The position numbers and the translations under genes were made by a program. The notes under the pieces were generated by a model that searched no databases, was not told the DNA's origin, and saw only the letters and a program-made list of their open reading frames with translations. From Eledone cirrhosa (taxonomy: Eukaryota): a stretch of DNA of 64,000 nt. Below, in pieces: positions 1-64,000 of this stretch. The stretch spans positions 44,268,001 to 44,332,000 of the forward strand of contig OZ024741.1 in assembly GCA_964016885.1 (NCBI GenBank). The letters run 5' to 3'. How positions within the stretch are numbered: position 1 is the first letter of the stretch; each line of letters starts with the position of its first letter.

Positions 1-273
1 AAGTCTCCCTCTCTCTGTGTTGTCTGACAGCGCTCTCTATCTTTTTTGCGTTATTCATGTTGAAATTTTTCAAAAAATAATTTTACACAAATACGAAAAC
101 GACACCCCGTAAAGGGGTGCCGTATTATTTACTAGTGAACCCCTGTATTAGGTGAGTCACTTCTTCTAAACTTTTATCAAATTTAAAACTTGAATAAAAG
201 GTTTAGAACGGTTGAAAAAGAGGTAAAACGTTGAAAAAGACTGGAGGCGATAAGAAGCGTGGCTTCACCAACC

Positions 274-308
<35 letters not shown>

Positions 309-842
309 GAAGAAGAAGAAGTTATATAGAGGAATAATCGACCATATTAAAGTAGTACTGTATTTTTTAATCTCTTCAATTTGGCAGGTGAAGCTGGCCT
401 CAGCGAATTCTAACTTAAAGTGCAGAAAGCCGGAACAAATATCAAAAGATCTAAAGGCTCTGCTAATTTGTCGCCTATTTAAATGATACAGAATTCGAAT
501 ATGACCACCGTCACTTGTTGATAAATAAATCCCAAACTGATTTTAATACAGAAATAGGTCAACTCCTTTAACAAATAAACATACAGTGAAAGAAGCGGAA
601 TAAGGAATTACGGTATTGAAACGTTTCTACTGCAGAACATTTATTGAAAATTTACTTTTTCTTTATGTTCCCATAAATAATTTATGGTGGGTCTTCCTAT
701 ATGAAACAGCTGAACGTCAACAAGACATTTACAAATATTAAGGATATTGTATCATGTACTTGTTCACAGGAGAGCAGTAAAAATGCAGGTACTTAAGATA
801 GGGAATGTAATGTTATCTGCAACATTAATAATGATTTTTCTT

Positions 843-1187
<345 letters not shown>

Positions 1188-2526
1188 TATATATATATAT
1201 ATATATATATAAACGGAAAAAATGAAACGAAATTTCATTTCCCACTCTTAGTACGGCTGTTACTTAAATATAAGTATGCACACGTACATACATATATGTA
1301 TACAGACTTACAGTAGTATGTATATATATACATACATGCACATATATATATATATATGTACGTATGGATTCACCGAACATTTATTATAATGCTCGGTGTG
1401 TTTGTAAACAAACATCGCGTGTTAAGCCGTAGTGTCCAGCAACCACCGTTGCTCGTTTGTTCAACACTGACAACGGAACGCTGTACTAGTTTCAAGCTAT
1501 ATATATATATATATATTGGAAAATGTGTGTAATCCTTGGTACAGTTAGGTATATTAAGACAGGGGTGAAGAAAAAAATGGCTTCACTTGTGCTTTCAACA
1601 AATTTATTTCCTTCACAAAATCCAAAATTATTTTTTTATTTTTTTAATTCCTCCGGATTAGAAAAAACATTTTTTTTTTTAATTTTTATAAATTGAGTCG
1701 TTGGTTGTTGGTTAGGTCTTAGGAGTTCTTGGTTAACGTAGGAGGTATTGTTTCGTTTTTAGAAAGACCTTTCACGCTGATGTGCGCTTGTCAAACTGAT
1801 GTGTATGTGGTGTGTTGTTATATATATAGGGATTTAACATGTCTGTGGTGCAGTGTGTTTTTTCTCCCCCTTTAATAAGTGTAGGGGTGTAGGTGTGTTG
1901 AAAACATGTTAATAGCAGTAATGAGTTGAGACAGTGAGTAGGGTTGGGTGGGGAGAAATGTAGCATGCGCGGCCTGCCACGGTCATTCTCGAAAAATTCC
2001 TTTATTCAGGGGAAAAAGCTTTTAGTATTCCTTTGTATCGAAAATGGTCATAGGCAAACTGCACCTGCCAAGCTTGTAAACAATTATTTTCTTCTGAAGA
2101 ATTTTTCTACGTCCATCCCAAAATTAGTGCTTTGTTTAACACACACATATGTGCGTATATACGTACATACACACACGGGCATAGGTAGAAATATATAGGC
2201 ACACACCATCAATCACACACCCATGTACATATACATCCACATACATACACAAACACATATAAAGACATATAAAAACACATATAAACATACGTACACACAC
2301 GAATATGTACACATACCTCCACGTGGGTATATATATATATATACATACACATACATATATACACACACACATAAAGATACATAACTAAATATACATATAT
2401 ACACATACACACACAGACACACACACGTGTACACACACACATATACAAATGTCCGTATATATACATCCGTTCACACATACATGCATACGCACACACACAT
2501 ACACACATATATATATATAGAGGCAT

Positions 2527-2574
<48 letters not shown>

Positions 2575-2576
<2 letters not shown>

Positions 2577-4110
2577 ATAATAATGAGTTCAAATCTCAGG
2601 CTATCATTTACAATGAAATAGCTCGAAGAAAGAGTATTTCTGAGCCGTGTAATATAGGTTAATATAAATCAATATATTTGATAAACATAAATATCCTCAT
2701 ATTTATGTTTGTATTGTAAATGACCAAGTTAGCTAGATAGAAATATACTAGTATTAATATTACAGTTTGCCTATCACGACTTAAGATAATACATCACAAA
2801 TCAGCAAAAACAAATTGTATTGGCAATGGCCGTAGTGCTCGGACAAATTTAAATTTCAAAATCAAACCTGTTCCGTAGACAGGTTTAAACCTTAAAATAC
2901 AATTATGTTTCGAATAATGAAAAAGTGAAAGAAAATACCGTATTTTGATCTCCTCAGCAAGCACTATAAAAATTGGTATGTTCCACTTCAAAATATTTAG
3001 GAAGACTGTTTAGCGCACGAGGAAACCTCATGCTGTTATCCAGTGTCTAGCTATCCACATACTCGTGCTGCTAGAAATAACAGCCGTTTGTATGGGGCTA
3101 AATTCAGCTCAACGAAGGAGCAGTGAAAAATCAATAATAATGAGTTCAAATATCAGGCGATCATTTACAATGAAATAGCTCGAAGAAAGAGTATTTCTGA
3201 GCCGTGTAATATAGGTTAATATAAATCAATATATTTGATAAACATAAATATCCTCATATTTATGTTTGTATTGTAAATGACCAAGTTAGCTAGATAGAAA
3301 TATACTAATAATAATATTACAGTTTGCCTATCACGACTTAAGATAATACATCATAAATCAGCAAAAACAAATTGTATTGGCAATGGCCGTAGTGCTTGGA
3401 CAAATTTAAATAAATTTATGATGTATTATCTTAAGTCATGATAGGCAAACTGTAATATTATTATTAGTATATTTCTATCTAGCTAACTTGGTCATTTACA
3501 ATACAAACATAAATATGAGGATATTTATGTTTATCAAATATATTGATTTATATTAACCTGTATTACACGGCTCAGAAATACTCTTTCTTCGAGCTATTTC
3601 ATTGTAAATGATCGCCTGAGATTTGAACGCATATTATTGATTTTTCACTGCTCCTTCGTTGAGCTGAATTTAGCCCCATACAAACGGCTGTTATTTCTAG
3701 CAGCACGAGTATGTGGATAGCTAGACACTGGATAACCGCATGAGGTTATCTCGTGCGCTAAACAGTCTTCCTAAATATTTTGAAGTGGAACATACCAATT
3801 TTTATAGTGCTTGCTGAGGAGATCAAAATGCGGTATTTTCTTCCACTTTTTCATTATTCGAAACATATTTGGATTTTAAGGTTTAAACCTGTCTACGGAA
3901 CAGGTTTGATTTTGAAATTTAAATTTGTCCAAGCACTACGGCCATTGCCTATACAATTTGTTTTTGTTGATTTGTGATGTATTATCTTAAGTCATGATAG
4001 GCAAACTGTAATATTATTATTAGTATATTTCTATCTAGCTAACTTGGTCATTTACAATACAAACATAAATATGAGGATATTTATGTTTATCAAATATATT
4101 GATTTATATT

Positions 4111-4112
<2 letters not shown>
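2575..4112. repeat. 557-bp non-coding monomer in a head-to-head array (~1.5 units, then ~1.25 inverted units) bounded by (TA)n
   Basis: tgagccgtgtaat recurs at 2641 and 3198 (period 557); inversion junction at ~3411-3413; mirrored 65-aa ORFs at 2794-2991(-) and 3780-3977(+). Confidence 0.9.
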
Positions 4113-4156
<44 letters not shown>

Positions 4157-4293
4157 AACACATACAGACACATACACACATATACATATATACACACACA
4201 TATATATATCTATCTATATACATATATATATATATACACATACACATACACATACAAACACATACATACACACATACATACATACACATACAT

Positions 4294-4374
<81 letters not shown>

Positions 4375-4429
4375 CATATACATATATATATTCATGTGTA
4401 CACATAAGAAGAGTGGGTGTTTAGTGAAA

Positions 4430-4520
4430 TGGAATTTTACCTCCGAGTGTTAATTCATTTTTTTGTGTTCAGTAGTGGTTTAAATTTTTCAATGAAGAAT
4501 TCTTCTTTATATCTGCGGAA
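4430..4520 (-). mobile_element. PLE GIY-YIG C-terminal remnant
   Basis: Minus strand reads IKEEFFIEKFKPLLNTK, similar to the PLE ends at 20200 (KEKLFNKFKPKIN) and 50780 (KESYFINKYGPRLN). Confidence 0.5.
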
Positions 4521-4532
4521 ATGTTGGTTATC

Positions 4533-4848
4533 CGTTGACGTCGTGTGTATGTTGTGGGTTCGTCTTAGGGAGAAATGTTAAATTAAAATACGGGAATACA
4601 GGAAAATTCCACTGAGCGAACACATTGATATCTGTGCCGCCCAAAATCATTCCAACTTCAGAATCTTTCCCTCTACAAATTTAAAGATAATGCCACCCAC
4701 ACCCAGCGCATCAGCAAGGAATCTTACTTCATTAACAAATATGGACCCCGTCTAAACACCTCTCACCTACATCAGCACATATCTCTACCCACATATAAAC
4801 ACAATGACATACGCAAACACACATGCTCTATGGTGCAACACAAAAAAA

Positions 4849-4880
<32 letters not shown>

Positions 4881-4885
4881 GTGAA

Positions 4886-4937
<52 letters not shown>

Positions 4938-4938
4938 A

Positions 4939-4984
<46 letters not shown>

Positions 4985-5791
4985 ATATCATTTCACACCT
5001 TTTATTGTTAAGATTTTTGATGTTCTATTAAGAGAACCGATTTTACTGAAAAAATCGAATAATGTACACCATTTTACCAGGGGGAAAAATATACTGGTCC
5101 ACCCACACACACACACACACACATTCTCACACACATACACACACATACACACGCGTGCATTAACATACAAAGAGCCTTATACACACACACACACACACAC
5201 TTAGCTTAATAGCCATTTGACACACATCCCTGCTAACCATTATCACAAAATCGAACACCTTTCTACTACTAGTACTACACACACACACACACATACATAT
5301 TTGTTGTGAAAGAGTCATTTCTCAGTCATGGGGCAAAATCAATTTTTTATTCACATGACCTCTACCGACCAATCAAAATTGTTTTGACCACAATAATTTT
5401 AGCAAACAACAAGTAGCGCTGGAGCCACTTTTTAACATAAAAACAGTCTTGGCGCAAAATCAATTTTTTATATTCACATGACCTCTACCGACCAATCAAA
5501 ATTGTTTTGACCACAAGAATTTTTGCAACACCAAAGTAGCGCTGGAGCCACTTTTTTAACATAAAAAGAGGTAGAATTCCCCAAACTAATCAGATCAGAG
5601 CAAACAGCACGGACACTCTATCTCAAAATTATTTTTGAAAAGCATTTAGAAATGCGCAACCGGTAAATACTTAAAAACTTAAAACCACAACTGAATACTA
5701 ACCCATACAATCACTAATACTCTTTTATTCCTAATTAAACCATTTTTCAACTGTGAACAATTTGTCAGCATTTTCTATTCCGTTTACCAAT
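4533..5791 (+). mobile_element. PLE 3' end (GIY-YIG C-terminus plus microsatellite-rich 3' UTR/pLTR, family A), preceded by a short inverted piece
   Basis: RKIPLSEHIDICAAQ..NFRIFPLYKF..RISKESYFINKYGPRLN; colinear with 50690-52041; 4533-4578 is the reverse complement of 50817-50858; ends ccgtttaccaa(TA)n. Confidence 0.8.
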
Positions 5792-5798
5792 ATATATG

Positions 5799-5928
<130 letters not shown>

Positions 5929-6022
5929 CATATATGAAACATTGTGAGATATACAATAAAGTATCAGGAGAGCTGTGAACACGGATAGAAAACATAAAGA
6001 AGAAAGTAGAGTAGAACAACAC

Positions 6023-6212
6023 AATAATTGGTTCTACTTTAGGCACAGGGCCAGCAATTTTGGTGTGAAGAAAAGTCGATTAAATCGATCCCAGTGAGTT
6101 ACTGGCGCTTTATTTTATCGATCCCATAAGAATGAAAGGTAAAGCTAACATTGGCGGGATTTGAACTCAGAACGCAAAGCATGGTATCTGACACTACCAA
6201 TCCTCCACCCTA
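6023..6212 (-). mobile_element. tRNA-derived SINE (octopus-type; core tttgcctttcatcc..gggtcgataaa)
   Basis: B-box-like gagttcaaatccc on the minus strand; several homologous copies in the window. Confidence 0.75.
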
Positions 6213-6516
6213 CATTGCCAATAGGTTATTCTTGTGTTCCACTATGACAATAAAATTCCGAATGACAATAAAATGTCATCGATTGTGTCAAGCTGAAACC
6301 AATATGAACAGTTCTCAAAGATAGTCATCACCACTGCAATCATATATTGAATGTTTGATCTAAAATGAAAGATTTGCACTCTCGTATTGGTTGGAATTAC
6401 CAGGAAGGTTCCTCGTCATTTCACCGTTTATACATCTCAGTACTTGCATTTTTCCTTATCTATGTATCTCTCGCTTCCTCACTCTCTCGAAAAAAAATCT
6501 TCTAACAATCAATAAA

Positions 6517-6578
<62 letters not shown>

Positions 6579-7207
6579 GTAAAAAGAATATCTAATTGTT
6601 GTATTATATCAAATGCTAAACTAAGTGATATTTACTTGATATCAATATAATAATATTTCAACTCTATTCAGTACTGATCCAACAAATCTTATATCCGATA
6701 CATGTCAAACCTTTAGCTTTGAAAATGATACTAGATTAAATTCTGAGTAGTTGGGAAATGTTGCTACAGTAACGTTCCATAGTGAAATAACACATTATAA
6801 GCATCAATATTTGTGGGTAAATTAAGACAGACACACTGATGCACCAGGGATTGATAGTCAACATTAATTTCCTTTTCAGCGAAATATTGTTCCCTTAGAT
6901 TTTCCGTAGATTACTCCTTCGGACATCTCTTCACTACCAAGGCAGAAAACAAACGGCTTTATTACAATGATTTTCCTAACGTTTACAAAAACATCAATGG
7001 TGCCGAGTGCAATTTTCTAAATTAATTTCCAGATTTCTTTTTAGGATATCAGGTCAATAAGAATGAGTTTCTGAAAGCAATCAATGCAATTATCTGTTTC
7101 ACATGTGTCACATGAAAACGACACAATAAGATAATTATGAGCAAATTATATATAAATATAAATAATAAATGCACACATGCACGCACACATATATCTATAT
7201 ATATATC

Positions 7208-7210
<3 letters not shown>

Positions 7211-7299
<89 letters not shown>

Positions 7300-7316
7300 T
7301 CTCTCTCTCTCTGTCT
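7211..7316. repeat. (CT)n microsatellite
   Basis: Direct reading. Confidence 0.95.
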
Positions 7317-7327
7317 ATATATATATA

Positions 7328-7500
7328 TTGTTATACTTGGAGAGAATCATATTGTTGTAATATTGCCAGAAATAATAACAGAACACACTCACTGTTTTGT
7401 TGGGTTTGGCTTCTGTATCTTTTATATCCCCATAGTAAATTTATTTAGCTATCAATCTTTATCATCGATTGACCAGCGGTTAAAAATACAGATATAATTA
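7328..7500 (-). mobile_element. Solo terminus (pLTR fragment) of PLE family B
   Basis: tgttatacttgg..gtaatattgccagaa..aacagaacacac matches 57350-57530 and 62768-62938. Confidence 0.8.
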
Positions 7501-7803
7501 TATATATATAAAAACAAATAACGAAACGAAATTAAATTTCGTTTCGTTTGTAACTCACTTTTGTATGACTGACGCTTAAACAATTAAGTTAAAGATGTAC
7601 ATCCATATATGTATACTGAAATACTAGTATGTATATGAATACACACACGTATACATATGTAGATGTACCAAGTTTTTTCACTGGTCACATTACTGTGAGT
7701 GGCCAGCTATTCTGTATGTAAACACACAGACAAACCGGTTTTTAGAGTCATACTGGTTTTTGAGGAAACACCTTTCCTCTATTCTCCAGAAAGCCAGACA
7801 AGG

Positions 7804-7848
7804 AATATTGAACTAGTTTCGTTGTTGTTACAACTCATCAGCAATATT
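7804..7848 (-). ncRNA. Minimal type I hammerhead motif (further copies at 8271-8315, 8738-8782, 9205-9249)
   Basis: Reverse complement of aatattg-CTGATGA-gttg(taacaa)caac-GAAA-ctag-TT-caatatt. Confidence 0.85.
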
Positions 7849-9724
7849 TACCTATCTTCCGGCCTTTCTAGAGAATCGTAAAAGCACATATCGTTATATG
7901 CTTTTTCTATGAAAATTAGTAGTGGGCAGACTAATTTGCATAGAGTGTGAGTAAGTACCGGTTCAACGGAGACGATAAAAACAAATAACGAAACGAAATT
8001 AAATTTCGTTTCGTTTGTAACTCACTTTTGTATGACTGACGCTTAAACAATTAAGTTAAAGATGTACATCCATATATGTATACTGAAATACTAGTATGTA
8101 TATGAATACACACACGTATACATATGTAGATGTACCAAGTTTTTTCACTGGTCACTTTACTGTGAGTGGCCAGCTATTCTGTATGTAAACACACAGACAA
8201 ACCGGTTTTTAGAGTCATACTGGTTTTTGAGGAAACACCTTTCCTCTATTCTCCAGAAAGCCAGACAAGGAATATTGAACTAGTTTCGTTGTTGTTACAA
8301 CTCATCAGCAATATTTACCTATCTTCCGGCCTTTCTAGAGAATCGTAAAAGCACATATCGTTATATGCTTTTTCTATGAAAATTAGTAGTGGGCAGACTA
8401 ATTTGCATAGAGTGTGAGTAAGTACCGGTTCAACGGAGACGATAAAAACAAATAACGAAACGAAATTAAATTTCGTTTCGTTTGTAACTCACTTTTGTAT
8501 GACTGACGCTTAAACAATTAAGTTAAAGATGTACATCCATATATGTATACTGAAATACTAGTATGTATATGAATACACACACGTATACATATGTAGATGT
8601 ACCAAGTTTTTTCACTGGTCACTTTACTGTGAGTGGCCAGCTATTCTGTATGTAAACACACAGACAAACCGGTTTTTAGAGTCATACTGGTTTTTGAGGA
8701 AACACCTTTCCTCTATTCTCCAGAAAGCCAGACAAGGAATATTGAACTAGTTTCGTTGTTGTTACAACTCATCAGCAATATTTACCTATCTTCCGGCCTT
8801 TCTAGAGAATCGTAAAAGCACATATCGTTATATGCTTTTTCTATGAAAATTAGTAGTGGGCAGACTAATTTGCATAGAGTGTGAGTAAGTACCGGTTCAA
8901 CGGAGACGATAAAAACAAATAACGAAACGAAATTAAATTTCGTTTCGTTTGTAACTCACTTTTGTATGACTGACGCTTAAACAATTAAGTTAAAGATGTA
9001 CATCCATATATGTATACTGAAATACTAGTATGTATATGAATACACACACGTATACATATGTAGATGTACCAAGTTTTTTCACTGGTCACTTTACTGTGAG
9101 TGGCCAGCTATTCTGTATGTAAACACACAGACAAACCGGTTTTTAGAGTCATACTGGTTTTTGAGGAAACACCTTTCCTCTATTCTCCAGAAAGCCAGAC
9201 AAGGAATATTGAACTAGTTTCGTTGTTGTTACAACTCATCAGCAATATTTACCTATCTTCCGGCCTTTCTAGAGAATCGTAAAAGCACATATCGTTATAT
9301 GCTTTTTCTATGAAAATTAGTAGTGGGCAGACTAATTTGCATAGAGTGTGAGTAAGTACCGGTTCAACGGAGACGATAAAAACAAATAACGAAACGAAAT
9401 TAAATTTCGTTTCGTTTGTAACCAGTGAAAAAACTTGGTACATCTACATATGTATACGTGTGTGTATTCATATACATACTAGTATTTCAGTATACATATA
9501 TGGATGTACATCTTTAACTTAATTGTTTAAGCGTCAGTCATACAAAAGTGAGTTACAAACGAAACGAAATTTAATTTCGTTTCGTTATTTGTTTTTATCG
9601 TCTCCGTTGAACCGGTACTTACTCACACTCTATGCAAATTAGTCTGCCCACTACTAATTTTCATAGAAAAAGCATATAACGATATGTGCTTTTACGATTC
9701 TCTAGAAAGGCCGGAAGATAGGTA

Positions 9725-9769
9725 AATATTGCTGATGAGTTGTAACAACAACGAAACTAGTTCAATATT
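9725..9769 (+). ncRNA. Minimal type I hammerhead motif (second copy at 10192-10236)
   Basis: 7-bp stem I aatattg/caatatt, core CTGATGA...GAAA, 4-bp stem II, palindromic stem III aactagtt, GUU cleavage triplet. Confidence 0.88.
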
Positions 9770-10452
9770 CCTTGTCTGGCTTTCTGGAGAATAGAGGAAA
9801 GGTGTTTCCTCAAAAACCAGTATGACTCTAAAAACCGGTTTGTCTGTGTGTTTACATACAGAATAGCTGGCCACTCACAGTAAAGTGACCAGTGAAAAAA
9901 CTTGGTACATCTACATATGTATACGTGTGTGTATTCATATACATACTAGTATTTCAGTATACATATATGGATGTACATCTTTAACTTAATTGTTTAAGCG
10001 TCAGTCATACAAAAGTGAGTTACAAACGAAACGAAATTTAATTTCGTTTCGTTATTTGTTTTTATCGTCTCCGTTGAACCGGTACTTACTCACACTCTAT
10101 GCAAATTAGTCTGCCCACTACTAATTTTCATAGAAAAAGCATATAACGATATGTGCTTTTACGATTCTCTAGAAAGGCCGGAAGATAGGTAAATATTGCT
10201 GATGAGTTGTAACAACAACGAAACTAGTTCAATATTCCTTGTCTGGCTTTCTGGAGAATAGAGGAAAGGTGTTTCCTCAAAAACCAGTATGACTCTAAAA
10301 ACCGGTTTGTCTGTGTGTTTACATACAGAATAGCTGGCCACTCACAGTAAAGTGACCAGTGAAAAAACTTGGTACATCTACATATGTATACGTGTGTGTA
10401 TTCATATACATACTAGTATTTCAGTATACATATATGGATGTACATCTTTAAC

Positions 10453-10523
<71 letters not shown>

Positions 10524-10698
10524 TAGATATAGATAGGTAAATATACACGGGTGTGTATGATTGTGTATAGAAGATTATATTAATAAGAGGAATTCCAACT
10601 TTGTCTGATTTACTCGTTTAATTTACAATCCTTTAAAATATATATAATGGTATTATAATGAAATAGTATGATAGAATATTAAATTCTAAGTGTTAATT

Positions 10699-10735
10699 GA
10701 ACAAGTACTGTCATGCTTTCGCAATCTTCAGGTTC
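10699..10735 (-). ncRNA. Candidate hammerhead with almost no stem II
   Basis: Minus strand: gaac-CTGAAGA-ttgc-GAAA-gcatgacagtac-TT-gttc. Confidence 0.45.
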
Positions 10736-10792
10736 ATGATATGTGGTCACAGTCGAGTTTGCAATTTTCAACTATATATATATATATATATA

Positions 10793-12318
10793 TATTTATT
10801 AAAATAACAGATTAAAGTTTAAGCAAAGAATCGCTGCTTTCACCCTTAACGGGATCTTCTGAAACTAACAAAGTCAATCTGTAAACGCAGAACTGGATAT
10901 TTCAAAAAACGTTGCAGCCGGAGGAAGACAGGAAGACGATACTTTGGTTCCTGGAAACGTTCGCTGGCAAAGAACGGGAAAAAACGAAGATAATACGTCA
11001 TTAATAGGAGCGGTGAAAAACAATTATGCGCAAAGACAGAACCACGTTTATGGTATAAAAGAGCTCGTAGACTAATGTTCTCTTAGGTGGTGCATAGAGA
11101 CGTTCTCTGGCAATGAACGAAAAAACGAAGATAATACGTCAAATGTGGAGCGTGGAGAACAATAGCACGCAAATACAAAACCACGTAAATGGTATAGCAG
11201 AAGTCGTAGACTAAAATTCTAACAAGGAGACCAAATGAAACACCGCTACAGAGTTAAGAACAAAGTAAATAAATGCAATACAGAAGTAATAGAAATAAAT
11301 AAATACATACACGCAAACAAATACGTACATACACGAGCATACGCAAAAACTACCATAGGTATACATAACCCCGCACACAAATAAATAAATTATTATATAA
11401 ACGTATATAAATAAATAAATACGTATATAACAAGCGCACACACATACCTTCATATAAACACACGAATGTTCGGAGACGTAAGTCAACCAAAACATGAAGT
11501 ACACATATACACACACCCGCCATACGTACGAACCTGCATACTCACACAGACGCAAAACTCCCGTATACACATAGCTAAACCATATGTACCAGAATATATA
11601 AAATTATACGCCATACCAATCAAATATGCGTACGAGAAGGTATACGTACCTTCACAAAACATACGGGTAATATATACTTACCTATGCAAATAAGTAAAGG
11701 TATAAACAAAACATATACTTAGCTCCCACATCAAGACGTAAAATATCCACGTATAGATCGTACTATCCGTTAGGGTATAACGTGGGGCTGTAATACAGGA
11801 AAGTTTTGTGCAATTTATGTTTACAAGGCGAAATTGCCTCAGATTTTTTGTTTAAGATGTGGTCTGTGGCGTAGAGTATTTCCAGGGGCTCAGCGGCGCA
11901 GAGGTCACATGGTCTTTTATTTCCGTTATACGATCTAGCCCTAGCTAGGATCTCCCAGTGTAACTTATATTGGGTGTGGTTGTCTTTTAGACTCCAGATA
12001 TAAGCTGAAAGTGACGTTATATTCCTTCTTAGAGGGTAACGAAAAGAATGGGTATGCATGTAAAGAAGCTGCTTGAAACTATTGGCGGTTAACCCTATGT
12101 AGGCCCTAAGGGACGTGGGTGTTACAACCTTACATTTGTAGACAATGTTACTAGAGAGGCATTTCCCGGATAGGGGGCAATCATCCCGATTCCTGCAATT
12201 ACAGTTAGTACTAACTACAAGGTTGCACGTGTTTCTACGGCTAGGTAGTTTAGCTATATATTTATCCTTATCGAGCCCTCTTTGGATTTTAGTCTTCAAA
12301 TTTATTATTATTACTATA
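10793..12318 (-). mobile_element. 5'-truncated PLE (family C): GIY-YIG plus 3' UTR on the minus strand, capped by a short opposite-orientation tail (12256-12318)
   Basis: CNCR..CPLSGKCL..IVYKC..YIGLTANSFK..CDLC..E..LN..E..S.CKH; termini match 22590-22750 and 49163-49327. Confidence 0.85.
11763..12255 (-). pseudogene. PLE GIY-YIG endonuclease domain (truncated)
   Basis: IVY...YIG motif with Cys/His clusters; homologous to 59390-59823. Confidence 0.85.
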
Positions 12319-12330
12319 TATATATATATA

Positions 12331-12460
12331 TAGTCTATCAAAGTTCTTTCGTTCCATATCTGCAACATCATCCGTGGTACTATTATGTTTCCTCCTGTTG
12401 TATTGTATGTCTACGCCATTTTCCTTTTAATTTTATTTTAATCAATGGCAATATTACAAC
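12331..12460 (-). mobile_element. Family B fragment with a degenerate hammerhead (CGGATGA core)
   Basis: Matches 62948-63060 and the reverse complement of 58580-58675. Confidence 0.65.
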
Positions 12461-12532
12461 AATATGACCCTTTTCAAGTATAAAAATATTTGTTTCGACG
12501 CACGGTTGCAGATCATAAGCCTTGCAAAACAA

Positions 12533-12656
<124 letters not shown>

Positions 12657-13034
12657 CATAGATCATGTTTTTAGAATTATTAGATAAAATATATACCATT
12701 TCCTCTCCCAATTAGCATAATTAACCATATAAAAAATCAATTAGACCAAGCTATAAGAATAAAGGCTCCTATGAAGAAATGTCCGACAAATAACCGAAAG
12801 CGGCCTCTTCGCGGTGGTCCCGATAGAGTATTTATCTAACATTTCAACAGCATGTAGAAATTGACTAAATATACCGTCAACCATACACAATTAGGTGTAA
12901 ATTCAAACTTAGAAGAAATGTGTACATAACGTAATATATCTCTACCATGGTTTCGTCCGTATTGTTAGACTCCAATAACAGTTAGATTGAGATACAATTA
13001 GGCGATATTGGGCTGCACTTTCTAGCAACATGCC

Positions 13035-13110
13035 TTCTTCTTCTTCTTCTTCTTCTTCTTCTTCTTCTTCTTCTTCTTCTTCTTCTTCTTCTTCTTCTCC
13101 TTCTTCTTTT
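13035..13110. repeat. (TTC)n microsatellite
   Basis: Direct reading. Confidence 0.95.
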
Positions 13111-13129
13111 TCGTTTGACTCTCCGATCT

Positions 13130-13205
13130 CCGACCAACACACTCTTCGGTGAAACCCTATTTCGGCCGCTTGTATTCGCGATCGTATAATTTCGATCATT
13201 GCCCA
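13130..13205 (-). mobile_element. Small RTE-clade LINE remnant
   Basis: RSRIQAAEIGFHRRV resembles the RTE C-terminal R.RIQAAEM.FLRR motif. Confidence 0.5.
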
Positions 13206-13403
13206 ATTTTAATTACCTAAGATTTATTCTGATTACATAGATATAAATGTTAATAAGTTGATTTGTGTGTGTGATTCGAAAACTTCCTAAACATCTTGTC
13301 AATGGGGACATAATAACGATTTCAAGAAATGCCGTTACAAAGGCTGTGAAAAATGCGATGTGATATGTATGTTAATATTTCAGAGAAATATTAGCTGTTT
13401 TGG

Positions 13404-13438
<35 letters not shown>

Positions 13439-13450
13439 ATATATATATAT

Positions 13451-14997
13451 GTACTGCAGAGTTCCACGTGCAGTACTTTGACAGAGTTCCACGTGCAGTA
13501 ATCTGGTGGGCTCTTAGAAAACTAGGAGTAGATGAATGGCTTGTGAAAGCGGTACAAGCCATGTATAGGGGAGCAGTCAGCAAAGTTAGGATTGGCAATG
13601 AGTATAGCGAGGAATTTAGCGTACAGGTTGGGGTCCACCAGGGCTCTGTTCTTAGCCCTCTCCTGTTCATCATAGTCCTGCAGGCAATAACGGAGGAGTT
13701 TAAGACCGGATGCCCATGGGAACTCCTGTATGCTGATGACCTCGCACTCATAGCTGAATCTATGGTAGAACTAGAGAATAAATTCCAAACATGGAAGCAG
13801 GGACTAGAGAGAAAGGGCCTCAAAGTCAACATGACAAAGACTAAGGTCCTTATAAGTAGACGAGAAAACAGAACCCAGATCCCCTCAGGGAAATGGCCTT
13901 GCTCAGTATGTAGGAAAGGTGTAGGTAGGAACTCCATTCTTTGCCCCAAATGCAAACAATGGGTACACAAGAGATGTAGCGGGATCTCAGGAAGCTTAAT
14001 TAAGAATGTAGGATTCACATGCAGCAGCTGTGCTGAAACAGCAAGCAAACAGCCACAGGAAACAAGTACCACCAATCTCTGGGAGGGCCCTGTAGAAACA
14101 GTAGACAGCTTCTGCTACCTAGGTGACCGAATTAGCAACGGAGGTGGGTGCTCAGAAAGTACAATAACTAGGGTAAGAACGGGATGGAAGAAGTTTAGGG
14201 AACTACTACCACTGCTAGCTGCAAAAGGCTTCTCCCTCAGAATGAAAGGCAGACTGTATGATGCGTGTATCCGAACAGCGATGTTGCATGGTAGTGAGAC
14301 CTGGGCGCTGAAGGTGGAAGACTTACGTAGATTAGAGAGAAACGAAGCCTGCATGCTCCGATGGATGTGTAACAGTAATATACGTGAACGACAAAGCATA
14401 AATGAATTGAGAGAGAGACTGAGCATAAGAGGAATCAAATGCTGCGTGCAGGAGAGGCGGTTACGCTGGTATGGACATGTGATGCGTATGAAGGATGACA
14501 GCTGCATAAAAAGGTGCAGAGCACTAGAAGTTGATGGAAACCGCGGAGTGGGGAGACCCAAGATGACTTGGGATGAGGTGATAAAAGCCGACCTTACCCA
14601 ACTACACCTCTCAAAGTCAATGACACACGACCGTGACTTCTGGCGTCACGCAGTAATACAGGGTACCCGACCTCCCATGGGTACATGCTGAAGCATATAA
14701 ACAATATGCCCCCCCCCCCCCCCACCGCAAGGTGGTCGTGGAGGTGCCACGGCAAAAAAGCACCCAGCCCACACTGTAAAGTGGACGTGTAGGCGCCACG
14801 AAAAAGCACCCAGCACTCACTGTAAATGAGGTTGGTGTTAGGAAGGGCATCCAGCTGTAGAAATCAAGCCAGATCAGTTCCTGTATGAGCAAGGCATGGT
14901 CAGCCGACCAGACACTGCCCACAACAGGACAACCCGTCTAACCCATGCTAGCGTGGAAGAACGGACGTAAAACGGTGATGATGATGATGATGATAAT
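13451..14997 (+). mobile_element. 5'-truncated RTE-clade LINE: open RT C-terminal ORF to 14691, 3' UTR and (GAT)n tail
   Basis: FDRVPR, GVHQGSVLSPLLF, LLYADDL, FCYLGD, LHGSETW, RLRWYGHV; Cys-rich insert CSVC..C..C..WVH.RC. Confidence 0.93.
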
Positions 14998-15180
14998 AAT
15001 TGTTTCTACTTTTGGCACAAGGCCAGCAACTATCTCAGTGCATTAATGGTGCTTTATTTTATAGACCCGTAAGGATGAAAGGCAAAGTTAACCTCGGCGG
15101 GATTTGAACTCAGACCATAAAGGGACGTAACTATGCTGAAATGCATGGCGTCCGACCCTCTACCGATACTGCCAATCTGG
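14998..15180 (-). mobile_element. tRNA-derived SINE copy
   Basis: gacccgtaaggatgaaaggcaaagttaacctcggcgggatttgaactc. Confidence 0.75.
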
Positions 15181-15373
15181 AAACTATATATCGAATGAAC
15201 ATTCTGGTGAACCTACAGTAATTGGACGTTAAAATCCCTATATATATATGTATATACATACACACCTATATGAGTAAGGTACTCAATACGTAGCAGAGTA
15301 TAAACATTTAATATAGAAATGGCTTCAACATGACTAGAACTGTTTTATTCGGGAGGAGAAACCATTTCCAAAT

Positions 15374-15423
<50 letters not shown>

Positions 15424-15948
15424 TGTGTGTGTGTGTGTGTGTGATTGTGTGTGTGTGCGTGCGTGCGTGCGTGCGTGCGTGCGTGTGTGTGGGGGGGGGG
15501 GGGGGGCATCACAATGATAATGAGTGAAAGTTTCAGCTACGGCAATTCCTCTCATCGAAAGAACAAATCTCAGAAGCTTGCAAGGGGACTTGATATGATG
15601 ATATCGATAAATCCATGAATTGAATCTTAGAGTATTAAATATACGTTAAATGTGTGACATATCAAATTGAATATTCTGGCTGTGTATAGAATGCCACAAT
15701 AGCCACTACAACAACGAAAATACAGACTGGTGAATATACATATTTTTTTCTCGCTCCTCTTTTCCTTCCTCAATAACTTACAGAAGGTATTGACGCAGTT
15801 GGGATAGACATATCGTCTTTAATGATTTGAAATGTCCGAGACCCCCCCCCCCAGCAGATACATGAAGAATGGATCTGTCCCTTGTTTGTACCTTCCTTTT
15901 ATTACTAAATACGCTTTATCAAATAATCACACAACCCCTTGTTCCTTC

Positions 15949-16010
<62 letters not shown>

Positions 16011-17676
16011 CGCGTGTGTGTTTGTGTGTGTGTGTGCGCGTGTGTGTATGTGAGAGCGTGTACCTGTGTGTGTATATATGTGTATGCATATATATATGTA
16101 TCAAATAATTTGCCTGATGTATATGTGTTTACCTATATATTTTATGTAGTTTCATCCGATTGTAGCAATAAACTTCAGTCATCTGTTGGATAAGGTGGAA
16201 TTTTAAGATGCAAATGGAAATGTCACATTTACTTTATTACACTAAATATGTTATTAATGCGTATAGCAATTCAAAAACTAAAGTAAACTTAAAATACAAA
16301 TTTATTAGATTAAAAAACTATAAATGGCCTCCATTTTTCAATAATGTCTTATATTACTTAAATATTCCTTTGATATATAAAGTCTCGTATTATAATTGAC
16401 ATAGAAATAACTACACTTGAATTCCTCGTATTATTTGAGAAGTTAATACCTAATACACCTCCGAAAATATATTGTAAAAATGTGTCTATGCTCTCTTCAT
16501 TTTCCCGAGTTGTCAACAATAATTCAACGATTGGAATGGAAAGCAAACAGATATATAATTAAGTGTAAAAAAGCAAGATTTTGTGGCATTAATAAATTCA
16601 ATAATATTACTGTCATTTAATGACAATATAGACAGCTTTAAAGTTATTATTTATACACATTGTACTCATCAATGATACGTGGTGTCATTAAGAAAGACAT
16701 TATAACTCTTCTTGTTTCGACTACTATTAATTGGATTACGAAACAAAAATTACAAAACAATAAACGAAATGAATTATAAAGCGAAAATCTATGTATCATT
16801 AATATATAAACTATTAGAGGTAATAGATCTTCATGATAGTTTTATAATCATATTTATCTAAAATACCATATTCGTTATCGTATCAACGTCATTTTGTAAT
16901 ATAAAAGCCGCGTGAATAAAAAACACACAATGAACACAATATATGATTGTACATATAAAAATATAAGTTCATATATAGAGACAAAACTTACAGCATTTAA
17001 TCTCTAAAGAACCTATTTTAACGTATTAGCTGTCTTAATAAGGCATTAGATTATCACATTATAAAGATAATTGGTTTGTGTCCTCAGCTAATGTTTAGGT
17101 TCATAATTGCCGTAGTTATGTTATAATACGGAGTTGATTTTTATGCAGTGATACTTGATCTAGGAACCCAAAGCCAACTATACAGACAGAACGACAACGA
17201 TTGGTGAAAGTGGAAACAAGCAAGGTATATAAATTACCAGTTGCTTGTAAATGTGTCTCCCTTTGTTATACAATAAATCTTTAAATAAAATGTATAGGTA
17301 ATATTTCCTTGTCAATGTATAATGTTTAAACAGTTCTACAGTAGATGATGCTAATGAAATATATTCTCTAAAGGAAGAAGGTAATGCAAAAAGTGTTGTG
17401 AAACTATGCAGTAGATGAAATAATGTCTCCTGGTAAAGTTGTCATTAGGTACTATATATCTAACAGTGATATTAACTTAATAACCCATGGCTATGTGATA
17501 TCTAAAAGGTCGTTCCTTACAGGGAATAATTGGCTCCTTTGAATGAAATTTTCAAATAAATGCGTTAAGGGAAATTAACATTTATTGAGTTTATTAACTT
17601 TTATTGATGAAAATATAAATATTCATGATATATACATACTTAAACAGATACATGTATATTATATGCATATGATATG

Positions 17677-17709
<33 letters not shown>

Positions 17710-17758
17710 ATATATGTGTGTGTGTGTGCGTGTGTATACACATGTATATGTGTATATC

Positions 17759-17862
<104 letters not shown>

Positions 17863-17989
17863 GGTGAAGTCGGAAATAGCACGTAATATATATGTTAGGA
17901 TCTGTTTTTTCTATGTTTTCCTTTATTTGATTCGTCAAAGTGACATTATTGACAATATAAGAAGGACAATTCTTTGAAAAAAAAAGTTT

Positions 17990-20243
17990 TATAATTAACC
18001 CATAATTAACCTTTCAAAGATATCTCTAACTAACACACAAATTAACATATTAAGTAAGGGTCTGAAATTTACATCAACACCATAAAAATTTAACTTCCCC
18101 ATCATGGAATTCTGCCTAAAACACAGACTAATAGCATACTTCTCCAATTACACCAACACTGAAGACGAATCAATAGTCAGAAGCAAAAGTGATTGCTGCC
18201 GACAGAAAGAGAAGAAAACAGCCCTGGACACTTACTGCGAACGCACCATCAACTTTCCCTATGATCAAATTGCAAATAAACACATGAAATCGAACCTCTC
18301 CAAACACGAATGGAAAGAATTATTCACACTGCAAAATAACACTGAAATAACCATCGAAGAAGCCGATAAAGGGATCACTGTGGTCATTATGGACACTAAC
18401 TGCTATAGAGACCTGGCACTCTTAGACGACAGCAAGTACTGCGAAAAAACAGAAAACTACAAACAAACTAAAACAATAAGGAATCTCCTAGCATTACTAC
18501 AAAAATACCTCCATAACCTAACCACAAAAGAATTTGAATAGAAAAGCCATTTCAAATGTAATACAAGTGTTTTCTACGGCTTACCGAAGATACATAAATG
18601 TAAACTCATAAAAATGCAAGTGACATATCGACTAACAAATACATACAATTAACACCCCCAGTAGACTTAAATCTCAGATCAATTATAGCAGGCCCTGCAT
18701 GTGAAAACAACAGACTTAGCAACTTCCTGGACATCCTACTAAAGCCCTTACTAAAACATATAGAGAGCTACATACTGGATGACCTATATATGCTGAACCA
18801 CCTACCCAAACAGTAAGTGATAACACTATACTTTTCTCCTTTGACGTAGTAAACCTCTACACTAACATACCCCCTAACTATGGAATAACAGCAATCCAGT
18901 GTTGACTAGACACTCACAAATCTGAAATACCAACACGCATCAACAAAAACTTCATTAATGATGGACTCCGATTTATCTTACAAAATAATTTTTTACTTTC
19001 AATGACTCAACATACTGACAAATTTGAGGGACTGCAATGGGCACAAAGGTAGCCCCCACATACGCTAACTTAGTCATGGGATCCCACGAACAACAAATCT
19101 ACAATCAATTCCTTCTATTATTCGGAGACTCTTTCCTTACACATCTCAAAAATAATTAGAAGAGATACCTAGACAATTGCTTCATGCTATGGCAGGAAGA
19201 CATGAATACACTCATTCTTTTAAAAAAATGACAAACAACATTAACAATGTCATACAATTCACAATGGAATCCAACTCCAAGAAATTAGCCTTCTTGGGTA
19301 TTCTCCTTCTAAAAACAGATGGGAAAATAGAAACATACATCTTTTACAAACCCACGGACTCCAAACAGTACCAGCTATTCACATCAAATCACCCAACACA
19401 TACAAAACTTAACATTCCTTTTAATTTAGCCAAACGTATATGCACCATAGTATCAGACCCAGCTAAACGGGAACAAAGACTAAATGAACTTAAAAACACA
19501 CTTACCATAAGAGCTTTTCCACTTGACATAATTAATAACTGAATAGACAAAGCAAAACACGCAAATTTTTCTCAACCCAACAACCCAAAGCACAGAACCA
19601 CAAACCACAAACCACAAACAATATTTTACCATATGTATCCACGTTCAACCCCACAAACAACGAAATGTTCGACCTCCTACACAAAAACCTCCTCATTCTA
19701 TTTAAAGATAAAAAGCTGAAACAAATTCTAGAAACACACAAGATCATTAAAAGCAAAAGGCAACCAAAATCACTGAAACACATTCTCACTGGAACAAAGA
19801 TACACAACCCTATCTCCAACCTTACAGTAACAAAGTGTGGAAGAACAAACTGTGGAAGAACAAATTGTGGAACATGTCTATACTTAATTGAAGGACATAA
19901 ATTCACGTTTACAGATGGCCACACTTTCACAGTGAAAAACAACTTCACTTAAACTCGGAGAACCTGATCTACGTAATCACATGTGGAGGCTGTCGACATA
20001 ACTATATAGAACAGACGGTGTGTGTCATTACGCAAAAGAATGACCATCCATCGCCAACAAATCCGAGACGTAAACACAAGGAAAATCCCCTTAAGTAGTA
20101 GCACATTGCAGATTGTGCAGGAATGATTCTACCCAACTTTAAAATGCTCCCCCTTTATAAGTGCTCCGAATCTTTTACTCAACAATAAAGAACAAATAAA
20201 GAAAAACTATTTAACAAATTTAAACCAAAAATAAATATGTAAT
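17990..20243 (+). mobile_element. Decayed near-full-length Penelope-like element (RT plus GIY-YIG), many stops and frameshifts
   Basis: IINLS..LSKGLKF, ADKG.TVVIMD, FYGLPKIHK, SFDVVNLYTNIP, GTAMGTKVAPTYANL, RYLD, FYKPTDS..HP, CG.C..L, SENLIYVITCGGC. Confidence 0.92.
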
Positions 20244-20259
20244 CACTCTCATTAGATTC

Positions 20260-20900
20260 CTACACACACACACCACAAAATAAGAGAGGAAATATTACTC
20301 ATTCCAGAAGTTTCATGTTTTAAAGCCACTACTGATACACTGCTCTGTTTTTTTTTTTATTTAAAAAAAAAAATTAAATATAAGAATTTTTTAGTTTTTG
20401 AGAATTGTCTGAATTTTGGGGAATTTTTTTTTAATTTCCCACTGAAAAAAACACACAGGCTGAAAAAAACACACAGAGATACACCACAACCCGCTCCCTC
20501 CTCACATACGTGTGTGTATTGCTATATATATACATACACACCACAAAATAAAAGAGAAACAATTACTCATTCCAGAAGTTACTGTTTGAGAGCCGATAAT
20601 GATACTCTACTCTGGATTTTTTTTTTAATTTTGAGAATCCTTTAAATTTTGACAGATTTTTTGAATTTTGAAGATTTTATTAATTTCCCACCATAAAGGG
20701 ACCAGTGACAGACAGACTGAAAAAAAAAACACACACACACAAATCACCCCCACGCACACACATGTTTGTATTGATATATATCTATACACACACATACACG
20801 CATACACACACACACACATACACAACACAAAGTAAGAGAGAAAAAATTACTAATTCCAGAAGTTCCTGCTTGAGAACTACTAATGAGATTCTGCTCTGAT
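20260..20900 (+). repeat. Three diverged ~85-bp motifs spaced ~280 bp apart in the putative PLE 3' region
   Basis: cacaaaataagaga..attactcattccagaagtt..ctctg at ~20272, ~20541 and ~20826. Confidence 0.65.
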
Positions 20901-20984
20901 TTAAAATACACTACGGTATGAAGATAAGCCACGGGCAGCAGCAACGAACTCCCTCTTTTACCAATGGTTAGCCAACACAGACTG

Positions 20985-21062
20985 GAGATAGAACGTATAG
21001 CAACAAGGGCAGTGTCCCAGTATGGCTTCAGCCGGATGGCTGGCACAGGTAAATGAGTAAAA
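20985..21062 (+). mobile_element. Probable SINE 3' fragment
   Basis: gcagtgtcccagtatggc..gctggcacaggtaaa resembles a recurrent octopus repeat end (from recall, not searched). Confidence 0.35.
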
Positions 21063-21085
21063 CAGTATATATATTTACATGTGTG

Positions 21086-21240
<155 letters not shown>

Positions 21241-21243
21241 CTG

Positions 21244-21293
<50 letters not shown>

Positions 21294-21746
21294 TAGAAAG
21301 GGAGAGAAAGAGAGAGAGTGAGAGAGAGAGACTGGATACATGAGAACTGAGGTAGTTTTCGCTTTCAGAAGATTTACAATGACAGATTTAATGTCATCTT
21401 TATGTAACAAGACGACTCAACATTAAAAATTAAAAACGCATATTTATAAAAGGCGCTTAAATGCAAGAAACGTAATTAACAATGAATTAGTTGTTCGCTG
21501 TCTTATAAATTCTGTCTGACAAGTACTATCATGTGTTAAAATACACGAACATACAATAAAAACGCCTGCTTAAACGTAACTTCATACTTTTTTAAATTAA
21601 AAGAAATATCTTCATTTTATATTAAATATTTGGAGGAATAAATAAATTCAAGAAGCTTTTGAATGTATAATTTAATCATTATTGTTTCAAAGTTCATGGG
21701 ATACAAATGGATATAAATAATATACATATATATATGTATATATATA

Positions 21747-21930
21747 GGATAAGACCCCGACGGCTGAGCTCAAGCCGTTTCGACGGCTAATTCTAATAGA
21801 ATTAGCCGGTGAAACGGCTTGAGCTCAGCCGTCGGGATCTTACTGGTTCCTATTACTCACTCTACTACCCTAAGTATTGAGTACTTTGGTGCGTTATGGT
21901 CCACCTGGTTCCTTACCACATTTCCTTCGT

Positions 21931-21933
<3 letters not shown>
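21747..21933. mobile_element. Mini fold-back (family E) carrying the 3' half of a hammerhead on both arms
   Basis: Palindrome centred at ~21797; GAAAcggct-tgagctc-agccGTC; ~80-nt tail on the right arm; mirrored copy at 61997-62143. Confidence 0.8.
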
Positions 21934-21994
<61 letters not shown>

Positions 21995-22058
21995 TGTGTA
22001 TATGGGTGTGTGCGTGTGTGAGAATGTATGTGATTGTGCGTGCGCATATGTATGCATG

Positions 22059-22089
<31 letters not shown>

Positions 22090-22094
22090 CCCCC

Positions 22095-22230
22095 CCCCGC
22101 GGTTCCCTTCCCTGCTCCAGACCTCGCTGCCACACCACCCGCACATCACCAACACCATCACCTTCCAGGGTCCCAACTGCCACTCTCCCCCTGTCCGGCA
22201 GGCCTTCCGCTGCACCTCCTCCAACATCGT
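22095..22230 (+). pseudogene. PLE Zn-finger linker / GIY-YIG start remnant
   Basis: Across frameshifts: GSLPCSRPRCHT.PHITNTITFQGPN..VRQAFRCTSSNIV. Confidence 0.55.
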
Positions 22231-22493
22231 CCCCCTCTCCCCCCACACATCCCCTTCTAACACCACTAAAACATTCCCTAGTTTCACCATCCCCTCTGCT
22301 CCCAGCCCTCCCCACACTCATATCCAAAAACGCACACACACACCAGTACATCATACTCCCTCCCACTGTCCCCAGCACCTTCTCTCTCTCCCTCTATCTC
22401 TCCCCGCAATACCAACACCCCCACATACCAACATCCCACTAACACCTCCACTAATATACCCCCACACACACACACCGCCACCCTCTCCCTCTC

Positions 22494-22750
22494 CTGAAAA
22501 CGTGTGTTGGAACTGACATTGATATACTTTGGGAGGTTCATGCTGCCATTTGAAACACACGCACCCTTAACGGGATCTTCTGAAACTCTTCAGAAGATCC
22601 CGTTAAGGGTTAAAGCAGCGATTCTTTGCTTAAACGTTAATCTGTTATTTTAATAAATATTTGCTCTACGGTCCATATATATTTGATATATATTTATCCT
22701 TATCGAGCCCTCTTTGGATTTTAGTCTTCAAATTTATTATTATTACTATA
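22494..22750. mobile_element. Composite: family B' terminus fragment (22494-22565) joined to a family C fold-back terminus with tail
   Basis: First part matches the reverse complement of 53823-53896; acccttaacgggatcttctgaa / ttcagaagatcccgttaagggt hairpin; tail matches 12256-12318. Confidence 0.7.
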
Positions 22751-24164
22751 TATATATATATATATATATTCAATGAATAATCCGAAAACAGTGCGGACAG
22801 CTGTAACGAAATCGATGGTTAAACTGAAAAATTATATTAATTTCAGAGAAAAAAAAAACAGAGGCCCCATAAATTTATGTTAGCTAATGGTTGTAGTGTT
22901 TTGTCCTCCATTGGTATGTGATGAAGACCATGATTGTGGCTACTTGTTTGGTTGAGCTTTATGTAATCATGAATAGCTGTGGAGTCAGATTCATAGCAGT
23001 AGCGCCATCGACAATTTAGCTGAATGAATTTTACAGTGCTCTCTTATGGATTTTGCTGTTTGGATGCCCGTTCTCCCTCAAGCATTATAGTGTGGTGCAT
23101 ACATTAACAAGATGGTGGAATGTTTTGTTCTGCCTGAGGATTTACGTAGTGTGTAAAAGCAATGAGATAAAATATGAGATCAGTCAACAAATCTAGATTT
23201 TAGTTCAGATATTAATTTAACAATGTATGATACACTCTTTTCTTAATATAGTATGAATAGTTTAGAAAACTCAGTGTACAAGGGGTGTTTTTGTTTGGAG
23301 AAAGAAATCAATTGATATAACTCATTGAATATTCTGAAATTCTCTCATAATTTTAAAGATCCGTTAATTTCTCTGTGTAAACTGTTAATTCATATTCCAA
23401 ATTTAAACATTATTCATCCAAGCGATTTCTTCAGGAACACATTAACATTGAAAACATTGATAATGGTAGTCAACTTCAGAATGTGAATTAATTATTGAAA
23501 TTCTCTTACTAACATTATTTTCAGCCGGTAAATTATTTCCTATGTTGGTGGGCATTTCAAATAGAAAGTTATAATCCATAATCTTTTTATTCCTCTTGTT
23601 GTTTAGCACCAGGTTCGATCGTTTAGAATAGATATTTGTTGATAATCATTCCAGCCATGTCTTGCCCATCTTTTATGGATACCTAGCTATATATTATCCA
23701 ATGTGTTCATCATTTAAACTGGAACAAAGATATGAAATAGAGTTGGTCACTATTTATGACATGTATAAGAGCTATGTATAGACTCTTATAAAGTCATTGA
23801 CTGATGGAAGAATACAGAAAGTGAGGGACTTCCAGGATAGCCTACTGAGGAGTAAGGGCGGAGCGTATAATATGCGCTGAACGGATCCATTAAAAGTAGT
23901 TCAAGATTAGTCAACTCCGAAAGTAGAATTTATTGGAGTGGAGATAGTATTTGTGCCCGAGGCTTGTATGCATTGGTTTGAAACTCCATATATATGTCGA
24001 GGAGAATTTGCTGTTTACATCACACAGTAGTAATGGTCACACCAGAATCAATGGAAAGAGGATGACAACACGTCATAATTCAGAAAGGAAACAGTAAGTT
24101 GAATAAACTCTTCTGATAATGATAATGATTCCAGCTTCTTTATCATGATCTTCTTCTTCTTCGT

Positions 24165-24195
<31 letters not shown>

Positions 24196-24229
24196 TTTTT
24201 ATTATTATTAATATTATTATTATTATTAT

Positions 24230-24525
24230 TTCCATTTATCTTGCTTTATGTTCATACGAGTTATCACCAAGTCACAACCAGTGACCTCAAGAGACAACAA
24301 GGTCCGCCATATTCAAGAAAGAACATTCATAAAAACACACATGCATCTTTGGGTGTTTAGACTTGTGATGTACTTATATTGACAGAATCTTCCTTAGTAT
24401 ATGGGCAGTTCCCATTAGTACTATCTTTTGTATTTCTCCTATACGCGGGTTTCCTGGGATTTGCGATAAGTAATCATTAGATCCCTTAGGTATCATTCCT
24501 AGAGGGCCTACAACGATTGGTATTG

Positions 24526-24528
<3 letters not shown>
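24230..24528 (-). mobile_element. 3' fragment of R4/Dong-type LINE family 2
   Basis: Homologous to 38490-38790; flanked by (TTA)n. Confidence 0.85.
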
Positions 24529-24565
<37 letters not shown>

Positions 24566-24575
24566 TTTTTTTTTT

Positions 24576-24952
24576 TAGTCTCAGTCATTGATGTTAGTTA
24601 ACTGGAAAGTTTGTTGAAATGAATATCAAGCCACTACCTGCAGCCTCAGATATTCAGGACGTATCGGAGGGTTATTGCTGTTCCCAGCAAGCATGCCTTT
24701 TGAAGCGTTCCAAAAAGCGTGAAGGGGACAATTTTCTTTGACCATCCCTGGAAACTTTTTGAGATAGTCCCTAGTGCGCCTATGACAATCGGGATCACTT
24801 TGACTTCATGGCAGTTCCAAAACCTTTTTACCTCCCACTTTAAGTCCTGGTATCGGTTAATTTTCTCCCTCTCCTTCTCTTGCACTCTCGTGTCGAATGG
24901 GCAGGCCACATCCACAATCAGGCACGATCTTTTTTCTTTGTCCAAAACCACC
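24576..24952 (-). mobile_element. 3' fragment of R4/Dong-type LINE family 1
   Basis: LIVDVACPFD..EREKINRYQDL..IPIVIGALG; nearly identical to the end of the 25064 ORF. Confidence 0.9.
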
Positions 24953-25063
24953 TATTATTATTATTATTATTATTATTGTTATTGTTATTCCTTGAATCTC
25001 AGTCATTGATGTTGGTTAACTGGAAAGTCCGTTGGATTGAATATCAAGCCACTACCTGCAGCC

Positions 25064-28000
25064 TCAGATATTCAGGACGTATCGGAGGGTTCTTGCTGTT
25101 CCAAGCAAGCATGCCTTTTGAAGCGTTCCAAAAAGCGTGAAGGGGCCGATTTTCTTTAACCATCCCTGGAAACTTTTGGAGATAGTCCCCAGTGCGCCTA
25201 TGACAATCGGGATCACTTTGACTTCATGGCAGTTCCAAATCCTTTTCACCTCCCACTTTAGGTCCTGGTATCGGTTAATTTTCTCCCTCTCCTTCTCTTG
25301 CACTCTCGTGTCGAACGGGCAGGCCACATCCACAATCAGGCACGATCTTTTTTCTTTGTCCACAACCACCAGGTCAGGTCTATTGTGTTCCAGTTTTTTG
25401 TCCGTCTGTATCCTAAAATCCCACAGTACCTTCACCTGATTGTTCTCCATCACCGCCTCTGGCCTATGCTCATACCATTTCTCAGAATGTGGTAGATTGT
25501 TTACTTTGCACAGGTGCCAGTGGATCACCCTGCCCATCACATCGTGTCTCCAGCCCTTATAGTGGGTCTGGGCTAGGTGTTTACACTCGGACACAATGTG
25601 AGCCACAGTCTCCTCTCTCTCTCCACAGATCCTGCACAGTGGGCTAGCCTCCTCCTTGTAGATATGGTGCTTCAACCACTTCGTTTTGAGGGCCTGCTCC
25701 TGCGCAGCCATTAGCATTCCTTCTGTAGCCTTTTTGAGGTCTCCTCTTCTCAACCAGTTCCATGTCTGTGGATCTCTAAATTCAGTTTTCTCAAAGAAGG
25801 TACTATGAAGGGGTTTTCCCTTAAGGCTGCTCTTCCTCCTTGATGTTATTTCCTCCCTGGACATCCCCTGGCCTACTGTCCCCTCCTTCAGTACAGTTCT
25901 GAGCATTGGCTCCTTACTATAGGTCACGTATTTGTATAGGTTGTTTTTCTCCATCTGAACACAGTCCTCTATGCTGATAAGACCTCTTCCACCCTCAGAT
26001 CCCCTTAGGTAGAGTCTATCGACATCACTCCTCTTGTGGAACATGTTGTAGATAGTCAATAGCTTCCTAGTCTTCCTATCCATTTCTTTCTGTTCAGCAA
26101 TATTCCATCTCAGAATTCCCGCACTGTACCTAATAATAGACACAGCTCGGGAATTTACTGCGCTTATGGCATTTCTGCTGTTCAGATGTGACTTCAATAC
26201 GCTCCTTACTCTCCGAATGTATTCAGTTCTTAACAATTCCTTCATTTTTTTGTTCTTTATGCCATCAGCCTCCAGAACGCCCAAATACTTGTATCCTTCC
26301 TCAGAGTCAATTTCCTTTATCATCTCACCTGTTGGTATCTGGATCCCGTTACTTCTGCTCAACCTACCCCTCTTCATCACGATGACTCCACATTTACCAA
26401 TACCAAACTGCATACATATATCACTGCTGAAAATACGGACAGTGTGAACAAGCACATCCAACTCCTTCTCACTTTTCCCGAAGAGCTTAAGATCGTCCAT
26501 GAAGAGGAGGTGATTGATGGTAAGCTCTCCCCTTCCCAACTTGTATCCTGCTCTCACTTTTCGCAGCATAATGGTCAAGGGCATCAGGGCAAGGACAAAC
26601 AACAGAGGGGACAGGCTATCTCCCTGGAAGATACCTCTCTTGATCTTCACGCTTCCCAAGGATACTCCAGTTGATGTCAACTCTGTCTCCCAGGACCCCA
26701 TACTCCTGCCTAGCAACTGTCTGATGTTATCTGCCACCCTGAAGATCTCCAGGCTTTTGGTGATCCAGGAATGAGGCACCATGTCAAATGCTTTTCTGTA
26801 GTCTATCCATCCCATGGCAAGATCAGTGTGTCTCCTCCTGCAATTCCCCATTACCACCTTATCAATAAGCAACTGGTCCTTTGTACCACGTGCCTTCTTT
26901 CGGCATCCTTTCTGTTCGTCCGGTAACAAGTTGTTTGTGTGGAGGTGATGGTAGATTTCCTCAGACACAATGCTCGTCAACAGTTTCCACATTACGGGCA
27001 GACATGTGATAGGTCTGTAGTTGGTAGCATCATTACCCTTGATTCGGTCTTTCATTATCAGAACTGTGGTACCTTTTGTCAACCACTCTGGCACCTCACC
27101 CGACACCAAGCAGTCATTGAACATGGCCGTCAGCTTCGGGTGGAGGGATGTTAGATGTTTAATCCAATACCCCTGCACACCATCTGGGCCTGGTGATTTT
27201 CAGTTGGTTAGTTTTTTGGCTTGCCCCTTAACAGTTTCAACTGTGATACTCAAATCAGTCTGTTGCCGTGCCTGCTCACCGATCTCCCTCTGTACTGTCT
27301 CAATCCACCCTGCCTGGGCATTGTGTCTAACATCCTGCTCCCATATTCCTCTCCAGAATGTTTTAGTTTGCTCCGCCCCAGGGATCAAGTCGTTGCCTCT
27401 TTCTTTGCCCTCAAGCTGTCCAAACAGCATCTTCTGGTTGTTGTCGAACATGCGGTTCTGTTTATACTGACTGACTCTGTTCTCGTATCGCCTGATTTTT
27501 GCATTCTTTGCTACAATGCGTTGCTTCAGTTTCTCTATGATAATATTTAGCTTTTTACTCCTAGTTTTGTATTTTATTTCCAGTCTATTTTTAGTGCCTA
27601 TGTTTTTTAGTGTCCCATTCAGTAGTGACTCAAGCTTTCCTATGTCATTTCTCATTTCCCCGATTTGCCCACTCAGTCGCTTCTTCCACCACGGCTCTGC
27701 TCTTTCTTGTCTGTTGTTTCCTCTCGCTTTTATACCAAGTAGTTTCCTCACCGTATTTGCTGTTGCTCTGAGGATATTGTTGCACTGGTGAAGGCTCCTC
27801 GCCTCAAGGTATGGGATGACTTTGTTTACCTTAGCTGTTGTTTCTTTTAACTTTTTCCTGTCTACAAATCTTAAGTTCATAGGTCTCCCACTATCATTGT
27901 TCAATTCATCTACCACTAAATTTAGGATGTCAACCGAATCTTGTCCTAGCCCGTCAGCATTCATCTCCTCAGTGGCCGTATCTCTGTTCCAGGTATTATT

Positions 28001-28456
28001 TATCTCAGTACTCAGATCATTGTCTGCTTCGGGTGGTTCCTCCGTTCTCAGGACCTCCTTACCTTCATTTCCCACCGGCTCGCTTGTCTGGCATACTACA
28101 CCCGCCATCTCCAAGCCATTCTCTCTGCTCAGTTCCTCCAGTTCCAGCTCGCTTATCCACCCATTAGTTCTTATTACCCGAGCCTGCCCGGCCAATTTTT
28201 GTTCATCTAATTTAAATAAACCAATCTCGTTCCAGATGTTATGCATCCGTCTCCTGTGGCCCCTCTCCTTGGGGTTACTTTTCAGGTAGCATTGCATAAC
28301 AGTTCTATTCAATTCTTTCGTCCAGTTGGTTCTGGCCCCTTTCCTTCTTCTCCTTCCTCCAACATCAGCAGTATTTGGTTGACAGTCAGGTTCCTGCTGC
28401 TGAGCCAGGGGGCACCTGTTGGGTGAGAGTCTGTCACATGACGTTCTAGTCTCCAT
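25064..28456 (-). pseudogene. ~1130-codon RT/RLE ORF with one in-frame TGA at 27200-27202
   Basis: NYRPITCL, GIFQGDSLSPLLF, LFMDDLK, CRIC..ET..H...C, RHD, RPDLV; the two listed ORFs share a frame; sister copy has TGG (NWKSPGPDG). Confidence 0.93.
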
Positions 28457-28958
28457 TTCACCGTTATTCGAACTGTTTATGTTCGATATTTAAACACTCT
28501 TATCCAGGATTGGCGAATGTATGTTTACATAGCCATCTGTGGATCCGCCATTCCACTTGGCCCTTGTGTGGCATTATCACCACGCTGTATACGAACACAC
28601 ATAACCAAACAAACACACAGGCAGAAAGGGCCCCAAAAATGAATAAGCATAAGTTTCATTGTAATGTAGTGTTCGAATGTCTGACTTAGTTTTAGTTTTT
28701 TAAGTTTTACTTTTTCCCCCCTCTTCTCTGTCCGTCCGCCTGCTTCTCTCTTCATTCTTATTTTCTTTACGTTTTTGGGGTTTCTTTTTTTTGTTTTTGT
28801 TTTTCTCTGTTTGTTTTTCTCGTTTTTTGCTGTTGTTGCTGTGCTGCTTTGGTTTTGTTGTTTGTTTTTTCTTTTTTCTTTTGGGTCTATCTATATATTT
28901 TGATGCCTTCCTCTTTGTTAGTAGTAGGAATTCTATAATGTGGAAGTAGCAGCCACCA

Positions 28959-29206
28959 GGGAAGTGGGAGACTGGCGGCGTTAGCGATACTGAGACAGTG
29001 GTGGTGGTGATGTCGATACCGAGGCAGTGGTGGCGGTGATGTGACCGTATTACTGTAGTGATGGTGCTGTAGCGGAGTCAAGGGAAGTGGGAGACTGGCG
29101 GCGTTAGCGATACTGAGACAGTGGTGGTGGTGATGTCGATACCGAGGCAGTGGTGGCGGTGATGTGACCGTATTACTGTAGTGATGGTGCTGTAGCGGTG
29201 TCAAGG
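28959..29206. repeat. 123-bp tandem duplication (2 near-identical copies)
   Basis: gggaagtgggagactggcggcg at 28959 and 29082. Confidence 0.9.
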
Positions 29207-29650
29207 GGTGGTGGCGGCGGTGATGGGATAGTGGTGGTAATGATGGCCGTAGTGAGCGGTGGCGGTGAAGGTGAAAATGTGTCGTTATCTGGCTGTTGTG
29301 TTTAGTGTACACAGATGATGGGGTGGGTGGTGTATCTAGTTTCTGGTGTTGGTGAGTTTAGCTGTCCTATATAGTGTAGCCAGAGGAGAGGAGGGGAGGG
29401 GTTCTTCTTCCATTTATAGCCATTTTTTTTTTTTTTTTGGATATAAAGTGTACAATACAAAGTTGAATATTTGAATATTTGAGCCTTATAACAATATATT
29501 TTGGGTCCGAATTTTTGGGGGCTCAAGCCGGGTGCTTTACGTAGCATTTGTACTAAGAGTTGTTATTTCACAAATGGTTTAAATATGTTAAAAATTCAAA
29601 ACTTACGGGAGCGATTTCATGACCTCCGTCACCTCGTGCGTCTTCTTCCC

Positions 29651-29712
<62 letters not shown>

Positions 29713-32700
29713 GGAGACCTACGTAGTAAATCGTATTAAAGTGAGCTCCGCAAAGGTTTGTTATTTTCAGTTGTTTAAAATTGCCATTTATGGAAAATTT
29801 TAATTGTTAACTGTATATAAGTGCACATACATTGATTTATGAAAAGGACATTCAAAATGATTGGGGCCTTGAGCCCAAAATTTAAACTTTTTATAATTAT
29901 CAAACAAAAAAAATGACCTTGAAAAATCATGGCCGACTCACAGCTGAACCCAGTAGCTGAGGGCCTTCCTCACAAACTAACACCTCACACCGACACCAGC
30001 ATTGTAAATATTACTACGTTTGCAACACTAAAAATATAAGCAGTAGCAATATTTGAAATTTGTCTCAGGCAGACATTCATTTCCCGCCATTACCAATGAC
30101 TGCAGGTGTTAAAGCCGCCACCCCTACCACCACAACAGCGACAACAGAAACAAAAGAAAAAAAAATTAACTCGTGATATCGAAATGAATTTAACCAAAAG
30201 GAACTCTTCCACACCGAACACCACTGACGCCACCACCACCACAACTGAAACTAAAATTAACAATAACAAAAATAACGATGACAACAACAGCGACAAGGAA
30301 ATTAAGAAAACCACCCTGAGTTTTGCCAGAGTAGCAAAACAGTGCGAAGCATTCCAGGTAACTCAGGAGGAATTAGAAGTAGCCCCCAAAAATGGTAAAT
30401 AAAGATGGGTTCAGGGTCAGCCTTCCCCCCCTCACCCCCACCCAATAAAATGGAGCATCGGTGCCTATGCACCGTGTCTTCTCGGACGATTAACATAAAA
30501 TCGCGCCGAGTGCAAAGGGCACCCGAGTCCAAAAATTCAAAAAGCTTTGGGACATGTGTGGGCAAAAAAACCCCACATCAGACGTGGGCAGAAATATGGA
30601 ACCGTGGACGTGTTCTTTGAAACACCACAGGAGTTCAGAGAACATTCCATGGTCCCATTAAGAAGTGACGACTTCACACTCGTCCCAAGCTATTGTGGCC
30701 AGAGACTCGTGAAGAGCAGGATGACCCACGTTCCACCGGCCATCGAAATTCCCTGGCTAATAGCTACCGTCCTCGCCGGCATCGAAGCCAACACCAAGAT
30801 AATCGAAATAGCGAAAGAAAAGCAGGAGAACTTGTCCGGATCTGGGATGGAGCTCCTGATCCAAGCGGACCAAAAAAGCATTGAGGAGATCTCAGAGGTA
30901 ATAGACCTCACTGACGGCAGCCACCTTACCGTAATCGTCGAGGGCAGAAGGCCTAGGTGTGTCGTTGTGATGAAGGAATCACCTAAGGGCTTTCTGCCCT
31001 CAGGCTAAAAAGTTGAGGCCACCTCTCTTACCCACTCCAGTGGGTCAACCATCAACACCACCAGCAGCAGAGATGGCAGCAACAACTGTAGCAGCAACAA
31101 CAGAAGCAACTGTAACAGCAACAACCCCAGCAACAGTAGCAAAACCAACACCACCACCACCCAACGCGCCAGAAGTAGCACCAGCGCCTACACCTTCCAA
31201 CACGCCACAACCAAAACCAACGCATGTGGAGGATTTTCCACTCTCCGGCCTATCGCAACTGGAGACAGATTGTGACGACAAGGAGTGGGAAACGGTATCA
31301 GGAAAAAAGAAAAAAAGAAACCAAAAAAGAAAAACTTCTCTTTCCTCCCCCTGCAAAAACAAAATACAGAGGGAAACAAATAAACTATCAAACCAAAAAG
31401 TTACGACAGATATGCCACCATCCACACCAGCATCACCAACCCCATCACCACAAACACGAACACCATCACCATCATTAACCCAAACGCCACCACCACCAAC
31501 ACCACAAAAGTCACAAAAAGGCGAAATAGAAACAAACCCACAACAAACACAAACAAAACAAAACAACCAAAACGATAAACACTACACAGCATTAAATTTG
31601 AACAACACAACACCAGCATCACAGAAAAAGACTACACAACAAGCCAAAAGTTCACACAACCTCCACACATACAAATCACTCGCATCACACAGAAAACGTA
31701 CACGACACTAAAACAAAAATTCCCCAAAGATATCGGAGACTTCCGACAAGCACTCTCCAGGAGGATTTTATGAGGACATCCTTCCTGAGGAGGCCACAAG
31801 CAGTGAAAAGGATGGAGAAACCGTCCTTCCTCTACGAGAAATAAGGTAAGTGGTTTTTACCATCTTTTCCACTCCATTTCAACATGACCTCACTCAGAAT
31901 AGGCAGCATAAATGCGCGTGGCTTGGGGTCGTCATGGAATCAGGGCCACCTACTCAACGACCTCTGGTGACTAAACATAGATGTAGTGGCCATCAGCGAG
32001 ACCAGAATCTCCGAAGCACGGGCCTTCGCACCGATCTTCGGCGGCTACGATATGTACGTATCTCCCAGCCGTCCTGGATCGGGGGGAGGAGTTTCTGTGC
32101 TTTTTCAGAGAGGTTTGGATCTCGCCATACGGGCCATCTTCCTGGACCCAGAAGATAAATTGGTGATGCTGGACGTGACCATCGGAGACGGGCAAGCTTT
32201 CAGGCTAGTGGCCGTCTATGCCCCGACAGGAGCAGAGCGGCCTGATTTCTTCCGGCGTCTGCAGACCTTTCCTGGAACGTCCCGCTCTTTAGTGTTAGTG
32301 GGCGACTAGAACGGGATCTTAGATACACGCTTGGACTGTGTGGGATTAGCAGATAGGGGAGGAGGGTGCAAGATTCTCACCAACCTGCTCAGGCGTTTTG
32401 AACTGTCTGACATTTACCGATTGGATTTCCCAAATGTCCCAATGTGGACTTGGACAAATCGCGTGGGGCCATCTAGATCATATCTAGATAGAGTATTTTG
32501 TAGAGAAATAGATAGGTCTAGCATAAGCTCTCCACAATTCAAGACAGTCAGCTACACGGACCACAAATTTGTGATCTGTGTGCTTGACTTAGATAGGCTT
32601 CATAGACGAGGACACGGCTACTGGAAGCGAAACGCGTCTTTACCAGCGCGCAAGGCCTACAGAGACCGGATTAGCGAACTAGTTAAGCGGGCGTTGACGG

Positions 32701-35254
32701 GGGTCATCGTCAACAACAAATGGTGGGTTGCTCTGAAAAGAGCGATTAGAATAGAGTCCATTAGGTTTAGTAAGCCTTTAGCAATAGAGAAAAATAGAGC
32801 AGAGGGAGAACTAGTTAGAAATTTAGACGAGGCGCCTAGCAAAGGCATCGCGACCGACGTAATTGCGGCGAAATTGGCCCTTGACCAATTATTCAATACA
32901 AAGCACGAATGCTGCGTTGGCAGAGCTAGGGTGCGTGCTATCAGACACGAGGGGACGAAAACCGTTCAATGGGCCCGAGTGGCGGAGGCGCGTCGTGGCA
33001 TCAAAGCCACGATCTTGTCTTTGGTGGACCATGACGGGCGCATGCTACTCGATACCGGGAAAATGTCTGAAGCCTTCCAGCGATACTTCGCACAGCTGTT
33101 CGGGCGCAGCGGCGGGCCGGATCAAGGTATCGACTTAAGTGTCTACCTCGACCGACTACCTCGACGGAATGCCCCGGCTGCTGAGAAAGGATCCGAACAA
33201 GGGGGATAACATACATAATTTCAGGCCCATAACTCTGCTACACACAGAGTTCAAGATTTTGGCCAAGGTGCTAGCAAAGAGGTTGGCGCTTGCCGTTGGT
33301 GGTCTTGAGGGAGAGGCGCAGACATGCGCAATTCCCGACAGATCCACCCTCGACAACCTCCACCTCATGCGACACATCGTCGAGAGGGTAGCTAGGGAAC
33401 CTGGCACGGGTGGGTCCTTGATCAATTTAGATCAGTCGAAAGCTTTCGATAGGGTCGACCATCGTTACCTAGCGGCAGTACTGAGAGCGGCTGGTTTTGG
33501 GCCCGTCTTCAGAGGCTGGATCGCTGCCATGCACAGCGACATCTGCTCTGTGGTGAGAGTGAACGGTCACCTTTCGGAACCGTTCAACATCATTCACTCG
33601 GTCCGCCAAAGATGTCCTTCCTCGTCCCTCTTGTACGTATTGATTCTCGAGCCATTACTGCTCAAACTGGAGACGTTGAGGGGGGTCCCGCGCGAACTAA
33701 GATGCGGAAGGTCCGTGTCAGCATATGCGGACGATGTCACCGTAGTGGTGTCGAACGCCAAACACATCGAGGCGATCGGCACTACACTAAGATAATACGA
33801 AGCTGTGACAGGAGCAATGATCAACCTGGAAAAGTCAGTGGGCTTGCACCTCGGCACCTGGAGAGGCAGGTCCATGCCGTCCAACAGCGTCGTCGGGCGC
33901 TGGACGGACGGACCGGTTAAATTGCTAGGGGTCTGGTTCGGTCTGGACCTCAAGACGGACAAAAAATGGGACGAGGTGACGAGCAGGGTGGCTTCTCTCA
34001 CCCAGAAATGGGCGGAGAGGAAGCTATCCCCGAAAGGTCGAGCGGAGCTGGCTAACACGTGCATCGCGTCCGTCATCTACTACTTCCTGACCGTCGTATC
34101 TTCTCCTAAACCCCGCCTGACTGCGCTGGAGCGTTTGCTCTTTCGCTTTTTGTGGAAGGGACGCGCTCCGATGGTCAGGCGGTCCATCTGCTGTCAACAC
34201 CCGCTACGTGGAGGGCTGGGCTTGCCGTGGCTGATGATGCGCACACACGCGCTCAGGCTACGACATCTCCACCTCTTCCTCGACGGTGATAAGGTGTGGT
34301 CGCCGTTTCCTAGACACGACTTTCCCCATCTCGTCTCCTTGACGGAGCTGCAGTCCTGGGTCAAGCGAATACCGAGAGGGAGCGCTTGGAGACTGGAATG
34401 TCTTCAGGCGCTCACGGCCCTCGACCAATCGGGAAATGTGATCGGTGGAAACTCCACCTCGGCATTCTATAGAGGATTAGTGGAGGGGAAGAGCGACGAC
34501 GTACTTGGAGAAACTCTAGGCCTCAACGAAAATAAACTAGCCAATCTCTTCGGAAGGACTTTCGGGCCGGGGTCTATGGACAACTTCAGATATCCCTTAC
34601 CCGGCAGTGCTACCGAGGAGCTTTGCCAGTTCGGAATAAACTCTGAAGGCAGAGAGGTGCCGTCACCGGGCCTGTCCGAGATGCGCGCAGGGCAACGAAA
34701 CCGTTCTGCACGGACTCGTCCAGTGTCCGAGCATTGCTGAATTGTGGGTTTATGTCGAACACCTGCTGTCACGTGTAGGACGGATCCAGCTATCAGCTGA
34801 GTCCATTGTGAGGATTGCCCCGCCCTCTTCCTTTAGCCGGGAAGGGCAGGCAGTTTTTATGTGTATGGTGGCCATGGCGAAAGAGATACTCATTTGAAAA
34901 AGAAAATCAGGGTAGAGAGGGCAGTGCTCTCTTCACAGCATTTTGTTGAAAGATGGGTGAGAGAAGCAAGTTGGGCCCGAGTGAATGGGCCAACTCTGAG
35001 TATGTGTCATAAATTAAAGGTGGAAAACTGGGAGAGGCCACTTTCCCTGATGGTCAGGGTGACTGTGGCCTTTTAATGGGCTCTCTCCACAAATTTCCCT
35101 CGGAAGTCTCCCCCCTATTGAGGAATTTTTCATTGTTATTTTTATTACATCCTCTGTTTTTTTACACTCAGAAATGCCCATTTGTACCGTCATGTATTGT
35201 CCTGTACTCTCCTTAATGTCTACTTTATGTAAAACCTTGTGATTAATAAAGAAA

Positions 35255-35256
<2 letters not shown>
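29713..35256 (+). mobile_element. Decayed full-length Tx1/L1-type LINE (ORF1 ~30100-31850; ORF2 APE plus RT ~31884-35010)
   Basis: SINARGLG, AISET, VAVYAP, LVGD, SYLDR, TDHK, NFRPITLL, LDQSKAFDRVDH, AYADDV, GGLGLP; AATAAA then (ATT)n at the 3' end; (TTA)n at the 5' end. Confidence 0.88.
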
Positions 35257-35286
<30 letters not shown>

Positions 35287-35287
<1 letters not shown>

Positions 35288-38200
35288 TTTGAGTCTCAGT
35301 CATTGATGCTAGTTAACTGGAAAGTTTGTTGAAATGAATATCAAGCCACTACCTGCAGCCTCAGATATTCAGGACGTATCGGAGGGTTCTTGCTGTTCCC
35401 AGCAAGCATGCCTTCTGAAGCGTTCCAAATAGCGTGAAGGGGCCAATTTTCTTTAACCATCCCTCGAAACTTTTTGAGATATTCCCTAATGCGCCTATGA
35501 CGATCGGGATCACTTTGACTTCATGGCAGTTCCAAATCCTTTTAACCTCCCACTTTAAGTCCTGGTATCGGTTAATTTTCTCCCTCTCCTTCTCTTGCAC
35601 TCTCGTGTCGATTGGGCAGGCCACATCCACAATCAGGAACGATCTTTTTTCTTTGTCCACAACCACCAGGTCAGGTCTATTGTGTTCCAGTTTCTTGTCC
35701 GTCTGTATCCTAAAATCCCACAGCACCTTCACCTGATCGTTTTCTATCACCGACTCTGGTTTATGCTCATACCACTTCTCAGAATGTGGTAAATTGTTTA
35801 CTTTGCATAGGTGCCAGTGGATCACCCTGCCCATCACATCATGTCTCCAGCCCTTATAGTGAGTCTGGGCTAAGTGTTTACACTCGGATACAATGTGAGC
35901 CACAGTCTCCTCTCTCTCTCCACAGATCATGCACAGTGGGCTAGCCTCCTCCTTGTAAATATGGTGTTTCAACCACTTCGTTTTGTGGGCCTGCTCCTGC
36001 GCAGCCATTAACATTTCTTCTGTAGCCTTTTTAAGGTCTCCTCTTTTCAACCAGTTCCATGTCTGTGGATCTCTAAATTCAGTTTTCTCGAAGAAGGTAT
36101 TATGAAGGGATTTTTCCTGAAGGCTGCTCTTTCTCCTTGAAGTTATTTCCTTCTTGGACATCCCCTGGCCTATTGTCCCCTCCTTCAGTACAGTTCTGAG
36201 CATTGGGTCCTTACTCTCAGTCACGTATTTGTGTAGGTTGTTTTTCTCCATCTGAACACAGTCCTCTATGCTGATAAGACCTCTTCCACCTTCAGATCTC
36301 CTTAAGTAGAGTTTATCGACATCACTCCTCTTGTGGAACATGTTGTAGATAGTCAATAGCTTCCTAGTCTTCCTATCCATTTCTTTTTGTTCAGCAACAT
36401 TCCATCTCAGAATTCCCGCACTGTACCTAAGAATAGACACAGCTCGGGAATTTACTGCACTTATGGCATTCCTACTGTGCAGATGTGACTTTAATACGCT
36501 CCTTACTCTCCGAATGTATTCAGTTCTTATCAATTCATTCATTTTTTTGTTATTGATGTCATCAGCCTCCAGAACACCCAAATACTTGTATCCTTTTTCA
36601 GACTCAATTTCCTTTATCATCTCACCTGTTGGTACCTGGATTCCGTTACTTCTGCTCAACTTACCCCTCTTCATCACAATGACTCCAGACTTACTAATAC
36701 CAAATTGCATACATATATCATTGCTGAAAATACGGACAGTGTCAACAAGCACATCCAACTCCCTCTCACTCTTCCCGAAGAGCTTAAGATCGTCCATGAA
36801 GAGGAGGTGATTGATGGTAAGCCCTCCCTTTCCCAACCGGTATCCTGCTCTCACTTTTCGCAGTACACTGGTCAGGGGCATCAGGGCAAGGACACACAAT
36901 AAAGGGGACAGACTATCTCCCTGGAAGATACCTCTCTTGATCTTCACGCTTCCCAAGGATTCTCCAGTTGAGGTTAACACTGTCTCCCAGGATTTCATAC
37001 TTTTTCCCAACAACTGTCTGATGTTATCTGCCACCTTGAAGATCTCCAGGCTTTTGGTGATAAAAGAATGAGGCACCATGTCAAATGCCTTTTTGTAGTC
37101 TATCCATCCCATGGCAAGACCAGTGTGTCTCCTCTTGCAATTCCTCATTACCATCTTATCAATAAGTAACTGGTCCTTTGTACCACGTGACTTCTTTCGG
37201 CATCCTTTCTGTTCATCTGGTAACAAGTTGTTCGTGTGGAGGTGATGGTAGATTTCCTCAGACATAATGCTTGTCAACAGTTTCCACATTACGGACAGAC
37301 ATCTGATAGGTCTATAGTTGGTAACATCATTACCCTTGATTCGGTCCTTCATTACCAGAACCGTGGTACCTTTTGTCAACCACTCTGGTACCTCACCTGA
37401 CATCAAGCAGTCATTGAACATGGTTGTCAGTTTCGGGTGGAGGGATGTTATATTTTTAATCCAATACCCCTGCACACCATCTGGGCCTGGTGATTTCCAG
37501 TTGGTTAGTTATTTGGCCTGCTCCTTAAGAGTTTCAACTGTGATACTCAAATCAGTTTGTTGGTGTGCCTGTTCACTAATCTCCTTCTGTACTGTCTCAA
37601 TCCACACTGCCTTGTCATTAAGTTTAACATCCTGCTCTCATATCCCTCTCCAGAATGTTTTAGTTTGTTCCGCCTCAGGGATCAAGTCGTTGCCTCTTTC
37701 TTTCCCTTCAAGCTGTCCAAACAGCATCTTCTGGTTGTTGTCGAACATGCGGTTCTGTCTATACTGACTGACTCTGTTCTCTAATAGCCTGATTTTTGCA
37801 CTCTTTGCTACAATGCATTGCTTCAGTTCCTCTATGATAATATTTAGCTTTTTCCTCCTAGTTGTGTACTTTATTTCCAGTCTATTTTTAGTGTCTATGT
37901 TTTTTAGTGTCCCATTCAGTAGGGACTCAAGCTTTCCAATGTCATTTCTCATTTCCCTGATTTGACCACTCAGTCGTTTCTTCCACCAAGGCTCTGATCT
38001 TTCTTGTCTGTTGTTTCCTCTCGCTCTAATACCAAGTAGTTTCCTCACCGTATTTGCTGTTGCTTTGAGGATATTGTTGCACAGGTGAAGGCTCCTCGCC
38101 TCAAGATATGGGATGACTTTGTTTACCTTAGCTGTTGTTTCTTTTAACTTTTTCCTGTCTACAAATCTTAGGTTTATAGGTTTCTCACTATCATTGTTCA

Positions 38201-38461
38201 ATTCATCTACCACTAAGTTTAGGATATCAACCAAATCTTGTCCTAGCCCGTCAGCATTCAGCTCCTCAATGGCCGTATCTCTGTTCCAGGTATTATTTAT
38301 CTCAGCATTCAGATCATTGTCTGCTTCGGGTGGTTCCTCCGTTCTCTCGACCTCTTCACCTTCATTTCCCACTGGCTCGTTTGCCTGGCATACTCCACTC
38401 TCCATCTCCAAGCTAATCTCTCTGCTCAGTTTCTCCAGTTCCAGCTTCTTATCCACCCATC
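35287..38461 (-). mobile_element. 5'-truncated R4/Dong-type LINE family 1, second long copy
   Basis: 704-aa RT/RLE ORF colinear with 25064-27178; nonsense codons upstream; (TTA)n flanks. Confidence 0.92.
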
Positions 38462-38489
38462 AAAGTATTATTATTATTATTTTTATTAC

Positions 38490-40828
38490 AGTTGCATTTA
38501 TCTTGATTTATGTTCATACGAGTTATCACTAAGTCACAACCAGTGATCTCAAGAGACAGCAAGGTCCGCCATGTTCAAGAAAGAACATACATACTCACAC
38601 ATGCATCTTTAGTGTTTAGACTTGTGATGTACTTATATTGACAGAATCTTCCTTTGTATATGAGCAGTTCCCATTAGTACTATCTTTTGTATTTCTCCTA
38701 TACGCGGGTTTCCTGGGATTTGCGATAAGTAATCATTAGACCCATTAGGTATCATTCCCAGAGCGCCTACAACCACTGGTATTGTTTTAGTTCTCAATTT
38801 CCACATTTTTCCAATTTCTATCTCCAGGTGCTTATACTTGCTCAACTTTTCAAATGTTTTCATAGATATATTCTTGTCTATTGGAACGGATATATCAATT
38901 AGCGGGCAAACCCTCTTTTTAAAGTCCTTCAATATTATATCAGGTCTATTTGCATCTATTGTTCGGTCTGTTTGGATGCTAAAGTTCCACAAGATTGAGA
39001 TGTGATCTTTTTCAAGTATGGGAGGTGGTTGATGCTCCCACCAATTCTTTTGATGGGGCATGTCAAAATGCTTACACATTATCCAATGTATGTATTGTGC
39101 AGCTCTGTCATGCCTGTTTAGGTATTCGGTTGGAGCTATAGGACTGCACATTGAAATTATATGGTCAATGGTCTCTGGTTGTTTTTTGCATACACGGCAT
39201 AATGGGCTGCATCAATCTTTTATTATGTTGACTTGGTAATTTTTTGTTGGCAGACACTGATCTTGTGCTGATATAATCGGTCCTTCAGTCTCCGATTTCA
39301 GTCCAGAGGATGCCAACCACTGATGGGTTAAAGTTTTGTCAACATCAGGATTGTTAGCTCGCTCTGGGTATTTTCCATACAGAGGCTTTTCTTGCCATTT
39401 CTTAGCCAGTTTCTGTAGCAGTTCTTTCTTTGCAGTTAATTTTACCTGCTTTGCTTTTTCTGTGTTTTCCATTTCAGCAGTAAATGGGACTTCCGAAATC
39501 TGTAGTCCATTACTGTATATTTGTGCATCTTTTGTAATGGAACATGATCTTTTGATGCTTTCGTGTTACAAAACGGGTTTGATCATCCAATCATGTGATT
39601 CCCTTAGATATGTAGATAATCCAATGTTGCAGATTTCAACGCAATGTCTTAACTGGATTAACCCACGTCCTCCTTCTTTCCTAGGGTGATATATTCTATC
39701 TATATCTGCCTTAGGGTGATGCATTCTGTGCATGGTTAAGAATTTTCGAATTTTTGTATCGAGCCTACGGATCTCTGTGCTTGACCAGTTGATGACATTG
39801 TAACTGTAGGTTACTACTGGTATGGCAAGCGTGTTTATGGCATCGATCCTATTCCTTGCATTCAATTCCGTTCTTAAGATTGCACTTACTCTGCGGTAAC
39901 ATTCCTTCCTTATCCTTTACTTCATTGTCGAGTGCTTGATTCCGTCTCCTTCACAAACACCTAGATACTTGTAAGTTTTTTCTTGATCAAGTTCTCTTAT
40001 CACATTCCCCCGATCAAGATTAATGTCTGAACTCTTCAGCAGCTTTCCTCTGGTGAACGTTGCTTTGGCACATTTATCTAGTCCAAACTCCATTTTAATG
40101 GCACCACAGTGGATAATAGCCTTTGCAATTGTTCATCATTTTTTGCAAATAGTTTCAGGTCATCCATGTAGAACAAGTGATTACTGGTTTTGTCATAGAC
40201 TTTATATCCATGTTTTGTTTCATTGAGCATTTTACTTAATGGTATAAGTGCGATGCAGAATAAAAGCGGTGATAAAGAGTCACCCTGAAAAATTCCACAA
40301 TTAATATTAACTTCTCCAGCTTCCAGTGATTTTGTTTCACTATTCAAAAGGAGTGTCGTTTTCCATGTCTTCATACTGAATGACAAAAACCTCCTGACAA
40401 CGGGGGATATTTTGAAAATCTCTAAACATTTTTCAATCCAACTGTGTGGCAAACTATCGAATGCTTTTTTATAATCTATCCAAGCAATCGATAGATTGTT
40501 GTGTCTATTATGACAATCTTCCAGTATCATTTTGTTAACCAAAAGCTGATCCTTACAGCCATATGAGCCTCGTTTACACCCTTTCTGCTCAATGGGAAAT
40601 AGGTCATTTGTTATCAGGTGGTCATATGTGTATTCAGTTAGGACTGATGTTAAAATGTTATACATTGTGGTCAAGCAAGTTATCGGTCTGTAATTTTTGG
40701 GATTGTTTGTCTCATCATTCTTCGGAAGCAGGAATGTAATGCCGTTAACTAGCCATGATGGTATCTTTTCTGGCTCCTTAACTATTTCATTATAAAGTTG
40801 GGCTAACAGCTCATGAGACTCTGTGAAG
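38490..40828 (-). mobile_element. 5'-truncated, frameshifted R4/Dong-type LINE family 2
   Basis: GIFQGDSLSPLLF, FYMDDLK, GGRGL, RHD, RPDII, IPVVVGALG in split ORFs. Confidence 0.9.
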
Positions 40829-40868
<40 letters not shown>

Positions 40869-40917
40869 TTCTTCTTCTTCTTCTTCTTCTTCTTCTTCTT
40901 CTTCTTCTTCTTCTTCT

Positions 40918-40964
<47 letters not shown>

Positions 40965-40997
40965 TTCTTCTTCTTCTTCTTCTTCTTCTTCTTCTTC
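40829..40997. repeat. (TTA)n followed by (TTC)n
   Basis: Direct reading. Confidence 0.95.
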
Positions 40998-41054
40998 CAT
41001 ATATATATATATCTTCTAACCGTCAATATGCAACATGTAATGATGTACAACGAT

Positions 41055-41430
41055 AACATTTAGGTACAGGACTAGCATGGGAAGGTCGACTCCAATATTT
41101 GGCAAGTACTTTATCCATCACAACATGGGATGTAAATTTGTCTCAACTCAGAACGTAAAAAGCCGTAACAAATCACAAAGCATTTTGTTCTAACGATTCT
41201 GCCAATTCACCACCCTTAAAAACAATGGTTTCTGATTAGGCACAAGGCCAACGACTTGGGAGAACGGGATAGTCGACCAAATCGACCCCAGTGCAAAACT
41301 GAGGGTTTATTTTATCGAGTCCGTAAGAATGAAAGGCAAAATTAACCTCGCCGGTATTTGAAATCAGAACGTAAAAGACCGTAACACTATGCCGCTAAGC
41401 ATGTTGTCCGACGTTCTACCGCTAGTCCCA
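41055..41430 (-). mobile_element. Two adjacent tRNA-SINE copies (41055-41216 degenerate; 41222-41430)
   Basis: atcgaccccagt..tttatcga..gaatgaaaggcaaa..cagaacgtaaaag. Confidence 0.7.
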
Positions 41431-41650
41431 ATCTTAACAATAATGCCAACAATGAGAGTGATCAAAACATTCATCAATATGACGTCGTTATTAGATAAAT
41501 AAATACATATATATTGTTCTTCACGATATATAATTATTAAAGTCATATTAAGTTCAGTATAATTAATAAACATATATATAATCACACCATGCACTGAAAT
41601 AAAGTGAAAAATGATCATTATATGAAAGTGATCAATATTAGTGTAATTTT

Positions 41651-41795
41651 ACGGCCCACTCGGTCACGAATGACCATGGTTTTGCACCTAGAAAGTTCCC
41701 CTCCGAGGCACAAGCTTGGGCAAGGTTTGTTTTGTGGAAGACCAGCAGTCGCCCATGCATACCCAATGCTCTAACCTCTAAGCCATGCGCCTTCA
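41651..41795 (-). mobile_element. Second octopus SINE-like repeat, internally deleted
   Basis: gtcacgaatgaccatgg..gcacctagaaag..ggaagaccagcagtcgcccatgcatacc recognised from recall as an abundant octopus repeat. Confidence 0.5.
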
Positions 41796-41899
41796 TGTGT
41801 AACTACGTCCACATATGTAATTAAGATCACATTGCAAGTTATTTGACAACACTGGTGCGGGCTAATGTATATGGAATGGAAGAATCGCACACACACATA

Positions 41900-41956
<57 letters not shown>

Positions 41957-42193
41957 GTGTGTGGGAGGGTCTGTCTGTGTGTGGGTGTGTGTATACTAAA
42001 TGATTTTCCACCATTGTCGAAAGAGAAAGATATATTTCACAAATTCAGTTCTTCTCAATTATCCCTTCTCTGTTTTATGAGTTGGCTTAAGCCTTACCTT
42101 AAACCTTCCACTTAAATACAAGCCCTCACTATATGCTTAGGTTGAGTTCGGGGGTGGGAGAAGGGCTGGCCTAGCGTCCATACCCTTACGGAA

Positions 42194-42880
42194 TACGTGA
42201 TGTGTCAGAAAAGAAACAAGACATTGGTCGAAAAAAATAATATTTCAAATCCAAACTACGAAATTTGTTTTCTCCTTCAAAATAATCCTCCTCAAGTCTA
42301 ACGCACTTTCTCCATTCTCTGCTGGAAGTATTCTCCCGGGATTCTCCACAGATTCATCTTCGCGACACTCTTGAAGGCATCCACGTTAGGAAAGGTGCCC
42401 CCGTAACTCATCACCGGAGATGACTCTCCCCAGAAAGTTTGGTTCAGTTTCAAACCGCTCGAGGATGCCATGACACACCTTTACGTGCAGCTCCTTCTTG
42501 TGATCGTTCAGCATCCACGGCACAATCTTTTCCCAAATCTACCGCTGGGCCGATCTTCCGCATTCGATGATAATCTTCCAAATGCCGTCACAGTTCATGC
42601 CTCGTTCACTTGCAATCCGTTAAAACGTCTGCCGGCAATTGCCAGGCACCTATTGCTTCACGCACACCTTGCTTCACGCACACCTTGCTTCACGCACACC
42701 TTGCTTCATGCACACCTTGCTTCACGCATACCTTGCTTCACGCACTCAACGTTGGCTTTAGTCCTGTCCGTTGAAGGACCTCCGCTCGTGGGGTCCTCTT
42801 CCATATCCTCAAGTCCCTCTTTGAGTCTTTTGTGCCACTCTAGTTGTCGATAACCCTATTCACGCCACTGAGATGAAGCT
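42194..42880 (-). mobile_element. Decayed mariner-type DNA transposon remnant
   Basis: Minus strand EWHKRLKEGLEDMEED.R...PST.RTKANVE (mariner HTH linker) and a KIVPWML (WVP-like) motif; 16-bp tandem expansion at 42653-42745. Confidence 0.65.
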
Positions 42881-45216
42881 GGTGCGATGTGTGTATTTTT
42901 GATAAGTGAACACGTGCTACTAGCCATTCGCAGATTTGAATTTGCTGTGTAAACACAGATAGTTAAGTCCTCTTTCTTGTTGAAAATGCGGGATTTGGCT
43001 ACTGTGGTTTACCGAAAGGTTGATGGTGAAATATATTTGTTTAATGAAATATATACAAGGAAGATTAATCCATTTATAAGGTATCTATTTTTAAAGTTCT
43101 AGTTAAACTTTAATTAGTTACCTACATAACTATGTGTGCTTACACACTTTTACAAATTATTCCCTGTGATTGTTTCATATGTTTATTTTATATATATATA
43201 TATATGTCAATCAATTTCTAGTTGATATAAAATGCTCGGATCTATTCATTGGAATCTTGGAGCATATTCTACAGTGGATATTGTGCATGTTTCTCTGACA
43301 TGACATCCTTAAATTAATTTAATTTAATTTTGAATATATACATATCTTTCCTATATATTTATAATGTCATATTCAATGACAGTAGTGAATGTTTAATTTA
43401 AATGTAGCGTTTGTCCTTAACATCGGTACCTTTCTTGAATTATGATTACATTATATTATTCAAATATCCATATTTCCACCATTTGTCATAATATATGGTT
43501 GGAGACAATTAAATACAGAATATGAGTACATAATTCATCCAGAGTGTGTTTCATGTACTTTTGTTAAATTATAAATCGATTCGTAAGAATAAAATGTACA
43601 ATATTATTTTCTTCTTAGCCTATCAGTATTAGTTACTATTTTGAAGTAATTTCGACCATATTGTAACCATATAAACTAATTAATACTAGTAGTGTAAAAA
43701 TACCGTGATTTACCAGAATGAACATTATATTGTGTTAGTTTTGATTGAATAAATGTTCTCAGCCTCTCCCAAAAGGAAATTAACAAATAACACCTGCAAT
43801 TTCAAATGATAAACTTTGAAATATATCGTTAATATTCAGTGAAATTTCATACATATAATTAACAATGCAACTATAACGACGTGTTTCATATTAAATGCAT
43901 AGGCGGACTTATATACACATACGATTATTTTAAGCTGTTATCATGGCACAGCTTCAAATACTTAGGGTAAGATTATATGTGTTTACACTACGTAAACATT
44001 GTAATACAGTATCTTAGCGACAGTATATGTTCTTTGTCTTCTAATTGGGAATAGGATTCGAAATTACTTGCGAGAAGCATTTAAAATCATTTGCTGACAA
44101 GCTAAATAAAAATACGAATTTTATTGGTTATTGCCAATTGAGACTAACAGTGTTGTTATCATTTCACATAAATATGTGTCTGAGATATAATTTTTCAAGT
44201 AAAAGAAAACAAGGAGACGATAGTTCTCGAGCAATTGAGATATGAATTCAATTATGTGAAAGAGAAGACTATGCTTTAAAGTATATTAGAAAATATGCAT
44301 TAAATGAAATCTAGATTGATGGATGTGATAGTGACAGCTGATATATAATTAAAAGAATGGTTGGTTTATGAAATGCTAGATAGTTGTTAAAAGTATTTTT
44401 CTATCTACTAATTGAGTATCAATTTCGTATCTGTGGGGTATTTTTCGTACATGTTAAATATAAACAAGTGGTGACATTCCGACGGATATATTATGTAGGA
44501 TGTAGATTATTCTTGACGTAATTTTTTTTGTAATGCTAGACTTTTGTAATGCAGGTAGGCTTATAAGTGAAAATGTTGTTTAGTCATAGTATAATAAGAA
44601 AAGCATGTGTAGAAATAATTAATAACCAAGAAAGGAAAATGGGTTAAATATCACACTTACATCTAATTCATTTGTATCAAATCTCGTAAATTTCAATTTC
44701 CTTAGAATGTCATTAAGGAAATACACTAGTCATGTAAATTAATTAACTCTAATGACCCTAAAGTAATTGTGGCACTTGCAAACATAATGAGTATTTATCA
44801 CCGAATATATCACATTTCCAACAAAAAAATCCTAAGATTGATGGATTTCTTCTTAAAACATTGACTTTCTTACAATTAATTTCCACAAATACAAAACAAA
44901 TTATATAGAAAAAATAGAAACATTCTGTTTAGAATTAGAAAATCACCTACAGAATAGATTTTTTTTCAATTGAGAGGTGTATATATTTAAGACTAAAACA
45001 CGTAGGTATCTCCAACTTTCTAAACTATTACGTAATATTTTAGTAACAAATTTGAGGTATGAACCGATTTAAGTCAAAATAATTTATTCCCACGCCGGAC
45101 ACAAATATATATAAAACATGAAAGCAAAAATATGCATACATTATACAATTTACTAAACAGAAAAATCTACCCACGGATATGCATTGCGTGGAAATCTCAA
45201 AGTTTATTAGTTAATT

Positions 45217-45325
45217 AATTGTTTCTACTTTTGGCATAAGGCCAGCAATTATCCCAGTGTATTTCTGGTACTTTATTTTATCGACCCCGTAAGGATGAAA
45301 GGCAAAGTTAACCTCGGCGGGATTT
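45217..45325 (-). mobile_element. tRNA-SINE fragment
   Basis: Matches 14998-15105; flanked on both sides by tttattagttaattaat (possible 17-bp TSD). Confidence 0.7.
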
Positions 45326-46154
45326 ATTAGTTAATTAATGAATTCAAATTCCTTTGGCAACATTTTATGTACCGTTTGTTAGCAGCGACCGCCAGTTTAT
45401 TGAACAGATTGGATTTGCAAATTATTGCAATTAAGTAAAACTTCGAGGTTGTCTATCTTGCATTTCCTTATCGGAATTACATTACCGAATAATAAATTTG
45501 TCTTACATGACGTGTCCATTTCTAAATAACTAACATTTAGTTGTTTATTGCATTAAGTAATTTAACAGTTTCTAAAAGACATACGAGGGGAGTAATCTTT
45601 TTTGTAATTCGTTACAAATACATATTTGTATTAAGTCTCACAAAAACATACACCCAAACGTGCATATATAAATATATATACACACACACACATATATATA
45701 TATATAAATGAAGCATTTTCGTAGGAAAGGTAAAGGAAAAAAGAGTGCTCTATGTAGGCTACAGAGCTTTTGAGTTATAAACAACAGAAAATAATTAATT
45801 CATTTACCAATGGTTTCTAGAAGAGCGTGACGTATACGTCCGTCTTCATTCATCAGAAAACATTGTGATTATTGAATGTGATATAGTTTTGAAAACAGAG
45901 TTAGGATAAATGAAAGTGAGGCTGAAATAAAATAACGGGTATAAAATTGAGGAGAAAAAAATTATAAATTTCCAAATACACGCAAACTCACGCATATACG
46001 TAATAGTAGGTAAACCTATACATTCACACATCAGAATATGTGCGTCTACATGGAAATACAAATACACACATATACATGCGATCTTTCGCTCACATATGCG
46101 CACACACATGCACACAATCACATACGTACTCAATATTAACATAGTTACCTCCCT

Positions 46155-46278
46155 TTACGGTCTGAGTTCAAATCCCGTCAAGGTTAACTTTGCCTTTCAT
46201 CCTTACGGGGTCGATATAGTACAGTACCAGTAATGTAAGGGGTACTTGCTGGCTTGATGCCAAAAGTAGAAACAATTA
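46155..46278 (+). mobile_element. tRNA-SINE copy
   Basis: gagttcaaatcccg..ctttgcctttcatccttacggggtcgat..gccaaaagtagaaacaatt. Confidence 0.7.
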
Positions 46279-46369
46279 TATATATTTCGGAGGTACTGTG
46301 CTATTTTTTCAGTACGTCCTCATCAGATAAAATACATAAATTGATGTATGACATACCTCAAATGTGCTG

Positions 46370-46461
<92 letters not shown>

Positions 46462-46496
46462 CATAAATTGATGTATGACATACCTCAAATGTGCTG

Positions 46497-46561
<65 letters not shown>

Positions 46562-46565
<4 letters not shown>

Positions 46566-47119
46566 GGTTTGAGGTTCACCACTGTATAGATCTGGTTTAT
46601 TCCGTATGGTCAATCGTAATGCAATAATATAGAGAGTACTCAACGTAAGGCAGTTCAACCGTCTTTGCTTTTGTAGTTGGTGGTGCTATTACGGAGTTAA
46701 ATATTATAATGAAATGACAGGAGGCTGGATTTGTGTAAATCCTTGAAAGGTTTATTATACTATGATCATTTCAATCACCGGGTTCCGTATGAATCCGGTC
46801 ACATCATCAGGTATTCGAAATATAATACGTGAATGTAATAAATAAAATCCATGTGGCTGAAAATCGAGGATCCGGGGGCGACCGCTATTCTGTTCCTTCA
46901 ACCTCAGCCAGGGCGACCGGCTGAGGTTGAAGGAACAGAATAGCGGTCGCCCTCGGATCCTCGATTTTCAGCCCCATGGATTTTATTTATTACATTCACG
47001 AATTATATTTCGAATACCTGATGATGTCACCGGATTCATACGGAACCCGGTCATTGAAATGATCATAGTATAATAAACCTTTCAAGGATTTACACAATTC
47101 CAGCCTCCTGTCATTTCAC
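46562..47119. mobile_element. Fold-back of family F: ~200-bp arms with divergent hammerheads and a ~145-nt tail on the left arm
   Basis: 46710-46909 is the reverse complement of 46919-47118; 9-nt centre. Confidence 0.9.
47014..47071 (+). ncRNA. Type I hammerhead motif (mirror copy 46757-46814 -, third copy 47442-47499 +)
   Basis: atac-CTGATGA-[accgg...ccggt stem II]-GAAA-tgatca-TA-gtat, followed by AATAAA. Confidence 0.85.
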
Positions 47120-47157
47120 TGGGTAATTTCTGGCCTTGTGCCAATAGTAGAAACAAT

Positions 47158-47196
<39 letters not shown>

Positions 47197-47198
<2 letters not shown>

Positions 47199-47547
47199 TT
47201 CTTGGTTCACCACTGGATAGAACTGGTCATTCTGTATGGTCAATCCTGGTGTAATATTGTGAAGAGTACTTAGCGCAGTGTAGTTCACCCATCTTCGTTT
47301 GTGTAGTTGGTGGTGCGAATACGGAGTTAATTATAAATAAAATAAAATAACAGGAGGCTGGACTGGTGTAAATCCTTGAAAGGTTTACTATACTGATTTT
47401 TCTGACCCATTTTGTTTTACATATTCCTTTGTTATATTCCAATACCTGATGATATCACCGGATTCATATGGAACTTGGTCATTGAAATGATCATAGTATA
47501 ATAAACCTTTCAAGGATTTACACCAGTCCAACCTCCTGTTATTTTAT

Positions 47548-47555
<8 letters not shown>
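47197..47555. mobile_element. Second family F fold-back
   Basis: Left arm is tail plus post-ribozyme segment (inverted); right arm includes the hammerhead; (TA)n on both sides. Confidence 0.85.
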
Positions 47556-47597
<42 letters not shown>

Positions 47598-47681
47598 CAC
47601 ACACACACACACACATATGTCCCAAGGCTCTGATACCATTGACACTATAAACACAGAGCTGGCATATCTAAGGACTGTCTA

Positions 47682-47737
47682 ACTGCCTGATGAGGTCATA
47701 GCCATTCAATGGCTATCATCGAAATATATATAGCAGT
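47682..47737 (+). ncRNA. Type I hammerhead motif in a ~165-bp element (47619-47783; family G)
   Basis: actgc-CTGATGA-[atagccatt/aatggctat]-GAAA-tatata-TA-gcagt, then AATAAA; the same element starts again at 63946. Confidence 0.85.
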
Positions 47738-47778
47738 AAATAAAGGATTATGAATTCATGCAATTGACTTATGTTTCG

Positions 47779-47852
<74 letters not shown>

Positions 47853-47960
47853 TATATCCACACAAACACATATCTGCCTATATACGCACATATACAGACA
47901 TACATATGCTCACACACACGCGCACGCTTACACTTAAGTGTGAACATAGACGTAATCGTG

Positions 47961-48046
<86 letters not shown>

Positions 48047-48229
48047 CACACAGATATACAGACATGCACACCGTACACACACGTATAGGCATGAAACAAC
48101 AAACGTACAATTACAGAACATTTTTGGCGTCCTCGTTTGTTTCTGTATATATGCATGCGAATATATATATGTGAGTATGTGGGTATATACACTTATCTGC
48201 GTGTATGTGGGTATATATAAGTTTGTCTG

Positions 48230-48266
<37 letters not shown>

Positions 48267-48280
48267 ATATATATATATAT

Positions 48281-48354
<74 letters not shown>

Positions 48355-48357
<3 letters not shown>

Positions 48358-48787
48358 GAAGTTATATTTAATTTGTTGGGATACAACAAGCAAATATTTT
48401 TATAACTGATATAAAGCACTCAACAAATTTTTGGAGTAAAAATAAAATATATTAACAAATGGAAACTATATTTATAAAACCATATTTATTTCATTATACA
48501 TATTTCAAGGACACCAAAGCAAATTATGGTGGGCTTTCATCAGATGAAATATAATATAGATCAGTTTTATAAACAAATATTGACATACCCTTAAAAGAAT
48601 GCGACTATCCGGGAGCTTAAAAAAGACATGGGCGCATTCTTTTAAGGGTATGTCAATATTTGTTTATAAAACTGATCTATATTATATTTTATCTGATGAA
48701 AGCGCACCATAAATTGCTTTGGTGTCCTTGAAATATGTATGATGAAATAAATATGGTTTTATAAATATAGTTTCCATTTGTTAATAT
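48355..48787. mobile_element. Family D fold-back with divergent hammerheads (48487-48551 -, 48685-48749 +)
   Basis: Minus strand: tatttcat-CTGATGA-[cacca/tggtg]-GAAA-tatgta-TA-atgaaata; ~95-nt tail on the left arm. Confidence 0.88.
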
Positions 48788-49117
48788 ATTGTATTATATA
48801 TGTATATATAATTATATATGTATATATAAATATATATGTACGTATGTGTGTGTGTGTATGGGTGTATGTGCGTGTGTTCATGTACGTGTGTGTATATATA
48901 TATATCTGTATGTAGATGTATATATATATGCATGTACACGTATATGTATGCGTGTGTATGCGTATGCATGTATATATATATATATATATATATATAAATG
49001 TATATATGTGTATGTGTGTATGTATATATGTATATACGTATAAATCTTTGTCTATATGTGTATATATATATAATTATGGTTATGTTTATTATTTTAAAAT
49101 TGTATGTATACATATAT

Positions 49118-49162
<45 letters not shown>

Positions 49163-49167
<5 letters not shown>

Positions 49168-49328
49168 ATAATAATAAATTTGAAGACTAAAATCCAAAGA
49201 GGGCTCGATAAGGATAAATATATATCAAATATATAAGAAGCGTAGTGCAAATATTTATTAAAATACCAGATTAAATTTTAAGCAAAGAATCGCTTCTTTG
49301 CTTAAACTTTAATCTGTTATGTTAATAA
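49163..49328. mobile_element. Mini fold-back of the family C terminus, tail on the left
   Basis: Reverse complement of 22617-22750, then forward ttctttgcttaaactttaatctgtta. Confidence 0.8.
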
Positions 49329-49342
49329 TAATAATAATAATA

Positions 49343-49403
<61 letters not shown>

Positions 49404-49408
<5 letters not shown>

Positions 49409-49916
49409 AAAGAATAGAGGTGTAACACACAAGTTATTATATATTGGTAAACGGAATAGAAAATGCTGACAAATTGTTCACAGCTGAAAAATGGTTTAAT
49501 TAGGAATAAAAGAGTATTAGTGATTGTATGGGTTAGTATTCAGTTGTGGTTTTAAGTTTTTAAGTTTTTACCGGTTGCGCATTTCTAAATGCTTTTCAAA
49601 AATAATTTTGAGATAGGGTGTCCGTGCTGTTTGCTCTGATCTGATTAGTTTTGGGAATTCTACCTGTGTTTATGTTAAAAAAGTGGCTCCAGCGTTATTT
49701 TTGTGTTGCAAAAATGCTTGTGGTCAAAACAATTTTGATTGGTCGGTAGAGGTCATGTGAATGTAAAAAGTTGATTTTGCGCCAAGACTGTTTTTATGTT
49801 AAAAAAGTGGCTCCAGCAAAAATTCTTGGTCAAAACAATTTTGATTGGGCGGTAGAGGTCATGTGGATAAAAAATTGGTTTTGCGCCAAGATTGAGAAAT
49901 GACTCTTTCACAACAA

Positions 49917-49959
<43 letters not shown>

Positions 49960-50057
49960 TGTGTATATGTGTGTGTGTGTGTGTGTAGTAGTAGTAGTAA
50001 GGTGTTCGATGCTGCGACAATGGCCAGCAGCGATGTGTGTCAAATGGCTATTAAGAT

Positions 50058-50095
<38 letters not shown>

Positions 50096-51142
50096 CAGAG
50101 TAATTCGATGGTCAGTAAGAATGTGTCTGAAAGCAATGGGGGGTATTTTAGCAGGTCAAAAGATATTTTTCAGCTTTTGTCTTATACGGAGAAGTGCGCG
50201 TGTGTGTGTGTGTGTATAAGTCTCTTTGTATGTTGATGTACGCGTGTGTATGTGTTTGTGTATATATGTGTGTGTGTGTGTGTGTGTGTGGGTGGACCAG
50301 TATTTTTTTCCCCCTGGTAAAATGGTGTACATTATTCGATTTTTTCAGTAAAATCGGTTCTCTTAATAGAACATCAAAAATCTTAACAATAAAAGGTGTG
50401 AAATGATATTCACTATATATATATACACATACATATGTTCACTACATATATATATATATGTAGTGAATATATATATTAGATTTTCCGATGCACATGTGAA
50501 ATTGTGTTTTACTATAAAACGTTGTCCATCTTCGAAATAGAATTCCGAACCCTCTATAAGTTGATGCAAATGCCACAGTTGGGTCTATCGCATTTTTTTA
50601 CTGTGGGTTTCGTTGTTGTGGTTGGCAGTACATTGGCATGTGTTAAGATGTTTTTCATTGACTTGGATTGTCTTTTGCTCTTTATGATATCGTGTGCCGC
50701 ACAATATCATCCCAACTTCAGAATCTTTCTCCACTACAAATTTAAAGATAATGCCACCCAAACCCAGCGCATCAGCAAGGAATCTTACTTCATTAACAAA
50801 TACGGACCCCGTCTAAACACTTCTCCCTAAGACGAACCCACAACATACACACGTCAACATACATACCTACATCAGCACACATCTCTACCCACATATAAAC
50901 ACAATGACACACGTAAACACACATGCTCTATGGTGCAATACAAAAAAATATATGTGCATATATATGCATGTATATATGTATATATATATATATGTAGTGA
51001 ATATATGTATGTGTATATATATATAGTGAATATCATTTCACACCTTTTATTGTTAAGATTTTTGATGTTCTATTAAGAGAACCGATTTTACTGAAAATAT
51101 CGAATAATGTACACCATTTTACCAGGGGGAAAAAATACTGGT

Positions 51143-51189
<47 letters not shown>

Positions 51190-51231
51190 CACAAACACAT
51201 ACACACGCATACATCAACATACAAAGAGACT

Positions 51232-51268
<37 letters not shown>

Positions 51269-51349
51269 TTCTCCGTATAAGACAAAAGCTGAAAAATATC
51301 TTTTGACATGCTTTCAGACACATTCTTACTGACCATCGAATTACTCTGC

Positions 51350-51412
<63 letters not shown>

Positions 51413-51492
51413 ATCTTAATAGCCATTTGACACACATCGCTGCTGGCCATTGTCGCAGCATCGAACACCTTACTACTACTACTACTACTACT

Positions 51493-51529
<37 letters not shown>

Positions 51530-52042
51530 CATACACACACACACACATACACACACACACACACATATTTGTTGTGAAAGAGTCATTTCTCAATCTTGGC
51601 GCAAAACCAATTTTTTATCCACATGACCGCTACCGACCATCAAAATTGTTTTGACCAAGAATTTTTGCTGGAGCCACTTTTTTAACATAAAAACAGTCTT
51701 GGCGCAAAATCAACTTTTTACATTCACATGACCTCTACCGACCAATCAAAATTGTTTTGACCACAAGCATTTTTGAAACACAAAAATAACGCTGGAGCCA
51801 CTTTTTTAACATAAAAACAGGTAGAATTCCCAAAACTAATCAGATCAGAGCAAACAGCACGGACACTCCATCTCAAAATTATTTTTCAAAAGCATTTAGA
51901 AATGCGCAACCGGTAAAAACTTAAAAACTTAAAAACCACAACTGAATACTAACCCATACAATCACAAATACTCTTTTATTCCTAATTAAACCATTTTTCA
52001 ACTGTGAACAATTTGTCAGCATTTTCTATTCCGTTTACCAAT
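49404..52042. mobile_element. 2.6-kb family A PLE fold-back with rearranged GIY-YIG fragments in the centre
   Basis: 49443-50470 is the reverse complement of ~50995-52041; minus strand IIKSKRQSKS..CDRPNCGIC..HNFTCASENLIY; plus strand KESYFINKYGPRLN. Confidence 0.88.
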
Positions 52043-52065
52043 ATATATATATATATATATATATA

Positions 52066-53931
52066 TTGTTATACTTTGGGAGGGTCAAGTTGCCAATAAG
52101 AAACACACGCACCAGTTGCTTTCAATTCAATTTATTATAATAAAGTTATAAATTTAGGAATTTATAAATTCCCGGTTGGTTGGTTCCACAACCAGATGGT
52201 TGTTTATATATTGTCAAAGTTCTTTCGTCACACATTATGTGACCTCTTCAGTGACTGGTAATTATTTTCTTTGTTTTTGTGTGCCTCTCCTTTGTTCTGT
52301 CCTACGCTATCTTGTTTTTGTGTGTGTGTTGTGTGTTTAGTTTGCGCATGTGTTACATCCGGGTGTCTGTGTGTGTTTATATTCGTTTATTTATTTGTTT
52401 ATTTACATGTTACTGGTTGGTCGTTTGTTCTATGTGCGTATGTGTTTTCATTTTGTCCTTAATTGTAAGTTGTGATGTTGCTGTTCCACTCATGTTTTCT
52501 ATTTAATTTTGGTTGTAATTCATTTACGTTTATTGCCTCTGTGATTTGTCTAAACATTGCGTCTTTTCTGTGTGTAGATTCTATTTTTATTTCTACGTTC
52601 TCTAATTTACCCTTATTTTCTATTTTAGCATGTTGGTAGAGTACAGATGATTCTTTACTATTTTGAAGGTCTCGCTAGTGTTCATTTATCCGTTCCCCTA
52701 TACTACGACCTGTATCACCTATGTACACTATATTTTTATCTCTACATTGTCCTTCAGTATATCTTATGCTATATACTACATTTCTAGTTTTACAGTTAAT
52801 ATGGGTTATTAATTTGCAGATTATACATTTCCTATCTATACAGGGAGGTCTTTGAAAAGGGTATGTATTGGTAATAAGTGTTTTTATGGAGGTACCTGGT
52901 CTTTCTACTATCTTAATATTGGGTTTATGTTTATCTAGGACACTTCTAAATTTGTAAGCTAATTCACCTCTAGGTGAACATTACACTCTGGTATTTATTG
53001 CTATCATACCATGAGTTTATTCTATTAGCCTTATTCCTAGTTCTTTCTATTCTATTCCAAAATTTGCTCCTATACAAGGGGCAGGGCCTATTTGTGTGTT
53101 TATTTACCATTTTTTCCTATTTGGTTCTGGCTCCTCTATAGAAGAACTGGAAATGTAGTATATAGCATAAGATGTACTGAAGGACAATGTAGAGATAAAA
53201 ATATAGTGTACATAGGTGAGACAGCTCGTAGTATAGGGGAACGGATAAATGAACACAGGCGAGACTTCAAGATAGTAAAGAATCATCTGTACTCTACCGA
53301 CATGCTAAAATAGAAAATAAGGGTAAATTAGAGAACATAGAAATAAAAATAGAATCTACACACTGAAAAGACGCAATGTTTAGACAAATCACAGAGGCAA
53401 TACACATACATGAATTACAACCAAAATTAAATAGAAAACATGAGTGGAACAGCAACATCACAACTTACAATTAAGGACAAAATGAAAACACACACGCACA
53501 TAGAACAAACGACCAACCAGTAACTTGTAAATAAACAAATAACTAAACGAATATAAACACACACAGACACCCGGATGCAACATATGCGCAAACTAAACAC
53601 ACAACACACACACAAAAACAAGATGGCGTAGGACAGAACAAAGGAGAGACACAAATAACAAAGAAAATAATCCCCAGTCACTGAAGAGGTCACAGAATTT
53701 GTGACGAAAGAAGTTTGACAATATATAAACAACCATCTGGTTGTGGAACCAACCAACCAACCGGAAATTTATAAATTCTTAAATTTATAAATTTATTATA
53801 ATAAATTGAAGTAAAAGCAACTGGTGCATGTGTTTCTTTTTGGCAACATGACCCTCCCAAAGTATAACAATATCGGTTTCAACACACGTTTTCAGATAAA
53901 GAATCTTGCTAAACAAATTCAGAAACGAACG

Positions 53932-53935
<4 letters not shown>
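52066..53935. mobile_element. Family B' PLE fold-back: GIY-YIG and 3' UTR on both arms, hammerheads at 52213-52255(-) and 53677-53719(+)
   Basis: NVVYSIRC..YIGETARSIGERINEH; gtca-CTGAAGA-g-gtcaca..tgtgac-GAAA-gaac-TT-tgac; inversion at ~53142; ~60-nt tail on the right. Confidence 0.9.
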
Positions 53936-53993
<58 letters not shown>

Positions 53994-53999
<6 letters not shown>

Positions 54000-55443
54000 G
54001 TTAAAAATGTACATCTACATATGCATACTGAAATACTAGTGTGCATATGAATACACACACGTATACATATGTAGATGTAACAAGTCTTTCACTGGTTACT
54101 TTATTGTGAGCAACCCAGCTATTCTGTATGTAAACACACAGACAAACCGGTTTTTAGAGTCATACTGGTTTTCGAGGAAACACCTTTCCTCTATTCTCCA
54201 GAAAGCCAGACAAGGAATATTGAACTAGTTTCGTTGTTGTTACAACTCATCAGCAATATTTACCTATCTACCGGCCTTTCTGGAGAATCGTAAAAGCACA
54301 TATCGTTATATGCTTTTTCTATGAAAATTAGTAGTGGGCAGACTAATTTGCATAGAGTGTGAGTACGCACCGGTTCAGCGGAGACGATAAAAACAAATAA
54401 CGAAACGAAATTAAATTTCGTTTCGTTTGTAACTCACTTTTGTATGACTGACGCTTAAACAATTAAGTTAAAAATGTACATCTACATATGCATACTGAAA
54501 TACTAGTGTGCATATGAATACACACACGTATACATATGTAGATGTAACAAGTCTTTCACTGGTTACTTTACTGTGAGCAACCCAGCTATTCTGTATGTAA
54601 ACACACAGACAAACCGGTTTTTAGAGTCATACTGGTTTTCGAGGAAACACCTTTCCTCTATTCTCCAGAAAGCCAGACAAGGAATATTGAACTAGTTTCG
54701 TTGTTGTTACAACTCATCAGCAATATTTACCTATCTACCGGCCTTTCTGGAGAATCGTAAAAGCACATATCGTTATATGCTTTTTCTATGAAAATTAGTA
54801 GTGGGCAGACTAATTTGCACGTATACATATACATATGTATACGTGTGTGTATTCATATGCACACTAGTATTTCAGTATGCATATGTAGATGTACATTTTT
54901 AACTTAATTGTTTAAGCGTCAGTCATACAAAAGTGAGTTACAAACGAAACGAAATTTAATTTCGTTTCGTTATTTGTTTTTATCGTCTCCGCTGAACCGG
55001 TGCGTACTCACACTCTATGCAAATTAGTCTGCCCACTACTAATTTTCATAGAAAAAGCATATAACGATATGTGCTTTTACAATTCTCCAGAAAGGCCGGT
55101 AGATAGGTAAATATTGCTGATGAGTTGTAACAACAACGAAACTAGTTCAATATTCCTTGTCTGGCTTTCTGGAGAATAGAGGAAAGGTGTTTCCTCGAAA
55201 ACCAGTATGACTCTAAAAACCGGTTTGTCTGTGTGTTTACATACAGAATACCTGGGTTGCTCACAGTAAAGTAACCAGTGAAAGACTTGTTACATCTACA
55301 TATGTATACGTGTGTGTATTCATATGCACACTAGTATTTCAGTATGCATATGTAGATGTACATTTTTAACTTAATTGTTTAAGCGTCAGTCATACAAAAG
55401 TGAGTTACAAACGAAACGAAATTTAATTTCGTTTCGTTATTTG

Positions 55444-55450
<7 letters not shown>
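53994..55450. mobile_element. Second locus of the 467-bp retrozyme-like family: ~1.8 units, then ~1.3 inverted units
   Basis: Period 467 (54001/54468); hammerheads at 54216-54260(-), 54683-54727(-), 55110-55154(+); junction at ~54820-54830. Confidence 0.92.
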
Positions 55451-55505
<55 letters not shown>

Positions 55506-56242
55506 TGAGGGAGAGATACATAGATATGCGTGTTTGTGTCCGTATGAACGTAATTACATGTGTTTATGCATACATATATATTAATATGTGTATGTATGTG
55601 TATATGTATGTATGTTTGTATGTTAGATAATATGTATGTTTGTATGTTTGAACGTATGTATATATGTATGTGTTTGTGTAAGTTTGGATCTACCGAGTCA
55701 CAGGTCAGAGATGCAGAAATACTAAATCATACAAGCAAGTATATTGCAAATACATTTACAATTTCAGACAGTATGAATTTCTAAATGTTTTAAGGGCTTA
55801 ACATTCCTGTATATACGATTATAGTTTTAAGAGAAAGAAATGAAATGAATAAAAAATATAAGCTAGAAAGGTGAACTTTGAGTAAGAGTGAAATGACATT
55901 AAAAATATGTAAATTAAACTTGATCCGTATAAAATACATTTCCGTTTTACTGCTGTGAAAGAGTCAGAAGATATCAGGATAACGTGTTAAAAAACATGTT
56001 ACTGGCAGAGGAAAATTGTATGTTGACATATCAAATTGTGATTTGACCCGCTATTGAAATGTATGAAATGGCGAATAAATAAAAAGAGAAGAATTTTTTT
56101 TTTCACTTCATGGTTGAGTTTGAAAAAGAAATGAATAAATATTCTTACCAATATTAACTGATCTTAACTTAACAGACTTCAGTGAAATCACATTATTTGA
56201 CAAGCTAGCCAAGAAGTATTGAAAGTGAATAACATATGTATC

Positions 56243-56288
<46 letters not shown>

Positions 56289-56289
<1 letters not shown>

Positions 56290-57182
56290 GAGGTGGGTAA
56301 GAAAAGTTCCAGGACTGATGTCACAAAACATTTATTTCAAACCCAACTTTCACACTAACAGTTTCCTCCTTCAAAGTAATCCCCCTGAAGTTTAATGCAC
56401 TTTTACATCCTTTTCTGCCACGCTTGCATGCACTCCTGGAAAGATTCTTCCAGGATCCACCGCAGTTCCGCGTCACGGCCATTTTGATGTCGTTCACGTG
56501 TTCAAAACGGGTCCCCTCAGGGTCGTACTCGAAGATCCATGACTTATCACCGGTGATGACTGTCTCTAGCAAGTCTGGGTCAGTTTTAGGACGCTCGGGG
56601 ATGTCCTGGCACACTTGCATGCGTCGACCCTTCTGGTCATCGTTCAGCAGCTTTGGCACCATCTTCGCGCAGACTTTCCGCATGTCCAAATCTTCAGTGA
56701 GAATCTTCCAGACGCTGTCCCGATTCATGCCCAGCTCATTTGCCATCAGTCGAAGAGTCAGACGACGATCGCTACGCACCATCTTCCTGACGCGCTCAAT
56801 GTTGACCTCAGTCCTGGTTGTTGAGGGCCTTCAGCTTCTGGGGGTCATCTTCCACGTCCTCGCGTCCTTCTTTAAATATCTTGCACCACTCAAAAACACG
56901 TGAGTGTGACATCGTCTAATCTCCATACACTTACTGCAACAATCCCAGTGCTTCTAACGGAGTTTTCAAGTGTGTTTGTTGCTCGTGCTCATTGCTTGAC
57001 GACCTGAGACAGAGGACATGTATATAAAATGATGAACAAAAAGGTTTGATCACTGCAGAGAGCTAAGATTACAGTTACATACTCCAGGGGGTTACTTTCA
57101 AGGAGAAAACTCTTAGTGTGAAGTTTGGGTGTGAAATAAATATTTTGTGACATCAGTCCTGGAACTTTTCTGACTCACCTCG
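56289..57182 (-). mobile_element. Internally deleted mariner with TA target duplication and ~115-bp imperfect TIRs
   Basis: TA|cgaggtg..gaaaagttccaggactgatgtcacaaaa ... ttttgtgacatcagtcctggaacttttc..cacctcg|TA; DRRLT.R, KVCAKMVPKLL, ITGDKSW.FEYDPE. Confidence 0.9.
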
Positions 57183-57201
57183 TATGTTATATATATGTAT
57201 G

Positions 57202-57287
<86 letters not shown>

Positions 57288-57289
<2 letters not shown>

Positions 57290-58870
57290 GCGGCGATGAA
57301 TTAGTTTTGCGAGGTTTTTTTTATATGAAATCGTGTGTCGAAACAAATATTGTTATACTTGGGGAGGGTCATATTTGTGTAATATTGCCAGAATTAATAA
57401 CAGAACACACGCCTTGTTTGGTTGGCTTTCGCTTCTCGCTGTCTTTTATATCGGTTATCTAACTTACTCGGTCCTCAATGTTGCCATTGACTGACCGACG
57501 GTCAAAAATAGTACAGATACAATATAGACACAAACACATATATATAAGTTTAATATTCTGATCGCAGATTTGGTACGAGTGATGAAGAATGTGTCCCGCA
57601 CGTGAGACCCAACAGAAATGGAAAGACACATCCAACACTTCATCAACCGCATGCAGTTCTCTGGCTACAACCAAAGAGACAGAGTCAGAGTATACGAAGG
57701 AGCCATGGAAAAGTATAAGAACCTCATAGAACTGGACATGAAAGGAATTTGCCCATTATACAGGAGCAAATCATGGAATAGCTTAGATAGGGCTAGACAT
57801 AAGATAGGGAAAGCCACCTCATGGTACGACAACCAGAGATACTAGAGTGTCATGTTTGGAGGGAAATTAGCTAACCAGTGTAGAAAGGCCCTGAGAAAGA
57901 CCCACTTAAAAATAAAGGTGGTAGAAAAGCCAGGAACCACCATAAAATCCCTGATCAGCAAAACCTACCCTTTTAAGAAAACCCACTGTACCAATAGGAA
58001 ATGTATCATATGTAACGTGAACCCCCGGATAAACTGTAAAACTAGAAACGTAGTCTATAGCATAAGATGTACAGAGGGTACTTGCAGAAACATGACAACA
58101 AAATACATAGGTGAGACAGCTCGTAGCATAGGTGAAAGGATAGACCAACACTGGGGGGAACTAAAAGGACGAAAAAACGGGTCAGTACTATACGAACATG
58201 CTAGACAACAACATGACGGTAACATAGACAACATAGAAATTAGAATAATATCTAAACATAGAAATGACACAGCAGATAGGCAAATCAGAGAGGCCAGTGA
58301 AATAGAAATTAGAAGACCAAAGCTAAACAGAAAGAATGAATGGAATAACAACAACACTCAAACAAACAACACTGACCTAAGAGAAGTATAAATAAGTAAA
58401 TAAAATAAGATAAATAAATAAATACATACACAAGCACAATAACAACAAGCACATAAACACACACAAGTCACCCATCACACAGCAAGCATAACACTATACA
58501 CACACGCAAACGCATGCGCAAAGAAGACGAAATAAAATAAACAAACAAGCAAATAAATAAATAAATATATAGACAGACTGAATAAAAATGGCGTAGACAT
58601 ACAACACAACAGGAGGAAAATATAACACCAATGACGATGTTGCAGATGTGCAATGAAAGATTTATGATAAACTATATATATGTGTTTGTGTCTATATTGT
58701 ATCTGTATTATTTTTGACCGTCGGTCAGTCAATGGCAACATTGAGGACCGAGTAAGTTAGATTACCGATATAAAAGACAGCGAGAAGCGAAAACCAACCA
58801 AACAGTGAGTGTGTTCTGTTATTAATTCTGGCAATATTACACAAATATGACCCTCCCCAAGTATAACATA
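57288..58870. mobile_element. Family B PLE: inverted pLTR with tail (57288-57548), then a 5'-truncated sense copy (RT thumb end, GIY-YIG, 3' UTR/pLTR)
   Basis: 57350-57545 is the reverse complement of 58675-58867; ORFs 57618-57845 and 57852-58391. Confidence 0.9.
57618..58391 (+). pseudogene. PLE GIY-YIG endonuclease region (possibly Naiad-like; clade not tested)
   Basis: SGY, KVVEKPG, C..C.IC, NVVYSIRC, YIGETARS..ER..QH, RQI.EA, N.K.EW. Confidence 0.85.
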
Positions 58871-58902
58871 CATATATTTATATATATATATATATAAATA
58901 CT

Positions 58903-59823
58903 ATAGTAAACTCTGTTCAAAAACGTATCTCTAGAATCTCGTCTAATAGAAGGATTTTCGACGAAAAAGCCCAGTACTACAATGAAGCGTTAGCTAGAGC
59001 AGGATATAGTGATAAAATTATGTACATAGATAATGATAGACAAACTAAACAAAATAACAACTATTTTAATTACGGCCACAACCTTAACAACTATAATAGA
59101 AAGCATTACAATAATTCCAAAAGCCAAAAAAGAAATAGAACTAGGAACATAATATGGTTTGCCCCCCCCCCCCCCCCTTTCTCACTAAACATTAAAACCC
59201 ACATCGCTAAACTATTTTTTAAAGCTCTTGATAATCGCTTCCCTAGAACACATAGGTATCACTCAATTTTCAATAGACATACTATAAAATTAACCTACTC
59301 ATCCACCAAAAATTTAGCACAAAATATTAATAGAATAAATAATAGGAACTTAAAACCTAGCGATAATAGCATAAATAATATACAAGTTAACAAATGTAAC
59401 TGTAGAGATAGATCTAAATGTCCGTTAAATAACAACTGCTTAGTTAAAAATATAATATACAACTGTAATGTTAAAACGGACTTTAATTCTTTTAACTACG
59501 TTGGTTCCACATCGACGGAATTTAAACTTCGCTATAATAACCACAAGAATTATTTCACAGATCCAAGCAAAAAATCTTCAACAGCACTATCAGGCGTACT
59601 CTGGCAACTTAGGCATGATAACGTTAGATATTCGACGGCTTGGAATATAGTCTCAAGAGGGATTCCTTTTAATTCATCCTCTGAGACATGTGACCTCTGC
59701 GCGGAGGAGATATTCCTTATACTAAAATCTAAAAATTCCCTTAATCTACGGACAAATTTATTCAGTTGCTGCAAACATAGATTGAACTCAACTTTTAAAT
59801 ATAAATTTAAATTTAAAATGTAG
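58903..59823 (+). pseudogene. 5'-truncated PLE ORF (RT thumb end plus GIY-YIG; same type as 11763-12255)
   Basis: RISRISSN...ALARAGY, RNIIWF.PP, CNC..CPL...CL..NIIY..YVGST..FK.RYNNH, CDLC.EE, LN..CKH. Confidence 0.88.
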
Positions 59824-61084
59824 TATATTTAGTTTGATTTGTAATTATTTATGAAACTAGCCGATAAATCTTTCGATTTCTTCTTTTTATTCTTCTTTTT
59901 ATTTTTATTTTAAACATTCTTCATGAAAAATTAAACTACCCTAAAAGTTGATGCTCCAAATATATCGAATAAATGTTACACTAGATAAACTTCTATATTA
60001 AATATAAGAACATATGTAGACCAAATGGGTATCCTAAACTTTTGAAATTAATTCTGCTAGACAGGATTTGGTAAATAATTTTTGGTTTTATCTGTTTTCG
60101 ACTCTGATGCTTATAATGAACTTGGCAATATATTGTCAATTAACTTTGAAGGGTTGATCTTTGTGGTCGATTTGCGTGGCATACTATGTTTTTATTTTTA
60201 TTATTTTAATATTTTTTAATATTTTTAATATTTTTATTTTTAATATTTAATATTTTTTAGTTTTCTGTTTTATTTATTTATTATTATTTTTTGTTTTTGT
60301 TGTTTTTGTTTCTGATATTTTTATTAATATATTGAAATCTGTTCTCTATTTCTGCTTGATAGATAATCATGTAGAGTAAAGACAAGAATAGTATTGTTAA
60401 AATTAATATAGACTCTATATATATGTGTATATATACACATATATGTATACTTAAATTTTTATAGCACAATGAGAATGTTCTCCGTGTGAAATAGGAGTTT
60501 GCAGAGCTGATCACGTAAATTCACATCGATGTTTGTAGTTATGATATAAACATATGAATTTTTAAAACTAGACATAAGATCATTACTTTTCACACATTAT
60601 AGATACGTGTCTCATTCATGAATACTGATATTTACATTATAGTGCCTGTTTTTATACGAACTAATGTTTCTACATTGAAACATAGGGTTTTTAAATTCTG
60701 CCTCGCCTATGTCTGGTTACTTTTCATTTTTTTTCTCTCTATATAACGGCTGGTTTCTCTCCTAACCACATATATCTCCCTTACATTAATACTGGAGCTA
60801 AATAAATAAATAAATAAATAAATGTATCATTGATACGTCATTCAACGGATGTTCAACTACCTACTTTTCTCTATATATATCTATCTCTATCTATTTCCTC
60901 TCTCTATATATCTCTCTCTGTTTCTTTACATGAAGTTCTTCTCTTTATCTATCTTTCCATCTCTCTATTTAGTTGCATGCATTTCTTCTTTTTCTTCGTT
61001 TTCTTTCTTTCTTTCCTTCTTTCTTTCTTTCTTTCTGCTTACAATTTTCACTGCCAAATCAACTTTTCAAATGCAAGTCGATGT

Positions 61085-61326
61085 TGAAAGGTATGTCAAA
61101 TCTATTTATTTATAAAACTGTCTATATTGTATTTTGTCTGAAGAAGGCATAACATATTGTTAATATGATATCCCTGAAATATATATAATGAAATAAATAT
61201 GGTTTTATAAATATAGTTTCCATTTATTTAATATCGTAAATATACTCCAAATACTTGTTGAGTGCTTTTATATCAGTTATAAATATTTACTCGTTGTAAC
61301 CCAACAATTTAAATATAACTTTCCAT
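61085..61326 (+). mobile_element. Family D sense copy with hammerhead (61130-61195) and full tail
   Basis: tattttgt-CTGAAGA-agg...cct-GAAA-tatata-TA-atgaaata; homologous to 48645-48787 and 1088-1187. Confidence 0.8.
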
Positions 61327-61346
61327 ATATATATATATATATATAT

Positions 61347-61531
61347 CTTTATAAAGAAAAAAGGTGAAATCGAAAATGCAACTGGAGTCTTATTTTTAAA
61401 ATAAATATATATATTTTAAGAAAAAATAAGACTCCAGTTGCATTTTCGATTTCATCTTATTTTCTTTATACTTTCACTCGTGTAGGACACCTCGGTTATT
61501 TTTCATTCTGTAAAAAAAACCTCACTTTCTA

Positions 61532-61534
<3 letters not shown>
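61347..61534. mobile_element. Mini fold-back (family H), tail on the right; another copy at 62498-62617
   Basis: ataaagaaa..gaaatcgaaaatgcaactggagtcttatttt and its reverse complement. Confidence 0.8.
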
Positions 61535-61579
<45 letters not shown>

Positions 61580-61585
<6 letters not shown>

Positions 61586-61832
61586 TATTAAAAAAATAAT
61601 GAATAAACAAAGAAACAGTTCCTTATAATAAAACAAAATTCATTATTTTTTTAATATAAGGAACTGTTTCTTTGTTTATTCATTATTTTTTTAATAATTT
61701 ATCTTGACTCTGTTTTCCGTTTATTTTTCACCGAAAGTAGTTTTTGAATGCATCTTCTCTTTTCATGATATCCGGATTACATTGAGTTCTTCATACGGAT
61801 TGGACACTACCGTAAAATGTTGGTAGATTTAT
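61580..61832. mobile_element. Mini fold-back (family I), ~130-nt tail on the right
   Basis: aaattattaaaaaaataatgaataaacaaagaaacagttccttata and its reverse complement at 61655-61701. Confidence 0.7.
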
Positions 61833-61869
61833 CTATATATATATATATATATATATATATAATCTCTAT

Positions 61870-61954
<85 letters not shown>

Positions 61955-61996
61955 ATATATATATATATAATATATATATATATATAATATATATAT

Positions 61997-62143
61997 AACG
62001 AAGGAAATGTGGTAAGGAACCAGGTGGACCATAACGCACCAAAGTACTCAATACTTAGGGTAGTAGAGTGGGTAATAGGAACGAGTCCAGAATTAGCCGT
62101 CGAAACGGGTTGAGCTCAGCCGTCGGGGTCTTACTCGTTCCTA
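61997..62143. mobile_element. Family E fold-back in mirrored orientation
   Basis: Inverted tail (61997-62086), then cagaattagccgtcGAAAcgg..ccGTCggggtcttactcgttccta. Confidence 0.8.
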
Positions 62144-62194
62144 TATATATATATAGGAACGAGTAAGACCCCGACGCTCTGGTTTATATATATA

Positions 62195-62286
<92 letters not shown>

Positions 62287-62637
62287 TTTAGTACAGCATT
62301 AACGAAGCTTTATTTCGCGGCCAAGCTAACGAATGCAAATTTGGTCTGTAGCTTTAGCACTCGGATGGGAAAAAGTACCCCAGAGTAATAACAATACGTT
62401 TAGACAGCTTAGCAAATCAAATATAGCGATCGGCAGTCCAGCCGCATCACTAGAGCAACGAAAATACAGGACTCAGGAAAATTTATATATATACAAATAT
62501 ATTAAAAATTGAGGTTTTTTACAAAATGAAAAATAACGGAGGTGTCCTACACGAGTGAAAGTATAAAGAAAAAAAGATGAAATCGAAAATGCAACTGGAG
62601 TCTTATTTTAAAAAGTATATATATATTTATTTGGTTC

Positions 62638-62673
62638 CTTTACCGGTTTCGCAGTTCTTCTGCTTTTCAAAAG
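62638..62673 (-). ncRNA. Candidate U3:A8-variant hammerhead
   Basis: Minus strand: ctt-TTGAAAA-gcag(aagaa)ctgc-GAAA-ccgg-TA-aag. Confidence 0.5.
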
Positions 62674-62720
62674 TAGAGTTGAGATGGAGTGTCTATGGTT
62701 TTTCTCACATATATATATAT

Positions 62721-63200
62721 TTGTTTTGCGATGTTTTTCATATGAAATCGTGAGTCGAAACAAGTATTGTTATACTTAGGGAGTGTCATATTGTTGTAAT
62801 ATTGCCAGAAATAATGACAGAACACACTCACGTTTTCGTTGGTTTTCGCTTCTGCATCTTTTATATCTCCATAGTTAATTCAATCGGCCATCAATGTTTA
62901 TCGTTGACTGACGAACGGTCAAAAATACAGATATAAATATATATATATAGTCTAACAAAGTTCTTTCGTTGCACGTCTGCAACATCATCAGTGCCACTAT
63001 TATCATGTTTCCCCCTATTGTATTGTATTGTTATGTCTACGCCATTTTTATTTTTATCTATCAGTCAATGATAAACATTGATGGCTGAATGAATTAGCTA
63101 TGGAGATATAAAAGATGAAGAAACGAAAACCAACCGAACATTGAGTGTGTTCTGTTATTATTTCTGGCTATATTACAAAAATATGACCCTCCCCAAGTAT

Positions 63201-63207
<7 letters not shown>
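62721..63207. mobile_element. Family B fold-back with hammerhead at 62953-62996(-) and ~45-nt tail on the left
   Basis: tggca-CTGATGA-t-gttgca(gacg)tgcaac-GAAA-gaac-TT-tgtta; arms 62767-62910 and 63060-63207. Confidence 0.85.
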
Positions 63208-63286
<79 letters not shown>

Positions 63287-63786
63287 TTATATATTTATAT
63301 ATTAAAGTATTTTGGGGTTGTTTACCAACACTTCAGTATACAGGTTAGAGCAATCAATGAAGTGCGCAGGGGTCTGTCCACTCTGGAGTAATATAAAAAC
63401 AAGTTCTGTAAGTCAACAGGGTAGAATTAATTTCTTTTATAGGTGATAACAATTATTCAACAGCTATGCCCTCATCATGCAGCTAGGAAGTGGACAGAAA
63501 AAACATGAAAACATAATGGTGGAACAAAGTTTATCTCCGTTATTTAGTTGATATGCCCAGTTCTGAAGTGTGGTGTGTTTTTCTCTAAGAACTGGTGGCA
63601 TGGGATTTAGAATGAACGAATCGAAGCATCTGAAGAATATATCTTCCCCTCATTGGTCAGATACTATCTCAACACTCTAGCTGCCGGCGGAGTTCATGGC
63701 TGTTAAATAAAGGTTAACACCGAAATATATATTGCAGCGATTATGAATAAATGAAGTTAATTTTAACCTCTTGACTTACACTTCCC

Positions 63787-63945
<159 letters not shown>

Positions 63946-64000
63946 TCCCAAGGCTCTGATACCATCAACACTATAAACACAGAGGTGGCATATCTAAGAA
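63946..64000 (+). mobile_element. Start of a second family G element, cut by the window end
   Basis: tcccaaggctctgatacca..acactataaacacagag.tggcatatctaag matches 47620-47672. Confidence 0.8.

What the first reader, a model, noticed from the sequence alone, without database searches (positions are those of the whole stretch)
53994..55450. Independent second 467-bp locus with the same two termini in mirror image
Seen: locus 1 starts (TA)n-aaaacaaataacg and ends ttaacttaatt-(AT)n; locus 2 starts aattaagttaa and ends cgttatttgttttta-(TA)n. These are the same two sites, ~70 nt apart in the monomer, swapped left to right. Copy number and internal junction differ. About 20 differences per unit separate the loci, while each locus is nearly homogeneous internally. 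None of the differences falls in the ribozyme, but only ~2 would be expected there, so this is weak evidence of selection. Inference: each array came from one template variant in a single event.
Basis: partly seen in the sequence, partly recalled or inferred. Interest (0 to 1): 0.75.

Follow-up and report, generated by a model that had tools for sequence, protein, structure and literature searches.

The report
Retrozyme arrays with Penelope insertion signature
Two separate insertions of a 467-base, ribozyme-carrying repeat end at the same two points, in the back-to-back layout that Penelope-type retrotransposons leave, which suggests that these small RNA parasites are copied into the genome by Penelope enzymes.

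Summary
Both loci (7508-10458, 53994-55450) are head-to-head arrays of one non-coding 467-nt unit carrying a type I hammerhead. They sit in (TA)n tracts and end at the same two unit positions, 74 nt apart. The 'mirror image' is the same anatomy inserted in the opposite orientation. Monomers cluster by locus across both arms (0-3 differences within, 21-23 between).

This anatomy (inverted 5'-truncated arm, a tail on one end only, TA target) is the published integration signature of Penelope-like elements (PLEs). There the tail was shown to lie between two reverse-transcription start sites. Six other insertions in the window share the anatomy, two with GIY-YIG remnants. Public reads show tandem units in 4 of 4 runs and the same outer terminus in two runs. 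The family carries a likely compensatory change in hammerhead stem II and no listed variant in the tail.

Best reading: a non-LTR retrozyme mobilised in trans by a PLE that primes twice on one template variant, circular or multimeric. I found no report of this signature on retrozymes. Cleavage, circles and the partner PLE are not shown.

The parts
53994..55450 (.). Locus 2: head-to-head array of the 467-nt hammerhead unit, both outer ends being 3' ends of the hammerhead-sense strand
53994..54819 (-). Locus 2 left arm, 826 nt (1.77 units), unit 111 to unit 2; ends at inner site B, no tail
54818..54845 (.). Locus 2 inversion junction: 12-13-bp fold-back hairpin made of the right arm's 5' end, joined to the left arm through a shared CA
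54830..55450 (+). Locus 2 right arm, 621 nt (1.33 units), unit 390 to unit 76; ends at outer site A
55377..55450 (+). 74-nt one-ended 'tail' between sites B and A, containing a 13-bp hairpin; identical in both loci
55110..55154 (+). Type I hammerhead (helix I 7 bp, stem II 5 bp, 2-bp palindromic helix III, GUU at the cleavage site)
54683..54727 (-). Type I hammerhead, identical copy in the left arm
54216..54260 (-). Type I hammerhead, identical copy in the left arm
53934..53993 (.). (TA)n target tract left of locus 2, shared with the tailed end of the neighbouring PLE
55451..55485 (.). (TA)n tract right of locus 2
7508..9422 (-). Locus 1 left arm, 1915 nt (4.1 units, 4 hammerheads), unit 30 to unit 76; ends at site A, tail at 7508-7581
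9421..10458 (+). Locus 1 right arm, 1038 nt (2.2 units, 2 hammerheads), unit 366 to unit 2; ends at site B; 2-nt microhomology at the junction
52067..53933 (.). Comparator: PLE remnant next to locus 2 with the same anatomy (inverted arms 94.5% alike, GIY-YIG remnant, hammerhead-like motif near 53680, about 62-nt tail on the right end only)
7326..7508 (-). Older PLE pLTR end whose internal TA tract holds locus 1; its continuation lies at 12315-12536

Best explanation
A non-autonomous, hammerhead-bearing RNA (non-LTR retrozyme) integrated in trans by a Penelope-like element's reverse transcriptase and GIY-YIG endonuclease. Steps: (1) Tandem arrays are transcribed in the hammerhead sense [inferred]. 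The palindromic 2-bp helix III should allow cutting mainly in multimers, giving monomers that may be closed into circles [inferred from PMC4209133, PMC7229834]. (2) A PLE protein recognises the conserved hairpin region between sites B and A [inferred; conservation shown]. (3) It nicks both strands of a (TA)n tract and starts reverse transcription twice, at A from one strand and at B from the other [ends and target shown; enzyme inferred from PMC11167929]. (4) Each cDNA runs a variable distance, 1.3-4.1 units and through 1-4 hammerhead sites, so the template is a circle or an uncut multimer [lengths shown; I put the circle at about 55%]. (5) The two cDNA ends are joined through microhomology or a short fold-back [junctions shown], giving a head-to-head array with the tail on one end. 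One template variant serves both arms.
For: Same two 3' ends at both loci, P about 3e-4 by chance. Monomers cluster by locus. Head-to-head polarity, one-ended tail and TA target match the PLE descriptions in 10.1101/2021.04.23.441226 and PMC3846280, which also reports palindromes at the inverted junction. The tail equals the stretch between two RT start sites, with both strands cut and extended (PMC11167929). Six other insertions in the window share the anatomy, two with GIY-YIG remnants, and both loci sit in TA tracts of or beside PLEs. The tailed arm is the longer one in L1 and the shorter one in L2, so neither arm is always a copy of the other. Reads: 467-nt tandem joint in 4 of 4 runs; (AT)n loose ends exactly at site A in 6 contigs of X1 and 1 of X6; 2 X1 contigs start exactly at site B. 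Circular monomer fold z = -12 to -13 in the hammerhead sense against -7 to -8 antisense (40 shuffles each). Stem II double change T218A/A229T. 14 of 18 paired X1 variants keep or restore pairing, against a null mean of 8.2. 0 of 40 listed variants fall in units 1-76, 6.5 expected.
Against: No sequence likeness between this tail and the 4 PLE tails tested from the window (shuffle P 0.20-0.88), so no partner is identified. The tail (74 nt) is longer than the 30-40 nt in print, though PLE tails in this window are about 45-64 nt. The hammerhead scores 37.7-38.6 bits, under Rfam's 52, and both loci have GUU rather than GUC at the cut site (GUC is a minority family variant). Site B joined to (TA)n was not among the loose ends shown (112 rows hidden), and contigs of X5 and X6 cross B unbroken. 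L2's arms are both shorter than L1's, so anatomy alone does not exclude derivation by central deletion. The tail test used 40 of 73 variant rows, clustered and partly the same as the L1/L2 differences; the 10 new X1 variants alone give P=0.17. Three of the 14 structure-keeping variants are compensated pairs that the null cannot produce, and the structure was predicted from L2. A target duplication cannot be read inside (TA)n.
Confidence: 0.75

Rival explanations
1. PLE-mediated insertion, but only one priming on the RNA; the inverted arm arises by self-priming, fold-back or use of an antisense template, and the tail is made when the endonuclease resolves the intermediate (older PLE models).
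For: The locus 2 junction holds a 12-13-bp fold-back hairpin. PMC3846280 reads junction palindromes as self-priming. 10.1101/2021.04.23.441226 ascribes the tail to endonuclease resolution. Identical arms follow directly.
Against: A fold-back copy should be symmetric at the junction and contained in the first arm. The junctions are asymmetric (units 30|366 and 111|390), and the longer arm is the tailed one in L1 but the untailed one in L2. In vitro, two RT start sites delimit the tail (PMC11167929).
Confidence: 0.12
2. Both loci descend from one palindromic array copied at the DNA level, then changed by central deletion and unit loss and homogenised by gene conversion; the shared ends are inherited.
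For: L2's arms (621, 826 nt) are each shorter than the matching L1 arms (1915, 1038 nt), so one central deletion could give L2's outline. Long palindromes and tandem arrays are known to rearrange and homogenise (recalled).
Against: No shared flank beyond (TA)n. All 20 differences would have to sweep both inverted arms at both loci, whereas the arms of neighbouring PLE insertions have diverged by about 2-11%. Site A recurs in several contigs and in a run with another organism label. Unrelated families in the window show the same anatomy.
Confidence: 0.07
3. A non-autonomous DNA transposon (MITE-like in TA, or Helitron-like with internal tandem units) that happens to carry a hammerhead.
For: TA target and long inverted arms. 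A mariner-like element with terminal inverted repeats sits in a TA tract nearby (56289-57182).
Against: The two outer ends are different sequences (A versus B), so there are no terminal inverted repeats. Internal junction and length differ per locus. Strand-specific RNA folding and hammerhead covariation.
Confidence: 0.03
4. Assembly artefact: fold-back chimeric long reads and collapsed consensus create the inversions and the homogeneity.
For: Near-zero variation within each locus. The inversion junctions themselves were not covered by the read check.
Against: Chimeras would not stop at the same two unit positions, nor give a one-ended tail in 8 elements of several families. Site A and the tandem joint are seen in independent runs. 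The L2 arms differ at 3 positions.
Confidence: 0.03

Closest known systems
Animal non-LTR retrozymes (Cervera and de la Pena 2020, PMC7229834; Li, Clavereau and Pollet 2026, 10.64898/2026.07.22.740005)
   Same: Non-coding tandem units with a type I hammerhead in each, low GC (36%), strongly folded monomer, dispersed multi-copy family; PLEs already proposed as the mobiliser.
   Different: These papers describe head-to-tail repeats; word searches of their main texts found no inverted arrays or tails. Their PLE link rests on co-occurrence and pLTR homology; here it rests on insertion anatomy, and no pLTR homology was found. Unit 467 nt against 150-450 (2020) or 51-972 (2026). GUU cut triplet.
EN+ Penelope-like elements (Penelope/Poseidon, Neptune, Naiad) and the Anolis PAc in vitro system (10.1101/2021.04.23.441226; PMC3846280; PMC11167929)
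   Same: Inverted 5'-truncated copy head-to-head, tail at one end, AT-rich or (TA)n target, palindrome at the inverted junction, hammerhead upstream of the two ends.
   Different: No RT or endonuclease ORF; both arms are multimers of one short unit; tail 74 nt rather than 30-40; canonical-type rather than minimal hammerhead.
Non-autonomous Chlamys PLEs such as MRC1 (passage in 10.1101/2021.04.23.441226)
   Same: [quoted passage not shown]
   Different: [quoted passage not shown]

Membership tests
Non-LTR retrozyme | Tandem units of a few hundred bases | tested here: met
   467-nt period, 1.3-4.1 units per arm; tandem joint in 4 of 4 runs
Non-LTR retrozyme | Complete type I hammerhead in consecutive units | tested here: met
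   9 identical 45-nt motifs with core and helices I-III; Rfam HH9 37.7-38.6 bits, E 3e-6 to 6e-6, below gathering score 52; GUU triplet
Non-LTR retrozyme | Non-coding, low GC | tested here: met
   No ORF of 120 aa or more over either locus; 169 of 467 bases G or C
Non-LTR retrozyme | No LTR, primer-binding site or polypurine tract | not tested
   No LTR layout is visible; PBS and PPT were not searched
Non-LTR retrozyme | Self-cleavage of the transcript | not testable with these tools
   Needs in vitro transcription; the 2026 preprint saw cleavage in only 1 of 9 predicted elements
Non-LTR retrozyme | Expressed as circular monomer RNA | not testable with these tools
   Only the folding prediction is available
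Penelope-like element (autonomous) | RT plus GIY-YIG ORF | tested here: not met
   Non-coding: it is not itself an autonomous PLE
PLE integration signature | Inverted, 5'-truncated copy in head-to-head orientation | tested here: met
   Both loci
PLE integration signature | Tail extension on one end only | tested here: met
   74 nt at both loci; longer than the published 30-40 nt
PLE integration signature | AT-rich or (TA)n target | tested here: met
   4 of 4 ends abut TA repeats
PLE integration signature | Target-site duplication | tested here: inconclusive
   Unreadable inside (TA)n
PLE-derived non-autonomous element | Sequence likeness to the pLTR of an autonomous PLE | tested here: inconclusive
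   Not met for the 4 PLE tails tested from this window (P 0.20-0.88); BLAST of the unit finds only the two loci; rest of the genome not available
Non-autonomous DNA transposon (MITE) | Matching terminal inverted repeats at both outer ends | tested here: not met
   Ends A and B are different sequences

The most novel reading that the evidence does not exclude
Each locus records two reverse transcriptases of one PLE dimer, primed on opposite target strands, rolling around the same 467-nt circular RNA from two start sites 74 nt apart. The tail hairpin would be a portable PLE-recruiting signal that needs no homology to the PLE. These loci would then be direct genomic evidence for circular-RNA-templated twin priming, explaining both retrozyme spread and PLE inverted/tail structures.
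Probability: 0.35. Interest if true: 0.72.

Novelty: new variant of a known kind. Interest (0 to 1): 0.5.

Why it matters
Which enzyme moves animal retrozymes has been argued from co-occurrence and pLTR likeness, and how PLEs make their inverted, tailed insertions is still unsettled. Here a retrozyme carries the full PLE footprint at base resolution, twice. That names the likely RT start sites and a 74-nt candidate recognition element. Because the arms exceed unit length, it also gives a direct test of circular versus linear templates in the existing in vitro PLE assay. Both ingredients are known, which caps the surprise.

Tried and rejected
Whole-genome analysis: no genome is held, so no genome-wide tree or census of ends. 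Rfam at gathering threshold: 0 hits in the window; the hammerhead appears only at E-value thresholds. Pfam: 0 families for 5 of 5 PLE-like fragments; the Atlas gave GIY-YIG-bearing clusters at score 0.97 (family on 13-18% of members) for the one fragment sent. A 21-nt tail pattern found 0 matches in metagenome and viral contigs. No RNA holder listed. The many read ends and loose ends of RAD run X24 all fall on AATT sites (54326, 54345, 54409-54414, 54461): a restriction-digest effect, rejected as evidence on termini, and it masks site B. One opposite-strand joint in X24 (54395/54632, 5 reads) could not be oriented. My first ungapped comparison gave 35 differences; this was an indel artefact, corrected to 20. 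Tail likeness to PLE tails: not significant. Look-ups of earlier findings by sequence, place and one word set were blank.

Full report
Observation. The window holds two arrays of a 467-nt unit and no other copy. With the hammerhead strand as sense and window 54908 as unit position 1, locus 1 (7508-10458) is a minus arm of 4.1 units ending at unit 76 (site A) plus a plus arm of 2.2 units ending at unit 2 (site B). Locus 2 (53994-55450) is a minus arm of 1.77 units ending at B plus a plus arm of 1.33 units ending at A. The arms meet head-to-head, so both outer ends are 3' ends, and all four abut TA repeats. Reverse-complemented, locus 2 starts and ends like locus 1: the mirror image is opposite orientation. 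One end therefore carries 74 nt that the other lacks. Matching both ends by chance has P about 3e-4 even among the 84 positions ending in AT or TA. Junctions differ: units 30|366 with a 2-nt microhomology in L1; units 111|390 with a 12-13-bp fold-back in L2.

Variation. The two consensus monomers differ at 20 positions. Among the 8 full monomers, distances are 0-1 within L1, 3 within L2 and 21-23 between loci, both arms included. None of the 20 lies in the 45-nt hammerhead (1.9 expected, P=0.13) or in units 458-76 (3.7 expected, P=0.017).

The unit. It is non-coding and 36% GC. It holds a type I hammerhead: helix I 7 bp, stem II 5 bp, a 2-bp palindromic helix III, GUU at the cut site. Rfam HH9 scores it 37.7-38.6 bits, below the gathering score of 52. 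PMC4209133 (passages) says such short palindromic helices III work as dimers in tandem repeats. That GUU cuts less well than GUC is recalled, not checked. As a circle the monomer folds at z = -12.4 and -13.0 in sense, -7.0 and -7.6 in antisense (40 shuffles each).

Family evidence. One monomer (54200-54666) was laid on 4 of the 24 listed runs. The 467-nt tandem joint appears in all 4. (AT)n loose ends sit exactly at site A in 6 contigs of X1, which may be the window's source, and in 1 of X6, which has another organism label and study. Two X1 contigs of a length variant start exactly at site B, which is indirect support. B joined to (TA)n was not among the rows shown (112 hidden), and X5 and X6 contigs cross B unbroken. 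X24's read ends are at AATT sites and are uninformative. Of the 40 variant rows shown (33 hidden), 4 lie in the hammerhead: T218A and A229T (partners in stem II, similar counts in X24 and equal depth in X6, so probably on the same molecules), U17 to C (giving GUC), and a loop III change. None hits the conserved core. 14 of 18 paired X1 variants keep or restore pairing, against a null mean of 8.2 (0 of 20,000), but 3 are compensated pairs that the null cannot make. None of the 40 lies in units 1-76 (6.5 expected, P=0.0008). The variants are clustered and overlap the L1/L2 set; the 10 new X1 variants alone give P=0.17.

Context. The same anatomy (inverted arms, TA flanks, extension on one end) is seen in six other insertions: 52067-53933 (tail about 62 nt), 57286-58868 (about 63), 62720-63208 (about 46), the split element 7326-7508 plus 12315-12536 (about 45), 49405-52047 (about 33) and a second tandem family at 2573-4119 (557-nt unit, 79-nt tail). 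The first two carry GIY-YIG remnants with a C-X4-C-X2-C motif upstream and a C-terminal position, which fits the Neptune/Nematis description. Locus 2 lies in the TA tract at the tailed end of the first; locus 1 lies in an internal TA tract of the split one. The retrozyme tail does not resemble the 4 PLE tails tested (P 0.20-0.88), whereas those resemble one another (P 0.003).

Mechanism. 10.1101/2021.04.23.441226 (passages) and PMC3846280 (passages) describe PLE insertions as partial tandems with an inverted 5'-truncated copy, a 30-40-bp tail on one end, junction palindromes and a microsatellite bias. PMC11167929 (parts 1-2 of 4) showed in vitro that a PLE protein cuts and extends both target strands, starts at two internal RNA sites, and that the tail is the stretch between them; uncut RNA was the main substrate. 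I read A and B as those two start sites. The tailed arm is longer in L1 and shorter in L2, which favours two separate primings over copying of one arm from the other, though central deletions could blur this. The arms cross 1-4 hammerhead sites and their 5' ends do not fall at the cut site, so the template was a circle or an uncut multimer; the data do not separate these. Shown: ends, polarity, target, junctions, clustering, conservation. Inferred: transcription, cleavage, circle, enzyme, twin priming.

Comparison and novelty. It meets the sequence criteria for an animal non-LTR retrozyme, and is not an autonomous PLE or a MITE. PMC7229834 (passages and Discussion) and PMC7761336 (passages) propose PLEs as the likely mobiliser; 10.64898/2026.07.22.740005 (parts 1-3 of 5 and a word search) adds co-occurrence and pLTR homology. 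In what I read, none describes inverted, tailed retrozyme arrays; 'retrozyme + head-to-head + Penelope' gave 0 papers, and the listings showed none by title or abstract. PMC4209133 does note pairs of minimal hammerheads on opposite strands 100-700 bp apart, and 10.1101/2021.04.23.441226 notes non-autonomous PLEs with multi-copy insertions. I did not see the supplements of any of these papers, and repeat databases and subscription journals were not searched; such arrays may be drawn there.

Verdict. Real; a new retrozyme family showing the PLE integration footprint. New variant of a known kind, interest 0.5.

Noticed in passing
window 2573-4119: Second, unrelated tandem family (557-nt unit) with the same anatomy: head-to-head arms of 1.5 and 1.3 units, 79-nt tail on the left only, TA flanks, arms about 97% alike. 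It has a hammerhead-like core near 3816-3935 with an unusually long stem III, not recognised by Rfam.
   Followed up: partly
reads on window 54598-54664 and 54567-54569 (run X24): T>C on the plus strand (A>G in hammerhead sense) at 27 places against 10 for A>G (P=0.003). Six sites at 54619-54637 occur in about 111 reads, mostly from 1 start; 11 of 12 listed sites have 5' A or U. This could be A-to-I editing of the RNA template fixed in genomic copies; RAD site selection or single-molecule amplification may inflate it, and X1 shows no such bias. One literature search listed nothing on point.
   Followed up: partly
window 7326-12536: Nested stack: an older PLE end is split at its internal TA tract by locus 1 and by another inverted-ended element (about 10773-12332, with a PLE-like ORF remnant at 11763-12410).
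   Followed up: partly
window 49405-55485: Chain of three head-to-head tailed insertions, each in the TA tract at the end of the previous one (49405-52047, 52067-53933, locus 2).
   Followed up: partly
window 46326, 47687, 48543, 48693, 61138: Further minimal hammerhead-like motifs of PLE type, including an opposite-strand pair at 48543/48693.
   Followed up: no
window 53918-53933 and 55407-55423: The neighbouring PLE's tail ends in a 14-nt motif much like the 5' arm of the retrozyme's tail hairpin; not significant against shuffles (P=0.20).
   Followed up: yes
window 10530-10545: A 14-nt match to the sequence just upstream of the hammerhead lies about 70 nt beyond locus 1's right end, next to GATA-like repeats; possibly chance.
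   Followed up: no
window 56289-57182: Mariner-like DNA transposon remnant with about 100-nt terminal inverted repeats, also in a TA tract (family label recalled from the translation).
   Followed up: no
window 13291-14691, 25064-28489, 32310-34740, 35361-38459, 40078-41022: Several non-LTR retrotransposon ORF remnants (reverse transcriptase motifs visible; family not tested).
   Followed up: no
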